Of a DNA stretch of 64,000 nucleotides, positions 1 through 64,000 are shown in pieces. Source of the stretch: Nitrososphaeria archaeon. GTDB lineage: Archaea > Thermoproteota > Nitrososphaeria > JACIWG01. The notes beneath the pieces were generated by a model that was not told the origin of the DNA, did no database searches, and was given only the letters and a program-made list of their open reading frames with translations. Each line of letters opens with the position of its first letter. Positions within the stretch are counted from its first letter, which is position 1. The position numbers and the translations under genes are program-made. The DNA lies in contig JBEKIG010000005.1 of the NCBI GenBank assembly GCA_050011875.1, positions 70,653-134,652 of the forward strand, written 5' to 3'.

Positions 1-1121
1 TCAGCCTTGATGTAGAGAATGTAAATTTGACCCTTAACTCAGGTTCTCTCACGGTTACAGCCAACTATGAAGTCCAAGGCAATGGCACGAACAACATTCA
101 GATGCTCCTTTTCTCCTACCAGTCTTTCGAGGAGAGCAATAGGAGTCTGTATATATTTTATGACCCTGAATATATGACCAATGAAAGCTTGAATAGAGCA
201 GAAACCATTGTAAATTACTTTGAAGGCTATGGGATAGTCATAAATAAAGCAGACTACAATGACCTTGAACAGTTGGCTCAAAGAGAGGAGAATATAATTC
301 TAATTTTAGTAGACCCACTGAAGAGTAACAATGGGAATAGTCTTACGAACGCAATACCGGCTCCACTAGTGGACCCAAACAATACAGACAGTGGATACTT
401 ATCGAATGAATCGAAGTACGGTAGATCTTTTCTATATGATTGGATGAACGACAAAGGATTAGTTCTTGTTACAATCGGCTCCAGCGAACCATACAAGAGA
501 ATATTATACAGCGATGGGGTTTATACCTATGCCAAGGATTCAGTACAACCCTTTGACGCCGATAAATTCTTAACAAATTCGTCCGGTAAGGCAAGTATCA
601 TAAAAGGCGACTACATGATGAGCGATTACAATCCAGTGAGAATAGACGGCACATTGGGTTTATCCTATCGAGACTCATACTCTAAATTTGACAAAGATGC
701 GATGGCAATAGATGGTTTGGAATATTATGCCTATGGGGACTATAGTATGCCAAAATCGCAGGGTAATCTTAACCTCACTTTGCCCGTCTTCATCAAGGTT
801 GGCTCAGGCGGTTGGTTGGCAATGGGCGACGATGAATACTACCTATTAGATCAAAGCCTTGCCCACGACTTTTTCATGCTGTATTTGCAATCCGTATGGG
901 ATTCTTCTTGGATACCATTCGGCTTGTACTGGGATAGTGGAGGCACTTTCGTCACCAACAATTATGGAATAATAAAAATGAACGGAACATTAGAAACAGA
1001 AGCTATTCCATCAGCCTTGCTAGATAACGGAATCACCATAAGGATCATCGCCGTCGCCCAATCAACAGAACTCAACAAAGGGGTTGTGGTTGAGCAGACA
1101 TCTCAATATAATCTTCCATAA
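1..1121 (+). CDS. Hypothetical extracellular/cell-surface protein, C-terminal part (5'-truncated by window edge)
   Basis: Frame is open from the window start to TAA at 1121; N/S/Y/G-rich with many N-x-S/T sequons; no recognisable family. Confidence 0.6.
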   Translation, partial: SLDVENVNLTLNSGSLTVTANYEVQGNGTNNIQMLLFSYQSFEESNRSLYIFYDPEYMTNESLNRAETIVNYFEGYGIVINKADYNDLEQLAQREENIILILVDPLKSNNGNSLTNAIPAPLVDPNNTDSGYLSNESKYGRSFLYDWMNDKGLVLVTIGSSEPYKRILYSDGVYTYAKDSVQPFDADKFLTNSSGKASIIKGDYMMSDYNPVRIDGTLGLSYRDSYSKFDKDAMAIDGLEYYAYGDYSMPKSQGNLNLTLPVFIKVGSGGWLAMGDDEYYLLDQSLAHDFFMLYLQSVWDSSWIPFGLYWDSGGTFVTNNYGIIKMNGTLETEAIPSALLDNGITIRIIAVAQSTELNKGVVVEQTSQYNLP

Positions 1122-1214
1122 GGGTACAATTATACATCGATGAACCTGCACACAATCAGCCAAGAATCAGATCCCCTATTTGGATTTGAAGGGAATACTA
1201 CGATTTGATTGCTC

Positions 1215-2312
1215 TCAATTCAGGGTGTCGTTTATCAGTTTCTCCCAACTGTCTGCTATAACTCTACTACCAAACGAGGCAGCTCTTTTGACACATTCAG
1301 AGCTCATACTGACAGGATAACCTTCCTTCCAAACTCGTAGGCCTTTTTGGACGATCTCCTTTTCATCTCTGCATAGCCAGCCTGTCACACCGTTCAGTAC
1401 GCTCTCTCTTGGTCCTTGTCTGTCATAGGTGAGCACGGGTGTACCACAGGCCATGCTTTCTATTGGCACGTAGCCGAATACTTCATCTGTAAACGGAAAG
1501 ACTGTGAATAGAGCATTAGAGTACAGGCTGAGGAGCTCTGGCGAGCTCACTCTGCCAACCAACTCTATATTAGGGTGTTCCAAGATATCGTGCTCTAAGC
1601 TCTTAATCTTGCTTCCGAACATCTTTATTCTTATTCCTGCTTCGGCAAGTTTTCTGAGCGTGCTCGCTTCTGTCTCCTTTCCAAGATACGAAATCGCGTA
1701 GTCCCTGCTCGGCCTTCTAGCAGTTGGTCTGAAGAGATCCAAGTCTAAGGGAGGATATATTACGGCGTCAACCCTGAGATTCGCGTTCCTGTAAGAATCG
1801 AAGCAGTAATTTGAATTCGCAACCACAAACTTTGATTTGTTTATCTCTTTAATGAACTTGCTATCACCCCATTGTAGAACTGGTTTACAAAGGGCATATG
1901 CTAGCTTTAAGCTAGGAGAGAAGCTGGAAGAAATATTTCCGACAGTAGTCGTTACTGTGCCTGATAAATACCACAAGTCCGAAGTCTTAAGTATTGTACC
2001 GGAAAAATTGATTAGGCATTCACCCTTTAGAGATCTTTCCTCGACCGATCTTCTATTGGAGCCCAGAAACGCCTCCTTAAGCCAAGTCTCTATCCAAACA
2101 TAGGAGCTCGACTTACTCCTTGTCCTCTTTCCTAAGCTAACTGCTTCTACACCACCAATATCAAGCATTCCTTCTATTTCTTTCGAAATAAGTGGAGACA
2201 CTAAGCTTACTTCGTATCCTTTTTTCTGAAGCTCGAGACCGATGAGTATCGGAGGCCTCGATGGTCCATAATCGTCTAATAAAGGATCCGATAATAGGAT
2301 GAGCCTTGGCAA
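1215..2312 (-). CDS. Glycosyltransferase family 4 (GT-B)
   Basis: EVFGYVPIESMACGTPV (E-x7-E) motif. Confidence 0.9.
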   Translation of the reverse strand: MPRLILLSDPLLDDYGPSRPPILIGLELQKKGYEVSLVSPLISKEIEGMLDIGGVEAVSLGKRTRSKSSSYVWIETWLKEAFLGSNRRSVEERSLKGECLINFSGTILKTSDLWYLSGTVTTTVGNISSSFSPSLKLAYALCKPVLQWGDSKFIKEINKSKFVVANSNYCFDSYRNANLRVDAVIYPPLDLDLFRPTARRPSRDYAISYLGKETEASTLRKLAEAGIRIKMFGSKIKSLEHDILEHPNIELVGRVSSPELLSLYSNALFTVFPFTDEVFGYVPIESMACGTPVLTYDRQGPRESVLNGVTGWLCRDEKEIVQKGLRVWKEGYPVSMSSECVKRAASFGSRVIADSWEKLINDTLN

Positions 2313-2470
2313 TTAGTATCTCCCGACACATTGAATTATTACTTCAACTTAATAAGATTTTATTTTAAATCTCATAAGAAATTAAGATTATTATTGAAAG
2401 TGTTACAAAGCTAAAGAAGAGTAAAAGTAATCAAAGAGCTCGAACTTTGTACGAATCCTGTTAAGAAAGT

Positions 2471-3493
2471 CTAGATCAAATCTTCGTAGACTTCTATATA
2501 TTTCTTGGCGACATTTTGCCAACCATATTTTTCTGCCAACACCTTCCCTTTGATTACATATTCGTCTCTTGTTGATTTATTTCTTAAAGCTAGTAGGGCA
2601 TCCCTAATCCCGCCTGAATCCCTAGGCTTAACCAAAACACCGAATTCTCCGACCACATCCCTGAGGCCTGGAAGATCTGATGCGACCACAGCACATCCTG
2701 CGGCGGCTGCTTCAAGCGTAACAAGGCCAAAGGCCTCATTTACACTGACGCTAGGCAGTACTAGTACATCACTACTGAGATACATCTGTCCTAGTACTTC
2801 ATCTGATACTGCACCATAGAAGTGGATATTATTCAGCTCATGTTTCTTCACATAACTTTCGTAGTTTATCCTATCGGGTCCGTCACCGATCACATTTAGT
2901 TCTCCCTCCACACCCGTCATAGAATCTAAAAGCACTTTAAGACCTTTGTAGGGCCTCATCTGACCCACGAACAGGATCCTATAATTTTGATGCCGCTTCC
3001 TACTGCCGGAGAACATGTTAAAATCCACTCCCCATGGAATAAGATATTTTCTCGGATTGCTTCGCACCATATCATAGTATGATCTGGACGTAACTACAAC
3101 CGCGTCAGAAAACTTCAGCATAATGTTGTTTGAAAGACTGTTATATAGCAAGCCTATAGGTTTAAGGTAATAGTCTACAAGACAGTGAAGTGTGTAAACA
3201 ATTTTCTTATTTGATGCCCTTGACTTTAGGAACAGAACATCGGAGAACATTGGAGTATGGCCATGGATATTTATAATATCATAATCGCCCTTTATGTAAC
3301 TATCTAAACTGCGTGTACTTGTGACAAATTTCATCTCACCAATCATTTTACACCCACAATCTTGTGCTGAAGCGACAGTTACATCGTGTCCATTCTTCAT
3401 GAGCTCTTCGGTAAGCCTGCTTATTGCCCTTGAGAAACCACTTTTTACGGGTGGCTTTTCACTAATCAAATGGAGTATTTTCAACCGTCTCAC
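2471..3493 (-). CDS. Glycosyltransferase family 4 (GT-B)
   Basis: FVGQMRPYKG and EAFGLVTLEAAAAG motifs. Confidence 0.92.
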   Translation of the reverse strand: MRRLKILHLISEKPPVKSGFSRAISRLTEELMKNGHDVTVASAQDCGCKMIGEMKFVTSTRSLDSYIKGDYDIINIHGHTPMFSDVLFLKSRASNKKIVYTLHCLVDYYLKPIGLLYNSLSNNIMLKFSDAVVVTSRSYYDMVRSNPRKYLIPWGVDFNMFSGSRKRHQNYRILFVGQMRPYKGLKVLLDSMTGVEGELNVIGDGPDRINYESYVKKHELNNIHFYGAVSDEVLGQMYLSSDVLVLPSVSVNEAFGLVTLEAAAAGCAVVASDLPGLRDVVGEFGVLVKPRDSGGIRDALLALRNKSTRDEYVIKGKVLAEKYGWQNVAKKYIEVYEDLI

Positions 3494-3656
3494 CTTAAGC
3501 TACCATTCACTAGTAATTATTGTTGTCGTATATAGATTTTTATCTAAAATTAAATTTACAATTCATTATTGTTAAAGCAAATTGTAAATTATATGTTTAC
3601 AGTTGTATCAATGATGATCAGTTGTTATTGGTGGCATCCTGAGTAGGTTAGAAGAG

Positions 3657-3929
3657 CCGTCAAGAAGATTTTGGTCAAATGGTAAAAGTCCTCTGTCAAA
3701 GTCGTCAAATAGAGGGACTTGTTCGCAACTTTTTAGTGCAAAAAGGCGATAATTAGCATCAATTATGTGCTGCGCACCTAAAATAGCCTTTTGCCTGGGG
3801 GCCTCTCCAAGGCCCTTTTCTACGTCGCATGTGTACATTTTTTGCCCAATTTTTGCTTTTTTTGACGGGTTTGACGGATCATTGTTTTCCCATTTGACGG
3901 ATCTGATGGGCTGTTTGACGCATTTGACG
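3657..3929. repeat. Cluster of TTTGACG heptamers in 9-bp-spaced pairs, both orientations
   Basis: TTTGACG at 3861, 3870, 3893, 3914, 3923; degenerate TCTGATG at 3902; reverse copies at 3694 and 3703, partial at 3657 and 3673. Confidence 0.75.
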
Positions 3930-4238
3930 AACGCTTATATCGTGGTGGTACCTAAAATTGAAGCCATGAAATATGAGCCATTAAAATATGAAGTGATTCC
4001 TGGTAAAATGGAATCAAAACATCCTCCAGAAAAATCGAACAAGCAGGGCAATAAAGAAGGAAAGGATTAAAAGAAAAAATACGCATAACAGTTATAATTC
4101 TATTAATGGCTTCTAACGTTTTTCCTTATTAAAATTTTAATTACCCAGCTACCCTATTTTTTTAGCGCATAAATTATCACTACAGGAGAATTAAGATTCC
4201 AAAGAGTTTATAACATCAACATCCCACCGTCTTCACAG

Positions 4239-5279
4239 ATGAATCTGGGATTCAATACAACGTTTGTAAGGCAAACCATTGGGATCAGTTATGGAGTGCT
4301 TTGTTTTATCCTCTACTATTCTGGAATATATTATATTATAGAGTATTTAAGACGTCACACGCCTGTGATACTAATGTATCATAGTGTAAACATTCACGAT
4401 TTTCCTTACATATATCAGGATAATATTGTGGGGGTTGAAAATTTTGAGAGGCAAATGGTTTACCTTTCAAGCAGAAAGAGAATAATCAGCCTTTCTGAGC
4501 TAGCAAAATACCTTGAGCATAATAACCAGTTTCCCCCAAATGTGGCAGTTATAACTTTTGATGACGGTTACTATGATTTTTACGCCAACGCGCACTCGGT
4601 TCTCAAGAAGCATAAGATATCTAGCACCATCTTCCCGATTACAAAGCTTCTCGATACAGGGGAGCTAAAATGGGAAGATATGCTCACCTACCTTGTAAAT
4701 GCAACAAAGGTTGAATCTCTCTCCTTATACGCCAAAGGAAAAGTTACAAATTATAACCTAACTTCTCCAAGCCATAAGCAGAGTTGTATAAGGAAGATGG
4801 ACTCTACACTCTTAAAGATGAATGAGTTTGAAAGAGCCGCGTGTTTTTCTAAGATTAAAGAGCAGCTTAAAGTGTCATCTAAACCTTCAGATCATGTAAT
4901 GTTAGGCTGGAACGAAATTCAGGAACTTCAAAAGGAAGGCTTTGTATCATTTGGCTCCCACACACATAGCCACGTTGACCTTGCCGTTCTAAACCCTAAA
5001 ATGGCTGAGCTCGAAATCTCCCAATCAAAGCAGGAAATTGAAAATTTCCTCAGTATACCTTGTACACTTTTCAGTTACCCCTTCGGGAAAAGGCATAACT
5101 TTAATCAAGGGATTAAGAACTGTCTTAGGGATATGGGTTTCTCGGCAGCTGTTACCACAATTAGAGGAAGCGTTTCAAAAGGTTCCGACCCATTTGAGTT
5201 AAAACGGATCGCTGCTATTGATGAGTCCTCGTACAGATTCAAATGCTCTCTAATAGGGATTGCACTTCAAAGGAGGTAA
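4239..5279 (+). CDS. Polysaccharide deacetylase (CE4/NodB family)
   Basis: ILMYH, TFDDGY, GSHTHSH and FSYPFG motifs; N-terminal hydrophobic segment. Confidence 0.92.
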   Translation: MNLGFNTTFVRQTIGISYGVLCFILYYSGIYYIIEYLRRHTPVILMYHSVNIHDFPYIYQDNIVGVENFERQMVYLSSRKRIISLSELAKYLEHNNQFPPNVAVITFDDGYYDFYANAHSVLKKHKISSTIFPITKLLDTGELKWEDMLTYLVNATKVESLSLYAKGKVTNYNLTSPSHKQSCIRKMDSTLLKMNEFERAACFSKIKEQLKVSSKPSDHVMLGWNEIQELQKEGFVSFGSHTHSHVDLAVLNPKMAELEISQSKQEIENFLSIPCTLFSYPFGKRHNFNQGIKNCLRDMGFSAAVTTIRGSVSKGSDPFELKRIAAIDESSYRFKCSLIGIALQRR

Positions 5280-5290
5280 GGTGATAGTTA

Positions 5291-6103
5291 CTGGTTCAGA
5301 GCAAAAGGATCGCCGCAGACTACTTCGACGAAAAGTCTGCGATTTACTTTGACGAAAACTATAGGAAGGTTGATAAGAAGTATCCGATTCTCTACCTCCG
5401 CCATAATTGCATCCTCAACATGCTCGACAATCGCATAGGGCGAGCATTGGATGTAGGCTGCGGCTCTGGAGCTATGCTCGTCACACTTTCCCAGAGAGGA
5501 TATGATACCGTCGGTGCAGACATATCTTATGCCATGGTCAGAAAGGCCAAAGAGCTCGCTTTCAAGTTAAGGACTCCAGAATCTCTTATGTGCGTTGCCG
5601 ATATCGAGGAATTACCCTTTAAACAGGAATCATTTGACCTGGTTGTCTGCGCCGGGGTTATAGAGTATTTGGATAAAGATGTTACATCGCTAACGGAGCT
5701 TTCGAGGGTACTCAAGCCAAACGGGACAGTCCTCATAACGGTCACGAATGCTGTGACCCCCTTTTGGCTTCTTGAAAGCGCGTTAAAGGTCATGGGGCTT
5801 TGGAGCGCGGTGGTTACATCAGCGAAGGGAGGAGCACAGTTTCCAAAAGCTAGAGTTCATATCCCATCAGCCTTAATTCGGATGGCTAAAAAGGTGGATC
5901 TCATAGAGGTTGATCGCGCCTATTTCCACTTTACACCCCTTCCTTCTCCTTTGAATCTGATCTTTGTCAACTTATGCAGGCGAATTGGGCTAGGAATGGA
6001 GCATCTCTCGAAGACTTCGCTAGGTTTCATTGGCAGAGGATGTATAATGAAGTTTACAAAAAGAACTGTGAAAGAAGATAGGCCTATCAGTGTATCGAGC
6101 TGA
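5291..6103 (+). CDS. Class I SAM-dependent methyltransferase (probable CTG start at 5291; first ATG 5420)
   Basis: ALDVGCGSG and FDLVVC motifs; frame open upstream of 5420 to TAG at 5285; GGTGA SD-like sequence just before CTG 5291. Confidence 0.85.
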   Translation: MVQSKRIAADYFDEKSAIYFDENYRKVDKKYPILYLRHNCILNMLDNRIGRALDVGCGSGAMLVTLSQRGYDTVGADISYAMVRKAKELAFKLRTPESLMCVADIEELPFKQESFDLVVCAGVIEYLDKDVTSLTELSRVLKPNGTVLITVTNAVTPFWLLESALKVMGLWSAVVTSAKGGAQFPKARVHIPSALIRMAKKVDLIEVDRAYFHFTPLPSPLNLIFVNLCRRIGLGMEHLSKTSLGFIGRGCIMKFTKRTVKEDRPISVSS

Positions 6104-6401
6104 AAAAGTGAGAATATAGATATCTTTTAATTGTTAATGTAATTACAGGGTCACCCTCTCACCCTTAAGGTGTTTGAGAATGTAGCCAACACACATTTGC
6201 CACTTCATAGCACATTCCTAAGATTGGTAGTTTCAGCCAAAACCTCAAGGACCCATGATAATAGTCACCTGCCATGAGATTAGAAGAGAATCCATGAACC
6301 CTCAGTTAAGCATTATATATTTGGTTGAAAAATAACATAAAGAAATTTAAAAGAGAAATGGGAAAAGTTTAACAGAGGTCTAAAATTACTCCTTATAGTG
6401 G

Positions 6402-7430
6402 ATGACTTCGCAGAATTCTGTCGGAAAGAGGCCTAAGGCGATACTTTTGTATTCAGGAGGGCTTGACAGCTCCATTGTACTCTATTTTCTCCTTTCGATA
6501 GGGGTTGATGTCGTGCCTGTGACGTTTACCACACCGTTCTGTAACTATGACCTGAATGGTGACGCTTACGCGAGTGTTGTCGCGAATGTCAAAAAATTGG
6601 GGTTGAACGTGAGAAACGTAGACCTCGGAAACGAATATCTTGGTTTACTGCGTTCTCCTAAGCACGGTTTTGGAAGCGCAGCTAATCCATGTATAGACTG
6701 CCGCATACTGATGCTTAAACGTGCAAAGAAGGTCCTTGAGGCTGAATGTGCAGATTTCATCGCAACAGGAGAGGTAATGGGCCAGAGGCCCTTCTCCCAA
6801 AGCCGAGAAAAATTCGAATTAATAGACAGGGAAGCTGGTGTTGAGGGGTTGGTGGTTAGACCACTCTCAGGCAAATTTCTACCAGAAACACTTGCCTGCA
6901 AGAAAGGATTGATCGCCAAAGAGGATTTGTTTGAGATCAAAGGGAAGACAAGAACTTCTCAGATCCAGTTAGCTAGGGAATTGAATATTGAAAAATATGC
7001 TGCTCCAGCTGGAGGATGTCTTCTAACTGAACCAGCCTTCGGAAAACGATTCAAGGACCTAAAGAAGTTCAAACCGGATTTTTCGATGGAGGACGTGATT
7101 CTATTGCGTTTTGGAAGACACTTCCGAATCGACGAGAAAAATAAGATAATCGTTTGCAGGCATCAAGTCGAAAATGAAACCATACGCAACTATCTTTCTG
7201 AACATGACGTATTATTTGAAGTATTGGACAACATCGGTCCACTTTGCGTGTACTTCGGAGACCTAACCCACGATTCAATGAAGAAAGCTGCAACGTACGC
7301 TGTGTCCTATTCTAAGGCACCCAAAGATAGGCCATCAAATGTGAAGTTTTCGAATTTAAGGGGGACGTTAATGGAGATACTTGTAGCATCCCCTATGTCG
7401 ATGGAAGAGATGCATAAAAAAATGGTTTAA
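6402..7430 (+). CDS. ThiI/MnmA-like PP-loop tRNA sulfurtransferase with C-terminal RNA-binding (DUF814-like) region
   Basis: SGGLDS PP-loop, NPCIDCR, TGEVMGQRP, PAGGCLLT and GRHFRI motifs. Confidence 0.8.
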   Translation: MTSQNSVGKRPKAILLYSGGLDSSIVLYFLLSIGVDVVPVTFTTPFCNYDLNGDAYASVVANVKKLGLNVRNVDLGNEYLGLLRSPKHGFGSAANPCIDCRILMLKRAKKVLEAECADFIATGEVMGQRPFSQSREKFELIDREAGVEGLVVRPLSGKFLPETLACKKGLIAKEDLFEIKGKTRTSQIQLARELNIEKYAAPAGGCLLTEPAFGKRFKDLKKFKPDFSMEDVILLRFGRHFRIDEKNKIIVCRHQVENETIRNYLSEHDVLFEVLDNIGPLCVYFGDLTHDSMKKAATYAVSYSKAPKDRPSNVKFSNLRGTLMEILVASPMSMEEMHKKMV

Positions 7431-7602
7431 AAGCTTGATGGTTAAATTCAACATTCAAGATTATTTTATTCAACGTGAAAAATTTATGAACAAAGCAATA
7501 TTTGACGAAACAGTAAATATAATCCGGTGATGAAACTTTTACATTTTGAGAAGTCATAAGGCTTAAATAGCTAACTTAGGGGGCACCTCATAGTAATAAT
7601 TT

Positions 7603-9048
7603 ATGCAGTACAGGTGGACGGTTCTTACGGTCACAACAGTAGGTGTTCTGATGTCGGGAATCGACTCTAGGATACTTATAGTTGGTCTCCCAACAGTGGC
7701 CGCGGCTTTAGGCGCCGACGCGGAAGAGGCGATATGGTTCACTCAGTCTTACGTCCTCGCCAGCACCATCGTGCTTCTGCTGATCGGACGCCTCACCGAT
7801 ATAGTTGGGCGGGTTAAAATCTACAACATAGGATTTGTAATCTTTACAATAGGTTCTGCGCTTACCAGTATATCGGCTTCTCCTCTTCAAGTGATAATTT
7901 TCAGAAGCGTGCAGGGGTTGGGCTCCGCGTTCCTTTTCACGAACAGCGTGGCTCTGATAGCCGACGCCACGTCGAGAAAAGAGCTTGGCCTATCTCTGGG
8001 CATAAACCAGGTCGCGTTCAGGTTCGGGGCTATGGCTGGGCTGACGCTCAGCGGTGCCATTTTGTCTATCATAGACTGGAGGGCTCTCTTCTACATCAAC
8101 ATACCTGTTGGAATCTTTGGAACCTACTGGGCTCATAAGAGGTTAAAGGAGATCGCTCAGACGGAGAAGGGTTCCCACTTTGACCTAGTAGGTTTCATCC
8201 TTTTCACCTTTTCCCTTCTTGGCTTATTATTGGCGTTAACCTTCGACGCATACGGCTTCACTGAGCTTTTTACCGTAATCGGCTTGACTCTGGCGTCTGT
8301 CGTCTCCTTCACCGTCTTTATCTTTTACGAAAGAAGGATCAGATATCCCGTATTAGATTTTAAGCTTTTCAAGATAAAAGAGTTCACGGGCGGCTGTGTT
8401 GCACAACTGTTGAACGCTGTTGCCTGGGGAGGAGTGATGCTTCTGCTTAGCCTGTACCTAGAACTTGTCCAAGGCTACAGTGCATTAGATGCCGGCATCA
8501 GACTCATACCCTTCGAAGTAGCGTTCCTGATCTTTGGACCTATAAGTGGAAGGTATTCTGATAGGATCGGGCAGAGACCTTTCGTTATATCAGGATTAGC
8601 TGTGTCAAGTCTATCACTCTTTCTCCTCTCCACGACCGGTGTTAATACGCCCTACAGTAGCCTCGTGGTCTATATGTCGATCCTCGGCGCTGGCACAGGG
8701 ATGTTTTCTTCACCTAACATGAGCGCTGTAATGGGTTCGGTTCCTGCAAGGCAAAGAGGGGTTGGTTCTGCGATTAGAGCCCTATTCTTCAACATAGGTT
8801 CCGTGATCAGCTTGAACCTTGCAATAATCATAATGGCCGCAACAGTTCCCTACTCATTGATATCGTCTATAATTTCGTCAATTAGTGCTTCCCTACCGAC
8901 AGCTGACAGGGTGCTCTTCGCCAACGCCCTTAGCCAGACGTATCTTTGGATGGGCGTGGTCAACACAACTGCACTCGTCCCCTCGCTATTATGGCGTAAA
9001 AGTTCCAAGATCCAAGAGACAAAGCAGGTCGGAGACTTCTATGAATGA
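7603..9048 (+). CDS. MFS transporter, 14-TMS DHA2/EmrB-like
   Basis: GRLTDIVGR motif A, WRALFYINIPVG motif, about 14 hydrophobic segments. Confidence 0.92.
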   Translation: MQYRWTVLTVTTVGVLMSGIDSRILIVGLPTVAAALGADAEEAIWFTQSYVLASTIVLLLIGRLTDIVGRVKIYNIGFVIFTIGSALTSISASPLQVIIFRSVQGLGSAFLFTNSVALIADATSRKELGLSLGINQVAFRFGAMAGLTLSGAILSIIDWRALFYINIPVGIFGTYWAHKRLKEIAQTEKGSHFDLVGFILFTFSLLGLLLALTFDAYGFTELFTVIGLTLASVVSFTVFIFYERRIRYPVLDFKLFKIKEFTGGCVAQLLNAVAWGGVMLLLSLYLELVQGYSALDAGIRLIPFEVAFLIFGPISGRYSDRIGQRPFVISGLAVSSLSLFLLSTTGVNTPYSSLVVYMSILGAGTGMFSSPNMSAVMGSVPARQRGVGSAIRALFFNIGSVISLNLAIIIMAATVPYSLISSIISSISASLPTADRVLFANALSQTYLWMGVVNTTALVPSLLWRKSSKIQETKQVGDFYE

Positions 9049-9127
9049 TAGATCCTTCACTTTTTATCCGATAATATAACAAATTTTAAATACGCTTTTC
9101 AAGTCTTCCTATTCGGGAGCCTGAAAA

Positions 9128-9463
9128 TTGAGTTTATTCATCGGCTATATCTTCGTGGTCACCCTTTTAGTGGCCGCCATCATTTTCTGGATAGGCTCCA
9201 AGATTTCACCCAAAACGGAGCCGTCCGAGAATAAGATGCTTCCCTACGCAGGAGGTGAAAGAGTTGAACACGAACTTGTACCCGTCAGCATCAGGATATT
9301 CGATTACGCTCTGCTCTTTATAATTTTCGAGGTTATATCGCTACTGCTTCTCTTCTCTTTAGGCCCATTCGAAGGAACCCCTGATCTGATAAGTAAGGTA
9401 GGCGTAATAATATATGTCGGCGTCGTCTCACTCGCGTTCTACGTTTTTGCTAGGAGGGTATAG
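9128..9463 (+). CDS. nuoA: NuoA-like membrane subunit of hydrogenase complex
   Basis: PYAGGE and FIIFEV motifs; three TM segments; first gene of operon. Confidence 0.8.
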   Translation: MSLFIGYIFVVTLLVAAIIFWIGSKISPKTEPSENKMLPYAGGERVEHELVPVSIRIFDYALLFIIFEVISLLLLFSLGPFEGTPDLISKVGVIIYVGVVSLAFYVFARRV

Positions 9464-9465
9464 TC

Positions 9466-9891
9466 ATGGGTTTGGTGAGCTGGTGTAGAAAGAAAAGCCC
9501 TTGGGTAACACACTTTTGCACGGGGTCCTGTAATGCTTGCGATATCGAGATACTCGCGTGCCTTACGCCTCGCTACGATGTCGAACGCTTTGGTGCGGTT
9601 TTAAAAGGCAGTGCGAGGCATTCCGACATACTTCTTGTCACAGGTCCCTGCACCCTTCAGGTGCGCGATCGTCTGATTCGTGTATACGAGCAGATGCCTG
9701 AACCCAAGTATGTCGTCGCAGTGGGAACGTGTGCGATAAGCAGTGGCGTCTATCGCAACGGCTACAACGTCTACCCCGGAGTGGATTCCATTATACCGGT
9801 TTCTGCATATATTTCAGGATGCCCCGTTAAGCCGGAAAACATTCTAAATGGACTAGTGTTTTTGCTGAAGAAGATAGGTGAAGGTAAATGA
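9466..9891 (+). CDS. Group 4 [NiFe]-hydrogenase small subunit (NuoB-like)
   Basis: GSCNACDIE, VGTCA and GCP Fe-S ligands. Confidence 0.92.
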   Translation: MGLVSWCRKKSPWVTHFCTGSCNACDIEILACLTPRYDVERFGAVLKGSARHSDILLVTGPCTLQVRDRLIRVYEQMPEPKYVVAVGTCAISSGVYRNGYNVYPGVDSIIPVSAYISGCPVKPENILNGLVFLLKKIGEGK

Positions 9892-10355
9892 GCTCAGAGG
9901 AAGAGGTCTTTAACGAGCTTAAAAATGCCTTCGGTGAAAAGTTACTTGATCATAAAGTTCAGAAGAGAAGGGTCTTCATTCAGGTTTCTAATGATGTGTA
10001 CAAGGATGTTGTGAAGTTTCTTGTCAACAGCAAGGGGATATACCACCTTGAGATGATGACTGGCACCGAGCTTAAGGATGGTATAGAGGTCATGGCCCAT
10101 ATGGGTTTAGACACTTCAATATCGATTCGGACGACGGTTAGCAAGGATGAACCCAAGCTACCGTCTATATGCGATGTGACAGTCGGCGCCGAATTCTACG
10201 AGCGCGAAATTCACGACCTTCTAGGCGTGACCTTCGAAGGACACCCCAACCCTGTTCGTTTTGTCCTATCTAGTGAATGGCCTGAAAATGTTCATCCTCT
10301 GAGAAAGAGTTATGTAACCAAACATAACGCTCCTCTACGTGAGGGTGTGGAATAA
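9888..10355 (+). CDS. NuoC-like subunit
   Basis: YEREIHDLLGVTFEGHP...HPLRK signature. Confidence 0.9.
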   Translation: MSSEEEVFNELKNAFGEKLLDHKVQKRRVFIQVSNDVYKDVVKFLVNSKGIYHLEMMTGTELKDGIEVMAHMGLDTSISIRTTVSKDEPKLPSICDVTVGAEFYEREIHDLLGVTFEGHPNPVRFVLSSEWPENVHPLRKSYVTKHNAPLREGVE

Positions 10356-11542
10356 TGTCGACCTTCGATATTCCGATCGGTCCCCAGCATCCCGCTCTCC
10401 CTGAGCCTCTTCTTTTGAAGTTGGAGGTTGAAGGGGAGGCTGTTGTCGGTGTTAACTTTGATGTTTCCTACATGCATAGGGGGATAGAGAAACTTCTTGA
10501 AACAAGAAGCTACTTCCAAGGGCTGCCATTGATTGAAAGGATCTGTGGAATCTGCAACGCAGCTCACGGCGTCTGCTATACGCTTAACGTGGAAAAGCTG
10601 TATGACAAAGAAATACCGAAGAGAGCCCAGTACCTTAGACTCATCGTCGAAGAATTGAGCAGAATACATAGCCACCTTCTTTGGCTCGGCATCGCAGCCT
10701 ACGAGATAGGGTTCAACACGATGTTCATGTACACTTGGAGAGATCGGGAACATGTTATGGATATGTTAGAATCCATAACTGGCAACAGGATCACGACGGA
10801 GTACAGTCAGATAGGTGGAGTCAGAAGGGATATTCCACCCGAACTTGCCAGTAGGCTTCTAAAGGTGATGGATGTTATAGAAGAACGTACAAAGTACTAC
10901 ATCAGGGTTGCTCTGACAGATCGTGTAATTGCGAAGAGAACGCAGGGGGTGGGTTACCTCTCCACCGCTGATGCGAAGTCGACCTGCTCGGTTGGTCCAA
11001 TAGTTCGCGCCTCAAGTGTGAAGTTCGACGTCCGCGCAAGCGACCCATATGTAGCACATGATGAAGTACCGTTCAACGTGATAACCAGCGATTCATGCGA
11101 CGTATTTGGCAGGGTTGTTGTCAGAGCCAAAGAGCTCCTAGAATGCGTTAACATGATACGCTACGCTGTGCAGCATCTACCTGAGGGGCCGTTCAGAATT
11201 AAGCTACCCATGAAACCAAATGCCGGTGAAGCTCTGACACGTGTCGAGGCACCTAGGGGCGAACTGCTGCACTACACGCTGTCAGATGGCACCCCTAAAC
11301 CGTACAGGTACAAGGTCAGGACCCCCACCTTAGCTAACTTGGGAGCGTTAAGGGTGATGCTCACCTCTAAGGGAAGATATGTCGTGAACATCGGTGACAT
11401 TCCGATAATATATGGAGCGCTCGATCCCTGCATATGTTGCACGGCAAGGGTTAATTTCGTTGATGTAAAAAAGGGAAAGAGCTGGATTTGGTCTCTGGAT
11501 GAAATCAGAGAAATGTCTAGGAGAGGTGGACTACTTAAATGA
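10355..11542 (+). CDS. Group 4 [NiFe]-hydrogenase large subunit (NuoD-like)
   Basis: GPQHP; L1 RICGIC and L2 DPCICC with all four metal-binding Cys; C-terminal extension after TAR. Confidence 0.92.
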   Translation: MSTFDIPIGPQHPALPEPLLLKLEVEGEAVVGVNFDVSYMHRGIEKLLETRSYFQGLPLIERICGICNAAHGVCYTLNVEKLYDKEIPKRAQYLRLIVEELSRIHSHLLWLGIAAYEIGFNTMFMYTWRDREHVMDMLESITGNRITTEYSQIGGVRRDIPPELASRLLKVMDVIEERTKYYIRVALTDRVIAKRTQGVGYLSTADAKSTCSVGPIVRASSVKFDVRASDPYVAHDEVPFNVITSDSCDVFGRVVVRAKELLECVNMIRYAVQHLPEGPFRIKLPMKPNAGEALTRVEAPRGELLHYTLSDGTPKPYRYKVRTPTLANLGALRVMLTSKGRYVVNIGDIPIIYGALDPCICCTARVNFVDVKKGKSWIWSLDEIREMSRRGGLLK

Positions 11543-12513
11543 GCTTGGAAGGGTACATTATTGAAACGCTTAGAGCCGTCATCTTTCCAGGATTCCTTTT
11601 CATGTTCTTTTTGGCCCTTTTCTACGAATGGTTTGATAGAAAGTTCTATGCGCGTTTGCAGAACAGGGTTGGTCCTCTTTACACAGGTTACTCGGGCATT
11701 CTTCAGCCTTTTGCGGACTTTGTGAAGCTGCTCTCCAAAGAAGATATCGTTCCACAAAAAGTTGACAGGTTCCTATTTACGATGACCCCCCTTTTCTCCC
11801 TGACATTAACCATCTTTGCGTGTCTACTTCTGCCAATCTCATCAGGTAGTGGAATTGTCTCATTCAATGGTGATGCGATCATTTCCATTACGATCCTAAC
11901 TTTCATATGCATAACCGTCTTTTTCGCAGGAATCTGCTCGTACAATCGCTTTGCAATAATTGGCGCTGAGCGTTCATTTCTTCAGCTAATAGGGTATGAA
12001 ATTCCACTGATGCTTTCTGTTGTAGGTGTCGCTTTGACTGCTAAGGTGTTATCCCTCTCAAGTATCGTGTCTTCGCAAGAAAATCTATGGCATATATTTG
12101 GCCCTCAGGCACTCGGATTCGTTGTTTTCATCGTCGCAGCTCAGGCTGAGCTAGAACGCATTCCTTTCGACCTTCCTGAGGCTGAGCAGGAAATCATCGC
12201 GGGATGGAACGTAGACTATACTGGAAGAAGGTTAGCTATGTTTAGGCTCGCTAGGGACATTGAGCTAGTGTTCCTATGTGGGCTTGGGGCAACCCTCTTC
12301 CTCGGAGGACCCTTAGGCCCAGTGATCGAAGGATATTCTACCGTATTTTATACGGTGTACTTTGTAATCAAATCACTATTCATTTTAGCTATTTTAACAG
12401 TTGTCAGGGCTCTATTTGGTCGTCTGAGGATAGATCAGGTCGTCGGCTTCTCCTGGAAGTACATTTTACCGCTGGCATTACTGCAGTTTATTGTTGTGAG
12501 GTTGTTGCTTTAA
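11539..12513 (+). CDS. NuoH-like membrane subunit
   Basis: RKFYARLQNRVGP, QPFADFVKLLSKE and PFDLPEAEQE motifs. Confidence 0.93.
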   Translation: MSLEGYIIETLRAVIFPGFLFMFFLALFYEWFDRKFYARLQNRVGPLYTGYSGILQPFADFVKLLSKEDIVPQKVDRFLFTMTPLFSLTLTIFACLLLPISSGSGIVSFNGDAIISITILTFICITVFFAGICSYNRFAIIGAERSFLQLIGYEIPLMLSVVGVALTAKVLSLSSIVSSQENLWHIFGPQALGFVVFIVAAQAELERIPFDLPEAEQEIIAGWNVDYTGRRLAMFRLARDIELVFLCGLGATLFLGGPLGPVIEGYSTVFYTVYFVIKSLFILAILTVVRALFGRLRIDQVVGFSWKYILPLALLQFIVVRLLL

Positions 12514-12848
12514 TGTCTATGCTGGGTGAAATATTAAGAAACCTGTTCAAGCCGAGGGCTACGGTCCTTTATCCTGAAGAAAAAGATAAGGTTCATCTCC
12601 CGGCAGGTTACAGAGGAAAACTTGAATTCTACCGTGAAAAGTGTATTGGTTGCACGCTCTGCTATCAGGTTTGTCCCTCGCTTGTAATTGAAATGGTAAC
12701 GGATCAAAAGGGTAAAAGGCCTGTTTTTGATATTTCAAGATGCACTTATTGCGCTCAATGTGAAGACATTTGCCCTACGAAGGCGATTCATCTGACAGAT
12801 CAGTATGAGGTGATTGCCTTAGATAGGAAGGATATGGTGGTGAAATAG
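12513..12848 (+). CDS. NuoI-like 2x[4Fe-4S] ferredoxin subunit
   Basis: ATG overlaps nuoH stop (TAATG); CIGCTLCYQVCP and CTYCAQCEDICP. Confidence 0.9.
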   Translation: MSMLGEILRNLFKPRATVLYPEEKDKVHLPAGYRGKLEFYREKCIGCTLCYQVCPSLVIEMVTDQKGKRPVFDISRCTYCAQCEDICPTKAIHLTDQYEVIALDRKDMVVK

Positions 12849-12849
12849 T

Positions 12850-13095
12850 TTGGAGGTAATCTTTCAGGTTTTATTCGGAATTCTCGCCCTGTTTATCGCC
12901 GCATTAGCTATCGAATCGAAGGATATTGTGCGTTCAATACTTTACTTCCTCCTATTCAGCGTCGTCATAGGCGTAATAATATTCATGCTTGGAGCTCCCT
13001 ACGTAGCAGTCTTCCAGCTTATGGTGTACGCGGGAGGCGTTTCAGTGCTGTTCCTCGCGACCCTGCACACTATAGGAGGTAGGATAAAGAAATGA
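12850..13095 (+). CDS. NuoJ N-terminal half-like membrane subunit
   Basis: QLMVYAGGV motif of NuoJ. Confidence 0.8.
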   Translation: MEVIFQVLFGILALFIAALAIESKDIVRSILYFLLFSVVIGVIIFMLGAPYVAVFQLMVYAGGVSVLFLATLHTIGGRIKK

Positions 13096-13364
13096 CGTAT
13101 GAAGGCAGGCCGATATACAGGCTCTTCACGATTTTGATGATGGTCTTTGTGTTCGCTGGGCTGTTCTTTGGGCTGATTCAGATCAGGACAGTCGGCACCC
13201 CTATAGTCTGGGATTTTGTGAAAGCACCCTACTTCATCTGGACCTATAGGTTTATCGACGTCATAGCCCAGGGTTTCATCATCTTTGCCACGGTTGCCGC
13301 GATAGCCGCCTTGCTTAGGGAGGAGAAGATCGGCTTTATGGAGGAAGAGGAGGAGGAAGCCTAA
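13092..13364 (+). CDS. NuoJ C-terminal half-like membrane subunit
   Basis: Two TM segments; WTYRFIDVIAQ; lies between nuoJ-N and nuoK. Confidence 0.65.
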   Translation: MTYEGRPIYRLFTILMMVFVFAGLFFGLIQIRTVGTPIVWDFVKAPYFIWTYRFIDVIAQGFIIFATVAAIAALLREEKIGFMEEEEEEA

Positions 13365-13667
13365 ATGTTCACGATCTTAGTTGTGTTCGTGTTCTTTCTC
13401 TTGGGGCTTGCGGTGTACTGTATGGTAACAAAGAAGAATATTATAAAGACACTAATCGGGCTGGAGATCTTTACCTCATCGGTTAACCTTAACTTTGTCG
13501 TAATGGGTGCGACAGAAGGGGGCGTCGATGCCCTAGGTCAGTCTTTCGCGATCATTTCTATAGCTATCGGAGCTTCTGTGGCAGCGGTCGCTTTAGCTCT
13601 TATAATCAACGTCTACCGTCACTATGGGAATGTGGACTGGGATATCGTGAGGCGTTTGAAATGGTAA
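13365..13667 (+). CDS. NuoK/MrpC-like subunit
   Basis: KKNIIKTLIGLEI motif; three TM segments. Confidence 0.85.
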   Translation: MFTILVVFVFFLLGLAVYCMVTKKNIIKTLIGLEIFTSSVNLNFVVMGATEGGVDALGQSFAIISIAIGASVAAVALALIINVYRHYGNVDWDIVRRLKW

Positions 13668-15181
13668 GCCCCGTCCTAACACCGCTTATATTGTTGTTCG
13701 CTTCCGCGTTGGCTGTTCCTTTGGTTTCAAGGCTGGGAACATACATGAAGTTCCCAAAGATAAGGGATATCTTCTCTTTTGCTGCTTTACTGCTTTCCCT
13801 CTACATGATTTCAAGTCTTCTGCCAAGTGTTCCGCTGTCCTACCAGGTGAATGTATTCGGGGGACCATACGGTGTCGAACTCTACGTAAGCACGTTGAGC
13901 GTGTACATCGGGATAATTGCTCTAGTGATGTTGAGTCTGGTGTCGTTCTATTCGATCAAGTACATGGAGGTCGACAACGGCCTAGATAGCTACTACACCC
14001 TTTTGTTGACCTTTGCGGCTGGAATAGTGGGTGTCGTCTTCTCCGGCGACTTCTTCACGCTTTACGTTTTCTGGGAGCTGCTTTCGATCTCCTCCTATTC
14101 CCTTGTCTCTTTCCGTAAGTATAGGTGGCAGGCGGTGGAAGGCGGAATAAAGTACCTTTTTATGGGCACAGTCGGGTCTCTCATTGCCCTCTATGGTATT
14201 TCATTGCTTTACGGGGTGGCAGGTACGCTGAACTTTTCAGCCCTCTCTTCTGTGATATCAACCACCAGCTTAGGCTCAAACATGTCTTTGTATATCATAA
14301 TAGCCACCATATTTGTAGGATTTGGCGTCAGCTCGGCTATCGTGCCCTTCCACACTTGGATACCTGACGCCTATGTCGGGGCTCCAAACTGTGTAGCCTC
14401 ATTATCGACTGTCGCGCTGATAATTTCAGCCTTCAGTATAATAAGAAGCCTGATGGCGGTTTTCAGCCCATTCAGTTTCGACTACGGACTTTTTTTCATA
14501 TTCTTCGGAATTCTGTCACTTACTCTAGGAAACTTTATGGCCATAATGCAGAGGGACGTAAGAAGGCTTCTCGCCTTCTCAAGTGTTTCTAATATGGGTT
14601 ATATTTTTACGGGAGTTGGCATAGGTTCGTATGCTCTCTTCCAATTTGGAACGCAAGGGGTTTACATATTCGAGATAGCTATGGTCGGTGTATTCTTGCA
14701 CATGCTCAACCATGTATTCGGCAAGGGTCTCCTCTTTATGGCAGTGGGCAACTTCAGTCAGTCAACTAAAAGCTACCTCCTAGATAAGCTAGAAGGCATA
14801 GGAAGAAGGATGCCGATAACAGGTCTGGCCGCTTCAATAGGTCTCCTGGGTCTGGCTGGTATACCTCCTTTAAGCGGTTTCTGGAGCAAGCTATTCTTCA
14901 TATCCGCCGCTGGATCAAAGTTATCCGATCCCGTACTCGATGTGACGCTGGTGTTTTTGGTGTTCAATTCAATTTTTGATGCGGCGTACTATATCTGGGT
15001 CTTCCAGAGAATCGCCTTTAAACCGGTAACAGAAAAGAGCCAGAACGCGAAAGAAGTGTCTTATGTGATGTGGCTGCCCATCCTGATTTTGGCTGCTCTA
15101 CTTATCATCGTAACGGTGAGGCTGGACTATTTTACGTCGTTCATCGATGCCGCATTAAGGTCCCTGTTTAAAGGAGCGTGA
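13661..15181 (+). CDS. Antiporter-like subunit (NuoN/MrpD-like)
   Basis: VFWELLS, PFHTWIPDAY and GIPPLSGFWSK motifs. Confidence 0.88.
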   Translation: MVSPVLTPLILLFASALAVPLVSRLGTYMKFPKIRDIFSFAALLLSLYMISSLLPSVPLSYQVNVFGGPYGVELYVSTLSVYIGIIALVMLSLVSFYSIKYMEVDNGLDSYYTLLLTFAAGIVGVVFSGDFFTLYVFWELLSISSYSLVSFRKYRWQAVEGGIKYLFMGTVGSLIALYGISLLYGVAGTLNFSALSSVISTTSLGSNMSLYIIIATIFVGFGVSSAIVPFHTWIPDAYVGAPNCVASLSTVALIISAFSIIRSLMAVFSPFSFDYGLFFIFFGILSLTLGNFMAIMQRDVRRLLAFSSVSNMGYIFTGVGIGSYALFQFGTQGVYIFEIAMVGVFLHMLNHVFGKGLLFMAVGNFSQSTKSYLLDKLEGIGRRMPITGLAASIGLLGLAGIPPLSGFWSKLFFISAAGSKLSDPVLDVTLVFLVFNSIFDAAYYIWVFQRIAFKPVTEKSQNAKEVSYVMWLPILILAALLIIVTVRLDYFTSFIDAALRSLFKGA

Positions 15182-15185
15182 GAGA

Positions 15186-17219
15186 TTGTCCAACACCCTT
15201 ATCTTCGCGTGGCTGGCGTGGGTTTTCCCGTTGGCAGGAGCCGTTCTAACGCCCGTCTTCGCTATGATCGGGAAACGTGTAAGGAACTACATGGCTGTAG
15301 TCTTCTCCTTTCTAGCTGTGGTCTGCACATTATCTCTTGCAGGATTATTCCTTGACAAAAACGTGGTGTGGCCTCTCCAGAGCCAGGTCTCCTGGGTAAC
15401 CGTGCAGGGGTCGCCCATTCTCAGCAAGATCGAGGCAGGGATGTTAGTTGACCCTCTTAGCATTATAATGGCCAATGTTGTTTCCATTATAGCGTTCTTG
15501 ATAATGGTCTACTCGATCGGCTACATGAAGGGCGAAGAGGGGCTTACACGCTACTGGTTCTTCATGAACCTCTTTATCGGCAACATGCTTCTCCTGGTTC
15601 TATCAGATAACCTGATTCAGATGCTGTTCGGCTGGGAGGGGGTTGGCCTCTGCAGCTACGCTCTGATTGGATTCTACTATAAGGACCGGAAATCTGACTG
15701 GTCTAGGTACTGGGTGGGAGAAGGAAACGAAGCCTATTCGCCGTCGCATGCTGGAATGAAGGCTTTCATAGTCACAAGAATCGGTGACCTGCTGCTCTTT
15801 GTAGGCGCTTTCATAATAGTGGCCTTCACTGGAACGCTGAATTTTGTTGAACTGCAGAATGGTGCACTATCTCGTGTGCCACTCTGGGCTCTTGTACCTG
15901 CAGCCCTCTTCCTATTGGGCGGCCCTATTGCGAAAAGCGCTCAGCTTCCTCTTATGGAGTGGCTTCCAGACGCCATGGCTGGGCCTACGCCGGTCAGTGC
16001 GCTGATACACGCGGCTACTATGGTTAATGCGGGTGTGTACTTGGCTGCGAGAATGTTTCCGATTTTCTATTTGTTCGCTTGGTCTACGGGAACCAACACT
16101 CTAACGACGTTTTTCTTATTTATGGCATGGATCGGCGTCGTTACCGCATTCGTTTCCGGCACACAGGCTGCGGTGTCAAGCGAAATCAAGAAGGTCCTCG
16201 CCTACTCGACGGTGGCTCAGATCGGCCTTATGATGCTATCTCTGGGGGTGGCTGGCCTTTCCGTCGACTTTATTACAGGATATGTCGCTTCAGTATTCCA
16301 GCTGGTGACCCATGCGATGTTCAAGGCAGCCCTCTTTTTAGCAGCCGGTTCGGTCATCCACTTAGCGGGCTCTAGGTTCATGAGGGATATGGGTGGTCTG
16401 AAAAAATACATGCCGATAACCTTCTGGAGTATGGCGCTTGCTTCATGCTCGCTAGCAGGTGTTCCAATCTTATTTAGCGGCTTCTGGAGCAAGGATATGA
16501 TCTTGGAGGCTTCGGTGATCTCCGGCCAGTACGTTCTCTTTATTCTAGGGCTCTTCTTGGTCGTCCTTACTTCCTTCTACACCTTTAGAATGGTCGGAAT
16601 GGTGTTCTATGGTGAAAGCAAAGTTAAACAGGAGGATGCTTCAGCTCCTGGGCATCATTTAGGTGAAGCTCCGCCAACGATGTGGGTACCATACGTGGTC
16701 CTGGTGGCCGGAACAATATTTCTGGGAGTGTTTGGATTTTTTGCTGGAAACTGGCTGATTTCTACTTTCGGGTATCTGGTAAGCCTCCTAGGAGGGGGGG
16801 TGACTGTGAGTACTTCTACCGAAGTTTTCATAGGAATACTATCGACTGCGTCTGTAGCAGTAGGTTTTCTGCCCGCTTACATGTTCTACATAAAAAGGTC
16901 TAGGAACGCTGACACATATGTAGAAAAACATGGTCTGGTTTCTTCATTTAGGCGCTTCTTCTTTAACAGGTGGTACATCAACAGGATATACTATCATTTA
17001 ATCGTCTACCCGACGTTGTCCCTGTCAAACTGGCTTTTCTCGAATGTTGAGGTCAATGTCATAGACGGTCTGAACTACTATATTGCAGGAGCTGTGAAAA
17101 ATGTGTCAAACTCTGTTCGCAGATGGCAGACAGGGGACATGAACGATGACCTGATACTTATTCTCGTCGGAATATTCGTCGCGGTCCTAATACTCAGGTT
17201 CTTGGTCTTGGGAAGCTGA
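15186..17219 (+). CDS. nuoL: NuoL-like antiporter subunit
   Basis: GWEGVGLCSY, KSAQLPL, WLPDAMAGPTPVSALIHAATMV; long C-terminal region. Confidence 0.92.
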   Translation: MSNTLIFAWLAWVFPLAGAVLTPVFAMIGKRVRNYMAVVFSFLAVVCTLSLAGLFLDKNVVWPLQSQVSWVTVQGSPILSKIEAGMLVDPLSIIMANVVSIIAFLIMVYSIGYMKGEEGLTRYWFFMNLFIGNMLLLVLSDNLIQMLFGWEGVGLCSYALIGFYYKDRKSDWSRYWVGEGNEAYSPSHAGMKAFIVTRIGDLLLFVGAFIIVAFTGTLNFVELQNGALSRVPLWALVPAALFLLGGPIAKSAQLPLMEWLPDAMAGPTPVSALIHAATMVNAGVYLAARMFPIFYLFAWSTGTNTLTTFFLFMAWIGVVTAFVSGTQAAVSSEIKKVLAYSTVAQIGLMMLSLGVAGLSVDFITGYVASVFQLVTHAMFKAALFLAAGSVIHLAGSRFMRDMGGLKKYMPITFWSMALASCSLAGVPILFSGFWSKDMILEASVISGQYVLFILGLFLVVLTSFYTFRMVGMVFYGESKVKQEDASAPGHHLGEAPPTMWVPYVVLVAGTIFLGVFGFFAGNWLISTFGYLVSLLGGGVTVSTSTEVFIGILSTASVAVGFLPAYMFYIKRSRNADTYVEKHGLVSSFRRFFFNRWYINRIYYHLIVYPTLSLSNWLFSNVEVNVIDGLNYYIAGAVKNVSNSVRRWQTGDMNDDLILILVGIFVAVLILRFLVLGS

Positions 17220-18706
17220 TGGTTTTGATAGCGTATTCCTTGATCCAGATTGTGTTTGTGCCGATTATAGCTTCAATAGCGGTTCTTTTTTTGGGCAGGA
17301 AGCTTAAACATAAGGTAGGTTGGCTTTCTTTTGCTTCACTAGTCTACGTACTCGGCCTTCTGATGATTGATACTCTCAACTTATATGGCACCGGATACGT
17401 CTTAAAGGAATCCTACCAATGGGCTACGCTCATCGGAGACGTCACGTTCGTGCTCGACGGTTTGAACAGTCTTGTTGCCCTTACGATCGTACTGTTAGCT
17501 ACCGTAATATCGGTGTATTCTATAAAGTACATGGAGAATGAGGATAACATAGAAGTCTACAATTCCCTTTATCTAATATACGTGGCAGGCATGGTCGGCA
17601 CGGTCCTATCGACAAATCTTGCTATATTCTTCCTCTTTTTCGAACTGATGCTGATTCCATCCTGGATCTTGGTTGGTGTGTGGGGCACAGGCGACAGGGT
17701 GAAGGTTGCTTTCAAATATTTTATGTACACCGAATTCGGTGCTGTAATACTGCTCGCAGGCATAGGCTCAATATATGCGATAACCGGCACATTCGACATC
17801 TATAAAATAGGAAGCTTAAACAATCTGATTCCTTTGACGTACCTAGTGCCCATCGCGTTAATGATACTTGTGGGGCTCTTTGTGAAGATGGCGATATTTC
17901 CATTTCATACGTGGTTGCCGGACACGCACGCGGAGGCTCCGACGCCCATCAGCGCGCTACTTTCACCCGCTATGATCGGTATAGGCGGATACGCAACGAT
18001 AAAAATAATCTATACCGCCTTTCCGGCTATAGCTTTCGACCAGAGCTTCATGTACCCTCTTCTTCTTCTTTCAGTAATAACAATAGTCTACGGCGGAATG
18101 ATGGCATTCGCGCAGGATGACATGAAGAGGCTGCTTGCCTATTCAAGCATAAGTCAGATGGGGTACATGCTCTTTGGCATAGCGTCCGTCTCAATAATCG
18201 GTGTTACAGGCGCCATTATAATATATATAAGCCACGGGTTAAGTAAGGCTGCACTTTTCATGATATCTGGTGTCTTCACGCACGACCTCAAAACCAGAAA
18301 GATAAGCGAGCTGAAAGGACTTGCTTCAAGAATGCCTGTTATAACCGTGTGCGCTCTACTGGGCTTCCTCGGACTTTCAGGTGTCCCACCTCTTATCGGG
18401 TTCTGGGGTGAAATATTCATATTCATAGGAGCTTTCTATAAAAGTCTAACTCCATACGATCTAATCATGCTCGCAACAGTAATTGCGGGCGTGCTGCTTT
18501 CGATATTGACAGCCGGATACGGGCTTTGGACGGTAAGAAGGATCTTTTACGGGGAACTGCCTGAGAAATACTCCCAGGCTCGCGATCCGAACTGGAAGAT
18601 GCTCTTTCCAATAGTTCTAGTAGTTGTTCTAGCCGTCGTCATAGGCATCTACCCGAATCCGATAATAGATTTGATCTCAGCCATTGTAAAAGGCTTTTTC
18701 GGATAG
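17219..18706 (+). CDS. nuoM: NuoM-like antiporter subunit
   Basis: FFELMLIP, PFHTWLPDTHAEAP and AYSSISQMG motifs. Confidence 0.92.
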   Translation: MVLIAYSLIQIVFVPIIASIAVLFLGRKLKHKVGWLSFASLVYVLGLLMIDTLNLYGTGYVLKESYQWATLIGDVTFVLDGLNSLVALTIVLLATVISVYSIKYMENEDNIEVYNSLYLIYVAGMVGTVLSTNLAIFFLFFELMLIPSWILVGVWGTGDRVKVAFKYFMYTEFGAVILLAGIGSIYAITGTFDIYKIGSLNNLIPLTYLVPIALMILVGLFVKMAIFPFHTWLPDTHAEAPTPISALLSPAMIGIGGYATIKIIYTAFPAIAFDQSFMYPLLLLSVITIVYGGMMAFAQDDMKRLLAYSSISQMGYMLFGIASVSIIGVTGAIIIYISHGLSKAALFMISGVFTHDLKTRKISELKGLASRMPVITVCALLGFLGLSGVPPLIGFWGEIFIFIGAFYKSLTPYDLIMLATVIAGVLLSILTAGYGLWTVRRIFYGELPEKYSQARDPNWKMLFPIVLVVVLAVVIGIYPNPIIDLISAIVKGFFG

Positions 18707-19090
18707 TTCAGAGCACTTTCTCCTGAACATGATTTCCTTTACAATGTATTCTTTTCCCTGGACTATTTCAAGGGACATTTCCTTGCATTTTGGACATTGG
18801 GTGGAAGGCTGATACGTTCCTCTTCTGACAGGATAGAGCTTTCTTCCTCTACCTATGTAGCCACATTTCTTACATGCCATCACTCCACGTACCTTTTTAA
18901 TAAACAACTTCGCATGGTCAGCAACTGTCCCCTTAGATATCAACTTGAAGGTTGCCCTAAAGCTCCTATATTGAAACATTGCGAATTCGCCTAACTCCAG
19001 ATGTATTTCCAGTATTTTTTCCACATCATTTTTCTTGGCCCAATCCTTAAGCATCTCAATCATTGCCGCCAATGAATTATATTCAAACAT
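18677..19090 (-). CDS. hypA: Hydrogenase maturation metallochaperone HypA-like protein (N-terminal MFE rather than MHE)
   Basis: CKKC and CPKC zinc motifs; IVQGKEYIVKEI C-terminus; adjacent to hydrogenase operon. Confidence 0.82.
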   Translation of the reverse strand: MFEYNSLAAMIEMLKDWAKKNDVEKILEIHLELGEFAMFQYRSFRATFKLISKGTVADHAKLFIKKVRGVMACKKCGYIGRGRKLYPVRRGTYQPSTQCPKCKEMSLEIVQGKEYIVKEIMFRRKCSELSEKAFYNG

Positions 19091-19159
19091 GGTGATCAAT
19101 AACTTTAGGTGTAAAACCCTAAAGAAGGTGGAAGCATGGGAGATAAAAGGAAAAGGGAT

Positions 19160-20077
19160 CTACAGCAGACCTTTAGCTACAATGGAATAGGCTGCGTAGA
19201 TTGCTCCTTTAGAGCTGTTAACTATTTCCTCAGAAGTTTGTCCTTCCTGTGGCCTAGCTTCGACAGTTACTGGGCCTTGATATCCTATTTCAATAAGGGC
19301 CTTGAAAAGCAGTGCCAGATCGTTCTCATCGTTTATAGCACCCTTTGTGTGATAGACCGGATGCCAGTCCAGGAGGCCTTGAGGCGTCTGTAACCCGCAC
19401 CCTATGTGAACGACACCCAAGATATCTGAATATTTTTTGACCGCTTCGTAAGTTTCTCCCAGCAGCGGCGCATGACCTTGGTCCCACATCAAGAAAACGT
19501 TGTCACAGCTTTTCCTCACTTCTTTTATAAGCTGTGCGGCTTCTACAATAGGGCCTATTAACTGCTTCTTGTCCTTGTCTATGTCAAATGTTTCTAGGCT
19601 TAAGGACGCATTATATTTTGCTGCGCATTCACCCAGCTCCTTCAAAGATGATACGAGCTGTTCCTTCCCTTTAACTGAATCTTGGGGCATCTGACCTGAG
19701 CATATGGCGAATTCCCGTACGCTATGTTTTGCTTCAACAGCTATCTCGTTCTTCAGGTAATTTACTGTCTCCCTTCTCTTTCCCTCATCAACGGCGCATA
19801 TGCTTCTTGTTCCTGGTAGTAGGTCGGGTTGGAATCCTCTTGCTATGTTCATTCCTGAAGCGTATTTGTTTACCTTCCTCCAACCTTCCTCGCCTATCTT
19901 GCACACTTCGAGCCTATCGAAGAAGTTGTCCTGAGTGATGAACTTTAAACCCTTCTCAAGTTCGTCTTCGCTCTTTTGGAGGGATGGATAGGCCATGAAT
20001 AAGACAACACCAAGTCTCCATGGAAACTTTGAAGAGAAAGCTAAGCCATTTTTTTTGAGCTCTACTGAAAAAACCAT
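19160..20077 (-). CDS. Sugar phosphate isomerase/epimerase family TIM-barrel protein
   Basis: LSLET, DQGH, VHIG and VTVE metal-ligand pattern of the xylose-isomerase-like/AP-endonuclease-2 fold. Confidence 0.75.
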   Translation of the reverse strand: MVFSVELKKNGLAFSSKFPWRLGVVLFMAYPSLQKSEDELEKGLKFITQDNFFDRLEVCKIGEEGWRKVNKYASGMNIARGFQPDLLPGTRSICAVDEGKRRETVNYLKNEIAVEAKHSVREFAICSGQMPQDSVKGKEQLVSSLKELGECAAKYNASLSLETFDIDKDKKQLIGPIVEAAQLIKEVRKSCDNVFLMWDQGHAPLLGETYEAVKKYSDILGVVHIGCGLQTPQGLLDWHPVYHTKGAINDENDLALLFKALIEIGYQGPVTVEARPQEGQTSEEIVNSSKGAIYAAYSIVAKGLL

Positions 20078-21088
20078 CTAAATCATCTTAACTTTATCTA
20101 GCGGCCTTATATTCTTAACTTCTTGGTTGACGAGAGCCGGTGGCTCTTCCCCCTTGAGGACCTTAACAAGGTTAAGCGCTGCGAATTCGGACATTTTAGA
20201 CCTTGACTGATGCGTCGCGCTCGCTATGTGGGGTGCAACGATGATGTTAGGCAGTTTAAGGAGCGGATCTTCCATAGGTGTAGGTTCTTTTTCGTGAACA
20301 TCAAGACCTGCTGCGAATATCCAGCCATTTGAGAGCGCCTTGTACAGTCCTCTTTCGTCAATGATGCCTCCTCTTGAGGTGTTTACGACTACTGCTGATG
20401 GCTTCATAAGCTTAAGGTTGTTTTCGTTAATTAACCCTATCGTTTCCTTCGACCTGGGGACATGGATTGTCACGATGTCCGATCTTTTTAACAGATCATC
20501 TATTTCACAATACTCTATGCCCAACTGCTTCTCGAGATCGGTCCTTCTAACAACATCATAGTATAACACCTTCATCTTGAAGCCTCTCGACCTCTCAATA
20601 ACCGCTTGTCCTATCCTGCCGATACCGACAACTCCCAGCGTCGCGCCATAGACTTCGTAGCCCAATAGCATGTCAGGCGCCCAAGGTATCACCCACTTAC
20701 CTTCTCTGACGTACTTGTCACCTTCCACAAGTCTTCTTGATGTTGCCATGATCAGAGTCCATGCAAAATCTGCTGTCGCATTAGTAAGTACTCCTGGAGT
20801 GTAGCAGACGTATATACCTCTTTTAGTGGCTTCGGGTATATCAACATGGTCGTAGCCGACGCTCATCGTGCTTACCACTCTAAGTTTCCTGCCAGCATCA
20901 TAAACTTCCTTGTCGATCTTCTCAGTAAGAAGGCAAAGAAGGGCATCCGCATCTCTGACAAGATCTAAGAGCTCCCTTCTTGTTGGAGGCTCCACTTTAT
21001 CCCTCAAAACTAGATCGCAATCTTCTTTAATAATCGATATACCTGGTTCAAGTATTTTCCTTGTCATTACAACTTTTGGTTTTTGCAA
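20078..21088 (-). CDS. gyaR: Glyoxylate/hydroxypyruvate reductase (D-2-hydroxyacid dehydrogenase)
   Basis: GIGRIG, NTSRG, GLDVHEKEP and PHIAS motifs; probable TTG start at 21088. Confidence 0.88.
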   Translation of the reverse strand: MQKPKVVMTRKILEPGISIIKEDCDLVLRDKVEPPTRRELLDLVRDADALLCLLTEKIDKEVYDAGRKLRVVSTMSVGYDHVDIPEATKRGIYVCYTPGVLTNATADFAWTLIMATSRRLVEGDKYVREGKWVIPWAPDMLLGYEVYGATLGVVGIGRIGQAVIERSRGFKMKVLYYDVVRRTDLEKQLGIEYCEIDDLLKRSDIVTIHVPRSKETIGLINENNLKLMKPSAVVVNTSRGGIIDERGLYKALSNGWIFAAGLDVHEKEPTPMEDPLLKLPNIIVAPHIASATHQSRSKMSEFAALNLVKVLKGEEPPALVNQEVKNIRPLDKVKMI

Positions 21089-21264
21089 AACTATCACTCT
21101 CCAATATCGTCCATCAACCAAGATAAATATATTCTTATCAGACCAAAGTTAGGAAATTTCTCTAAATAGATGTTTGCAGTCTAAATAAGCTCTGATAAAA
21201 TTTTGATCCCTTGAAAAAAGTTCTGACTTTCCTGTGGCTGTTCGATTATTTTTTAAATATTTTG

Positions 21265-21651
21265 CTATGCAACCTTAACTTTTATTCCTGTGTCACCTTC
21301 TACTTTATTCAACAGTTCAATATTTTTAGTTATTTTTCCAATGACATTGACCGGACTTGCTGCGACAGGTTCACTGCCGGTGCTTGCAGGTGTTCTGCCA
21401 AAGAATAGGCACATCGATCTGCCAGGGGGCCAGTAAGCTATATCTCCAACCTCGACTTTCTTTTTTCCATTCTCTGATGTCATCTGAACAGGTGTATCAA
21501 AATATATCTCTTCACCCCATGTGTTTGCATTCGATTCAAACGGCATCGCCTTCAAGAACGCGTCGTAGGTTTTTGGACTAACTCTGTCAAAGAGCTCAGC
21601 TTCAACGACTCCAACATTTCCAAATTCTATCATGATCTTTTTTACTGCCAT
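21265..21651 (-). CDS. Cyclophilin-like fold protein (DUF369 type)
   Basis: WGEEIYF and GDIAYWPPG..CLFFG.TP motifs. Confidence 0.85.
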   Translation of the reverse strand: MAVKKIMIEFGNVGVVEAELFDRVSPKTYDAFLKAMPFESNANTWGEEIYFDTPVQMTSENGKKKVEVGDIAYWPPGRSMCLFFGRTPASTGSEPVAASPVNVIGKITKNIELLNKVEGDTGIKVKVA

Positions 21652-21817
21652 ATTCTGTCTGACGTAAAGTTCAAGCAAAGTATGTTATATATTTTATCAC
21701 TGAACGTGCTTGAAGATTTGTGACGGTAAGGGAATTACCATATAGGATAAACTATCTTATACGCTTCCATGAGCCTTTTAGGTCTTTTCATCGTTTACAC
21801 TAATATTTATATTTGGT

Positions 21818-22660
21818 ATGAGGATGTATGCAATGAGCAGCATGCCAAAGTACGGCTATGTAATCTCCGAATCCTTCGGATACCATGTTAAAAATATCTC
21901 TAAAAACATCGAAGATCAGAAGGACTTTGAAAACGCTTTATCTATTTTGAAAGATGTAGGCTATTACGGTATAGAAATACCTCTTATGTTTGATATAAAA
22001 GTGACAGTTGAGCGATTAAAAGAGACTATGGCATGTTATGGAATGTCCATTTCAGGCTTGTCGACGGACAGTTACTATTCGCACCTGAGCTATTATCTTA
22101 CAGGTTCTAATTCTGCGGTAAGAGCAAGAGCTTTAGACTTGATGATGTCAGGTCTCTCGATTGCCGAAATCCTCTCGTCCCCTCTAATGATCGGTCTGAT
22201 AATGGGCAAGAATGCTGTCGATGAGAAATCTTCTATTTGGTTGGCTGCTTCTTTAAAGATTTTAGATAAGAAAGCAAATGATATCGGAGTCGAAGTTCTC
22301 ATAGAACCGATCAATCATTATGAAACAGGTTACCTAACGACGATTAAGGAGGCATACGATTTGATAGAAAAATTAGGGCTGATAAAAACTGGAGTGATCA
22401 TAAATACTTATCATATGAACATAGAAGAAGGAAAGTACGAGCAATCTATCAACTATGCGAAAGACAAAATCCGGCATGTAAAACTATCAGATAACAACCG
22501 TCAGCCTCCTGGTTTAGGCCACATAGACTTTAATAGTATCCTAGCAGCTTTAAAAAAGGTAGGATACGATGGCTGGTATACTATAGAATGTCTATCAAAA
22601 CCAGAGCAAAAGGATCTTGCTACGTTATCTATGAATTTTCTCAAAGAAAATATAAAGTAG
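21818..22660 (+). CDS. Sugar phosphate isomerase/epimerase (ketose 3-epimerase / hydroxypyruvate isomerase-like)
   Basis: IEPINHYE, NTYHMNIEE and SDNNRQPPGLGHIDF motifs. Confidence 0.85.
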   Translation: MRMYAMSSMPKYGYVISESFGYHVKNISKNIEDQKDFENALSILKDVGYYGIEIPLMFDIKVTVERLKETMACYGMSISGLSTDSYYSHLSYYLTGSNSAVRARALDLMMSGLSIAEILSSPLMIGLIMGKNAVDEKSSIWLAASLKILDKKANDIGVEVLIEPINHYETGYLTTIKEAYDLIEKLGLIKTGVIINTYHMNIEEGKYEQSINYAKDKIRHVKLSDNNRQPPGLGHIDFNSILAALKKVGYDGWYTIECLSKPEQKDLATLSMNFLKENIK

Positions 22661-22916
22661 CTACTCTACCTATTACACGTATGAAAGTAACCCAATTCTC
22701 CTTGTCAAATGTGCACGGTCCAATCGAAATGTTTTTCCATCTAAGGGTTTATCGAGCACCAAGATGATCGCTGTCAAAACCTTCATATTTTATAGCTCGA
22801 TAAAGGAGAAACCCTCAAATTCTTCACATATTTGAACTTAATTAACATAAACTGTTAAGATCAATGGAAATTCTAACCTTTAATATTTTCAGGTACGGTC
22901 TTCTAGATGATGTTTT

Positions 22917-23219
22917 TTAACCCTTCCACAGGCCGATGATCAACCCTATTATGAAAGATATTGAAGAATATGGCAGTAGGTTGGTAAAGGGACCTGCACC
23001 TGACCATATTAAAGGTAGATACTTCAGTGCTGAGTTTGCAATATCTGTAAGAGATGATAAGTTTAGGTATCCTATTGCAACCAACACTACCAAGAGTAGG
23101 ACAATTACCAAAATAAGCTTCAATGCACGTTTAACAATTACACCAACAATCAATCCAAGTATTAGAGGTATTAGTATAGGTAATATCCACGCATACTCTG
23201 CTGGAATCGGGCTGGTCAT
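22917..23219 (-). CDS. Small membrane protein, possibly FUN14-like
   Basis: Three hydrophobic segments; GLIVGVIVKRALK pattern. Confidence 0.65.
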   Translation of the reverse strand: MTSPIPAEYAWILPILIPLILGLIVGVIVKRALKLILVIVLLLVVLVAIGYLNLSSLTDIANSALKYLPLIWSGAGPFTNLLPYSSISFIIGLIIGLWKG

Positions 23220-23304
23220 ATCTTTAGTTTAGTGTAACTAAGATTTAATTTTTATGCTTCTATTTTACAAAATATTTTTAAAACATCAATGCGAAGTTAT
23301 CTGT

Positions 23305-24654
23305 GTGACGTCTGGAAAGATCTTAAATTGGAACGACCTATTTGCGGCCGAACCCGATAGGGTGGCTCTTGAGATTGTTGAATGCGGACTAGAAGCGGCT
23401 AACCCCTATTCTTCAGTAGTTGAGACTTTATCAACAATTTTAAAGCAGATGAAAATTCACAAGACGATAGTAGTTGTCGGTTTTGGCAAAGCAAGTTATC
23501 AAATGGCGTTGGCTTGCGAGAATGTTTTGAGCGAAGTAATCAAAGCTGGAGCTGTTATAGTTCCAAAGGGATCAGTAAAAGATTGCAGGTTGAAAAAAAT
23601 AAAGATACTTGAAGGAACTCACCCTATTCCAACGGAACTTAACGTGAATTCGGCTAAGGAGTTGCTTTCACTTACTGAAGGCCTGAATTCTAATGATCTG
23701 GTTCTATGTCTAATATCAGGAGGCGGCTCCGCGCTCTTTACATATCCTGCAAAGGGCGTTACATTGTATGATGAACAGGAAATGACGAAATTGATGCTCG
23801 CAGCAGGCCTAACCATTCAAGAAATCAACTGTATAAGAAAACACATTTCAGACGTTAAAGGCGGTCAGTTTGCACGTCACATTTATCCAGCCCACGTCAT
23901 CAGCCTTGTTCTATCAGATGTTGTCGGAGACGAGTTGAGTTCAATAGCTTCAGGTCCAACTTCTCCCGATCCTTATACATTCGAGGACGTCTATTCATTA
24001 TTCGGGAAGTATCACATCTTAGAAAAAGTCCCTAAGAACATCTTGAATCGGATAACACGGGGGGTGGACGGAAGGATACCCGATACTCCGAAGACTGATG
24101 ACAGGATATTCAGTAAAGTAACCAACATCGTTGTCGCCAATAACACTAAAGCCTTACAGGCCATGGCTAACAAAGCTAAATCGTTAGGTTTGAAGACGAT
24201 GATACTAACCTCGTACTTAGAAGGTGAGGCCAGAGAAGTTGGTAAGGTTATAGGATCGATAGGGAAGCAGATAATAAATCAAAACGTCCCATTGGAACCC
24301 CCCTGTATCGTTTTCTTAGGCGGAGAAACAACGGTCACGCTTAGAGGAAACGGCAAGGGTGGAAGAAACCAGGAAATGGCTCTATCTTTTGCTTTGGCAA
24401 TAAAAGGATTACCCCATATAAGATTCGTTTCCATTGGCAGCGATGGCATAGATGGAAACAGTGACGCGGCAGGAGCAATAGTGGACGGGTTCACAATCAG
24501 TAAAGCTTTGGGAATAGGATTTGATCCTTTAAAGTTCCTTGAAAATAACGATTCGTACACTTTCCTAAAACAGCTTGGCTGCCTTATAATGACCGGACCA
24601 ACCGGTACAAATGTGAACGACTTATCATTCCTGATGGTCCTAAAGGAAGAATAA
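23305..24654 (+). CDS. gck: Glycerate 2-kinase (MOFRL family)
   Basis: LISGGGSAL, GGETTV, GGRNQE and TGTNVND motifs; probable GTG start at 23305. Confidence 0.92.
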   Translation: MTSGKILNWNDLFAAEPDRVALEIVECGLEAANPYSSVVETLSTILKQMKIHKTIVVVGFGKASYQMALACENVLSEVIKAGAVIVPKGSVKDCRLKKIKILEGTHPIPTELNVNSAKELLSLTEGLNSNDLVLCLISGGGSALFTYPAKGVTLYDEQEMTKLMLAAGLTIQEINCIRKHISDVKGGQFARHIYPAHVISLVLSDVVGDELSSIASGPTSPDPYTFEDVYSLFGKYHILEKVPKNILNRITRGVDGRIPDTPKTDDRIFSKVTNIVVANNTKALQAMANKAKSLGLKTMILTSYLEGEAREVGKVIGSIGKQIINQNVPLEPPCIVFLGGETTVTLRGNGKGGRNQEMALSFALAIKGLPHIRFVSIGSDGIDGNSDAAGAIVDGFTISKALGIGFDPLKFLENNDSYTFLKQLGCLIMTGPTGTNVNDLSFLMVLKEE

Positions 24655-24756
24655 TCTCCAAATCGGCAATTTTTTCATTATGACCTAAAGGCAACTTCCC
24701 ATGCATCAATAATGCATTCGGGCGTGGATTACTTTTCTAATTCCTTAGTCATCAAG

Positions 24757-25098
<342 letters not shown>

Positions 25099-25125
25099 TC
25101 ATTCCACCAGATCCGACGTCCTCCC

Positions 25126-26364
25126 TTATGAAGTTGCATAAGCCTTCTCTCCGTGTTGGGATATGTCAAGACCCACCTTTTCTTCATCTGGCTTAACACA
25201 TATTCCGATGGTCTTGTCGAGAACTTTGAAGATGATTAGAGACATTATAAAGGCATATCCCCAAACTGCAGCGACGCCTATGAGTTGAATTCCCAGTTGT
25301 CCAGCGTTGCCAAAAAAGAGGCCGTTGGTCCCTCCTATATCAGCTTCAGCGAATAGGCCTGTCGCTATAGCACCCCAAGTACCTCCCACGCCATGGACAC
25401 CCCACACATCTAATGAATCATCGTATTGCTTCTTGTTCCTCCAAGAGACGGCGAGATAACAGAAGAACCCGGCACCTACACCTATGGCAATTGCCGAGAG
25501 TGGACTTACGAAGCCAGCTGCAGGTGTTATCGCGACCAGCCCTGCGACAACTCCAGCCAAAGAGCCCAAAACGCTGGGTCTGCCCCTAAAGTACCAGCTT
25601 ATCAACATCCAAGTGAGACCTGCCGAAGCTGCAGATGTGTTCGTCACCACGAAGGCGTTTGTCGCCGATACTCCTGCAGTTAAGGCACTGCCCGCGTTGA
25701 AACCAAACCATCCGAACCAAAGCAAAGTCGCACCCAATATTACGAAAGGAATGTTGTTAGGTTCCATCGTTAAGGAGCCGAAGCCTGTCCTCTTGCGGAG
25801 CACGAAAACCGAAGCAAGAGCGGCTGCCCCGGCAGTTATATGGACAACCGTTCCACCTGCGAAGTCTTTAACTCCTAGCAGCCTGAGCCATCCACCACTT
25901 CCCCAGACCCAGTGGGCAACAGGAGCATACACTAAGATTGACCAAAGTAAGATGAAGATGATAAACGCACTGATCTTCACTCTTTCGGCGAAAGCCCCCG
26001 AGATCAGAGCTGGCGTTATAATAGCGAACATGCACATGAAGATCATGAAGGCTAGAAAGGGAATCGTAGCCGCGTATGTGGGATTCGGGACTAGCCCAAC
26101 GCCGCGAAGGCCCACCCAGTCAAGGCCCCCTATAAAACCTAAACCTCCCACATCCGGACCGAAAGCCAAGGTAAAGCCCAATAAGACCCATTCAACACTA
26201 ATCAACATGAGGACGATGAAGCAATTTGCAATAATCGATAGAACATTCTTCTGTCTGACCATCCCCCCATAAAAGAAACCTAAAGCAGGGGTCATGATCA
26301 TAACAAGGGCTGCGGACAATAAAACCCACGCTGTGTCACCAGCATTTACTGACAAACTAACCAC
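25126..26364 (-). CDS. amtB: Ammonium transporter
   Basis: DFAGGTVVH, WFGWFGFNAGS and DDSLDVWGVHG motifs. Confidence 0.97.
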   Translation of the reverse strand: MVSLSVNAGDTAWVLLSAALVMIMTPALGFFYGGMVRQKNVLSIIANCFIVLMLISVEWVLLGFTLAFGPDVGGLGFIGGLDWVGLRGVGLVPNPTYAATIPFLAFMIFMCMFAIITPALISGAFAERVKISAFIIFILLWSILVYAPVAHWVWGSGGWLRLLGVKDFAGGTVVHITAGAAALASVFVLRKRTGFGSLTMEPNNIPFVILGATLLWFGWFGFNAGSALTAGVSATNAFVVTNTSAASAGLTWMLISWYFRGRPSVLGSLAGVVAGLVAITPAAGFVSPLSAIAIGVGAGFFCYLAVSWRNKKQYDDSLDVWGVHGVGGTWGAIATGLFAEADIGGTNGLFFGNAGQLGIQLIGVAAVWGYAFIMSLIIFKVLDKTIGICVKPDEEKVGLDISQHGEKAYATS

Positions 26365-26820
26365 TCACCTTAGAGTTTTTACGAGTAGACTAGTTCTCGG
26401 ACTGAATAATCCTCTTACGTTGGGTGTGTAACCGTTCTTCATGTACCACTTTTTTAAAGCCCCTTCGTCTAATGCTCTAGGATCGAGGGGGCACGGATCC
26501 ACTATGACTTTACATAGTTTCAGACGAACCGCTTCCGCTTCAAGAAAGGCTAAGGCTTTCTCCCCTATGCCATTTCCCCTATAGCCTTGCTCGACAAAGA
26601 GTTCTTGGATAAACATCACCTGTTCACGCCGGTCAACTCCCCCCGTGAATTGACCTACCTTCGTAGCTCCCTTCCTAACGCTACCTTGGAAGACCGTCTT
26701 ATCGCCGTATTGAAGTCTCCTTATCTTAAATTCGATGAGCAATGTTTGAAAAGGATCGTTAAGAAGTTTTGAAGTGGACAGAGCAGTGGTCAAGTGCGCA
26801 TCTTTAGCTTCAGTGCTCAT
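26365..26820 (-). CDS. GNAT family N-acetyltransferase
   Basis: LFVEQGYRGNGIG acetyl-CoA motif A; WYMKNGY motif B. Confidence 0.82.
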   Translation of the reverse strand: MSTEAKDAHLTTALSTSKLLNDPFQTLLIEFKIRRLQYGDKTVFQGSVRKGATKVGQFTGGVDRREQVMFIQELFVEQGYRGNGIGEKALAFLEAEAVRLKLCKVIVDPCPLDPRALDEGALKKWYMKNGYTPNVRGLFSPRTSLLVKTLR

Positions 26821-26987
26821 ATTTTTATCTTCTTTAAGACACTAAAACGAATATATATAAAGTTATTGAGCAGAATGACATAATATTAAATTAAAATTTA
26901 TCATCTTGATGGTAATTTCATGTGCTATCCACAGACTCGTTGTAGTTAAAGTCAAGGTGGTAAGCAGAATGAATCCGACTATTCGTT

Positions 26988-27809
26988 CTACCTCACATAT
27001 AATTTCTCGTACGGACGTTTCGAAACCGGAACAAGTTTGCTAAACTCGTGTTCCATGATTCTGTCGGCTTCGAATCCAAAGTAACCGCAGAATTCTTTCA
27101 CTAAGCTGCCTAGCAGCTTTCTATCATCTTCAGATAACTCTAATGCTTCAACATCCTTTGAGAGGTTGTCGATTTTCCCTCTGACATATATTTTTCCACT
27201 GTGCATGCCCGTGCCTACAAATCTGGCGGTATGCTTTGCACCATTCTCTAGGGTTAAGCCCAGAACCACCAAAACGCCTCCTGCCATGTACTCGCCAAGA
27301 AAGTCCTGAGCTGTGCCCCCGACAACTATGACAGGTCTTTTCTCCTGATATTCTTTCATGTGTATTCCAACACGGTAGCCGGCATCGTCTCTGATGAAGA
27401 TACTCCCTCCCCTCATCGAATATCCCACAATGTCTCCGGTATGACCGTGGACAATTATCCTGCCATCATCCATCGTGTTGCCGCATCCGTCTTGCGCGTT
27501 ACCATAAACATTTACAGTTGTTTGATGCATGAATGCACCAAGGTCGTTTCCTGGTGTACCATAAACGTCGATTTCAATTCCCCCATGTAAACCTGTGCCC
27601 AGGTACCGTTGTCCGTGGACGTTGATGATCTCAACCTTTCTAATGCCATCTTCGTTGAGGGCTTTTGTGAGTGCGTTGAGGTCACGATAATGCATTCCTC
27701 CAGCGTCCACCCTAGCAACGCCGTCTTTAACGGTAACTTGTTCCTTAAGATGTTGCCAACCTAAATTGGAAGTAACATCTTCCTGATGAACTTTAATTTT
27801 TTCATTCAC
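26988..27809 (-). CDS. Glutamate synthase GXGXG (domain 3) subunit
   Basis: Repeated Gly motifs GNDLGAFM, GEYMAGG and GTGMHSG. Confidence 0.9.
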   Translation of the reverse strand: MNEKIKVHQEDVTSNLGWQHLKEQVTVKDGVARVDAGGMHYRDLNALTKALNEDGIRKVEIINVHGQRYLGTGLHGGIEIDVYGTPGNDLGAFMHQTTVNVYGNAQDGCGNTMDDGRIIVHGHTGDIVGYSMRGGSIFIRDDAGYRVGIHMKEYQEKRPVIVVGGTAQDFLGEYMAGGVLVVLGLTLENGAKHTARFVGTGMHSGKIYVRGKIDNLSKDVEALELSEDDRKLLGSLVKEFCGYFGFEADRIMEHEFSKLVPVSKRPYEKLYVR

Positions 27810-29313
27810 CAGCCATCTTCACTCCCAGAATCTTCAATTCTGTGTCCGTCAACCCTACACCACGTAAGTGCAGTCGATTTCCCCTAAGGCTCTCAATAGC
27901 GTTAACCCCCATGCCGCCCATCATTTCCTTTATCTCCGCGCTCCATGCTTGAAGTAGGTTCACCAGCCTCCTGGTGGCAATGTCAGGGTTAAGTCTCTTA
28001 GAGATCCAAGGGTCAGTTGTTGCGATACCCCACGGACATTTTCCTGTATAACATCTCTGACAGACTGTGCACCCCATCGCTACAACCGCGGCTGTAGCGA
28101 TGTATACTGCATCAGCCCCTAAGGCGATAGCCTTCACCACGTCAGCGCTGCTCCTTATACCTCCTGCTGCTATGATCGAAACCCTGTTTCTTATTCCTTC
28201 TTCGCGTAGACGCTGATCGACTGAAGCTAAAGCGAGCTCTATAGGTATGCCAACGTTGTCGCGGGAAACCTTTGGGGCTGCCCCTGTTCCTCCTTTGACA
28301 CCGTCTATGGCAATGATGTCCGCGCCAGCTCTGGCTATGCCGCTTGCTATGGCGGCTGAATTGTGTACGGCCGCTATTTTGACCGATACTGGTTTTGTGT
28401 AGTCAGTCGCCTCCTTCAGCGCGTAGATCAGCTGTCGCAGGTCCTCGATTGAGTAGATGTCGTGCTGGGGTGCAGGTGAAAGAGCATCTGTTCCTATGGG
28501 GATCATGCGTGTTCTAGAAACCTCTGGACCAACTTTCTCGCCTGGAAGATGGCCTCCTATCCCAGGTTTTGCTCCTTGGCCGATCTTTATTTCAACTGCG
28601 GCTCCGACATCCAAATAGTCGGGGTGCACACCGAAGCGGCCTGAAGCAACTTGGACTATTGTATGACTGCCATAACCGTAGAGTCGACTGTCTAGTCCGC
28701 CTTCTCCAGTGTTGAATAAGGTTCCAAATTCGGTGGACGCTCTTGCAAGGGCTTCGTGCACGTTAAAGCTGATGGCTCCATATGAAAGAGCCGAAAAAAG
28801 GATGGGTGCTTCCACACACACCTGTGGGGCCAGCTTTGTCGTCAATACCATATCCCTGCTTTCTAATTCAAATTCTAACCTGTCTGCTTTTGAACCCAAA
28901 AAGGTTCGCAGTTCCATAGGTTCCCTTAACGGGTCGATTGAGGGATTTGTAACCTGGCTGGCGTTCAATAGAAGTCTATCCCAATAAGAGTAATTCGGTT
29001 TATCACACCCCATTCCAGTCAACAGGACCCCTCCTACCTCTGCCTGCCTTTTGATGTCCCTTATCGCTTCTTGAGTCCAGTTATCATTAGTCGTGTAAGC
29101 GTTTGGGTTGCGCCTAATTGTAATGGCTTGGGTTGGACAAAAGGCTACGCATCGATGGCAGTTCACGCAGTTCTCATTTTTGCTGTACACTTTGTCGTCT
29201 TCTTGATCGTAATAGTGTGTATCAAATGTGCACTGATTCACACAGACTTTACATCTTATGCATCTGTCATCGTCTCTTTCAACCGTATATTCCGGCTCCA
29301 AGTAGGTTTTCAT
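27802..29313 (-). CDS. gltB: Glutamate synthase FMN-binding subunit with N-terminal ferredoxin domain (archaeal type)
   Basis: QVASGRFGV, EIKIGQGAKPGIGGHLPG, HDIYSIEDL and CTVCQRCYTGKCPWGIAT. Confidence 0.95.
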   Translation of the reverse strand: MKTYLEPEYTVERDDDRCIRCKVCVNQCTFDTHYYDQEDDKVYSKNENCVNCHRCVAFCPTQAITIRRNPNAYTTNDNWTQEAIRDIKRQAEVGGVLLTGMGCDKPNYSYWDRLLLNASQVTNPSIDPLREPMELRTFLGSKADRLEFELESRDMVLTTKLAPQVCVEAPILFSALSYGAISFNVHEALARASTEFGTLFNTGEGGLDSRLYGYGSHTIVQVASGRFGVHPDYLDVGAAVEIKIGQGAKPGIGGHLPGEKVGPEVSRTRMIPIGTDALSPAPQHDIYSIEDLRQLIYALKEATDYTKPVSVKIAAVHNSAAIASGIARAGADIIAIDGVKGGTGAAPKVSRDNVGIPIELALASVDQRLREEGIRNRVSIIAAGGIRSSADVVKAIALGADAVYIATAAVVAMGCTVCQRCYTGKCPWGIATTDPWISKRLNPDIATRRLVNLLQAWSAEIKEMMGGMGVNAIESLRGNRLHLRGVGLTDTELKILGVKMAGE

Positions 29314-30440
29314 TGAATCACACCCCTAACTATGAGCTCCTTCAATCCCATACCACCCAACCTTCCAACCACAGGTTCGCCTCCTTTAGGGTTCCAAGTC
29401 CTGTCTGGGTTAGGTGAGACAAGGTTGATGGACGCTTCTTCTGAGGAAAGGTACAGGAAGTCTCCTTTTACACCTGCTGTAAGAGGACGCAACTTTATCC
29501 TGTCAGTCAAACCTATCATTTCCCCCTGATGGGCTAATATTATGCTGAAGGGTCCATTCATCAATAGGCTGCCGTATGTCTGTCTAAGCGCTGTCAGAAA
29601 GATGCGCTTTTCCTGCGGTTCCCTGTCGATTTCATCCCAGAAAGGTGGTGCAACTACTCTAGCTGCAACTTCAATAGGCAGGTGATGGCGTCGAATGAGA
29701 AGATCAAATGCGTACGCCAGAACCTCTGTGTCCGTCTGCATAGTGCACTTGTATCCGAACATTTCCAGATATCGGCGGTTTATCCCATAGGAGGAAATCT
29801 CTCCGTTATGGACAACGGTCCAGTCAAGTATGTTAAATGGATGTGCCCCTCCCCACCAGCCTGGTGTATTGGTCGGAAATCTCCCATGACAGGTCCACAG
29901 GTAACCATTGTATTCCTCTAAGCAAAAGTGTTCAGCGATGTCCTCAGGGAAACCTACGCCCTTGAAGACACCCATATCTTTGCCACTTGAAAACACGTAA
30001 GCCCTCCCTGTCTTGGTGTTTATCTTCATAACCTTCTCCATGACGAAGTCGTCATCGCTCTGATTCTGTATCAGCCCCTTTTTCGGTTGAACGAAGTACC
30101 TCCACATCAGGGGTGGATCCTTTACATTAGCTTCTTTGGTCGGTATTTCTTCATCGATTTGGATAGAAAAGTTGTCCTGCAGCAGGCAGTCGGTATCTTT
30201 CTTGGCATCTTCATCCATGTACATGATATGCAGTGCATAGTCTTCCCTGTAATCTGGGTAGAGGCCGTAGACGGCAAAGCCTCCTCCCAATCCATTTCCT
30301 CTATCATGCATGTTGGCTATTGCACGGACAGGGTCCTTGGAGGAGAACCTTTCCCCTTTAAGGTTCATCATTCCAAAAAGTGAGCAGCCTTCGATGACCT
30401 TGTCATCATTATAACTGTTGTTTAATTTGATCCAACTCAA
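29310..30440 (-). CDS. Glutamate synthase glutamine amidotransferase (Ntn) subunit
   Basis: EGCSLFG nucleophile Cys after a short propeptide; HGRFPTNT, HNGEI and TDTE motifs; TTG start overlaps upstream TGA. Confidence 0.92.
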   Translation of the reverse strand: MSWIKLNNSYNDDKVIEGCSLFGMMNLKGERFSSKDPVRAIANMHDRGNGLGGGFAVYGLYPDYREDYALHIMYMDEDAKKDTDCLLQDNFSIQIDEEIPTKEANVKDPPLMWRYFVQPKKGLIQNQSDDDFVMEKVMKINTKTGRAYVFSSGKDMGVFKGVGFPEDIAEHFCLEEYNGYLWTCHGRFPTNTPGWWGGAHPFNILDWTVVHNGEISSYGINRRYLEMFGYKCTMQTDTEVLAYAFDLLIRRHHLPIEVAARVVAPPFWDEIDREPQEKRIFLTALRQTYGSLLMNGPFSIILAHQGEMIGLTDRIKLRPLTAGVKGDFLYLSSEEASINLVSPNPDRTWNPKGGEPVVGRLGGMGLKELIVRGVIQ

Positions 30441-31720
30441 TCCACAACACACTCCGCTAACATTTTTTTCCTAAGCTCTGCTGGTAGGCTTAGGAGACCG
30501 AAATCACTTGAAAGAAGTTTTTCCTTAAATTCATCGGTGTCAACGTTCTCCTGCATTAAATAGAACAATATACCCGCTCTCTCTATATCTTTGACCAAGA
30601 TGAACCCGATGATTCTCCCTTTTCTGATTACTATCTTCTTGTATATGGCGTCTTTAGGACTGTAAGATATGAGCGATTGTATTTCTTGACTGTTCATCGG
30701 GTTAGTCACCCCCGCAGCGATCACCGGAATATTGAAGTACTTTAGTGCGCTCATCAGCGTACTTCCAGGATACTGCGTCTCCTTTCCAGCCATATTGAAA
30801 CCAGCTGTTCTCCCTCCAATGTATGCCGTCGGCCATTGCGGGAGAACGCGATTTTCTTCGAAGACGAAATCATAGGCTTCTGCAACATCTCCGCAGGCAT
30901 AAACATAGGGAACACTTGTGCGCATGAACCTGTCCATGACAATTCCTATGTTTGTTTTTATTTCGGTTCCTTGGGCGAGCTCGATGCGAGGCCTAACACC
31001 TATGGCTATGACGACTAGTTCACATGGGATCACCTGAGCGTTTTCTAATACAACAGCATCTACAGTATTCTCATCGTCCTTTTTTCCAATTATCCTTTGA
31101 ACAGAATGTCCTGTAAGAACTTTTATGCCTTCTTTTTGGATTTTGGATCTGATAATTTCCGAAGATGTGGGATCTAGAAGTAGACTAAGGATCGTCTCTT
31201 TAAGTTCTATTATTGCGACGTCCATACCATTTTTGGCCAACGCTTCGGCAAGGCAGACGCCGATCAACCCGCCACCTATGATCACTGCTCTTTCTTTTCC
31301 CCCAATCCTTGCTTTTAAGATCTCAGCGTCTGAGAGTGATGTAAACGTAAAAACTCCACGTTTGTCCTTTCCATCGATGCTCCCCGTAATCGGCTTACCG
31401 CCTGTGGCCAGAAGAAGATTCTCGAAGTAGACCTTTTCACCACCTTCGAGAGTTACGAATTTATTCGAAAGCTCAACGCCTACAACTCTTTTCCCAAGGA
31501 AAACCTCAACATTGTTAAGGCGCCAAAACTCTTTAGAACGATAAGTTATCTTTTCAAGGGAACTGTTTCCACATAGATATTCGCCTATCAACGGCCTAGA
31601 GTATGCTGCAGGAGATTCCTCAGAAATGACCATAGCTGTCCCCACCGGATCGACCTCTCTGATGGCTTCGACTGCGCCAACGGCTCCTACAGAAGCGCCA
31701 ATAATAAGATATTTAGGCGT
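30437..31720 (-). CDS. FAD/NAD(P)-dependent oxidoreductase (NirB/rubredoxin-reductase-like), probable ACG start
   Basis: KYLIIGASVGA FAD motif lies upstream of the listed start (31645); also LLATGG, GGGLIG and YACGD. Confidence 0.88.
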   Translation of the reverse strand, partial: TPKYLIIGASVGAVGAVEAIREVDPVGTAMVISEESPAAYSRPLIGEYLCGNSSLEKITYRSKEFWRLNNVEVFLGKRVVGVELSNKFVTLEGGEKVYFENLLLATGGKPITGSIDGKDKRGVFTFTSLSDAEILKARIGGKERAVIIGGGLIGVCLAEALAKNGMDVAIIELKETILSLLLDPTSSEIIRSKIQKEGIKVLTGHSVQRIIGKKDDENTVDAVVLENAQVIPCELVVIAIGVRPRIELAQGTEIKTNIGIVMDRFMRTSVPYVYACGDVAEAYDFVFEENRVLPQWPTAYIGGRTAGFNMAGKETQYPGSTLMSALKYFNIPVIAAGVTNPMNSQEIQSLISYSPKDAIYKKIVIRKGRIIGFILVKDIERAGILFYLMQENVDTDEFKEKLLSSDFGLLSLPAELRKKMLAECVVD

Positions 31721-32166
31721 TAGGGAACAACCTCCTCATATAGTAAGGCTTCGTTCGGGCAAGCAGCTACACATGCAGGAAGATTTGATTCTCCGCACAG
31801 ATCGCACTTGAGTACCGCTTTATTACTTGCTGTGTCAACTTTAATGGCTCCATATGGACACACCATTATACATGTCCAGCAGCCGGCACATTTTTCACTG
31901 TCATGTACTACAAGTCCTGTTTTAGCATCTTTGCGCATAGCCCCTGACAGGCACACCATCACACATGGGTGATCCTTGCAGTGCTGGCATTGCACGGCTA
32001 GCGTTAGAGGATGCTGCACTTCCACCCTTATTCTACTCGAGGGTCTTAGTCCTTCTTTCTTGTAGGCTTTTATGATATCCTTTGATTTGGAATGATCCAC
32101 TATACAGTTTACTTCGCAAAGACCGCAGCCCATGCAGACTTCGTCTCTGTAGAGAATTCTCTTCAT
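31720..32166 (-). CDS. 4Fe-4S dicluster ferredoxin-like subunit (CooF/HydN type)
   Basis: Four Cys clusters: CMGCGLC, CQHC..PC, CAGCWTC..CP and KCDLC..C..CP. Confidence 0.9.
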   Translation of the reverse strand: MKRILYRDEVCMGCGLCEVNCIVDHSKSKDIIKAYKKEGLRPSSRIRVEVQHPLTLAVQCQHCKDHPCVMVCLSGAMRKDAKTGLVVHDSEKCAGCWTCIMVCPYGAIKVDTASNKAVLKCDLCGESNLPACVAACPNEALLYEEVVP

Positions 32167-32269
32167 ATGTTCTTCCCTCTAATAATTCGTATCCTTATAA
32201 ATCTCGCGTTAATTTCGTTGAGATTAACTAGGGTGTGCATGATTGAAATCATCTAACCTTGATATTTGA

Positions 32270-32557
32270 TCATTCTGGGGAACTGGCAGGAGAAGATTTT
32301 TTCTCTAAACAGGCTAAGTCGCAGTTAAATAGTTCCTCTCGCGTCCTGGGTGTTATTTCAAACATGGGGCAAATGTTGCTGGACCAACTTGGAGGCGAAA
32401 ACCTGCGTACCAACCCCACTTTTTCCATTTTTTCAAGAATTTTAAGGGGTTCTTTTATTCCCGTATGATTAGAAACATAATTGAGAGGAACTGCGCTTTT
32501 AGCAAAAGCCATGATTAAAAGAATTCTCTTATCCTCCTCATCTATACTATCTAGCAT
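32270..32557 (-). CDS. Small winged-helix-like protein
   Basis: ILLIMA...LEKMEKVGLVRR...FEIT pattern resembling a wHTH. Confidence 0.55.
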   Translation of the reverse strand: MLDSIDEEDKRILLIMAFAKSAVPLNYVSNHTGIKEPLKILEKMEKVGLVRRFSPPSWSSNICPMFEITPRTREELFNCDLACLEKKSSPASSPE

Positions 32558-32679
32558 GTACGTAAGCAGTGCTTTTAAAGGGAATATAAAAGTATTGTAA
32601 TTGATATATATGTAAATAATACGGGTATATGTTTCATATATTATAACTAACGGGCAGAGTGAAACCTAAAACAGGGCGT

Positions 32680-33768
32680 TTATGGCGTGCTTATTTCTTC
32701 AACCGTTCGATTTAGAGTTACTTCAGCGATATCCTTTCCATACTCCATCATTTTTTTCGAATTGTCTAGAATCAGTCTCAGAACTGATGAGATCGCAGGG
32801 TCTAGCTTCTTGCTTAACATAAGACTGACTGCGTCTTTTTCAAGCTGTAACCCTGTGGAAATGAAACGCGATATTGTATCATCTGCTAGATAATAGTCTC
32901 TTTTAAAAAATGCCTTTAACGAATCTTCGAGCAGGAGGTGTCCAAAAGAATGACATTTGAGAACGCTTGAGTACACTTCTTCGTCAACCGACTTGTCTAG
33001 GGTTAAAATCTTCTCATCAATTAACCTTTTAAGAGCCAAAATATTTCTCGCTGTCCCGGCAGCACTGTCTCCGATGTTCTCAAGGTTTTTTACAGCAATT
33101 CTGTATCCCAGAAATTCTTTAGGGGATTTTAATCCCATTTCCTTGAAGAGGTTACGTTCTATACCATATTTTAGCTGGCGTATAGCAAAAAGGCTTAGAC
33201 GGTCAAGATCTTGATCGGTAGCTATAACGTCTTGGGCTAACCTCCCGTTAAAATCCTTTAAAGCCGACACGGCTTCCTCATCTATCGACTTGGCTATCGC
33301 ATGCATTCTTCTGACCGCATTCTCTAGAGGAAAGTCCAGTTGATTGATTAAAATTTGAATGCTGATTTCGTTCGACGATTCCGATATAATTTCTGATCCT
33401 AGGAGCATTCTTGCAGTGTTTTTTATCGACGTTTTCTGTTCAGGCGTTATTTCCGAGTCTTTGAACCTTATGTGAATGATGTCGGCGCTGATAGCGTAAA
33501 GAGACATAATTCTACGTGCAACGGATTTGGGGTCATCCTTGGGGGTTATACGGACAGCAAACTCCTTCAGATTTAACCTAGCATTTTCTCTCTCCTCTAA
33601 GACCTTCTTGGGGACTAGAAGTAGTGAAGAATCTTCCAACCTTTTAAAGGTAAGCTGGCTCCCCTTCTTCAATCCAACATCAATCACCCATTCTTTAGGA
33701 AGCGATATAATGTAGGAGTCTCTTCCAGTAAGCTGTATTTTCCTGTATCCTAAATCCTGTTCCGCCAA
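32680..33768 (-). CDS. AbrB-PhoU family regulator
   Basis: RKIQLTGRDSYIISLPKEW AbrB domain followed by two PhoU repeats (DLDRL, LENIGD). Confidence 0.9.
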   Translation of the reverse strand: MAEQDLGYRKIQLTGRDSYIISLPKEWVIDVGLKKGSQLTFKRLEDSSLLLVPKKVLEERENARLNLKEFAVRITPKDDPKSVARRIMSLYAISADIIHIRFKDSEITPEQKTSIKNTARMLLGSEIISESSNEISIQILINQLDFPLENAVRRMHAIAKSIDEEAVSALKDFNGRLAQDVIATDQDLDRLSLFAIRQLKYGIERNLFKEMGLKSPKEFLGYRIAVKNLENIGDSAAGTARNILALKRLIDEKILTLDKSVDEEVYSSVLKCHSFGHLLLEDSLKAFFKRDYYLADDTISRFISTGLQLEKDAVSLMLSKKLDPAISSVLRLILDNSKKMMEYGKDIAEVTLNRTVEEISTP

Positions 33769-33950
33769 TGTTCTAACCGCGTGATATATGTTTTACCTTT
33801 ATTATATAGTAATCGTCATATCTATAAATGATTAGCCTCCTTCACTATATTTCTGTCAACTTTTTTTTTCAGTTCGGATTTGCTATTGTGTTAGATATCA
33901 GCATAGCATTTTTGTAAGAAAAAAAGTTTAGTCTAGACCTAAAAGCCACA

Positions 33951-34032
33951 CCTACGCTAACATCCTACAGGCTCGCGCAAGTCGCATCGCTTGAGGAACA
34001 TACTGATTGTGATTGCGTTGGTCACTGTTTTT
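33951..34032 (+). pseudogene. Decayed fragment of the zinc-ribbon membrane protein gene found at 63218-64000
   Basis: 33974-34007 is identical to the reverse complement of 63804-63837 (34 bp) and similarity continues on both sides; translates as RKSHRLRNILIVIALVTVF after an in-frame TAA. Confidence 0.8.
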
Positions 34033-34190
34033 CTTCTTAAGGATGCTAAGAGGTGTGGTGCCCCTACATCTTCGGCGGTACTAAAGCTAAAACGCTGAGT
34101 TGATTACATGTTTTAAATGCACTAGCCTTCTTGTCGTATCCAGATCAAAGTCTTTTAAGCATGTTACAGTATAGAAGCAAGCAGATCGCC

Positions 34191-35087
34191 ATGGACAAGA
34201 CGGATGTAACTTTATGCCAGCTTTTGTTGACGAATTCAAGGCTTTCCTACCGCGAACTAGCGCACAAGTTGAACCTTTCCATGACAGCAGTCCACGCGCG
34301 CATTCAGTCTCTGGTCGAGCTGGGTGTGATCCGCAGGTTCACCGCCAAGGTTAGCTTTGGAGCTTTAAAGGCGGTTCATGTCATGATCTTTGGAGCTTCG
34401 GTAAAAACTCCTCTTCACGACCTGAATGGAGAGCTTGCTAAACATGGTTCAATTTACTGGCTCGCCATCGGAGGCGGCAACTTTTTGTACGTCGGCGCCT
34501 ACCTCAAAAGCATTACTGAACTGGAACCCCTTGTGGACTACGTCAAAAAGACCGCGGGCCTGCTTGAGCCGACTGCGGGCTTAGTGTCTTGGCAATATCC
34601 CATTGACGCTTACGAGGTAAGTGATACAACACTTCACGGCTTAGACTACCAGATTATACGCTCTCTAAGCGACAACTCGCGTAAGGCTACATCGGATGTA
34701 GCTGAGGAATTGGGTGTCTCAGCAAAAACGGTGCGCCGTCGTCTTTTGCGGATGATGAGGGTCGGCCTGATCGAACTGTCGATAGAGTGGTATCCAGACG
34801 CTTCAAACGACATAATGACCGTGTTCCACTTTCGCCTAAAATCCGAATCCGACAAAGGGGTGCTTGGGGGGATCTTACAGAAATTTTGGCCCAACATAAT
34901 CTTCTACTGGGGCTTCAGTAACATTCCGAACTCGTACATCGCCTTTGTATGGACCAACACTATGAAGGAGCTGAAAAGCGTGCGAGAGAGGTTCGAGCAC
35001 GAAGCAGTGGTTCAGTCCGTCTCTCCTAACATCCTATATACGGGCTATATCTTCAAAACCTGGATTGACCGACTGGTCGAGAAATAG
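34191..35087 (+). CDS. Tandem Lrp/AsnC-type transcriptional regulator
   Basis: Two AsnC HTHs (MDKTD...NSRLSYRELA and LDYQII...NSRKATSDVAEELGVS); probable start 34191. Confidence 0.88.
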   Translation: MDKTDVTLCQLLLTNSRLSYRELAHKLNLSMTAVHARIQSLVELGVIRRFTAKVSFGALKAVHVMIFGASVKTPLHDLNGELAKHGSIYWLAIGGGNFLYVGAYLKSITELEPLVDYVKKTAGLLEPTAGLVSWQYPIDAYEVSDTTLHGLDYQIIRSLSDNSRKATSDVAEELGVSAKTVRRRLLRMMRVGLIELSIEWYPDASNDIMTVFHFRLKSESDKGVLGGILQKFWPNIIFYWGFSNIPNSYIAFVWTNTMKELKSVRERFEHEAVVQSVSPNILYTGYIFKTWIDRLVEK

Positions 35088-35095
35088 GTGTGCAT

Positions 35096-35131
35096 GTCCC
35101 TTTCCTAAACCTGAAATAGTGGAAAAGGGAC
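35096..35131. promoter_or_regulatory. Imperfect inverted repeat (terminator or operator) between regulator and ABC genes
   Basis: GTCCCTTTCC-N15-GGAAAAGGGAC. Confidence 0.4.
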
Positions 35132-35211
35132 TTTCCAAGCCTTCTTTATGCCTTTTCTTTAAGGAACAGGTTGACATGAACCTATATTCTTAGGATGGTA
35201 AGGCTCATCCA

Positions 35212-35982
35212 GTGAAAAAAGATATGTGCGCAAAAGTGATCGAACCAGCCATCGTAATAGAAAACCTCGTCAAGAAATTCGAGGATGTAACTGCGGTGGA
35301 TGGCGTCAGCTTACGGGTTGCAAAGGGTGAACTATTTGGGCTGCTGGGGCCTAACGGCGCTGGCAAAACCACGATCATAAACATCCTCTGCGGGCTTGTA
35401 AAGCCGACAAGCGGTTCCACCTTCATAGGCGGATACGATATGCAGAAGGAACCTGAAAAAGGCAAAGAGCTCTTGGGCGTGTGCATTCAAGAAACAGCTG
35501 TATACCCTTACCTGTCCGGTGCGGAGAACGTGGAACTTTTTGGAAACCTCTACGCCATGGATAAGGACGCCCTAAGGAAAAGGCGTGACATGTTGCTTGA
35601 GAGGATGGGACTCATCGAAGACGCTAAGAGGAAAGCCGAAAAATACAGCGGAGGCATGAAGCGCAGGCTAAGCCTCGCTCTCGCCTTAATCAACGATCCG
35701 CAGATAGCTTTTCTAGACGAGCCAACTGTTGCACTGGATCCTCAGTCTAGACACGCAGTCTGGGATTTTATTAAAGAACTGAAAGGCGACATAAAGACCA
35801 TCGTTCTGACCACACACTATATGGAGGAAGCTGAAGAGCTGTGCGACCGCGTCGGCATAATCGACCACGGAAAGCTGATCGCGCTTGGTTCACCAAAAGA
35901 CCTGATATCAAAAAACGAGGTCAAGAACTTGGAAGAGGTCTTCATCAACCTGACCGGAAGAAAGATGAGGGAGGAGATTTAG
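35212..35982 (+). CDS. ABC-2 exporter ATP-binding subunit
   Basis: GPNGAGKT, YSGGM and FLDEPT motifs. Confidence 0.93.
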   Translation: MKKDMCAKVIEPAIVIENLVKKFEDVTAVDGVSLRVAKGELFGLLGPNGAGKTTIINILCGLVKPTSGSTFIGGYDMQKEPEKGKELLGVCIQETAVYPYLSGAENVELFGNLYAMDKDALRKRRDMLLERMGLIEDAKRKAEKYSGGMKRRLSLALALINDPQIAFLDEPTVALDPQSRHAVWDFIKELKGDIKTIVLTTHYMEEAEELCDRVGIIDHGKLIALGSPKDLISKNEVKNLEEVFINLTGRKMREEI

Positions 35983-37134
35983 ATGAAACTTCAACGAGTC
36001 GTGGCTTTAACCAAAAAAGAAATGAAGAAAACAGTTCGTGAACCAGCAGTTCTGTTCTTAATCTTTCTTTTCCCCATAATTTTCGTGTTCGCTTTCGGCG
36101 CATCCTTCGGCGGGGTCGGAGGCGGACAACCGGTCTATAACGTCGGCGTAGTCAACATGGACCAAGCAAACCTTTCGAACTCGTCACAGATGTTCCTTGT
36201 AGCTTTGTCTAACACGAAAATATTAAACCTTCAAATCTATGCCAGCAACCAGACGGCTCAAAACGACCTATCTCAAGGCAAAATTCAAGCTGTAATGGTT
36301 GTTCCGGACGGGTTCAGCCAAAGCTTCGCCTCCTATCAGGCAACACCCAACGATCCAAGCAAATGGATCAACGCAACAATCTCACTGTACCTAGACAAGG
36401 GCTCAATCGTTGCAACTCAGGCGATACCACCAATCATCCAGCAGACCTTAACAGCCTTTACAGGTCAAAACCAGCTAGCTAACCCGATCCACATAGAAAT
36501 CGCCTCATTAGTCGAGGTAAAACAGACGTCGGCACTTGACTTCATAGCTCCGGGCATGTTCACGTTCGCGTCCATATTCCTCATAATGATGGTCGCCCAG
36601 TCGTTCGCCCAAGACCGCGAAAACGGCATGATGAAGCGAATACGAATCACACCGACGACTCCAACTGAATTTATGGCAAGCCAAGTCTTGTCTTACATGG
36701 TCATAGCCCTAATTCAGGCTGCTCTTGTTTTCGTCATGGTCTACCTCCTAGGGTTCAGACCCAGCGTGGGAATCCCAGTCTACACGTTCGCTTTCATACT
36801 GGTGCTTCTATTCTCGTTGTCTAACGTAGGTTTCGGCTTAATTACAGCTACTGTCACAAAATCACCGGGCGCAGCAACTGGAGTCGCTTTCCTCTTCGTG
36901 CTCCCTCAGTTGTTCCTCGGCACCTTCGTCGGCGCATCCCTCTCGTCAGGCGCCCAATTAGCCGGCAAGTTCGTGCCCAGCTACTACGTCACAGACGCCC
37001 TAACATCGCTTTTCCTCAGGGGTGCAGCCATCTTCAGCCCAACCGTACTGTTGGATCTAACTGTCATATCAGTATCGTGTGCGGCCATCTTGGCGATGGG
37101 CATAGCCCTGTACGCGAAATACTTCAAGATCTGA
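35983..37134 (+). CDS. ABC-2 exporter permease
   Basis: N-terminal TM, extracellular loop, five C-terminal TMs; DRENGMMKR. Confidence 0.9.
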   Translation: MKLQRVVALTKKEMKKTVREPAVLFLIFLFPIIFVFAFGASFGGVGGGQPVYNVGVVNMDQANLSNSSQMFLVALSNTKILNLQIYASNQTAQNDLSQGKIQAVMVVPDGFSQSFASYQATPNDPSKWINATISLYLDKGSIVATQAIPPIIQQTLTAFTGQNQLANPIHIEIASLVEVKQTSALDFIAPGMFTFASIFLIMMVAQSFAQDRENGMMKRIRITPTTPTEFMASQVLSYMVIALIQAALVFVMVYLLGFRPSVGIPVYTFAFILVLLFSLSNVGFGLITATVTKSPGAATGVAFLFVLPQLFLGTFVGASLSSGAQLAGKFVPSYYVTDALTSLFLRGAAIFSPTVLLDLTVISVSCAAILAMGIALYAKYFKI

Positions 37135-37197
37135 GCGGATGTAACCTAACACAAATCGAAACCGGAGAACGCCGTAAAGCATGGTGGTGAAAGAAAA

Positions 37198-37593
37198 TTG
37201 AAAGAAGACAAAACGTTCGACGCCAAGACGTTGATCGAAGAAGCGAAAGCTTCTGAGCATAGGGAAGCCTATAAAACCTTGGATAGAAACCTAAACTTCA
37301 GAATAGGCATTGGTGTGAGACTGGAGCCACCAGATGCCCTATCTTTTTTTGTTGAAATACTCATTTATCTGTGCCCACCCTTCAGCAAGGCAGATCTAAG
37401 GGTTCTAGAAAAGTGTCTGGCATGTCTTAAGGAGCTGCAAGTACGGAACTATTCCTTAACCTGTCAAGACGGCAACTGTATTTCATGCGAAAAAGCAGTA
37501 CCATCCAAGCAATTAGCTGAAGAACATACGGCGGTCAAATCACTTATAAAAAAATATTCTCGGCTCTCCTTTCAGACCGGCAAACTTGTATAA
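37198..37593 (+). CDS. Hypothetical protein
   Basis: 131-aa ORF with GGTG SD-like sequence upstream; no recognised motif. Confidence 0.55.
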   Translation: MKEDKTFDAKTLIEEAKASEHREAYKTLDRNLNFRIGIGVRLEPPDALSFFVEILIYLCPPFSKADLRVLEKCLACLKELQVRNYSLTCQDGNCISCEKAVPSKQLAEEHTAVKSLIKKYSRLSFQTGKLV

Positions 37594-37693
37594 CTATATT
37601 ATCTTAGATATTGCAAAATAAAAACGTGAAAATTATAGTAAATCACGGAATTCTGAATGAATCAAAGCCTACAAATCTATTGGAATCATTCCG

Positions 37694-38467
37694 TTATTTC
37701 TCAAGGATGAAAATGCCAATACCTTTTTCGTCATAGAATCTCACTTTCAAAAAACCTACAGTCTCGGCGTAATTTTCCCAATCTTCTCTTTTTCCAAGCT
37801 GAAAAACTGCGAAGGGTGTGAAAGCACAAAACATTCTGAAGTTCCTAAGAGGTTCAAGCAGCATACATTTTCCTCCAATCTTCAAGACCCGAAAGATTTC
37901 TTCTATTGATTTGATTCTGCTCTTTTCTCCTGGAAGGTTATTCAGTACACTACTGCATGTTACAATGTCAAAAATGTTATTATCAAATGGTATTTCCAAG
38001 ACATTTCCGAATTTGAATTCAACTTTGTCTCTAACGCCTTCGATTTCGGCATTCTTATAGGCTCTCTCTGGCGAGTTACCACCGAGCTCCATCTTATCCC
38101 AAATATCTATTCCAACAAGACTTCCAGTGGTTAGCCTTTTAGCCATTTGGACCGCTGTCCTGCCAGTGCCACTTCCCAAATCCAGCACATATTCAGTTCC
38201 TTTCAATTCTAGAAGTTTCGCAATCAAGCTGAATCTTGTACCATCAACACCAGTAAAGATGTATAAGGACAGAAAATGGGCAACAATCATATAAACTCCA
38301 AAAGTTATAATTATCCAACCACCAATTATTAGATATATGTTATTGAAGGCAAAGTAGCCTGCTGTAAGCAAAAGTAATCCAATGATTTCTACGACAGAAA
38401 ACAGAATTACAATTATCTTAATCGCATACAAACCATACTTCGGTTTTTCGCTTTTTTTGCTTTTCAC
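37694..38467 (-). CDS. Membrane-anchored class I SAM-dependent methyltransferase
   Basis: Two N-terminal TMs; VLDLGSGTG, GIDIW and FDIVT motifs. Confidence 0.88.
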   Translation of the reverse strand: MKSKKSEKPKYGLYAIKIIVILFSVVEIIGLLLLTAGYFAFNNIYLIIGGWIIITFGVYMIVAHFLSLYIFTGVDGTRFSLIAKLLELKGTEYVLDLGSGTGRTAVQMAKRLTTGSLVGIDIWDKMELGGNSPERAYKNAEIEGVRDKVEFKFGNVLEIPFDNNIFDIVTCSSVLNNLPGEKSRIKSIEEIFRVLKIGGKCMLLEPLRNFRMFCAFTPFAVFQLGKREDWENYAETVGFLKVRFYDEKGIGIFILEK

Positions 38468-38688
38468 GTGGGTTCTTCCCTATGTCTGCTAAACTCCTAA
38501 TGATATAAAAACTACTTAAGGAATCGTAAAGAATGTAAAAACGTCAACTGCAAGTTGAATTCTGGTAGGTTGGTTTGGGTTTCGGAAAAGAAGGATTGTA
38601 GGAGGAGGTTAAGTTTTATTGTTTTGGGCAAGTGCGGTTCAGATTGTGATTAAAGATGCTCTGAACTTGCTCAGAACGAATTGAAAAC

Positions 38689-40329
38689 TCAAGCTTCCAT
38701 GTTAGAAAGAAGTTTTTCTATGCTTCGCATGCAGTAGGAGCGCGCGAGCACGAGAATGATCGTGCCGATGGCCACTGTCGAAATTATGGTCAATGAGATT
38801 GATCCGAAAGAGCCCCCACCTAACAGCGTGAAGAATCCTGTCGCTTGGTACAAGATCAAGGGGGTAAAAGTCGCTAAAGTTGTCAGCCCTCCCATAGTGA
38901 AGGCTATAATGAATCCTGTAAATGTGAGAAATCTCGCTCTGGGCCCTACGGTGAAATTAGGGTAACGCGAACCCGTCCCAAGGCCCATATACCCTATTAT
39001 GAATATATTGAAGACCACAGCAACCAAAGCGACCAAGAACGGCAACGTCGCTACAGAAGCTAGAAATTTCATTAGCAAAGCAATAGCCAAGATTCCCACC
39101 CCTGAAATAATCCAGGAAAGGAAAAGCTTCCCCTTGACAAGCTCATCAGCTGAGATAGGAAGCATGTACATGTTGGCGATGGATCTTCCCTCCTGTCCTA
39201 TGGCAATGGTGGAAAGCATCAACGGCAGGATGAGGGATGCTTCACCGAGAAGAACGAAACCTGCGCTTGACAGGACAGCCCCTGGATTCACCCCACTCGT
39301 CAATACAGGGAGAAAGGAAGCCACCACAAGTATCACGGGAATAGCGAGGAACCTCGCCATTTCCCTCCGTCTTGCAAGAGATCTCAACTCCTTAAAGGCT
39401 ACTGCAAACGCTATTGGATCCAGCCACAGAAAAGACTGCCCTTTGGGGATGTAAATAGTTGAAGTCGATACCGCAATTGTGACCGGTACCGGTGACCAAT
39501 ACTTGGCTCTGAGTCTGGCTGCAGCTTCGAAAATTAGTAAGGTGAATAAGAGGGAAAGCAAGGTAAACGCGGTTGCCCTCATCGCGTCGGGGACAAGGGA
39601 GGATGCGACGGCAACTGAGGGCCAGAATATGGGCACAAACCAAGCCAAGTTGACGCCGCTGGCGATACTTGAGAGTGCGGTGTAAAGAATGTATGGGTTA
39701 AAGGCTATTTGCACCCCTACAAGCAGTACGACAATGAGGGTAATGCGGAGGAAAACACCGAGTCTTCCGCTTTTCTTGTAAAGAGAGGTGGAGATACGGT
39801 TCATTACCGCCCTCAGCGCCTCTACGATCACAGCTCCCCAGATGAAGGCAAGGAGGGAAATTGAGACGAAAAAAGGGACAATCCAAAGCATACCAAGGCT
39901 TACGGCAAGAGGTATGGTAATTCCGAGGCATATGAACAGGAGTGGCGAGTAAGTGAACTCCAATGAAGCGCTGGAGGCCACGATGTATTCCCTCGGAGAC
40001 ACTGGAAGCCAGTTCACCGCTTCGCTCGAAGAGAGACTTGTGGTCTGCCCAAGTTCAAAAAGTATGCCTGCTATGATTACAGCCGAAGTAAGGATTACAG
40101 GCAGCACCACAAGGACCTGCAATGTAATCGGTCGAATCAGACTCATGAATTCAGGTGGAACCAGGGGGAGGAAATACAAAAGTAATCCGAATGGAGCTAG
40201 GAATATGACTACATCTAAAAAAACGAGTGCGATGGGCTTGGATAGGAAGCTCCTACGTCCAAAGCGATTCGCTCTGAAATATGATTTGTAGAGAACAGTT
40301 GCAAGGCTTTCGACCATTGGCCAGTTCAA
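38689..40329 (-). CDS. Putative ABC exporter permease (multi-TM)
   Basis: More than 12 hydrophobic segments; overlaps ABC ATPase gene (4-nt TTGA overlap). Confidence 0.82.
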   Translation of the reverse strand: MNWPMVESLATVLYKSYFRANRFGRRSFLSKPIALVFLDVVIFLAPFGLLLYFLPLVPPEFMSLIRPITLQVLVVLPVILTSAVIIAGILFELGQTTSLSSSEAVNWLPVSPREYIVASSASLEFTYSPLLFICLGITIPLAVSLGMLWIVPFFVSISLLAFIWGAVIVEALRAVMNRISTSLYKKSGRLGVFLRITLIVVLLVGVQIAFNPYILYTALSSIASGVNLAWFVPIFWPSVAVASSLVPDAMRATAFTLLSLLFTLLIFEAAARLRAKYWSPVPVTIAVSTSTIYIPKGQSFLWLDPIAFAVAFKELRSLARRREMARFLAIPVILVVASFLPVLTSGVNPGAVLSSAGFVLLGEASLILPLMLSTIAIGQEGRSIANMYMLPISADELVKGKLFLSWIISGVGILAIALLMKFLASVATLPFLVALVAVVFNIFIIGYMGLGTGSRYPNFTVGPRARFLTFTGFIIAFTMGGLTTLATFTPLILYQATGFFTLLGGGSFGSISLTIISTVAIGTIILVLARSYCMRSIEKLLSNMEA

Positions 40330-41096
40330 AGCTGTAAGGCCTCAACGATCTTCTCGGTGTCTTCGCTACCGGTGAGTTTCAGGAATATGTCCTCCAATGT
40401 CGAACCGGGCATTCCCATTTTTGACCTCAGTTCCTGCGCTGTCCCCTCAGCTATGGTGCTTCCTTCATTTAATATGGTAATCTTGCCGCATACGACCTCA
40501 GCGATTTCTAGGACATGAGTGCTGAAGATGATTGAGACTCCCTCCCCAGCAAGGCGCTGAAGGATATCCTTGACGATCCTAGCCGATCGGGGGTCTAGGC
40601 CGTTCAGCGGTTCGTCCAAGATTAAGGCTCTGGGTCGATGAAGCAGTGCTGCCGTAAAGGCAATCTTCTGCCTCATCCCTTGGGAGAAGCCGCTCATGAC
40701 TTCGTTGATGTGCTCGTTCATCTGCAGCGCCCGAAGAAGCTCATCAACTCTTTCCCGCCTACTCTTAAGGTCGATGCGATAGGCGGTGGCCACGAAGTCA
40801 AGGTATTCCGAAGCCGTTAGGTATTCGTAGAGATAGGGGAATTCTGGAACGTAGCCCACAAGCTTCTTAGCCTCGATGGGTTCCCGCAGCACATCTACGC
40901 CACAAAGGCTTATCTTACCGCTGTCGGGCCTGACTATGCCCATCACCATCTTCATGGTTGTGCTCTTCCCTGATCCATTTGGACCTAGAAGACCACGTAT
41001 TTCCCCAGGTGCCACGGAGAGTGTCAGGTCTCTTACTGCAACCTTATCGCCAAAAGATTTCTTCACAGATTCGAGCATTATCCCTTCCATTGGCAT
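40326..41096 (-). CDS. ABC transporter ATP-binding protein
   Basis: GPNGSGKS, FSQGM and LILDEP motifs. Confidence 0.93.
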   Translation of the reverse strand: MPMEGIMLESVKKSFGDKVAVRDLTLSVAPGEIRGLLGPNGSGKSTTMKMVMGIVRPDSGKISLCGVDVLREPIEAKKLVGYVPEFPYLYEYLTASEYLDFVATAYRIDLKSRRERVDELLRALQMNEHINEVMSGFSQGMRQKIAFTAALLHRPRALILDEPLNGLDPRSARIVKDILQRLAGEGVSIIFSTHVLEIAEVVCGKITILNEGSTIAEGTAQELRSKMGMPGSTLEDIFLKLTGSEDTEKIVEALQL

Positions 41097-41188
41097 CTAA
41101 AATCTTAACTCAAGCACCATTGTTTTTATCCGGTCATTATTTAACGCTTATTAATATTGCCAAGCTTTCGCCGTAGATTGGCTAGCAG

Positions 41189-42652
41189 TTAGAGTTTCAG
41201 GCCTTTGGCTACACGATTGCCGAGCTGTGGGTCGGCTGCGGCTAGATTTTTAACCATACGCTTTTGGATCGAAGTATTTGCTTTTCCCAGCGAGTCAACG
41301 ATGTTGTCAACGAGGTGGTCTTGGTCCAGCTTGCCAAGTGAGCGGTAGCGTTCACCTGCCTGCTTGTAATCATTGGTTACACTGATCTTCCTACGCGTTA
41401 TATCTCCTGCAACATGGGGGTAACCGGTCGGGATGGCTGGCGCCTCACTTGGCATTCCCTCTGCTAGAGTGTTAGGTTCATAGTTGACCGTCCCACCACC
41501 ATAAGGCGCGTATTGCATGGAACCATCACGCTGATTGTTGTTGACTGGCACTACCGGCCGATTGACTGGAAGCTGCAGGTAATTGGCTCCTAATCGGTGC
41601 CTCTGAGTATCTGCATACGAGAAGACCCTCCCCTGCAAAAGCTTGTCGGCTGAGAGTTCTATTCCAGGCACGATTGATGCCGGGCAGAAAGCAGCCTGCT
41701 CCACTTCGGCAAAGAAGTTTTCCGGGTTGCGATCCAGTACCATCTTGCCCACGGGCATCAGTGGAAATTTGTCCTCGGGCCAAGTCTTAGTGGCATCCAA
41801 GGGATCAAAGTCCTGCTTCAGCTCATCGGCGATTTCCATTATCTGTACATTCATTTCAAACTCGACCGTATTACCCGCTGCGATGGTATCATGCAGATCT
41901 CTGGTGGCAATGTCAGGGTCCTCCCCTGCAAGACGGGTGGCTTCATGACGGTCGATCGTCTTTACTCCTGCCGAAGGTTTCCAGTGATACTTGACGTAAA
42001 CTGCCTTGCCTTCCGCGTTAACCCACTTATACGTATTAACGCCGAATCCTTCCATCGTCCTATAGCTCTTGACTGTTCCCCGGTCGGAAAACAGCCATGT
42101 GATCATGTGCGTTGATTCTGGGGTCAAGGATATGAAATCCCAAAAACGACTGTTCGCGGAAGAGCTTGTTGGTATGTTCGTATCAGGTGCTGGTTTGAAG
42201 GAATGTACCATATCAGGAAACTTGATGGCGTCTCGGATGAAGAAGACGGGCAGGTTGTTTCCTACGAGATCGTAGTTCCCATCTTCAGTGTAAAACTTTA
42301 CGGCAAAACCTCTTGGATCGCGTGCTGTATCTGCGGATCCACGTGCGCCAACTACGGTGGAGAAACGAACGAAGACAGGCGTCTTTTTCTTCGGGTCTTG
42401 AAGAAATTTTGCGCAGGTGTACGTTGCCATACTCTTGTATACTTGGAAGTATCCATGGGCGCCAGCACCCTTGGCGTGTACTACGCGCTCCGGGATGCGC
42501 TCACGGTCAAAGTTCGCGAGCTTCTCGATGAGATGTACGTCCTGCAGTAAGACAGGCCCTCGCTCACCGACGGTCAGCGAATTTTGGTTATCTGAAACTG
42601 GAACTCCTTGATTAGTTGTTAGGTGTTTTACTTTTATGGTATCTTTACTCAT
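41189..42652 (-). CDS. katA: Monofunctional heme catalase (small subunit)
   Basis: FDRERIPERVVHAKG active site and RVFSYADTQ heme-ligand signatures. Confidence 0.97.
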   Translation of the reverse strand: MSKDTIKVKHLTTNQGVPVSDNQNSLTVGERGPVLLQDVHLIEKLANFDRERIPERVVHAKGAGAHGYFQVYKSMATYTCAKFLQDPKKKTPVFVRFSTVVGARGSADTARDPRGFAVKFYTEDGNYDLVGNNLPVFFIRDAIKFPDMVHSFKPAPDTNIPTSSSANSRFWDFISLTPESTHMITWLFSDRGTVKSYRTMEGFGVNTYKWVNAEGKAVYVKYHWKPSAGVKTIDRHEATRLAGEDPDIATRDLHDTIAAGNTVEFEMNVQIMEIADELKQDFDPLDATKTWPEDKFPLMPVGKMVLDRNPENFFAEVEQAAFCPASIVPGIELSADKLLQGRVFSYADTQRHRLGANYLQLPVNRPVVPVNNNQRDGSMQYAPYGGGTVNYEPNTLAEGMPSEAPAIPTGYPHVAGDITRRKISVTNDYKQAGERYRSLGKLDQDHLVDNIVDSLGKANTSIQKRMVKNLAAADPQLGNRVAKGLKL

Positions 42653-42673
42653 TAATTTTCACTTTGAAGGATG

Positions 42674-42690
42674 ATAGAACTAAGTTCTAT
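42674..42690. promoter_or_regulatory. Putative Fur/PerR operator
   Basis: Perfect 7-3-7 inverted repeat ATAGAAC-TAA-GTTCTAT in the 90-bp divergent katA/fur intergenic region. Confidence 0.7.
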
Positions 42691-42742
42691 TTAAGACTTA
42701 CTTCTAGATAGTCTTTTATACGTTCTCGCTGAATTATATACC

Positions 42743-43132
42743 ATGGAGAAAAAGTTACAGGAGCATGGTATGAGGCTTACCCCACAAAGGTTGGAATTGG
42801 CCAAAGTAATCAGGGAATTAGGCTATAGACATCCCTCATTCAATGAGATCTACAGAGCCGTCAAAGCTAAACAACCAAACGTAAGTCGCTCCACAGTGCT
42901 TGGTAACCTTAAGTCAATGATCAAACTTGGTCTTATAGGGAGTTTCAACTTTAAGGGGGAAACTCACTACGAGATGAACCTTCAGCTCCATGTGAACTTG
43001 GCAGAATCCAACGGCTTAATAAGGGACATTAAAAATGAGGAAATCATAAAGCATCTTCAAGACATAGCGAGGCTAATAAGGGAAGGGGAAGGGATACAAA
43101 TCAAAAGCCTGTTGGTCCTTGCAGAGCAATGA
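42743..43132 (+). CDS. Fur-family regulator, PerR-like
   Basis: RLTPQR, HPSFNEIY and NVSRSTV motifs; divergent from catalase; no CxxC. Confidence 0.82.
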   Translation: MEKKLQEHGMRLTPQRLELAKVIRELGYRHPSFNEIYRAVKAKQPNVSRSTVLGNLKSMIKLGLIGSFNFKGETHYEMNLQLHVNLAESNGLIRDIKNEEIIKHLQDIARLIREGEGIQIKSLLVLAEQ

Positions 43133-43190
43133 AGTCTAAATATTCGCTTTGCAAGAAAATTTCAAGAATTTATGATGAAAGATGTTATTA

Positions 43191-44438
43191 CTAGTTCATT
43201 TCTATGCGTGATATTATGGGGACCGCTAGAACAGATATAATCGCAGCGGTAAAAAATCCTATCGCATAGCCCATAGAACCCATAACGAGGCCTCCTAACG
43301 CCGATCCGAAAGCATTCGACAATGCTAGCACTGAAAGAAGTTCTCCCTGTGATGATCCCTTACTATGCTCTGGAGCTGATGATACAGTGAACGTTACGAT
43401 GGGAAGCCATAGTATAGTATATAGAAGGTTGAAGGTTGAGGTGAGAATTAGAGGTAAAAAGAAAATTAAGGCATATGGGAAAGAACGTGTAACGAATAAG
43501 GAAAGTATTCCCCAGCCTACTATCAACAAAGCACGCCCATAGATAGCTTTGTTCATAAGCTTCTTTTTGTCTTGCTTTAGAGATGGTGCGATCTTGGCGA
43601 ACGATAGAGTCCAAACTGCATATATAGACGTGTTGATCGCTAAAATTGCACTATTGGATAATCCAAGGTCTCCCATCAGAGGGGTTAGACCGACTCCATA
43701 AAAGTTTACGCCCGTCCACTGTATGAAGCAGGCTAAGAATAATAGTTGTAGAGGTTTAAACTTTTTTAGGCTCGTAGGTATACGGAGATGTCTTAGATCT
43801 AAACGGTGCAAGATAGGAGAGAAGAGCCGCTCCGCGTCCCTTAAGCTTCTGATATGGAAGGCGTGTCTCTCTAACGTCATATAAGATTCCCGACCTATCT
43901 TCCAAAGCATTGCGGCTGAAATGAGACATAGGGCTGCAGAGATTATAAAGAGCCACTTTAACTGTAAGAACAGTGCAAGCAGTGAATTCATAGCGAATCC
44001 AAGTATGGTACCGAGACTTGAGATAGAATTGTACGTGGCGACCTCCTTCTGCCAGTTCTTCCCGATACATGTCCCAACAGTGTACATCACGGCAATTGAC
44101 GCAACTCCACTTGTAAATACGGATAAAAGCGTGTAATAGAGCACAACTTGAGGTACAGAGCTAGCTGTACTCAATAAGAAAAATGTTGGCGCAAGTAAAA
44201 TGAAGACCAGAAGAAGGTACCTCTTCCGCAACCCCGTTCTGTCAGAAAGCTCCCCCCATAAAGTGGAGAATATTATGGTGGCTACGACTCCTGAAGAAAT
44301 CATCAGCCCAACTTCTGTGACAGTTCCGCCAAGTGACAGAATGAGTAGGGTTGAAATAACGGTGATGGCGCCGATAGCCATGTTCAGGGGTATTAAGGAA
44401 AGATACCAGGATGTGTTATTGCTCCGAAGCTGCTGCAT
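43191..44438 (-). CDS. MFS transporter
   Basis: WGELSDRTGLRK motif A; about 12 TMs. Confidence 0.88.
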   Translation of the reverse strand: MQQLRSNNTSWYLSLIPLNMAIGAITVISTLLILSLGGTVTEVGLMISSGVVATIIFSTLWGELSDRTGLRKRYLLLVFILLAPTFFLLSTASSVPQVVLYYTLLSVFTSGVASIAVMYTVGTCIGKNWQKEVATYNSISSLGTILGFAMNSLLALFLQLKWLFIISAALCLISAAMLWKIGRESYMTLERHAFHIRSLRDAERLFSPILHRLDLRHLRIPTSLKKFKPLQLLFLACFIQWTGVNFYGVGLTPLMGDLGLSNSAILAINTSIYAVWTLSFAKIAPSLKQDKKKLMNKAIYGRALLIVGWGILSLFVTRSFPYALIFFLPLILTSTFNLLYTILWLPIVTFTVSSAPEHSKGSSQGELLSVLALSNAFGSALGGLVMGSMGYAIGFFTAAIISVLAVPIISRIEMN

Positions 44439-44713
44439 ATTCGTATTGCCTACAGACGTTAAAAATGCAATTAAATTAAGTTTCTTTTAGATGTTTTAAA
44501 GCGTTTTTAGTAAACTTGAAAGAAAAACTCTCTTCAGTACGTAACATCGAATCCGTCCCAACGCGTTATTTAAACTGAATGTTCTATATGACTAATGCTG
44601 TAATTGTTGCTATTCAAAATGTGGGTTTGGATTGCTGATGATTCTGGGTGTTTACGTTTTCTACAGAAAATAATGTGATGGGGGGCCAAACATTTTCATA
44701 ACGGTTTCTCCAA

Positions 44714-46687
44714 TCAGAGGAAAAGAGTAAGAAGTCTAAACGCTAAGCCTCCGATCAGTATTGCCGAGATTATGTTGGCCACCGAAATCGTCGTAGCAGC
44801 TTTCCAGCCGAACTCCTTTGCTAAGATTGTGAAAACAGATATGCATGGGAAGTAGATCAGCGACACCAAGGCCAGGGTTGTAAGCTGAACAGGTGTCATG
44901 AACAAGGCAAGATTTGCTGTTCCAAAGATTGCAACCGCCCCAAGAAGCACAAGCTCCTTTCTAACCACTCCGAATATGAGCAATATGCCGGTGATAACGG
45001 GCAACCCGAGCACCGTCACCGTTAACGGAGACATGACATTTCCAATAGGCGCTAGAAGGTTCAGAGCAAACAGAACTTGGACCAACGCGCTGCCAAGCAT
45101 ATAAATGGGAAAAACAAAGTAGAATATCGACTTGGTTCTTATCCAAGTCTGCTTGCGAACCACGGAAAACGATGGAACCTTAAAGCTGTGCATCTCCATT
45201 ATCAGACCTGTAGATTTTCCCGGAACCGCCTTCATCGCAATTCTGCCCATAACAAAGATTATCGCCACATCAACCACATACAATGCAAGCGCCCACTGCA
45301 CGCCAAGGAATAAGCCGACCATTCCAAAAATCACGATTGTCCTTGCCGCGCATGGCGCAAAGGTGATGGCAAACGATGCTAAAAGTCGCTCTCGTCTTGT
45401 TTCCATGATTTTGCAGGATGCAATCGCGGGTACGCCACAGCCATAGCCTAAGATAATTGGAATGAGCGCCTTTCCATGCAACCCTATTTTATGCATGGCA
45501 CTGTCCATCATAAACGCAACCCTCGTCAGCAGACCTGAATCTTCAATCATCGCTAATAAGAGGTAGAAGGGGATGACAAACGGTACGATTAATGTTATTC
45601 CAGCATCTACTCCTCCCCAGATACCATTCCAGACGATGGCCAAGATTGACCCACTCACTTTAGGGTCTAAAGGTTGAACACGACTTGTCACATAAGTTGA
45701 AATTAATTTAGAAAGAAAATTGCCCACGAAAAACGTCCAAAGAAGCAAACCACCCACTACCGCAGCGGACATTAAATAGCCATATACCCTGTGCGTGGCT
45801 ATCCAATCCAGCTTATCTGAAAACGTCGTTCTAATTTCACTCTGTCGCTGCGACTCGCCTGCAATTTTATTGGCAAGAAAATATCTCTCAGAAGCGATAA
45901 CAGCAAAGCATGGCTCCTTATGTATAGAAGAGATCTCTGCCGCCAGAGCCTCAGACATTTTGATGACATCTTCGGATTTAGAAGCGACTAATTTCTTGAT
46001 TTCAGGGTCATTTTCCAAAAGTTTTATGGCAACCCATCTAGACGGATACGTTAACCTAAGATTTCCTGTCTGAATCGCTTGGTCAAGCTTGGCTATTCGT
46101 TCTTCTATTTCAGCCCCATATCTAACGTGCGTTTTTCCATTGCTGCTGGCGTTCCGTGCAACGCTTAAAGCCGTTTTTGTCAGTTCGTACATTCCTTCGC
46201 CTCTAATAGCCACTGTGGGAACAACAGGCACTCCCAAAGCTTGCCCCAACTTTTTTGTGTCAATTACTATTCCTTTGTTCTTAGCGATGTCAACTTGGTT
46301 TAGGCAGATTACCAACGGGGCTCCCATTTCGATAAGTTGCAACGTGAAAAACAAATTGCGTTCAAGAACAGCAGCATCTACAACGTTTATGACGACGTCC
46401 GGATTTTCTGTGGCTATGTATTCTCTTGAGACGATTTCCTCCATGCCGAAAGTGGAAAATGAATAGATGCCTGGCAGGTCGATTATGGTTATTTGTTGTC
46501 CTTCAAAGTTAAGCGTGCCCTCAGCTTTTTCGACGGTTTTTCCTGGCCAGTTGCCGATTATTTGGCTTGAACCTGTAAGCTGGTTAAACAGCACGCTTTT
46601 TCCAACGTTAGCGTTGCCAGCTAATGCGATGGTTATGTTCTTTTGAGTTTTTTTCGAACTTGAAGTTGAACTAGAATGACCTGACAT
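44714..46687 (-). CDS. feoB: Ferrous iron transporter FeoB
   Basis: [22 protein letters not shown]-domain motifs plus membrane gate domains; probable start 46687. Confidence 0.95.
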
Positions 46688-46704
46688 AACTATCATCCGC
46701 CCTA

Positions 46705-47424
46705 CTAAGTTTTCTGTGTGCAATCTACAAAGACATTTGCAGCAATATCTTGTCCGAGTGCAACTTTGGAGCCTCTCACGCACACTTCAACCGGACCTTT
46801 TAAAGGTGCAATTTTTTCTACTTTTATGGAAGTTCCAGGCGTTAGTCCAATATCCAAAAGTCTTTGTAGGACTCTGTGTTCTCCCCTTATGAATGAGACC
46901 TTTCCACATGCACCTACTTTGAGCGTGCATATTGAAACCAAATTCGCCTCGCGTTGTCCTACTTGTTCCAAGCCTTTATTGTGCATTTGTATGCATTCTT
47001 CGCAGGTGGCGAAAGGTAGGTTGCATGCGGGGATGATTTTGCCGTCGTCTGGGCATTTGTCTGGGTGGTTTAGGAAGCGACACAGGGATTCTTCTGCTTC
47101 GTCAGAGAGGGCGTGTTCCATTTCGCATGCTTCTTCGTGGACTTTGTCTTTTCCAATTTTTAATTTGTTAAACAGAAATGTTTCGAGCAATCTGTGCTTT
47201 CTCATTATTTTTTGGGCTTCTTGGAGGCCTTTCTCCGTGAGTGTGCTTCCTTGGTATGGTGAATAATTTACGTAGCCGTCTTCGGCGAGTTTCTTGAGCA
47301 TTTCGGTTACGCTCGCTGGAGCTACGTCTAGTTTATGCGATATTTCGGTGGTACCTACTAAATCCCCGTTTTTAGACAGTGCGCCTATAACTTTGAGGTA
47401 ATCTGCAGTGCTTTTCGGTGTCAT
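46705..47424 (-). CDS. DtxR/IdeR-family metal-dependent repressor with C-terminal FeoA domain
   Basis: DYLK..., [23 protein letters not shown]; FeoA-like C-terminus ([10 protein letters not shown]...APLKGP). Confidence 0.92.
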
Positions 47425-47438
47425 CCCACATCACCTTA

Positions 47439-47487
47439 TTAGGTATGCCTAACTTATGGACCCTAATAAACATTTAGGCATGCCTAA
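47439..47487. promoter_or_regulatory. Tandem DtxR/IdeR-type operators
   Basis: TTAGGTATGCCTAA (47439-47452) and perfect palindrome TTAGGCATGCCTAA (47474-47487) upstream of dtxR-feoB; similar to the DtxR core TTAGG-N4-CCTAA. Confidence 0.85.
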
Positions 47488-47716
47488 TTTTTTTAATCAA
47501 ACACTGAATGAACTTTTTTCAAAATCACGTGGACAGAATGTTAAAAATGTGATTACAACGTTTCTTCCAATAACCTTTTGAGCCTTCTCTTTTTAATTTC
47601 CCCTCATTCATAAAATAATATTATTATTAGTTTGTTGCATGAATCTATGGTGGGAGGTTATCTACGCTTAGGCCTGTCTTGCCAACCTGCAGCAATATTC
47701 GTATAATGTAGCCTAA

Positions 47717-47758
47717 AACAAAAACGGGATGAGAAGACTTTTCCCGAACCCTTTTGTT
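47717..47758 (-). terminator. Possible hairpin terminator after ESCRT-III gene
   Basis: AACAAAA..CGGGA / TCCCG..TTTTGTT inverted arms about 30 bp past the stop. Confidence 0.35.
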
Positions 47759-47784
47759 CGAGCAAGCCGTCTTCTCTTTTGAAT

Positions 47785-48429
47785 TTAGGTAAAGGTTTGG
47801 GTTGCTTCTTCCGACGGCACTCCTGTTGGAAGTTCTGGAAACTTTTCTTTCATTCTCTGCTCTGCTACTGACGATGCTTCTGCGAGTATTCTTTCAGCGT
47901 CTTCGTTTGCTACCTCAAAGTTGAGCGTTGCACCACTTGCGGTTCCAGCGTCCACTAGAATACTACTGAGCATGCCACTGATCTCATTAATCTCTTTTTC
48001 AGCTTCAGGCATTACGCTTATTATTCCGCTCTTCACACTTCTTAGGACAGACATTGCTGGAGCCAACGTTACTACAACGTCTCCAAGCTCTGTTACAGTA
48101 TTTAGTCTTAGTGCAATCTGTTCTAGGGCGACCTTTGACGAGTTAAAGGTCATATTCATTTTTCTTGTTTCTGCAAGCTCGTTCGCGTAGACGCTAGCAC
48201 GCTGTGTATCATGCTTCTGAATGGCGGTGATGACCTTGTTGAATATTACAGCATCCTTCTCCCTCTGCCTCGTGGAAGTAGCCTCCAACTTCGCAACCTG
48301 AGCCTGTATCGCACGAGCAGCATCCTCAAGCTTGGGCTTCAGCGGGCCAGGAGGCCTAATAGCTTCCTTAACCCTTTCACCCATAGAAGGCTTCTGTTCT
48401 TTAACCCACTTTTCTCCAAACTTTGACAT
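47785..48429 (-). CDS. ESCRT-III / Snf7-family protein (CdvB paralog)
   Basis: Coiled coil with RASVYANELAETRK, ALEQIALRLNTV..LGD and AERILAEAS...FPELP. Confidence 0.88.
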   Translation of the reverse strand: MSKFGEKWVKEQKPSMGERVKEAIRPPGPLKPKLEDAARAIQAQVAKLEATSTRQREKDAVIFNKVITAIQKHDTQRASVYANELAETRKMNMTFNSSKVALEQIALRLNTVTELGDVVVTLAPAMSVLRSVKSGIISVMPEAEKEINEISGMLSSILVDAGTASGATLNFEVANEDAERILAEASSVAEQRMKEKFPELPTGVPSEEATQTFT

Positions 48430-48779
48430 TTTTACCCCTCAACCTTAAGTCGATATGATCAACTATTACTCTCCTATGTCACCCATAACATTGTATCCAA
48501 GGTGACAGGTATGACGGTGACAATGATCGGCATAGGCGACGAAAACACAGCCTTAGAGAAAAGGAGTTCGGCCTCAGCGAATACGTATCAAGGGAGGGTC
48601 TATGTCACCTTGTTCAAGGCTCGGCCAACGCAAGATCAAGGACATTGCAATAAATTCTGGTGCACCAAGGACAAACATTCTGAATTGTGCAAAATTAAGT
48701 TGGAAAGAAAAAGGCTCCCGAAAAATCGTTATTTATTATGCATAAAAAATTTATATCTTAGCTGAAACCAATTAAAAAC

Positions 48780-49022
48780 ATGAAAGTTTATACCGATCGC
48801 CTTACTATTTTCAGGGTCATCGGAGAGGTCTTATTTCTGTACGGTTTTATCGGTTGGTTTTATGGGGTATTCGTGGCGTTTACTCATCCAGAGTGGCTGC
48901 CTATGCCCGTGTCTCATCTTTTCCCATGGATGAGAACGGATACTTTCACAATTTTATCCTTCATAGTTAGCGCCATCGGTTTCGTCATGTGGCGGTTAGC
49001 CAAAGAAACAACAAGCCGTTAA
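48780..49022 (+). CDS. Small two-TM membrane protein
   Basis: Two hydrophobic helices; TTTATA box about 30 bp upstream. Confidence 0.65.
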   Translation: MKVYTDRLTIFRVIGEVLFLYGFIGWFYGVFVAFTHPEWLPMPVSHLFPWMRTDTFTILSFIVSAIGFVMWRLAKETTSR

Positions 49023-49129
49023 AAACCGTCAATTTTGACGGGATACAATAGACACCCATTGCAGCGTTGATGATGTACGCGAAAGTTTAGTCCTAATTTC
49101 TTGAATATCTTTTGACAGCTGCCCATATT

Positions 49130-49540
49130 TTATCTCAAAGCTTTAAGTTGATTTAATAAAATTTTGACTTTGCCTTCAACGTTATCCCTGACTCTTCTGA
49201 TATCTTCAATTGGTTTACCTCTTACGTCATCGACCTGCCATTTTTCCACCTTCCCCCTAACTGGAGCTGGGCATGCATCTTCATCACAACCCATCAAAAT
49301 TATTTTTTCTGCGTCCGTGTACATCCAACTCTCCAAAGCCTTCGGTTTGTTGCCGGAAATGTCTATTCCCCTTTCTCTCATCACCTCTACAACTAGTGAA
49401 TTTACTTCCCTAGCTGGTTTTGTACCAGCACTTACAGCATAATAGCTTTCAGGAGACATAGAGTTGAAGAAACCTTCGGCCATTTGACTTCTTCCAGAGT
49501 TACCAACACATATAAAAAGAACCATCTTCTTCTTCTGCAT
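49130..49540 (-). CDS. arsC: Arsenate reductase / LMW-PTP family
   Basis: CVGNSGRSQMAE P-loop, SAGT and GC...ACP motifs. Confidence 0.85.
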   Translation of the reverse strand: MQKKKMVLFICVGNSGRSQMAEGFFNSMSPESYYAVSAGTKPAREVNSLVVEVMRERGIDISGNKPKALESWMYTDAEKIILMGCDEDACPAPVRGKVEKWQVDDVRGKPIEDIRRVRDNVEGKVKILLNQLKALR

Positions 49541-49591
49541 TATAGTTACACTTACATTATCTTATTTAAATTTTGTAATGTCTCGATCGTA

Positions 49592-50752
49592 TTAACTTTG
49601 CAATACCTTGTAAGCTGCCTCAGTACCTAACCCAACTTTTTCAGTTATCTTCAACTCCTTTAATATCAGCTCTAAGGCTGGAACAAGTTGTATAAGGAAT
49701 TGTGGGCTAGCGGTTTCACCCATGTGTCCGATGCGAATAATCTTTCCCTCAACTTCACCATAGCCTGAGCTTATCATAAGACCGAATCTATCTATCAGAA
49801 GCGATATTATCTTCTTATCCATGCCATCAGGAACCTTAACTGCCGTCAGCACTGGTGATGCACCTTCTTCCTCTGGTAAAACATCAAGACCCAAAGCCCT
49901 AACCGCCGCCCGATAGGCTTTTCCTACCCTAAAATGTCTCTCATACCGCTTTCTAAGGCCTTCTTTAAGTGCCTTCTGCTCTGCCAAAAAAAAGGCCCGT
50001 ATAACGGATGTCGGAACCGAAGTGGGATGAGGGTGTCCCAAACTACTCCAATCTTCGACTTCACTAATGTAGGTTGGAATACTGAAGAAATAGGATCTAA
50101 TGGGGTTCTTCCTTTTTTTAGCAAACTCAATAAATCTTTCGCTTATCGCAATCGGGCAAACACCGTTTACACTTGAAAGGCATTTGCTTGCATAACCTAC
50201 CGCGTAGTCGACATCCCAGCCATCGAAATCGATTTCGATTCCACCAAAAGACGAGACTGCGTCGACAAGAAACAGTTTATCATATTTCTTGACAACCTTT
50301 CCAATGTCCCTGATATTATTTAGTATCCCTGAGCCCGTATCGTTTTGTAGCGCGTAAACCGCTTTAACATCTGGCTGTGTATCGAGTATTTCCTTAATCT
50401 TCTCCAGGTCAATTTTTGCACCATGCCTGCTTCTCACTTCAATAACGTTGGCGCCACAGTCTCTCAGCATATTTCCTTGACAGTCACCAAAAAAGCCATT
50501 TGTTATATTGATGACCTTATCGTTATCGCCTTCCAAAACGTTTGGTATAGACATCTCCACGGCAAGGGTGCCTGGAACGGGGACGATCGTAACAAAAGAT
50601 TTTGTACCAAAAATCTTCTTAGCATCTTCACATGCACTGTTATATAGTTCACCCCACTCTTGACCGTAATGCGCCATAACGGGTTTAGAAAGTTCAGCTA
50701 AGATGTCCGGGTCGGCCTCTGAAGGGCCGGGAATGAACAGTATTTTTCTCAA
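49592..50752 (-). CDS. Class V PLP aminotransferase (alanine/serine-glyoxylate type)
   Basis: IPGPS, VDAVSS, ASKCL and RIGHMG motifs. Confidence 0.9.
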   Translation of the reverse strand: MRKILFIPGPSEADPDILAELSKPVMAHYGQEWGELYNSACEDAKKIFGTKSFVTIVPVPGTLAVEMSIPNVLEGDNDKVINITNGFFGDCQGNMLRDCGANVIEVRSRHGAKIDLEKIKEILDTQPDVKAVYALQNDTGSGILNNIRDIGKVVKKYDKLFLVDAVSSFGGIEIDFDGWDVDYAVGYASKCLSSVNGVCPIAISERFIEFAKKRKNPIRSYFFSIPTYISEVEDWSSLGHPHPTSVPTSVIRAFFLAEQKALKEGLRKRYERHFRVGKAYRAAVRALGLDVLPEEEGASPVLTAVKVPDGMDKKIISLLIDRFGLMISSGYGEVEGKIIRIGHMGETASPQFLIQLVPALELILKELKITEKVGLGTEAAYKVLQS

Positions 50753-50792
50753 TTACGTCTTAATGCGTCTAAGATTCGCCTATTTAACTTAT

Positions 50793-50836
50793 TCGGCGGG
50801 AAGTCCCTAGAGCTTTTGGCTAAGGATGAAAGCCGA
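50793..50836. mobile_element. Orphan IS200/IS605-family end hairpin
   Basis: TCGGCGGGAAGTCCCTAG...CTAAGGATGAAAGCCGA; resembles archaeal IS605/IS1341 ends; no transposase nearby. Confidence 0.6.
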
Positions 50837-50998
50837 TAATAATATAAGTTACTCGGGTACAGTTTAACTGGCTTTATGTTAACAAATTATGGACTTTAGA
50901 CCGTTGTCGCATGTTGTTAATGGAGAAAATATTGGTTTTTCTAATAAAAGTTTTTTAATAAGCTTGTGTAAAAGACCAATACCCGTCAGGATGGAAGA

Positions 50999-52162
50999 TT
51001 GCAAAAGGACAATGTGGGGTCCCGAAGGATCCTATCTTACGATGAGGAAATGAAGCTTATAGTGGAGTCCATAAAAAAGTTTGGTCCAAAGAATGTCTCA
51101 GAAATTGCGAGGGAAACAAACCTTCCGACAGAAACCGTGAGGTATAGGATAAAGAATCAGTTAAAGGACGTGGGGATAAGATACCATGTGAGCATAAACT
51201 ATCTTAAACTTGGACTAATACGGTCCTGGATACTTTTGGACTTCTCAATACAGAACCTTAAGCAAGCTCCAGATATTCTTGACCTGCTCTCAAAGAGGGG
51301 GTATCTGACCTATTTCGCCAAGGTCATACCTTATGGTTACTATATTTCCATTTCAACCTTACCGTACTCTGCTATAACTAAATATAGAGAGCTTTTAGAC
51401 GAACTTGTAAGATTGGACATTTTGAAGGAGTACAGGATGATCGACCTACAGTACCTTAAACACCTCTCTCTCAGGCCGGAGTTCTACGACTTCTCAACGA
51501 AGACGTGGAATGTGCCGTGGAACGTCATCGACGCGGATTTAAAGAGGGATTCGAAGCCGATAATAGTGGACTACTCAAGGGCTCCCATAGATAAGATAGA
51601 TCTTTTAATACTTAAGGAGCTCCAGATTAACGCTTTACAATCTCTGGCTTCAATTTCAAAGAAGATAAATGTGGCGGAAAAGCAGGTCAGATACCACTAT
51701 AAGTCACATCTTTTAAACACCAATATCATTGACGGTTATGTTGTAAGATGGCAAGGAGATAGGTATCATCTCACAAACAAGTACATACTATCATGTTTTC
51801 TTGAATTCTCAGATCTGACAGTATCAGATGTCCCATACATCCATAAAGTGATTGAAACTCTACCTTTCACTTGGATGATCGCGCTTTCTGTTGACCGAAT
51901 GAAGCTTATTACACAGATATCAATACCGATAGCCTTTTACCATGACTCGCTCGTCTACTTATCCAACAAACTAAACATATACAAGGAAAAATACAACCTA
52001 TACAACATCGACTTCTACAGCGCTGGATCTTATACGTTGCCATTTGAATCATTTAGCGATGACGTCGGATGGTCTGCTGACATAGACGGCCTAATGGAAA
52101 TGTTTCGAGCGAGAATCCAAGCTACATCAAAAGCTCACATAACAGACTATGTCGGAAAATGA
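50999..52162 (+). CDS. Large tandem-HTH Lrp/AsnC-like transcriptional regulator
   Basis: HTH1 PKNVSEIARETNLPTETVRYRI; HTH2 IDKIDLLILKELQ...SISKKINVAEKQVRYHY. Confidence 0.82.
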   Translation: MQKDNVGSRRILSYDEEMKLIVESIKKFGPKNVSEIARETNLPTETVRYRIKNQLKDVGIRYHVSINYLKLGLIRSWILLDFSIQNLKQAPDILDLLSKRGYLTYFAKVIPYGYYISISTLPYSAITKYRELLDELVRLDILKEYRMIDLQYLKHLSLRPEFYDFSTKTWNVPWNVIDADLKRDSKPIIVDYSRAPIDKIDLLILKELQINALQSLASISKKINVAEKQVRYHYKSHLLNTNIIDGYVVRWQGDRYHLTNKYILSCFLEFSDLTVSDVPYIHKVIETLPFTWMIALSVDRMKLITQISIPIAFYHDSLVYLSNKLNIYKEKYNLYNIDFYSAGSYTLPFESFSDDVGWSADIDGLMEMFRARIQATSKAHITDYVGK

Positions 52163-52222
52163 CATCAATAAATATTGAATCAAAAGATGATAAAATATAA
52201 CAATAGAAAAAAGGGGGGAGGT

Positions 52223-52363
52223 CTACAATACTTCTGATCCACCGATTTTCTGTCCTAGCGGAACAAGTTTCACTATTTCATGTCCTAGAGGAGTAAATCC
52301 TACAGCATATGATGAAATAGCAATCAAGACCAAGGCCAACTTTATCTTATCTTCTCGAGTCAT
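52223..52363 (-). CDS. Small 46-aa peptide with signal-peptide-like N-terminus (absent from ORF track)
   Basis: MTREDKIKLALVLIAISSYAVGFTPLGHEIVKLVPLGQKIGGSEVL*; A-rich BRE/TATA-like sequence about 30-40 bp upstream; pyrimidine/T-run just after the stop. Confidence 0.65.
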   Translation of the reverse strand: MTREDKIKLALVLIAISSYAVGFTPLGHEIVKLVPLGQKIGGSEVL

Positions 52364-52618
52364 GTTTATCTGGCTCTATTAATGAAAGGACAGGGATAAA
52401 TTTTTTTCCTTTAATAAATATTTTCTATAAAATAGATGTATTAAAACTTTTTATTATATAAATTTTTCATTAAAAAATTTATAATGTTTATAAATTATGA
52501 TATTCTATTAATTTACTGCAAAGATATTTTCACAATAATAAGGGAAGAGATTTGTGAAAATGTTTAGTAAAATTTAAATATCTATAATATAAAGCCATCT
52601 TAACTATATAGTGATAAG

Positions 52619-53520
52619 ATGTCATTAGAACATACAAAAATAGTGCATTCTGAATTAATAGAAGTGCTTAAAAGTATTTTTACACAAGAAGATAACGTAA
52701 TCAGGCTTATAATACAAAAAAACACAGGGGAAAAGTTCCTTTACCCGCCACTAGACAAAATGCTTTACATGAAGATTGATAAAATTCTTGATATTTTAGA
52801 TTTCATTGTCTCAAAACAATTTCTAGCAAAGAAGCAGTTTGAAATCCTGAAGTTCTGTCCGGTCTGCTTCTCATACGAAATTATCCCAACCGAGCACTGT
52901 ACAAACTGCGGTTCGACGAACATCTCTAGAGGGAGGATCATAGAACACTTTGCCTGCGGATACATGCCGAAGGCAAAGACTACCTGAGAGGAAAGCTGAT
53001 GTATAAGTGCCACGCATGTGGCAACCTATATGAATCACCGGTAATCGACTACCATTGCCAAAAGTGCGGAGAATATTTCCCAATAGAGGAGCTAGGAGAA
53101 ACCGTAGTATACCAATACGAAGTTGTTAACCACAAGATGGAAATGATAAAGAACTCTCTTAAAACACTCGAAAACCTTGAAAAAACACTTAAAGAGAAAA
53201 ACTATCTGGTAAAACGCGCTGCTCAGGTAACTGGAACGTCAGGGATTGCATTTGATGTTGACCTTTATGCGACAAATTCGGAAAAACAGGATAACATCCT
53301 CGCAGCAACGTATCTGTTAGAAAGCAATATAACTGTGGATGAAATATTACGATTACAGGCGTTGGGATACGATCTAAACTCAAAGAAGATAATCATGGTC
53401 ACATATTCCACCTTCGATCAGAAGGCAGAGTTTCTAGCAAACTACTACAATATTAAGATGGTTGTTCCAGAGAATACGGGCGAAATAAACGAAGAGCAGG
53501 CAATAAAGCTATTCCTTTAG
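52619..53520 (+). pseudogene. TackOD1-like zinc-finger / restriction-endonuclease-like protein, copy A, broken by a deletion of about 67 nt
   Basis: CPVC..CTNCGS..EHFACGY, then frame break at about 52965; CHAC/CQKC and GTSGIAFDVD in the second ORF. Confidence 0.75.
52850..52964 (+). repeat. 115-bp perfect inverted repeat, left copy
   Basis: Identical to the reverse complement of 56851-56965; flanking paralogous DNA is clearly diverged. Confidence 0.95.
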
Positions 53521-53523
53521 CTT

Positions 53524-55464
53524 ATGTCATTCTTAAAACTTCCTTCATTGTCTAATAAAAGAGTCAAAGCTAAGGCTGTTCCATTGGCTGTTGAGGAGGC
53601 TCAAACAGACCCGATTCCTGAAGATCTAAATATATTAGATGAATATTGGGTTAAGGAAAAATTTTCGCGTGTCGTCGTCGGTAGACTTCCAGAAGGATCT
53701 AACATAAATTATTATGTAGATGAAGTTAAACTAAAAGTCGAAGAAAAGGCAGCCTATATCAAAATTTTTGATATAATCGCGAAGGAGCTTAATCCAGCTG
53801 AAATTGGAAAGGAAGAAGACGTCCGCAAGGAACTTCTAGGTGAAGCGAAAAGACTAGGCCAAAAATATCGCATGGCGTTCAAGGCGATTAAGGCCGAAGG
53901 ATGGAATAGGATAAACTACTTTCTTGAGAGGGATCTCTTAGGTTTTGGGCCCTTAAACAGTATCATGTTGGACTATAGAATAGAAGACCTCAGCTGTGAT
54001 GGTGTGAACGTCCCGATTTTTGTGTGGCACAGGAAATTTGAGAGCATACCTACAAACATAAGGTTCTTGAACAAGGAGGATTTAGATGATTATATTGTTA
54101 AGTTAGCTCACAAGTCTGGTAAACATGTGAGTTCAGCGTTTCCAATCGTTGACGCCATGCTCTTTGGAAAACACAGGCTTGCCGCCAGTTTCAGGGACGA
54201 GGTTTCACCGAAAGGATCAACTTTTACGATTAGAAAGTTCAGGGAAGAACCGTTCAGCATCGTTGACCTTGTACAGATGGGCACAATAAATGATGAGATG
54301 GCCGCTTATTTGTGGATGCTCATCGAAAACAGGGCTACGATAATGGTTATCGGAGGCACCGGCAGTGGTAAAACCACAGTACTAAACGCCCTGGCGTCTT
54401 TGATTAAACCAGGAATGAAGCTGGTGACCGTCGAAGAAACCGCTGAGCTCAACCTTCCTCATGAGAACTGGGTGCAGTTCGTCAGCAGAGAAAGCTATGG
54501 ACTTACTGGCGCGAAGATCGGACAGATCAACCTTATGGATCTAGTTAAGACGTCATTAAGATATAGGCCTGACTATCTTATCGTAGGCGAAGTTAGGGGG
54601 GAGGAAGCTTACGTCATGTTCCAAGCTATGGCTACTGGACACGGTGGTCTATCCACGCTTCACGCGGAGAACATAGAATATGCCATAAGGAGACTTGTAA
54701 GTCCGCCGATGAACGTTTCTGAAACGTATATTCCTCTGATCAACCTTGTCATTCTAATCGAGCGTGTGGCCTTGCCTGCCCCGAGGATGGAAATGAGCAT
54801 AGGCAGGAGGGCACGCATGGTTTGGGAGGTTGAAGACTTCGAGAAGTATTCTAACATTTTCAGTTGGATCCCTCAAGATGACGTATTCCTTTCGAGAGCG
54901 AAGGACAGCGTTATACTCATGCGTCTCGCGGAAAGAATTGGTAAAAGCCGAAGGTGGGTCATCAACGAACTCGAACGCAGGAAGATAGTAATAAGGTGGA
55001 TGACAGACAAGGGCATACACAATGTCAAGGATGTTGCCCGTATCGTCTACCAATATTATGCTAACCCTGACACGTTGATAAGCAAGATTGAAGAAGAAGC
55101 TACGATAAAGGAGGAAGTGCTACAGCCGATCTTCGCAGTGGCACCTGCATTACCGGATTCATCAACCGTGGTTCCTGAAGCACCGGCAGAAGTAGAGACA
55201 CCGGTCAGATTCATAGAAGAATCGCTGATAAAGATATACGATATTCTCGTAGCTCTTGGTGGAACCGCATCTTTGGAAACCCTCGCAAAAGACACGGGTA
55301 TGGACGATGTCACTCTATGGAGATACCTGAACATACTCAAAGGATTCGGGCATGTTCAGATTGTTGAGAAGAAGGAAGGTGACAAGTTCTCAACATTCTT
55401 TAATCTAACAGAACGTGGAAGCAGCTCATACGAGACATTGAAGGCAAGGCTTTCTAGGAAATAG
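53524..55464 (+). CDS. Type IV pilus/archaellum-type secretion ATPase (VirB11/FlaI family) with C-terminal wHTH-like extension
   Basis: GGTGSGKT, TVEETAEL, LRYRPDYLIVGEVRG and TGHG..TLHA; Pro/Glu linker and helix-turn-helix tail. Confidence 0.92.
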   Translation: MSFLKLPSLSNKRVKAKAVPLAVEEAQTDPIPEDLNILDEYWVKEKFSRVVVGRLPEGSNINYYVDEVKLKVEEKAAYIKIFDIIAKELNPAEIGKEEDVRKELLGEAKRLGQKYRMAFKAIKAEGWNRINYFLERDLLGFGPLNSIMLDYRIEDLSCDGVNVPIFVWHRKFESIPTNIRFLNKEDLDDYIVKLAHKSGKHVSSAFPIVDAMLFGKHRLAASFRDEVSPKGSTFTIRKFREEPFSIVDLVQMGTINDEMAAYLWMLIENRATIMVIGGTGSGKTTVLNALASLIKPGMKLVTVEETAELNLPHENWVQFVSRESYGLTGAKIGQINLMDLVKTSLRYRPDYLIVGEVRGEEAYVMFQAMATGHGGLSTLHAENIEYAIRRLVSPPMNVSETYIPLINLVILIERVALPAPRMEMSIGRRARMVWEVEDFEKYSNIFSWIPQDDVFLSRAKDSVILMRLAERIGKSRRWVINELERRKIVIRWMTDKGIHNVKDVARIVYQYYANPDTLISKIEEEATIKEEVLQPIFAVAPALPDSSTVVPEAPAEVETPVRFIEESLIKIYDILVALGGTASLETLAKDTGMDDVTLWRYLNILKGFGHVQIVEKKEGDKFSTFFNLTERGSSSYETLKARLSRK

Positions 55465-55467
55465 AAG

Positions 55468-55914
55468 ATGAAGAAAAAAGGTATTAGTCCGGTAATTGCA
55501 ACGGTTATACTGATCGCTGTCGCGGTCGCTATTGCGATAGCAGTCGCTTTTTGGGCATCTGGATTAGTTGGGTCTTTTACACGCTTCGAAAAAATGGATA
55601 TAATTAATTATTATGCAACAAGGAATTCAGGTGATTACATTTTTACAATCAACATGGAGAACGCAGGCCCTTCAGAAATCGTCATACAGGACATATTTGT
55701 AAACGGTGAACCTCTAAATAGTTTTTGGAGCGCCGCTACGGTCAATGGAAGCTCTTTTAGCTCAATTTCAATCAACCCCGGCCAAAAGTGTGAGATCTTA
55801 GTTATGTTTCCTGATAACAATGGAGTAAGAGCTTTCTCGTCTGGACAGACGGTTGAAATTAGTGTTCAAACATCGTCAGGAGTCCATTACGTTGGAACAT
55901 TCCTATTATCGTAG
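55468..55914 (+). CDS. Archaeal type IV pilin
   Basis: Class III signal peptide MKKKG|ISPVIATVILIAVAVAIA. Confidence 0.92.
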   Translation: MKKKGISPVIATVILIAVAVAIAIAVAFWASGLVGSFTRFEKMDIINYYATRNSGDYIFTINMENAGPSEIVIQDIFVNGEPLNSFWSAATVNGSSFSSISINPGQKCEILVMFPDNNGVRAFSSGQTVEISVQTSSGVHYVGTFLLS

Positions 55915-55922
55915 CATTTATC

Positions 55923-55955
55923 GTCAACTACCCCATCTTGAAGGATGTGGCTTGT
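55923..55955 (+). mobile_element. Orphan IscB/omega-RNA (HEARO)-type element end hairpin
   Basis: GTCAACTACCCCATCT-TGAA-GGATGTGGCTTGT matches the GTCAACTACCCC-hairpin-GGGCTTG end of IscB-type IS200/IS605 elements; no IscB ORF follows. Confidence 0.7.
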
Positions 55956-56230
55956 AATATTAGGTGGATGCGGGCAAATTCAGAAGGGAGCAGAGCATTC
56001 TTGTTTCTCGAATTTTTACGTGAAGTGTTCAAGCTGGGAATCATGAATTCTAGCATTATGTTCTTGCAGATTTTCCCACTTTGACACTTCATAATTTAAG
56101 ATAAAAATCTGTAAAGATGTAGATGCCAATTAGGATTGTCAGTTTGCACCTATTACCAAAAGAAAACAGAATGGTAGATTAAAGAATATAAGAAAAAAAC
56201 AATAAATTCAAAAGCCATGTATGCTTTGCA

Positions 56231-57096
56231 CTAGAGTAGTTTTGTTACTTGCTCTTTTGTGATTTCTCCTGTCTTCTCTGGCAAGACTCTCTGTAAGTTA
56301 TAGTAGTCTGCCAAGGATTCCGCTTTTTGATCGAATGAAACGTGTGTGATGATGACGATCTTGTTTGCGTTCAAGTCATATCCTAGGGCCTGCAGCCTTA
56401 GTATTTCGTTAACTGTTAACTTATCCTCCAGGAGGTATGTTTCTGCCAGAATATTGTTTCCTTTGTCAGAATTAGTCGCGTACAGATCTACATCATACGT
56501 TATTCCTGATGTCCCTGTAACCCCTGTACTGCGCTTTACAGAATAGTTGTTTTCTTGAAGACTTCTTCCAAGTGATTCAAGTGCCTTAAGAGAACTCTTT
56601 ATCAACTCCATCTTATGGTCAGTAATTTCATACTGGAACACCACGGTTTCCCCCAGTTCTTTTATTGGGAAGTATTCCCCACATTTCTGGCAATGGTAGT
56701 CTATCACTGGTTCATCATACAGGTTTCCACAGGCATGGCACCTGTACATCAATTTTCCTCTAGAGTGATCTTCGTTTTCAACTAATAGTGAACTATGGCA
56801 TCTTGGACATTCAAGTCCGCCATTTGTCAAGAAGAGGCTTTCCAGGTTCTTGTATCCGCAGGCAAAGTGTTCTATGATCCTCCCTCTAGAGATGTTCGTC
56901 GAACCGCAGTTTGTACAGTGCTCGGTTGGGATAATTTCGTATGAGAAGCAGACCGGACAGAACTTGGTGGGTAGAGGAACCTTTCACCAGTGTTCTTTTG
57001 AAGTACTAGTCTTATGGAATTTTCTTCCTGAGCTAAAATGTTTTTGAGAACATCTATTAGCTCCGTATGTACAATTTGGGTATGTTCTGTTGACAT
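56231..57096 (-). pseudogene. TackOD1-like zinc-finger / restriction-endonuclease-like protein, copy B, broken by a deletion of about 100 nt
   Basis: Paralog of 52619-53520; lacks the segment equivalent to 52750-52849, causing a frameshift after FLYPP; 3' part intact. Confidence 0.75.
56851..56965 (-). repeat. 115-bp perfect inverted repeat, right copy
   Basis: Reverse complement of 52850-52964. Confidence 0.95.
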
Positions 57097-57291
57097 GTCC
57101 TTGTAAGAATTCTTAAATGTTGCATATTTAAGTCTTTTTGACAGAAGGTTATTAGCGATTTCCTAAGTCTTGCCGTTTTGTCGAATTCTTGTAGATATAT
57201 AGCATTTTACACATTTATTCAAATGAAGGTCAGCCTGTGGAAAAGATTATATCTAATCATAAAAGTAGTTTGTAGTTACAAGTGCTTTTTT

Positions 57292-59133
57292 GTGGCAGTA
57301 GCCAAACCGATCCTTGGATACATCGATTCTATTGAGGAGAATCCAAAAGCTCTATCTACACAAATAAAGGCTTTTCGGAGGATCCTCAAATACCATAAGC
57401 CTTACACGCACATCTTAGTTTTCATAACCGCTTTAGCCGTCTTAAGGTCATACTTATTTCTTCTAGAGCCTCTGTACACTTCGCAAATCGTAGATTTTGT
57501 CATCGGCACAAACCCTCCAGTAACCAGCAACATTACGATACTTGCGGGTTTGTTGCTGGACATCCTAATCGCAGTGATAGGCTTCGGAATAGTCAACTGG
57601 TTAATAGTGTACTTCAACGGCACCGTCGCACAGTCGGTGATGGGGGATATGAGAAGTGACTATTACAGGTCACTTCAAGGAAAATCATTCTCATTTTTTG
57701 ACTCCAATTCAGTGGGGGATCTCACTTCAAGATCAACACAAGACATGCAATTTGTTGACATGTTTCTCAGAACATGGCTGAGCGTTATAACTAACCTTAT
57801 TTTTACATTCATTTTCATATATTGGGTATGTTTCACGTTAAATCCAGTGATGGGCTTATTGGCGATAATACCTGTACCCTTCATGTTCTATACTCAAACC
57901 AAGAACTTCTTACTGACGATGCCGCTCTTCAGGAAGATGCAGCTGATTTTAGGCAAAATCGGCACTTACGTGCAACAGAACATCATAGGAATGAAGAACG
58001 TCAGAATCTTTCAAAGAGAAGATGAAATGGAGGAAGGCGATAGAGCTATTGTTCAAAAGTTCACCAACATAGCGATCAGGGCAGGCAAAATTCAAGCAAT
58101 ATACATGCCTTCTGCAACAGCTATCCTCACACTCGGCATCGTGCTTGTCTACTTCTATGGGACTAGCGAGATATTAGCGTTGGGATTATCGTTAGGTTTG
58201 ATTTTGCTATATGCGAGATACATTATGAGAGTGTCAGGTCCTCTTCGTGACTTCAGCATGTGGGTAGGCGCTATGAGCAACGCTACAGCAGGTGCTGAAA
58301 GAGTCTTCGACATAATAGATATGCCTGGAGATGTCGCGGACAAGACTGATGCAAAAGATATCGCGATAGACAAAGGCGAAGTTGAATTCCAAAACGTGAC
58401 GTTTGGATATGTTGAGGATAACCCCATCCTGAAGAACATAAGTTTTAAAGCTAATCCCGGCGAAAAAATAGCTATCCTTGGGGCTACCGGAACTGGAAAA
58501 ACGTCTCTGGTATACCTTATACCGAGATTCTATGATGTTAACTCAGGTAGCATACTGATAGACGGAGTAGATATCAGGAATTTTAAGGTTTCATCTTTGA
58601 GAAGACAGATAGGTATAGTTCCGCAAGATGTATTCCTGTTTTCAGGCACGATAGGAAGTAACATCGCATTTGGGAGGGACAATGCATCAACGGAAGAAAT
58701 CGTATCTGCAGCAAAGATGGCAAGGATAGATGACTTTATTGAAACACTTCCAGATGGATACAACACGTATGTAGGTGAGAGAGGAGTCACCCTTTCTGGT
58801 GGCCAGAAACAGAGGCTCACAATTGCCAGAGCGCTTGTAGCAAATCCTAGGCTCTTGATCCTAGATGATTCACTATCATTTGTAGACGCCAAGACTGAAC
58901 AGTCGATCCAAGAGGCTATCAATGAAGCTTTGAAGGGCAGAACATGCTTCATAATCGCACAGAGACTCTCAACAATAAAGAATGCCGATAAAATAATGGT
59001 TCTTGAGGAAGGTGAAATCGTCGAGTTTGGAACGCACAGCGAACTGATGGCTAAGGGGCAGATATACAAGAGGATATACGAAACTCAGTTCCTTGAAAAG
59101 ACCGCTGAAGAGATATTGGAGAGTACGAAGTAG
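57292..59133 (+). CDS. ABC exporter fused permease/ATPase (heterodimer subunit 1)
   Basis: TM domain plus GATGTGKT, LSGGQKQ and degenerate ILDDS; probable GTG start at 57292. Confidence 0.92.
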   Translation: MAVAKPILGYIDSIEENPKALSTQIKAFRRILKYHKPYTHILVFITALAVLRSYLFLLEPLYTSQIVDFVIGTNPPVTSNITILAGLLLDILIAVIGFGIVNWLIVYFNGTVAQSVMGDMRSDYYRSLQGKSFSFFDSNSVGDLTSRSTQDMQFVDMFLRTWLSVITNLIFTFIFIYWVCFTLNPVMGLLAIIPVPFMFYTQTKNFLLTMPLFRKMQLILGKIGTYVQQNIIGMKNVRIFQREDEMEEGDRAIVQKFTNIAIRAGKIQAIYMPSATAILTLGIVLVYFYGTSEILALGLSLGLILLYARYIMRVSGPLRDFSMWVGAMSNATAGAERVFDIIDMPGDVADKTDAKDIAIDKGEVEFQNVTFGYVEDNPILKNISFKANPGEKIAILGATGTGKTSLVYLIPRFYDVNSGSILIDGVDIRNFKVSSLRRQIGIVPQDVFLFSGTIGSNIAFGRDNASTEEIVSAAKMARIDDFIETLPDGYNTYVGERGVTLSGGQKQRLTIARALVANPRLLILDDSLSFVDAKTEQSIQEAINEALKGRTCFIIAQRLSTIKNADKIMVLEEGEIVEFGTHSELMAKGQIYKRIYETQFLEKTAEEILESTK

Positions 59134-60990
59134 ATGTCAGAAGGACACGACACTTTTTCAGCAAGGGTGGAGCAGACGAAGAAGAGGAGAATTCAAGACA
59201 GAGTTCTAATCACTAGACTCTATCAATACATGAAACCTTACAAAAGGAACTTGATCTTTGGCACGGTCTCTATTGCTGGAGGTGCATTGACGGGGCTGGC
59301 TTCGCCATATCTTCACTTACTAGCTATAAATGACATAATAACACCTACAATCCTGAATCATAGTTCTTCTTATCTCTCAGCATTCATCTGGTGGATTCCC
59401 ATTTTTGTTATTGTAACCCTGGGAACCTACTTTTTCCAGTACGTTCAGACATATCAGATGAGAATCGTGGGAGAAAATGTCGTCATGAACCTTAGGGATC
59501 AATGCACGGCTAAGTTGCAGCAGATATCACTCAGATATTTCTCGGAAGGCGAGATTGGGAGAATAATGTCAAGGCCAACCACAGACTCAAACCAGGTGAG
59601 AATATTCATAAGAATGGGATTGACAACGATGATTACAGATGTCGCTGCAATTTTAGGCTCGTTGGTAATAATATTCTTCCTTAGCTGGCAACTCGCGTTA
59701 GTTGCAGTTTCGGTTCTTCCAATAGCGGTAATTATGGCGTGGTTTCTTGGAGGATGGTCAAGAAAACAGTATAGGCAAACACTCACAAACCTTGCAGGTT
59801 TAGTAGGCAAACTACAGGAGAATTGCTCTGGAATTAAGGTTATAAAGGCACTTGTGAAAGAAGACGACGCTGCAAAAGGATTCGATGAAGTCAACAAAAA
59901 AACCGTTGACTCGTACAAACGGACTGTTTTGATCTCAACAGTGTACCAACCATTAATCAATACACTAAGGATAATCGGGACAGTATTGATACTTGGGTAC
60001 GGTGCGGTCTTAGCTATAAATGGAAGTATCAATTTAGGAATTCTTGCGGCATTCTTGGAGTACCAATTCTCCTATTTCACGCCCGTCACAGACTTTCTTA
60101 CAGCATATGACCAATATCAATCATGCATGTCTGCATTAGAAAGAATCTACGACCTTGTAGATACAAAAGTTGAAGTGATGGATCTCGACAAAGCTATAGA
60201 AATTGAGACCATAAATGATGTGAGATTTGAGAACGTCACCTTCGGGTACGACATTAACGAACCAGTCATACACGACATAAACTTGCACTTAGAAGGATCA
60301 GAGAAACTGGCTATAGTAGGACCCACAGGAGCGGGCAAGAGCACAATAATAAATCTTCTGGAGAGGTTCTATGATCCCATTGGAGGGAGAGTGCTCGTTA
60401 ACGGCTATGATGTCAAGGACATAAAGATTGCTTCTCTCCGTCGGCACATGAGCACAGTTCTTCAAGACTCCTTCCTCTTTTCGATGAGCGTAACAGATAA
60501 TATAAGGTTTGGAAAGCCTGAAGCATCTGACGCGGATGTAATTCAAGCAGCCAAAACCGTGGGGGCACACGAATTTATAATGAGACTGCCAAGAGGATAT
60601 GACTATGTTATAGAGGAGAGTTCATCGAATATCTCGATAGGACAGAGGCAACTGATAAGCTTCGCAAGAACCCTTCTAATGGATCCAAAGCTATTGATCC
60701 TGGATGAGGCTACTTCAAGCATTGATCCATACACCGAGCTGATGTTGCAGAACGCATTGAAGAAGCTTCTTGAAAACAGGATGGCCATCATAATAGCTCA
60801 CAGACTTTCAACGATAAGACTGTGTGATGAGATCTTAGTCATAGATCAGGGTAAAATTGTAGAGAAAGGATCACATGCTGAACTGATGAAGTTGAACGGT
60901 CTATACAGCTCATTCTACAGGATGCAGTTCAAGGAAGAACAAGGGGTTGAAATCGCTGCTGCAGAACCTAATCAGGAAAAGGTTAAATAA
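59134..60990 (+). CDS. ABC exporter fused permease/ATPase (heterodimer subunit 2)
   Basis: TM domain plus GPTGAGKS, ISIGQRQ, ILDEATS and IAHRLS. Confidence 0.93.
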   Translation: MSEGHDTFSARVEQTKKRRIQDRVLITRLYQYMKPYKRNLIFGTVSIAGGALTGLASPYLHLLAINDIITPTILNHSSSYLSAFIWWIPIFVIVTLGTYFFQYVQTYQMRIVGENVVMNLRDQCTAKLQQISLRYFSEGEIGRIMSRPTTDSNQVRIFIRMGLTTMITDVAAILGSLVIIFFLSWQLALVAVSVLPIAVIMAWFLGGWSRKQYRQTLTNLAGLVGKLQENCSGIKVIKALVKEDDAAKGFDEVNKKTVDSYKRTVLISTVYQPLINTLRIIGTVLILGYGAVLAINGSINLGILAAFLEYQFSYFTPVTDFLTAYDQYQSCMSALERIYDLVDTKVEVMDLDKAIEIETINDVRFENVTFGYDINEPVIHDINLHLEGSEKLAIVGPTGAGKSTIINLLERFYDPIGGRVLVNGYDVKDIKIASLRRHMSTVLQDSFLFSMSVTDNIRFGKPEASDADVIQAAKTVGAHEFIMRLPRGYDYVIEESSSNISIGQRQLISFARTLLMDPKLLILDEATSSIDPYTELMLQNALKKLLENRMAIIIAHRLSTIRLCDEILVIDQGKIVEKGSHAELMKLNGLYSSFYRMQFKEEQGVEIAAAEPNQEKVK

Positions 60991-61050
60991 ATACATCAGA
61001 AGACAAAAAAAGGTTGAATGCTTCTGATACATAAAAAGGGTCACCAAAAG

Positions 61051-61158
61051 ATGGTGGATTTGCGGAAACGCCTTGTAGCCGGCATATACTACGTTCTATC
61101 CGCAATTGTCATCGTTATAGTCATACTTCTCATATACCATATTGTTCTAACAGCATAG
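61051..61158 (+). CDS. Putative small single-TM protein (35 aa; alternative in-frame ATG at 61018)
   Basis: MVDLRKRLVAGIYYVLSAIVIVIVILLIYHIVLTA*: basic N-terminus followed by a long hydrophobic helix. Confidence 0.45.
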   Translation: MVDLRKRLVAGIYYVLSAIVIVIVILLIYHIVLTA

Positions 61159-61694
61159 AAAGTGAACTTCGTAAACCTACAAGTCAAATTTACCCATGCT
61201 TTTCCATAAAAGAAAAATGAGCTTGAACAGGTCCCTCGAAATTTTTGCGTATGTACGCTGGATATACGTCCATTAATATTGTAAAGAGAGACATGCGAGT
61301 TTGTATGTGGTTGTTGGAATAAAGAAATGAAGCAAATAGTAGCGATTTCTATATGAAACGTAGTTGGAATATAGCAAAAGTTATTATATATCATCGTCTT
61401 GTGAATTTAATAAATAGTGTATAAAAGTGGCAAGCAAAGTCGAGCTGAGAAGCGGGGCACTTTACAATTTAATCGTGGGTGATATTGTTATTCCACCTAA
61501 AATAATACTAGATTAGAAATGAACTCCGAATCGTTTTTCTTCACTGGGTCATATTCAAATTCTGAAATCAAAATATCTGGTCACTTTGAACCTGTATATA
61601 TAGAAAAACTGGTATCATTAACGATCTGCCTCAGCAAAATACTGAAAATTGCTGAATTTGAAGGACAGATCACTAGGTTAGACGAACACTTACA

Positions 61695-62897
61695 TTAAAA
61701 AAGCCCAGGTGCAAGCTGAACTTCGTCATGGATGATAATGAAGCGTATAAGGTCGTCCTTCGCGTGATTGCGAACCCATTCATCCGCTCGTGCCCAGTCC
61801 CCCAAGTTGTCATTGGTAACTATTCTGGCCTCGAACTCCTTGGCGTAATTGATGATGAATTCCTTCGCGTCGGTCTTGGACGGAACACTTCGGATCAACT
61901 TAGAGTTGTACAATTCATCATACACTGACTTGTCTTCCACTTCATGCTCCAGGTTAGCATCGCAGAGCACCAAAATGTCCCTGAATTCGAACTCTCGCAG
62001 CCGTTGAACAACTAATAGGATGTTCCTAGCTCTTGGTCTGTCGCCCGCCAACTTATTTCTTCCACTCCAAGTAACATTGTTTCCATCCACGATAACTTTA
62101 GTGATAGAATAGTTCTTGAACTCCTTCCTCTCAGGGTCGTAGACGCCGAGGTTGACAATCTGCTGATTCGTGGACAGGAATTTCTCCAAGGCGCCCTGGT
62201 CGCGCTCAAGTGTGTCTCCTTCTTGTTGAAGCGACTCTAAATACCATTTTGGCGTTCCGTTTTCTTGCCGCGGTTTCTCTGTCTGCAGAATCATCTGGAT
62301 TTCATAAAGTGACTTTATCCTGCCGAGGGATTTTCTGTTCAAGATATCAAAGACGTGAGCCTCGTCGAAAGTTGCAAATCCAAAGTCATCCTTGATCTTC
62401 TTGAGCTTTAGATACTCCCCGTACATTTCTCGTGTAGGGAAGCCCTTTGAGAATGCGTCCTCGAATTCGGTGAAACTTTCGAATCCTTGCTTTCGAATGG
62501 AGTAGTAAACCTCGCCCTCGGAAGACCCGGGGCTACCTTCGTGGATCTCCTTTAATTGGCCATTTTCAACCTTGTATTTCCGATTGCAATCACTGAATCC
62601 TAGCTTTAACCCCTCGAGGAGGTCTGCGAACGTGTTGTAACCATACGTTGGAAAGGAATAGTAGAACCCATTATCCATAAAGACGAATTCGTCGCTCCGT
62701 TCGTTTGTACAACGGTAGATCAACTTCGGTTGCTTTTCCGTCAGCAATTGCGCGTATTCCTTCACGTATCTGATTGCCAGCACCGGTAACCCAGAATAGT
62801 TGCTGACTTGCATGTATTCAAGTTTTGAAAAATCGGAAGACATAGCGAAATAATAAAACGGTTCCAGATATTTAACCTTTGAATGATCCCACTTCAT
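61695..62897 (-). CDS. Protein with C-terminal NYN/PIN (Zc3h12a-like) ribonuclease domain
   Basis: VIVDGNNV, LCDANL and IVTNDNL motifs. Confidence 0.78.
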   Translation of the reverse strand: MKWDHSKVKYLEPFYYFAMSSDFSKLEYMQVSNYSGLPVLAIRYVKEYAQLLTEKQPKLIYRCTNERSDEFVFMDNGFYYSFPTYGYNTFADLLEGLKLGFSDCNRKYKVENGQLKEIHEGSPGSSEGEVYYSIRKQGFESFTEFEDAFSKGFPTREMYGEYLKLKKIKDDFGFATFDEAHVFDILNRKSLGRIKSLYEIQMILQTEKPRQENGTPKWYLESLQQEGDTLERDQGALEKFLSTNQQIVNLGVYDPERKEFKNYSITKVIVDGNNVTWSGRNKLAGDRPRARNILLVVQRLREFEFRDILVLCDANLEHEVEDKSVYDELYNSKLIRSVPSKTDAKEFIINYAKEFEARIVTNDNLGDWARADEWVRNHAKDDLIRFIIIHDEVQLAPGLF

Positions 62898-62950
62898 GCG
62901 ACAGATTTATTTTCGATTTATCCATGTCAAACAAGTAAAATTAAGCTTTT

Positions 62951-62991
62951 CGCAATTCATCTCCTACCTGAAGGTCGGAGCTTTCTTGCTC
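62951..62991. mobile_element. Orphan IS200/IS605-family end hairpin
   Basis: Minus strand reads GAGCAAGAAAGCTCCGACC-TTCA-GGTAGGAGATGAATTGCG, typical of IS605/IS1341 end structure. Confidence 0.65.
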
Positions 62992-63217
62992 ATTAGTAAA
63001 TTTAAGGGCATGTTAAAGGAACATCTTAAAGACCGTTAAAGAACTCTTTAACCTTTAAATTTAAAGGAACTTAATAGTTCAACTGGGAACAGACGGTAAA
63101 CGAGGGTGACGATAAGAAAGTCTTAAGAACGCTTCATATGGTTAATAAATTAAAAAAGAAGTGTCGTTTTTTTCGGTATAATCGGGTTTGACTTTGTGTC
63201 TTAATCGTAGTTACAGA

Positions 63218-64000
63218 TTAAGCAACAGTAGAAGTAACAGTAACAGTCGTAGTTGAAGTAGCAGTTGAAGTTGGTTGCGTAGTAGTTGAAGTCGTATTTG
63301 AAATTGGTTGCGTAGTGAAGAAGGTCAAGATGATTTCTCCGCTGACCGTTTTGCTAGATATAGAGGAAAAGCTGTTGTCCAAGATCAGGTAGTAGCTTTG
63401 GCCGGCTGGAAGCAAAACGCTGATGTTTGCTGAAGTAATCTGACCGCTATCGTAGTAAGAACTTGTTGTGGTACCGTTATACCAGTTATTGTACTGGTCG
63501 CTGTTCATGATATAAACCTCGATGTCGTTTCCTGTTCCACCTGAAGCAGTGAAATTACCGGTCACGGTCACGTTCATTGCACCGGCTGTAACGTTGAACG
63601 GGGAATAATCAAAATAGCTCGCATCCACGGATATTGAACCGTTAAAAAGGTAAACTGTATACTTATACCCAGTAACATTCCCGTATTGGGCAGTTGTTGA
63701 ATAGGTAATCAAGGAGGTTGTATTCGTAGATGAAGTTATAGTACTAGTTCCGCTAGGGAAGGGAAAGAAGAGAAACGCAAAAACAGCGACCACTACGACC
63801 ACGATCAGTATGTTCCTCAAGCGATGCGACTTGCGCGGACTTTGGGGATTGTTTGAGCCGTAGGACCATCCTGACCCTGGTTGAGTTGCAGGCTGCTGTA
63901 TTGCAGGTGTGACCTTTAGGTCTTGGCCGCAGTAGGGACATATCGTCATGTAAGGCTGTAATTCTTTACCACAATGTGGGCATGTGGTTGTTGTATTAGA
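63218..64000 (-). CDS. Double zinc-ribbon, single-TM membrane protein with extracellular beta-sandwich and Thr-rich tail (5' end outside window)
   Basis: Frame stays open to the window end and adds CPHCG before CPYCG; TM ILIVVVVVAVFAFLFF; YYLILDNSFS motif. Confidence 0.8.
   Translation of the reverse strand, partial: SNTTTTCPHCGKELQPYMTICPYCGQDLKVTPAIQQPATQPGSGWSYGSNNPQSPRKSHRLRNILIVVVVVAVFAFLFFPFPSGTSTITSSTNTTSLITYSTTAQYGNVTGYKYTVYLFNGSISVDASYFDYSPFNVTAGAMNVTVTGNFTASGGTGNDIEVYIMNSDQYNNWYNGTTTSSYYDSGQITSANISVLLPAGQSYYLILDNSFSSISSKTVSGEIILTFFTTQPISNTTSTTTQPTSTATSTTTVTVTSTVA

Follow-up and report, generated by a model that had tools for sequence, protein, structure and literature searches.

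Two convergent genes in a 64,000-nucleotide stretch of DNA from a Nitrososphaeria archaeon (the window) have an about even chance of forming a self-contained module, in which a tandem Lrp/AsnC-type regulator is encoded next to the convergent gene of its cognate peptide ligand. The pair is most likely similar in function to the RRNPP systems without being a member of them. It is a candidate for peptide signaling in archaea because the tail of the peptide is predicted to dock into the regulator. The regulator gene and its parts are as follows.

50999..52162, plus strand: tandem Lrp/AsnC-type regulator, an open reading frame (ORF) of 387 aa
51038..51169, plus strand: first winged HTH (wHTH), aa 14-57, with model helices at 14-28, 33-40 and 44-57
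51176..51463, plus strand: first RAM-like beta-alpha-beta-beta-alpha-beta domain, aa 60-155, from the secondary structure of the model
51587..51718, plus strand: second winged HTH, aa 197-240, Pfam HTH_AsnC-type, E 3.3e-10
51728..52030, plus strand: second RAM-like domain (RAM2), aa 244-344, from the model and a profile match to 2pmh, 2e7w and 1i1g
52013..52051, plus strand: strand and loop after RAM2, aa 339-351, with Y-T-L-P-F, the main predicted contact of the peptide tail

Public sets place the start of the regulator 5 codons further downstream, which gives a protein of 382 aa. The initial annotation described a double Lrp/AsnC-HTH protein. Two Lrp-like halves were indeed recovered by the PDB-sequence profile and by the model, but Pfam recognized only the second HTH and no RAM domain. 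The family profile matched full-length Lrp/AsnC chains in both halves (6-147 and 193-301) and aligned the first HTH to PH0140 and PH1519, while the match of the second RAM-like domain to 2pmh/2e7w/1i1g reaches chain residue ~105. In Pfam, HTH_AsnC-type and HTH_24 were above threshold at aa 197-235 (PF13404 on aa 197-231, 40.1 bits against a cut-off of 27), HTH_20 and HTH_5 on the first HTH were both sub-threshold, and the RAM domain PF01037 gave no match at E<=0.01. The AF2 model (pLDDT 89.5, pTM 0.86) contains the wHTH and RAM fold twice, and its Foldseek matches to many Lrp/AsnC chains, spanning 141-154 columns, have a probability of 1.00; matches of the first RAM-like domain are Lrp/AsnC regulators such as 7fby, 9w4w and 2cyy. 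These profile and fold matches are significant, and both family features, the AsnC-type wHTH and the RAM fold, are found in the protein. An extra conserved aromatic stretch follows each RAM domain in the alignment and the model. The regulator is modeled as a single-chain pseudo-dimer of two wHTH+RAM units. Among 34 homologues, R48 is invariant and Y49 nearly invariant in the first HTH, and H233 and H237 are invariant in the recognition helix of the second. With conserved residues in both recognition helices, the regulator is a putative DNA-binding protein.

The small gene lies on the opposite strand, together with the elements that flank it.

52163..52222, no strand: spacer of 60 nt between the convergent stop codons, holding a T6 run
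52223..52363, minus strand: small protein gene, an ORF of 46 aa convergent to the regulator
52298..52363, minus strand: signal-peptide-like part, aa 1-22, with K/R residues at the N-terminus followed by a hydrophobic stretch up to the near-invariant Gly
52226..52267, minus strand: C-terminal core P-L-G-x-x-I-G-G and 4-residue tail, aa 33-46, the predicted regulator-binding part, from the interface of the predicted complex and motif conservation
52364..52618, no strand: divergent AT-rich intergenic region common to the small gene and the TackOD1 gene, 18.4% GC
52394..52409, minus strand: conserved A/T box (putative TATA/BRE-like), ~36 nt upstream of the small-gene ATG

The features previously claimed for this interval are present in the DNA, including the convergent 46-aa ORF with the described sequence and two PLG motifs, the 60-nt stop-to-stop gap to the regulator (mostly 3-77 nt in relatives), and the T-run after the stop, a terminator-like T6 on the minus strand (52208-52213 on the plus strand) that begins 9 nt past it. 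The region 52364-52618 is as AT-rich as had been stated, with 18.4% GC against 43.8% for the window, and the TATA-like element of the small ORF corresponds to the A/T box, which is kept in 5/5 aligned loci of family f1. TATA-like boxes lie at the same distance from the small gene in f6, f2 and f13 loci, and conserved TATA-like and GGTGA elements precede the TackOD1 start in the aligned f1 loci. The ORF had also been called unannotated; it appears in public sets as a 'hypothetical protein'.

The 46-aa ORF is a real protein gene under purifying selection. Orthologues occur in four related genomes (G002, G004, G005 and G007), and dN/dS is 0.04-0.27 with differences mostly at third positions (three groups). 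The family comprises at least 324 clusters at E<=0.001, none of them named, with a length of 36-48 aa. Its plan runs from a K/R-bearing N-terminus through a hydrophobic stretch with a near-invariant Gly at its end (34/36 aligned small proteins) to a conserved core, P-L-[DEG]-x-[IV]-G-G, and a variable tail of mostly 4 residues. Counting this Gly as -1, position -3 holds a small or aliphatic residue (V, A, T, L or S) in 31/34, and a signal-peptidase cut after the Gly may be read from this -3/-1 pattern. Mean K+R is 2.14 on the N-side against 0.33 on the C-side, and acidic residues follow the core; this charge distribution predicts an N-in/C-out orientation with the tail exported first. The median length of the uncharged stretch is 23 residues, and proteins of family f2 have merely ~10 hydrophobic residues ahead of the Gly. 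The N-terminal motif M-[ST]-x-[DE]-x-K-[IVL]-[KR] is conserved beyond the need of a generic signal n-region, which hints at a role other than that of an export signal. GG occurs in the last 9 residues of 134/135 representative proteins, and the tail after it is exactly 4 residues long in 119/134, with 61 different tails. Nine genomes have two complete pairs, and in 9/9 of them the sequence beyond the Gly is not the same in both peptides. The PLG motif is duplicated in the small protein of the window.

A flank scan of homologous regulators, the check proposed in advance, found a comparable small hydrophobic convergent ORF with a shared C-terminal motif. By profile (E<1e-4), the small gene is convergent and directly 3' of the regulator in 41/70 loci of the regulator family. 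A hydrophobic convergent ORF of 25-90 aa within 450 nt 3' of the regulator occurs at 33/70 loci, and the same rule at three control positions gave 9/70, 7/70 and 8/70, which is 3-4 times lower. In 29/70 regulator paralogues the peptide gene is missing; the fold does not depend on it. A whole-genome search of 401 Nitrososphaeria genomes returned 45 small-gene matches in 35 genomes: 41 adjoin a full-length regulator, 2 adjoin a regulator fragment truncated at a contig end, and 2 lie at contig ends, so that no small gene was found away from a regulator in this set (43/45 adjacent, 2 at contig ends). The pairing spans at least 9 family-level groups and extends to regulators with as little as ~25% identity, and the small protein is conserved across regulators of 25-34% identity while loci shift from AT-rich to GC-rich DNA. 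The pair is retained at loci where all other neighbors differ, and its hosts include many soil and hot-spring archaea.

Beyond the divergent region, the window contains a TackOD1 gene and two pilus genes.

52619..53520, plus strand: TackOD1-domain gene, copy 1, present as two ORFs in the window (Pfam TackOD1)
53524..55464, plus strand: FlaI/UpsE-like ATPase of type IV pili, extended at the C-terminus by an HTH-like part (T2SSE 1.8e-36)
55468..55914, plus strand: archaeal type IV pilin (arch_flag_Nterm above cut-off)

TackOD1 orthologues are intact (321-343 aa). At 52964|52965 in this gene, ~67 nt absent from the window are present in contigs of runs X1 and X2, and the split in the window is probably an assembly collapse. 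The pilus ATPase gave 1e-108 with the NCBIfam FlaI model, under that model's cut-off, and sub-threshold HTH_11 and cas_HTH matches at aa 558-617; the pilin gave 3.8e-13 with the UpsA model, also under its cut-off. A general tie of the pair to pili, as first proposed, did not survive the comparison: TackOD1 and pilus genes stand beside the pair in family f1 only, the neighbor in eight f13 loci is a VIT1 transporter gene, and other lineages have unrelated genes. The small gene is linked to the regulator, not to pili, and pilus control, suggested by adjacency, would be an output of this lineage at most.

The predicted complex, in which the last 14 residues of the small protein are placed on the regulator, agrees with the proposal of a ligand derived from the C-terminus. 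The ipSAE values were 0.71, 0.74 and 0.76, and the best of 3 controls was 0.00. In a benchmark, the ipSAE mark was reached by 116/157 solved complexes and 2/215 mismatched pairs, counts that hold only roughly with the alignments made for this analysis; the score itself is a model confidence. The runs have at least 71% of contacts in common, with a partner pLDDT of at least 54. The prediction puts peptide residues 33-46 into the cleft that separates the RAM sheets, where they meet the first HTH2 helix and the post-RAM2 strand (aa 339-351); predicted error is lowest for the contacts of regulator residues 344-350 with peptide residues 35-40. At T346, the commonest residue occurs in 95% of 41 partnered regulators vs 52% of 29 unpartnered ones, a difference confounded by kinship.

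Together with these data, the following mechanism can be proposed. The N-terminal 22 residues would act as a Sec-type signal (N-in/C-out) that is cut after the near-invariant Gly, and a peptide of 13-24 residues (median 15) would be released outside the cell. The peptide would then re-enter through an oligopeptide transporter. Two SBP_bac_5 genes above cut-off provide a candidate import capacity in the genome of the window, although oligopeptide-binding proteins are common and their presence is weak support. Inside the cell, the peptide would occupy the inter-RAM cleft, the place at which classical Lrp proteins bind amino acids. Its binding may alter DNA binding or oligomerization at the shared divergent promoter region, from which both the TackOD1/pilus genes and the peptide gene would be expressed in this lineage. 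Which regulator a given peptide fits may depend on its variable tail, in most cases of 4 residues. A wider hypothesis, which we regard as tentative, is that of a gene-encoded archaeal pheromone that arose independently of RRNPP with another receptor fold: an exported propeptide whose ~15-residue product returns into the double-Lrp inter-RAM cleft, with hypervariable 4-residue tails that define 'pherotypes' and up to two insulated channels per cell. In this lineage, such a system would link type IV pili to cell density or to kin recognition.

Two other readings keep the small protein in the membrane. It is unlikely that the uncleaved protein is a tether or anti-regulator that holds the regulator at the membrane by its tail and releases it on a membrane or envelope cue, which would be a non-diffusible, cell-autonomous switch comparable to that of small membrane proteins acting on sensors or anti-sigma factors. 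The strict pairing and the predicted tail binding fit such a tether equally well, the uncharged stretch (median 23 residues) could span the membrane in many members, the conserved N-terminus suggests a function besides targeting, and a gene for a CPBP/Rce1-like intramembrane protease lies near the pair in two loci (L042 and L057). However, a tether needs a cytoplasmic C-terminus, whereas the charges described above (K/R 2.14 against 0.33, acidic residues after the core) predict the opposite; the ~10 hydrophobic residues of the f2 proteins also speak against it, and a mere tether leaves the fixed-length hypervariable tail unexplained. The small protein might instead have its own function as a membrane-active or stress peptide and be a direct target or co-regulated neighbor of the regulator, with no contact between the two proteins, which we consider improbable. 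A conserved pair of neighbors can consist of a regulator and its target, the protein is short and hydrophobic like many membrane-active peptides, and the contact is a predicted one. That prediction passed, however, with each of the three controls scoring 0.00 and with an interface that falls consistently on the best-conserved segment of the peptide. A free-standing function would also be expected to occur alone at times, yet across 401 genomes the small gene was never seen apart from the regulator.

The best whole-chain structural matches of the large protein are NirDL (4ch7 and 4czc; E 5.7e-11, TM 0.53/0.63), probably because NirDL is the sole fused tandem Lrp fold among the matches listed. 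The large protein could be read as a siroheme-decarboxylase-type enzyme (AhbA/B, NirDL) or another non-regulatory Lrp fold, with the small protein as a substrate or RiPP-like precursor. According to PMC4145669, the AhbA/B active site is situated in a cleft that the two C-terminal domains form, and a conserved HXYXR motif faces the central cavity. The predicted peptide site falls in that cleft region. Sequence identity to NirDL is only 10%, NirDL is missing from the PDB-sequence profile matches at E<=1, HXYXR occurs in 1/70 family members at a non-equivalent place, both recognition helices carry invariant residues, and no modifying enzyme is found among the conserved neighbors of the pair, which together make an enzyme very unlikely. 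That the ORF is a chance product, or that what is conserved is a regulator-gene RNA or terminator, is barely conceivable. The ORF is short and was taken as unannotated in the window; this reading is contradicted by the positional controls (3-4 times lower), the 41/70 linkage, motif conservation and dN/dS of 0.04-0.27, and protein conservation persists across regulators of 25-34% identity despite the change from AT-rich to GC-rich DNA.

Archaeal cell-to-cell signaling is barely understood. In one case, the signal is a small molecule resistant to proteinase K, according to PMC12240190. Literature listings and abstracts yielded no description of an archaeal peptide-regulator pair and no Lrp-type regulator with a gene-encoded peptide ligand. 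The pair is directly testable, as it consists of two small genes with a 14-residue candidate ligand and a predicted pocket; natural variants are available by the dozen, and a candidate operator lies close by. If the module is real, it would widen the ligand range of Lrp/AsnC proteins from amino acids to peptides and provide a handle on regulation in uncultured, non-ammonia-oxidizing Nitrososphaeria of peat, soil and wetlands.

Several known systems resemble the pair in part. In double-glycine leaders of the bacteriocin type, GG ends an N-terminal leader, the cargo is tens of residues long, and export is by an ABC transporter with a C39 peptidase. This reading was rejected, with GG in the small proteins followed by 1-4 residues only; no peptidase-ABC transporter is a conserved neighbor of the pair, and an ABC exporter is encoded at 57178-59133 in the window. 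MgrB-PhoQ and Prli42-stressosome are cases of small membrane proteins that modulate or anchor signaling proteins, and the likeness lies in a single-pass protein of <50 aa encoded with, or acting on, a signaling protein. In contrast, the predicted contact here is made through the side that charge places outside the cell, and the partner is a soluble, putative DNA-binding protein. NirDL and AhbA/B (PMC4145669) are the only known case in which the inter-domain cleft of an Lrp fold, tandem or heterodimeric, takes up a large ligand, but the regulator stands apart by its low identity, the lack of HXYXR and no heme-pathway context seen at the loci. With Lrp/AsnC proteins (LrpA, FL11, Grp/ST1022, LysM, AsnC), the regulator shares an HTH_AsnC-type wHTH followed by RAM and an effector site between RAM domains; it differs in the fusion of two units in a 387-aa chain, in the absence of a match to the Pfam RAM model, and in the proposal of a gene-encoded peptide as effector in place of a free amino acid.

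RRNPP systems (Rap/Phr, PlcR/PapR, Rgg/SHP, ComR/ComS and AimR/AimP) belong to Bacillota and their phages, and consist of a cytoplasmic receptor-regulator beside a propeptide gene. The propeptide has ~20-60 codons with a signal-like N-terminus, its C-terminal part is the ligand, and several divergent cognate pairs can coexist in one genome. Homology to these systems was not supported, since the receptor fold is Lrp-like (2 x wHTH+RAM) instead of TPR repeats, and no TPR family was found in the regulator in Pfam or NCBIfam. The archaeal host, the strictly convergent gene order, the conserved core with a variable tail and the lack of sequence relation also differ, and secretion, maturation and Opp-type re-import of the peptide are putative here. 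The likeness comprises the adjacent small propeptide gene with a signal-like N-terminus (41/70 loci; charge and -3/-1 pattern). Binding of the C-terminal peptide by the receptor is a model prediction here (ipSAE 0.74 vs 0.00 for the best control). Tandem duplication of the pheromone motif is known in RRNPP systems (PMC11343458) and has a counterpart in the duplicated PLG motif of the window's peptide.

The regulator and the small gene lie in convergent orientation, as described in the initial annotation, and the features claimed for the small ORF were seen in the ORF listing and in the sequence.

50999-52162, forward strand: regulator ORF, 387 aa (ORF listing and sequence reading)
52223-52363, reverse strand: small ORF, 46 aa, convergent to the regulator (ORF listing and sequence reading)
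52364-52618: divergent intergenic region, 18.4% GC against 43.8% for the window

By sequence reading, 60 nt separate the two stop codons. The small protein begins with a charged N-terminus (M-T-R-E-D-K-I-K) followed by a hydrophobic stretch, contains the P-L-G motif twice, and ends in P-L-G-Q-K-I-G-G-S-E-V-L. A T6 run is found on the minus strand 9 nt past its stop, and the intergenic region on its other side leads to genes for a TackOD1-domain protein, a FlaI/UpsE-like ATPase, and a type IV pilin. The same small ORF, with position and orientation kept, is present in four of four related genomes whose regulators are orthologous to that of the window (84, 78, 65, and 63% identity); the named public relatives are Nitrososphaeria MAGs. 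The shorter form of the peptide has 36 residues. In the genus of the window, a 10-residue insertion (peptide aa 24-34) duplicates the P-L-G-x-x-I motif; it is present in the peptide sequences P0001, P0004, P0011, and P0014 and absent from the 36-aa forms. Pheromone motifs in tandem duplicate are reported for bacterial propeptides (PMC11343458). Pairwise dN/dS was calculated within three orthologue groups, named after family-level groups of the class Nitrososphaeria (the window belongs to f1).

Median dN/dS of the small ORF and differences at codon positions 1/2/3
f13-like group, 40 aa: 0.139; 632/324/1258
f1 group, 36 aa: 0.041; 16/14/51
f6 group, 45 aa: 0.268; 32/24/81

On this evidence, the small ORF is a genuine gene. 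Five aligned f1 loci share an A/T box that lies about 36 nt before its ATG, and the f6, f2, and f13 loci carry TATA-like boxes at the same distance from the ATG. A sigma-70-type scan gave 3 promoter-like sites against 3.7 expected and no terminators, and this bacterial model is uninformative for an archaeon. The runs listed for the DNA of the window are eight DNA metagenomes, with no RNA run among them. The best Protein Atlas scores for the peptide (0.78-0.80, to unnamed clusters) were below the meaningful level.

Across 401 genomes of the class, a search with the regulator profile (E ≤ 1e-20) matched 82 places in 48 genomes, with up to four paralogues in some of these and none in f5 (0/224) or f12 (0/78). 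Twelve fragments cut by contig ends were left out, and the remaining 70 full-length places were analyzed. Under the first rule, which called ORFs 25-90 aa long that lay no more than 450 nt from the regulator and reached 2.0 or higher in the Kyte-Doolittle maximum over 15 residues, such an ORF was convergent and 3' of the regulator in 33 of the 70 loci; the control placements gave 9 (same strand, 3'), 7 (divergent, 5'), and 8 (same strand, 5'). A peptide profile built from these ORFs was then run over six frames of the whole loci. The flanks of homologous regulators were found to hold a hydrophobic small ORF with a similar C-terminus, as the family occurs in 41 of the 70 loci at E < 1e-4, plus one degraded copy (locus L067), and every match is convergent and immediately 3' of the regulator. 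These peptides come from AT-rich as well as GC-rich genomes, and their regulators share as little as 25-34% identity with that of the window. The family plan consists of an N-terminal M-[ST]-x-[DE]-x-K-[IVL]-[KR], a hydrophobic stretch closing with Gly in 34 of 36 aligned members, and a C-terminal P-[LFM]-[DEG]-x-[IV]-G-G with a short tail. Across the whole 401 genomes, the peptide profile gave 45 matches in 35 genomes: 41 adjoin a full-length regulator, 2 adjoin regulator fragments truncated at the edge of a contig (G008:C45 and G009:C85), and 2 lie at contig ends with the neighbour out of view (G029:C11 and G050:C19). A phylum-wide sample of 400 further genomes gave no peptide match at E ≤ 1e-4, so none of the genomes searched beyond the class has the family, and the viral contigs searched contained no relatives of the regulator. 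At least 324 peptide clusters were found at E ≤ 0.001 in a set of 5.8 billion proteins; where named, all are called "hypothetical protein" and assigned to Nitrososphaeria or Nitrososphaerales, and they lack Pfam domains. The pair is confirmed to be widespread and strictly linked. No peptide gene accompanies the other 29 of the 70 regulators (e.g., L015, L017, and L077-L094), including all f3 paralogues examined. In many of the 29, Q or L replaces the aromatic residue at position 345, and regulators without a peptide gene may use another ligand.

Both its fold and its profile matches make the large protein a member of the Lrp/AsnC superfamily, in the form of a fused double unit. Pfam placed only the second HTH above threshold and did not match the RAM domain. 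In a profile built from 34 homologues, each half of the regulator aligns to full-length Lrp/AsnC chains, with positions 6-147 matching PH0140, PH1519, and PH0061 and positions 193-301 matching ST1022, LrpA, and PF0864. The AF2 model (pLDDT 89.5, pTM 0.86) contains a wHTH followed by beta-alpha-beta-beta-alpha-beta, twice, and an extra stretch with conserved aromatics after each unit; invariant residues R48, H233, and H237 lie in the two recognition helices. The top Foldseek match is the fused siroheme decarboxylase NirDL (TM 0.53/0.63, 10% identity), followed by Lrp/AsnC regulators. A passage of PMC4145669 gives HXYXR as the motif that marks AhbA/B. A siroheme decarboxylase of the NirDL or AhbA/B type is ruled out because this motif occurs in only 1 of 70 family members and at a different place.

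Contact between the two proteins was examined in one controlled complex prediction from their own alignments. Three runs gave ipSAE values of 0.71, 0.74, and 0.76, and the controls gave 0.00, 0.00, and 0.00; in calibration, 116 of 157 solved complexes and 2 of 215 mismatched pairs came up to the mark, counts that apply only roughly to the alignments used here. At least 71% of contacts were common to the runs, and partner pLDDT was at least 54. Since no experimental structure of an Lrp protein with a bound peptide is known to us, it seems unlikely that the predictor merely reproduced a known complex, but the result is still a model. The confident interface comprises peptide residues 33-46, which are the conserved core and the tail, and regulator residues 61, 63, 66, 98-107, 118, 155, 206, 209-210, 250, 252, 292-293, 306, 339-351, and 368. 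On the AF2 model, the latter fall on facing strands of both RAM sheets, the post-RAM2 strand, and the first HTH2 helix, and the predicted site is therefore the inter-RAM cleft. Lrp proteins bind amino acids at this cleft. In AhbA/B, tetrapyrrole is bound in the corresponding cleft, according to a passage of PMC4145669. Regulators with a partner carry T346 in 95% of cases and mostly an aromatic (F or Y) at 345, F alone in 63%, against 52% T346 and 38% F345 in those without a partner, figures that are confounded by kinship. Likewise, R or S at regulator position 344 goes with K-V or H-L in the peptide as a clade difference only, not as independent evidence. Linkage and complex prediction make a cognate pair likely. 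The earlier interpretation is supported in part, its pilus link being a local one. Direct binding is fairly probable on the predicted complex, and the peptide is proposed as the regulator's effector.

The small protein could act on the regulator either after export and re-entry or as an uncleaved membrane protein that holds the regulator there through its C-terminal tail. Among 36 members, K+R beside the uncharged core averages 2.14 on the N-side; on the C-side, which is dominated by acidic residues, the average is 0.33. According to the positive-inside rule, a positively charged N-terminus is kept inside and the C-terminus crosses the membrane, and the peptide is predicted to adopt this orientation because its K and R residues lie on the N-side. 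A membrane tether requires the C-terminus to be inside and is thus the less likely arrangement on the predicted topology. The charge distribution favours export and subsequent re-entry, in which the peptide would leave the cell and then be taken up again. Around the near-invariant Gly, position -3 is V, A, T, L, or S in 31 of 34 members and Pro does not occur at +1, a context compatible with a signal peptidase I site; cleavage after the Gly would release 13-24 residues (median 15). Two oligopeptide-type binding proteins (SBP_bac_5) above cut-off in the genome of the window weakly support peptide re-entry. The complete model of export and re-import signalling is tentative, with an even chance at best. 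A pilin or class III signal was rejected for the small protein, which has no [KR]-G/A cleavage motif and gave no match in Pfam or NCBIfam, and so was a double-glycine leader, as only 1-4 residues follow the GG.

The C-terminus combines a fixed length with a variable sequence. GG lies within the last nine residues in 134 of 135 peptide representatives, the tail beyond it is exactly four residues in 119 of the 134, and 61 different tails occur among the 135. Ten genomes have two peptide-profile matches each, and in the nine with two complete pairs, both peptides differ past the Gly. Insulated cognate pairs would be expected to look like this.

Pilus control had been proposed as the function of the pair. 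Pfam scans of 145 flanking ORFs in the 41 loci with a peptide gene showed that TackOD1 adjoins the pair in f1 only, and the link is to the regulator and not to pili. Eight f13 loci have a VIT1 transporter gene in divergent orientation to the small gene, four f6 and two f2 loci (L064 and L065) have NAD synthase upstream of the regulator, and a CPBP/Rce1-like protease is close by in two loci. The pair of genome G042 adjoins the ribosomal protein L15 gene, and all other loci have unrelated neighbours. Because neighbours differ by lineage, pilus control is a local output at most. The sister genome G001, searched for pilus genes persisting without the pair, holds only a TackOD1 copy adjoining an ABC transporter, in a stretch full of frame breaks. 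At its locus L096 (G001:C2, 3120-6800), ABC exporter genes matching window 57178-59133 are split into many ORFs, which points to sequencing errors or decay and makes this assembly a poor witness for presence or absence.

Further observations concern these flanks. In the f13 loci L037, L040, L041, L043, L044, L045, L046, and L048, the VIT1-family gene, which is iron/manganese transporter-like, shares a divergent promoter region with the small gene. This region contains the conserved boxes TCTTAAAA, TCATGCATAGGC, and TTAGAWTTCRC, which are candidate operators, and the VIT1-family gene is a candidate second output of the module. Upstream of the regulator, window 49130-50752 encodes a low-molecular-weight phosphotyrosine phosphatase and a class-V aminotransferase, which recur at the equivalent position in G005, G004, and G007, so synteny reaches that side of the regulator too. 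Passages of PMC5847659 and PMC4858521 that place arCOG06883 (TackOD1) within thaumarchaeal pilus loci do not mention the pair; the arCOG of the regulator might be among the pilus-locus neighbours given in Tables S1 and S4 of PMC4858521.

The ATPase and pilin genes are flanked by inverted TackOD1 paralogues at 52619-53520 (+) and 56231-57096 (-), both split ORFs in the window, which have in common an inverted repeat of 115 nt, perfect in sequence, with one arm at 52850-52964 and the other at 56851-56965. In contigs of two sequencing runs (X1 and X2) from which the window may derive, about 67 nt are inserted at 52964|52965 and about 99 nt at 56965|56966, and the 67 nt restore a 321-aa frame in the first copy, as in intact orthologues. 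The splits are probably assembly collapse at the repeat and not pseudogenes. Contigs break at this repeat, and "opposite strand" joints are reported there. Through this repeat, the segment with the ATPase and pilin genes (52965-56850) could become inverted; ATPase and TackOD1 are convergent in G007 (L031, 3035-4158) and co-directional in the window. The pilus ATPase (53524-55464) has weak, sub-threshold HTH_11 and Csa3-like HTH matches at aa 558-617, and this C-terminal extension is kept in G007. To our knowledge, it is unusual for a pilus ATPase to carry a fused HTH.

A literature search, covering part of PMC12240190 as a comparison paper on archaeal quorum sensing and other papers by their listing, found the peptide-regulator pair described nowhere. 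The analogy with RRNPP systems drawn in the initial annotation stands for the logic of receptor and propeptide and does not extend to membership. In RRNPP systems, a cytoplasmic receptor-regulator is encoded beside a propeptide that carries a signal and supplies the ligand from its C-terminus, and the same arrangement is predicted here. In contrast, the present pair is archaeal, lacks a TPR domain, and is built on an Lrp fold, and it is therefore not a member of the RRNPP family.

Follow-up and report, generated by a model that had tools for sequence, protein, structure and literature searches.

The window, that is, the whole stretch of 64,000 nucleotides analysed here, comes from a metagenome-assembled genome (MAG) of a Nitrososphaeria archaeon and contains a type IV pilus locus in which two TackOD1 paralogues, A and B, face inward around an ATPase-pilin gene pair. 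As written in the window, both TackOD1 genes are split, and each carries one arm of an inverted repeat:

50999..52162, + strand: AsnC-type HTH protein, 387 aa, conserved upstream neighbour of the TackOD1 gene
52619..53520, + strand: TackOD1 paralogue A, split in the window into 122 + 173 aa
52850-52964, no strand: inverted-repeat arm 1, 115 nt in the window
53524..55464, + strand: ATPase of the type II/IV secretion family (archaeal type IV pilus ATPase), with PilB3_C + HTH at the C-terminus
55468..55914, + strand: archaeal type IV pilin, 148 aa; Pilin_N 8.2e-4 (Pfam), below the curated cut-off
56231..57096, - strand: TackOD1 paralogue B, split in the window into 74 + 199 aa
56851-56965, no strand: inverted-repeat arm 2, 115 nt in the window

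Paralogue A lies directly upstream of the ATPase gene and is co-directional with it. The ATPase matches the Pfam families T2SSE (1.8e-36), PilB3_C (1.1e-5) and HTH_11 (2.7e-4) and is 78-84% identical to its counterparts in relatives from the same family; the pilin has a hydrophobic N-terminus, which we take to be typical of class III signal peptides; and the protein upstream of A matches HTH_AsnC-type (3.3e-10) and HTH_24 (6.5e-9). This neighbourhood is shared with four relatives (G004, G005, G007 and G008), in which the TackOD1 gene likewise adjoins the genes for the T2SSE ATPase and the pilin as well as that for the AsnC-type HTH protein. However, two TackOD1 copies face each other around the ATPase-pilin pair here, whereas the other genera of the family have one copy, convergent with the ATPase gene. 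Derivation of the present gene order from that of the family, in which TackOD1 converges with the ATPase gene and the pilin gene lies upstream, through a single inversion between two copies was considered and rejected because the ATPase gene would precede the pilin gene here in either orientation.

The passages of PMC5847659 and PMC4858521 that deal with TackOD1 (PF18551; arCOG06883) describe zinc-ribbon proteins of thaumarchaeal type IV pilus loci, and those of PMC5847659 give 11 conserved cysteines. The proteins analysed here resemble this family in the full-profile match, in the cysteine-rich CXXC motifs and in the location beside a pilus ATPase and a pilin. Against the curated PF18551 cut-off of 32 bits, the 122-aa piece of A (57.9 bits) and the 199-aa piece of B (39.3 bits) score above the threshold and the 173-aa piece of A below it (19.1 bits), and the 74-aa piece of B matched no family; the intact form of A (see below) passes with 119.2 bits, spanning profile positions 7-188 of 188. 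All of 21 sequences compared retain the cysteines C80, C83, C94, C97, C113, C130, C133, C153, C156, C169 and C172. When the C-terminal domain of the structure model (mean pLDDT 77; about 88-90 in this domain) was compared with the PDB using Foldseek, AF1548 (5e-6), NucS/EndoMS (1.6e-5 to 3e-4) and MspJI (3.4e-4) were retrieved, and the modelled domain is structurally similar to solved members of the PD-(D/E)xK nuclease fold. Of the putative catalytic residues, D237 never varies and E257 shows at least 90% conservation, but two residues after E257 the sequence is variable (K, T, E, V, A or I; N in copy A). The TackOD1 passages of PMC5847659 and PMC4858521 make no mention of such a restriction-endonuclease-like fold.

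The two repeat arms are 100% complementary over 115 nt, with 3886 nt between them, as a previous sequence-only reading of the window had pointed out, and the block occurs in these two copies, and no others, in the whole assembly. Outside the block, the paralogues are indeed diverged: the outer flanks (52619-52750 and 56965-57096) are only 73% complementary. In the alignment of A and B, B has a 100-column gap just before the block and A a 67-column gap just after it, so that both deletions fall at the repeat edges, as that reading had also proposed; each lost stretch directly adjoins a repeat copy on its + side. Copy A is split in the window because 67 nt are missing at the 52964/52965 junction, and copy B because about 100 nt are missing at 56965/56966. 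Given that 902 + 67 = 969 and 866 + 100 = 966 are both divisible by 3, insertions of these lengths restore the frames. From the same arrangement, the sequence-only reading had derived, as one of two alternatives, a phase-variable switch in which inversion of 52965-56850 rebuilds an intact gene. The in-silico operation was reproduced by a script and yields a 321-aa open frame starting at 52619; the reciprocal product of the same inversion is still 74 aa.

Other assemblies were compared with the window at the two junctions. Among the 80 metagenome loci kept, a single contig, L028, is conspecific (100% identity, compared with no more than 86% for the others). It matches the window at 100% over 47591-52964 (5374 nt) and 52965-56960 (3996 nt), with 0 substitutions in 9,370 nt and a single indel, an additional 67 nt exactly at 52964/52965. 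In L028, copy A is one intact 322-aa ORF. This contig ends inside repeat copy 2, so that the 5' side of B and the second junction lie beyond it.

A further comparison used Logan contigs (k=31) from X1, the possible source run (depth about 35), and from X2, a different study. The junctions 52964/52965 and 56965/56966 are bridged by none of the five X1 contigs and none of the seven X2 contigs. X1 record 4 and X2 record 7 follow the inner segment to 52965 and continue with 12 letters and a B-like stretch of 55 nt before entering the block, which amounts to 12 + 55 = 67 extra letters in A; the 55 letters align to the first 55 nt of B after the block. X1 record 2 and X2 record 11 contain 125 letters that are non-collinear with the window before 56965, which gives 100 extra letters in B; the first 44 of these 125 letters align to 52875-52832 with 2 differences. 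The 11 differences in X2 coincide with positions at which copy A of L028 differs from B; past the block, the two versions differ at 11 places within 35 nt. As a detail that we leave unexplained, the terminal 81 letters of X1 record 4 show 0 differences from B's version; this is at odds with the end of the repeat contig, 4 nt beyond the block, and also with a k=31 contig containing one 81-mer twice. Two further runs were uninformative on the junctions, X3, whose depth does not exceed about 4 and which leaves bin 52844-53067 uncovered, and X6, which represents a relative (14 of 22 contigs 90-95% alike). Since L028 may share its sample with X1 or X2, these data amount to at most three independent views, possibly fewer, and Logan contigs drop rare variants, so that a minority form with the deletions could escape.

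The lost stretches do not reside elsewhere in the MAG: a search with A's 67 nt found B's version as the sole match (82% over 60 nt), and a search with the 100-nt stretch in the version of the same-genus genome G001 found only A's version (83%). The sequence of B's 100 nt is deduced from contig geometry and orthologues. The orthologue of B in G001 contains the 100-nt stretch, the last 18 nt of which show 2 differences from A, the same number as in X1 record 2. A search with the first 44 residues of B among longer proteins gave 3 matches (best identity 89%), the best being P0026 (133 aa) and P0011 (321 aa); none of the 3 belongs to the same strain. The B-type orthologues, such as P0011 with 321 aa, are intact. 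More generally, comparison with related genomes, as the sequence-only reading had suggested, shows orthologues that are mostly 320-322 aa long: 14 of the 23 TackOD1 homologues have 320-321 aa and 21 of the 23 have 309-343 aa, and each of six relatives from the family has a single open frame (291-346 aa), with the shortest two (291 aa in G009 and 297 aa in G002) located at a contig start.

Two readings treat the deletions as genuine. Under one, which is the switch of the sequence-only reading, the MAG represents its own strain correctly and inversion at the 115-nt repeat toggles one TackOD1 gene between a broken and an intact state; in its favour are the sequence of the window and the 321-aa product, in frame, of the in-silico inversion. 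However, neither junction is present in the contigs of X1, the possible source, or X2, the otherwise identical contig L028 has A intact, and two independent deletions abutting the tract would be needed with 0 substitutions elsewhere in 9.4 kb. Furthermore, the reciprocal product stays broken, and a recombinase is absent nearby: as the sequence-only reading had observed for the window, its contig (C5) has no integrase or resolvase detectable by profile search (PF00589, PF00239), the 4 matches to PF00589 being on C6, C16 (two) and C36 and the 2 matches to PF00239 on C29. We consider this toggle highly improbable. Equally improbable, in our assessment, is a minor strain that is losing both TackOD1 copies through real deletions and has no switch. 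Such decay does occur in the genus, given that the B-orthologue of G001, which lies 2 kb from a contig end, has in-frame TAA stops and frameshifts (in this genome, 94% complete, the ATPase was not found with the query used). Nevertheless, the X1 and X2 contigs lack the junctions, A is intact in L028, and random decay would not place both deletions exactly at the tract edges.

The deletions of 67 nt in A and 100 nt in B that the sequence-only reading described are there in the text of the window, and the corresponding junctions are contradicted by L028, X1 and X2. Taken together, L028 and the X1 and X2 contigs show both paralogues at full length, the finding that the same reading had named as evidence against its switch. 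With two intact genes present before any inversion, the switch loses its premise of a gene rebuilt by inversion. Its second suggestion, an assembly artefact, was right in kind, although not in form: the data do not show a mis-oriented or collapsed segment and show instead the loss of 67 and 100 nt. The locus was also compared with invertible switches, in particular the intragenic invertons (bioRxiv 10.1101/2023.03.11.532203). The likeness consists in inverted repeats within coding sequence, on either side of a segment whose inversion would recode two genes. In contrast, the repeat here is a paralogous coding repeat of 115-123 nt rather than a short recombinase site, the MAG and L028 show no second orientation, and neither gene needs inversion to be intact; the orientation decides gene intactness in the window text only and ceases to do so when the 67 and 100 nt are restored.

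The identical tract itself is real. In X1, it extends from 52846 to 4 nt beyond 52964, that is, over 123 nt (X1 record 3), and coverage over the block, checked in the X1 contigs, is double: 73.8, compared with 31.7-35.7 for the flanks. The repeat contig is entered by the A5' and B5' contigs alike, in both X1 and X2. The double depth and the entry from both sides indicate that both copies are present in the reads rather than merged by the assembler. The longest identical run between A and B is 121 nt and the next longest 20 nt, against a background identity of 73.7% over 843 columns; the chance expectation for a run of 121 nt is about 2e-14. The tract falls in the zinc-ribbon segment, which is strongly conserved as protein, and among orthologues only 2-5 of the 38 residues of the block peptide change; at the nucleotide level, 0 of 115 positions separate A from B, compared with 13-30 of 115 for the orthologues. 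We infer that the 123-nt tract was made identical by gene conversion between the inverted copies. A parallel is the Salmonella tufA/tufB pair, inverted paralogues that reportedly undergo gene conversion (concerted evolution): in both cases, nucleotide identity is perfect, synonymous sites included, within diverged inverted duplicates. Unlike tufA/tufB, the present case comes from an archaeon and involves a tract of just 123 nt.

A tract of this kind could also let homologous recombination invert the 3.9-kb segment in a fraction of the population while both paralogues are intact. In this scenario, the N-terminal 115 residues and the promoters would be swapped between the two TackOD1 proteins, and the C-terminal part of A, the ATPase and the pilin would come under the promoter of B, the frames of both genes presumably being open in either orientation. 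The perfect inverted tract at double depth is there, conversion between inverted copies implies recombination intermediates, which can resolve as crossovers, and further mosaicism in the clade is compatible with such exchange: the G001 B-orthologue contains an A-like tract (alignment columns 436-510) that is 93-100% identical to A compared to about 80% to B. Yet the two assemblies extending across a repeat copy, the MAG and L028, agree in orientation; none of the contigs shows the other linkage, the k=31 contigs being unable to link across the tract; integrase and resolvase genes are absent from C5; and homologous recombination is not expected to be frequent in a tract as short as 123 nt. We regard inversion between intact genes as very unlikely. 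A still bolder version, in which the tract makes the intact TackOD1 pair of this peat thaumarchaeon a recombinase-independent, domain-swapping phase switch, is very unlikely; if true, inversion of the 3.9-kb segment would exchange N-terminal DNA-binding-like modules together with promoters and re-wire the promoter of the ATPase-pilin pair. The locus would gain interest in this respect only if reads showed the segment flipping.

The explanation that we favour, with a probability of about 85%, is that errors in the MAG made both deletions, that both TackOD1 genes are intact, and that the 123-nt tract arose by conversion, with inversion being unneeded and unobserved. The assembler would have dropped 67 nt just past repeat copy 1 (52964/52965) and 100 nt just past repeat copy 2 (56965/56966); in the organism, A (322 aa) and B (321 aa) would both be intact around the type IV pilus ATPase-pilin pair. 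The situation resembles short-read MAG misassembly at a short inverted repeat in that the anomalies lie exactly at the repeat edges, the remaining sequence is identical to other assemblies, and the k=31 contigs break at the repeat. However, inverted repeats usually cause contig breaks or a flipped spacer, whereas two unique stretches, of 67 and 100 nt, appear to have been dropped here. We can name no assembler step that would lose both, and no microhomology or k-mer-sized repeat was seen at the two MAG junctions on inspection by eye.

The apparent switch, then, is most probably an assembly error beside a real, ordinary identical stretch of two gene copies. "Complementary" deletions flanking a perfect inverted repeat mimic a switch that rebuilds a gene, and the resemblance dissolves on comparison with other assemblies; MAG sequence beside short repeats is not to be trusted at face value. 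Annotators would otherwise call two pseudogenes in place of two intact pilus-locus proteins. Little biology remains beyond this: two TackOD1 copies that evolve in concert around a pilus operon of a thaumarchaeon, and a C-terminal domain of TackOD1 proteins that is nuclease-like.

The window text places a pilus ATPase and a pilin between two inward-facing TackOD1 paralogues, copies A and B. Each paralogue contains one arm (block) of a perfect inverted repeat, and only these two copies of the block exist in the entire assembly, a MAG in 119 contigs (completeness 97%, contamination 4.8%) in which the window is C5:70653-134652.

Features of the locus in the window
52619-53520, + strand, TackOD1 copy A, two ORFs of 122 and 173 aa in the window text
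52850-52964 and 56851-56965, inverted-repeat arms of 115 nt, 100% complementary, 3886 nt between them (repeat finder)
53524-55464, T2SSE-family ATPase between A and B (Pfam)
55468-55914, archaeal pilin between A and B (Pfam)
57096-56231, - strand, TackOD1 copy B, two ORFs of 74 and 199 aa in the window text

All A and B fragments match Pfam TackOD1 except the 74-aa piece of B, and the gene flanks adjoining the arms are only 73% complementary according to the repeat finder. When the copies are aligned, B shows a 100-column gap directly before the block and A a 67-column gap directly after it. Inversion of 52965-56850 in silico yields a 321-aa open frame beginning at A's start; the reciprocal product is still broken, at 74 aa. 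The sequence-only reading had proposed a phase-variable inversion switch that rebuilds one gene or, alternatively, an assembly artefact; the repeat finder, the alignment and a scripted inversion reproduced its repeat, gaps and 321-aa arithmetic for the window text. The gene-rebuilding switch, however, does not hold up against other assemblies, in which the missing letters of both copies are present, and is very probably (roughly 0.85) an artefact of two assembly gaps.

For copy A, metagenome contigs were scanned with the ATPase as the query, and one of the 80 loci kept, L028, belongs to this organism (100% identity). This contig matches the window in two 100% blocks, 5374 nt up to 52964 and 3996 nt from 52965, separated by 67 extra nt; with these included, copy A is one ORF of 322 aa that matches TackOD1 over the full profile (positions 7-188 of 188, 119 bits). 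These 67 nt represent A's own sequence, with 11 differences from B within the first 35 nt past the block, a 20-nt run in common with B, and a final 12 nt unlike B's. The stretch is partly covered by the Logan contigs (k=31) of ten public sequencing runs. Among them are X1 (share 0.98), from which the MAG may derive, and X2 (share 0.94), from a different study; contigs of X1, X2, X3 and X6 were placed on 51500-58200. The MAG junctions at the block edges, 52964|52965 and 56965|56966, are bridged by none of the 5 X1 and none of the 7 X2 contigs placed there. X1 record 4 (4005 nt, that is, 3886 + 67 + 2x26) runs from 56876 back to 52965 and continues with 12 letters and then 81 on 56796-56876, so that 67 letters separate the block from A's 3' part. 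X2 record 7 has the same layout but carries 11 differences from B's version, located where the A version of L028 departs from B.

Copy B is approached from its 5' side by two contigs, X1 record 2 and X2 record 11; both run through 125 letters off the window before reaching 56965, the first 44 of which map to 52875-52832 with 2 differences. This implies that 100 letters lie between the block and the 5' part of B. The B-type orthologue P0011 (321 aa) includes the stretch missing from B, and the 100-nt stretch is also present in G001, a genome of the same genus, whose B-orthologue shows exactly 2 differences from A in the last 18 nt of this stretch, as in X1 record 2.

Both insertions restore the reading frame (902+67=969 and 866+100=966, giving 322 and 321 aa). 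Homologues of the intact A are 320-321 aa long in 14 of 23 cases and 309-343 aa in 21 of 23, and the TackOD1 search gave a match in 29 of 41 genomes (G000 counted in). Within the same family but in other genera, the gene is one uninterrupted frame in each of six members, 291-346 aa long; the two shortest lie where a contig begins, and the copy of a seventh member is truncated by the end of its contig. Neither missing stretch was found elsewhere in the MAG. Both directly adjoin a repeat copy on its + side, a one-sided position that looks like a path-walking error by the assembler; no k-mer-sized homology was seen at either MAG junction. Inversion of the segment as such has no support in the contigs: the MAG and L028, the pair of assemblies traversing a repeat copy, share one orientation, and no contig with the alternative linkage was seen, although contigs built at k=31 do not extend across the 123-nt tract and could not show it. 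Contig C5 of the MAG carries no integrase or resolvase genes, all matches to these families (4 and 2) being on other contigs.

The two intact inverted paralogues with a perfectly identical 123-nt tract are real. In X1, the repeat forms its own 123-nt contig (52846-52964 plus 4 letters) at a depth of 73.8, against 31.7-35.7 for its neighbours. Elsewhere in the two copies identity falls to 73.7%, and no other identical run exceeds 20 nt. The tract codes for a conserved zinc-ribbon peptide; relative to it, orthologues show 13-30 changes in 115 nt but only 2-5 in 38 residues, compared with 0 of 115 nt between A and B, so that selection at the protein level is insufficient and gene conversion would account for the identity. 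Judged from these comparisons, the perfect repeat is real, but it is probably no more than an ordinary conversion tract. The G001 B-orthologue contains a second A-like tract (alignment columns ~436-510, 93-100% identical to A vs about 80% to B), and conversion therefore seems recurrent in the genus. In the contig table, the terminal 81 letters of X1 record 4 match B's version (56796-56876) without a single difference, at odds with the double-depth X1 contig, which ends exactly at the first A/B difference; the same 81 letters appear to stand at both ends of this record in opposite orientation with 0 differences, an unusual arrangement in a contig built at k=31. Copy A in X1 may have a longer converted tract (about 174 nt), or the table may be wrong for this piece. 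Two 321-aa TackOD1 proteins from the ENA collection, P0004 and P0006, show 1 difference in the first 143 residues and 24 in the last 178, their C-termini resembling A and B; this may be a paralogue pair from another species in which homogenisation covers a far longer 5' tract, or the two may be strain variants.

TackOD1 proteins (arCOG06883) are already known as cysteine-rich zinc-ribbon proteins of thaumarchaeal type IV pilus loci, and the passages on them describe no known function (PMC5847659, PMC4858521). In four family relatives, an aminotransferase, an HTH protein and TackOD1 are followed by a convergent ATPase, upstream of which lies the pilin; of the four, only G004 and G005 gave an aminotransferase match, and the contig of G008 stops within the HTH gene. 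The window has HTH protein, A, ATPase, pilin, convergent B and then ABC transporter genes: two tandem exporter genes (57178-60990; 651 and 618 aa) with fused membrane and ATPase domains. The same exporter pair adjoins the B-orthologue in G001 (94% complete), where an A copy and a pilus ATPase were not found with the queries used.

Interrupted genes in relatives
L026:1955-2925 (G001:C2), - strand, B-type TackOD1 with in-frame TAA stops and frameshifts
L024:12180-15551 (G005) and L025 about 9833-13213 (G007), - strand, pilus ATPases broken after residue ~379 by an insert of about 1.4 kb

The G005 insert matches Pfam Intein_splicing (1.9e-14) and is thus an intein; the window's ATPase is free of one.

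The AlphaFold model of the intact A (L028:5029-5997; window 52619-53520) has a mean pLDDT of 77, and structural matches of its C-terminal domain include AF1548 (5e-6), NucS/EndoMS (1.6e-5) and MspJI (3.4e-4). D237 is invariant; the lysine position of the (D/E)xK motif is variable, with N in copy A, so that any nuclease activity is only putative. On the predicted structure, the C-terminal domain in TackOD1 proteins of this clade matches the restriction-endonuclease-like (PD-(D/E)xK) fold.
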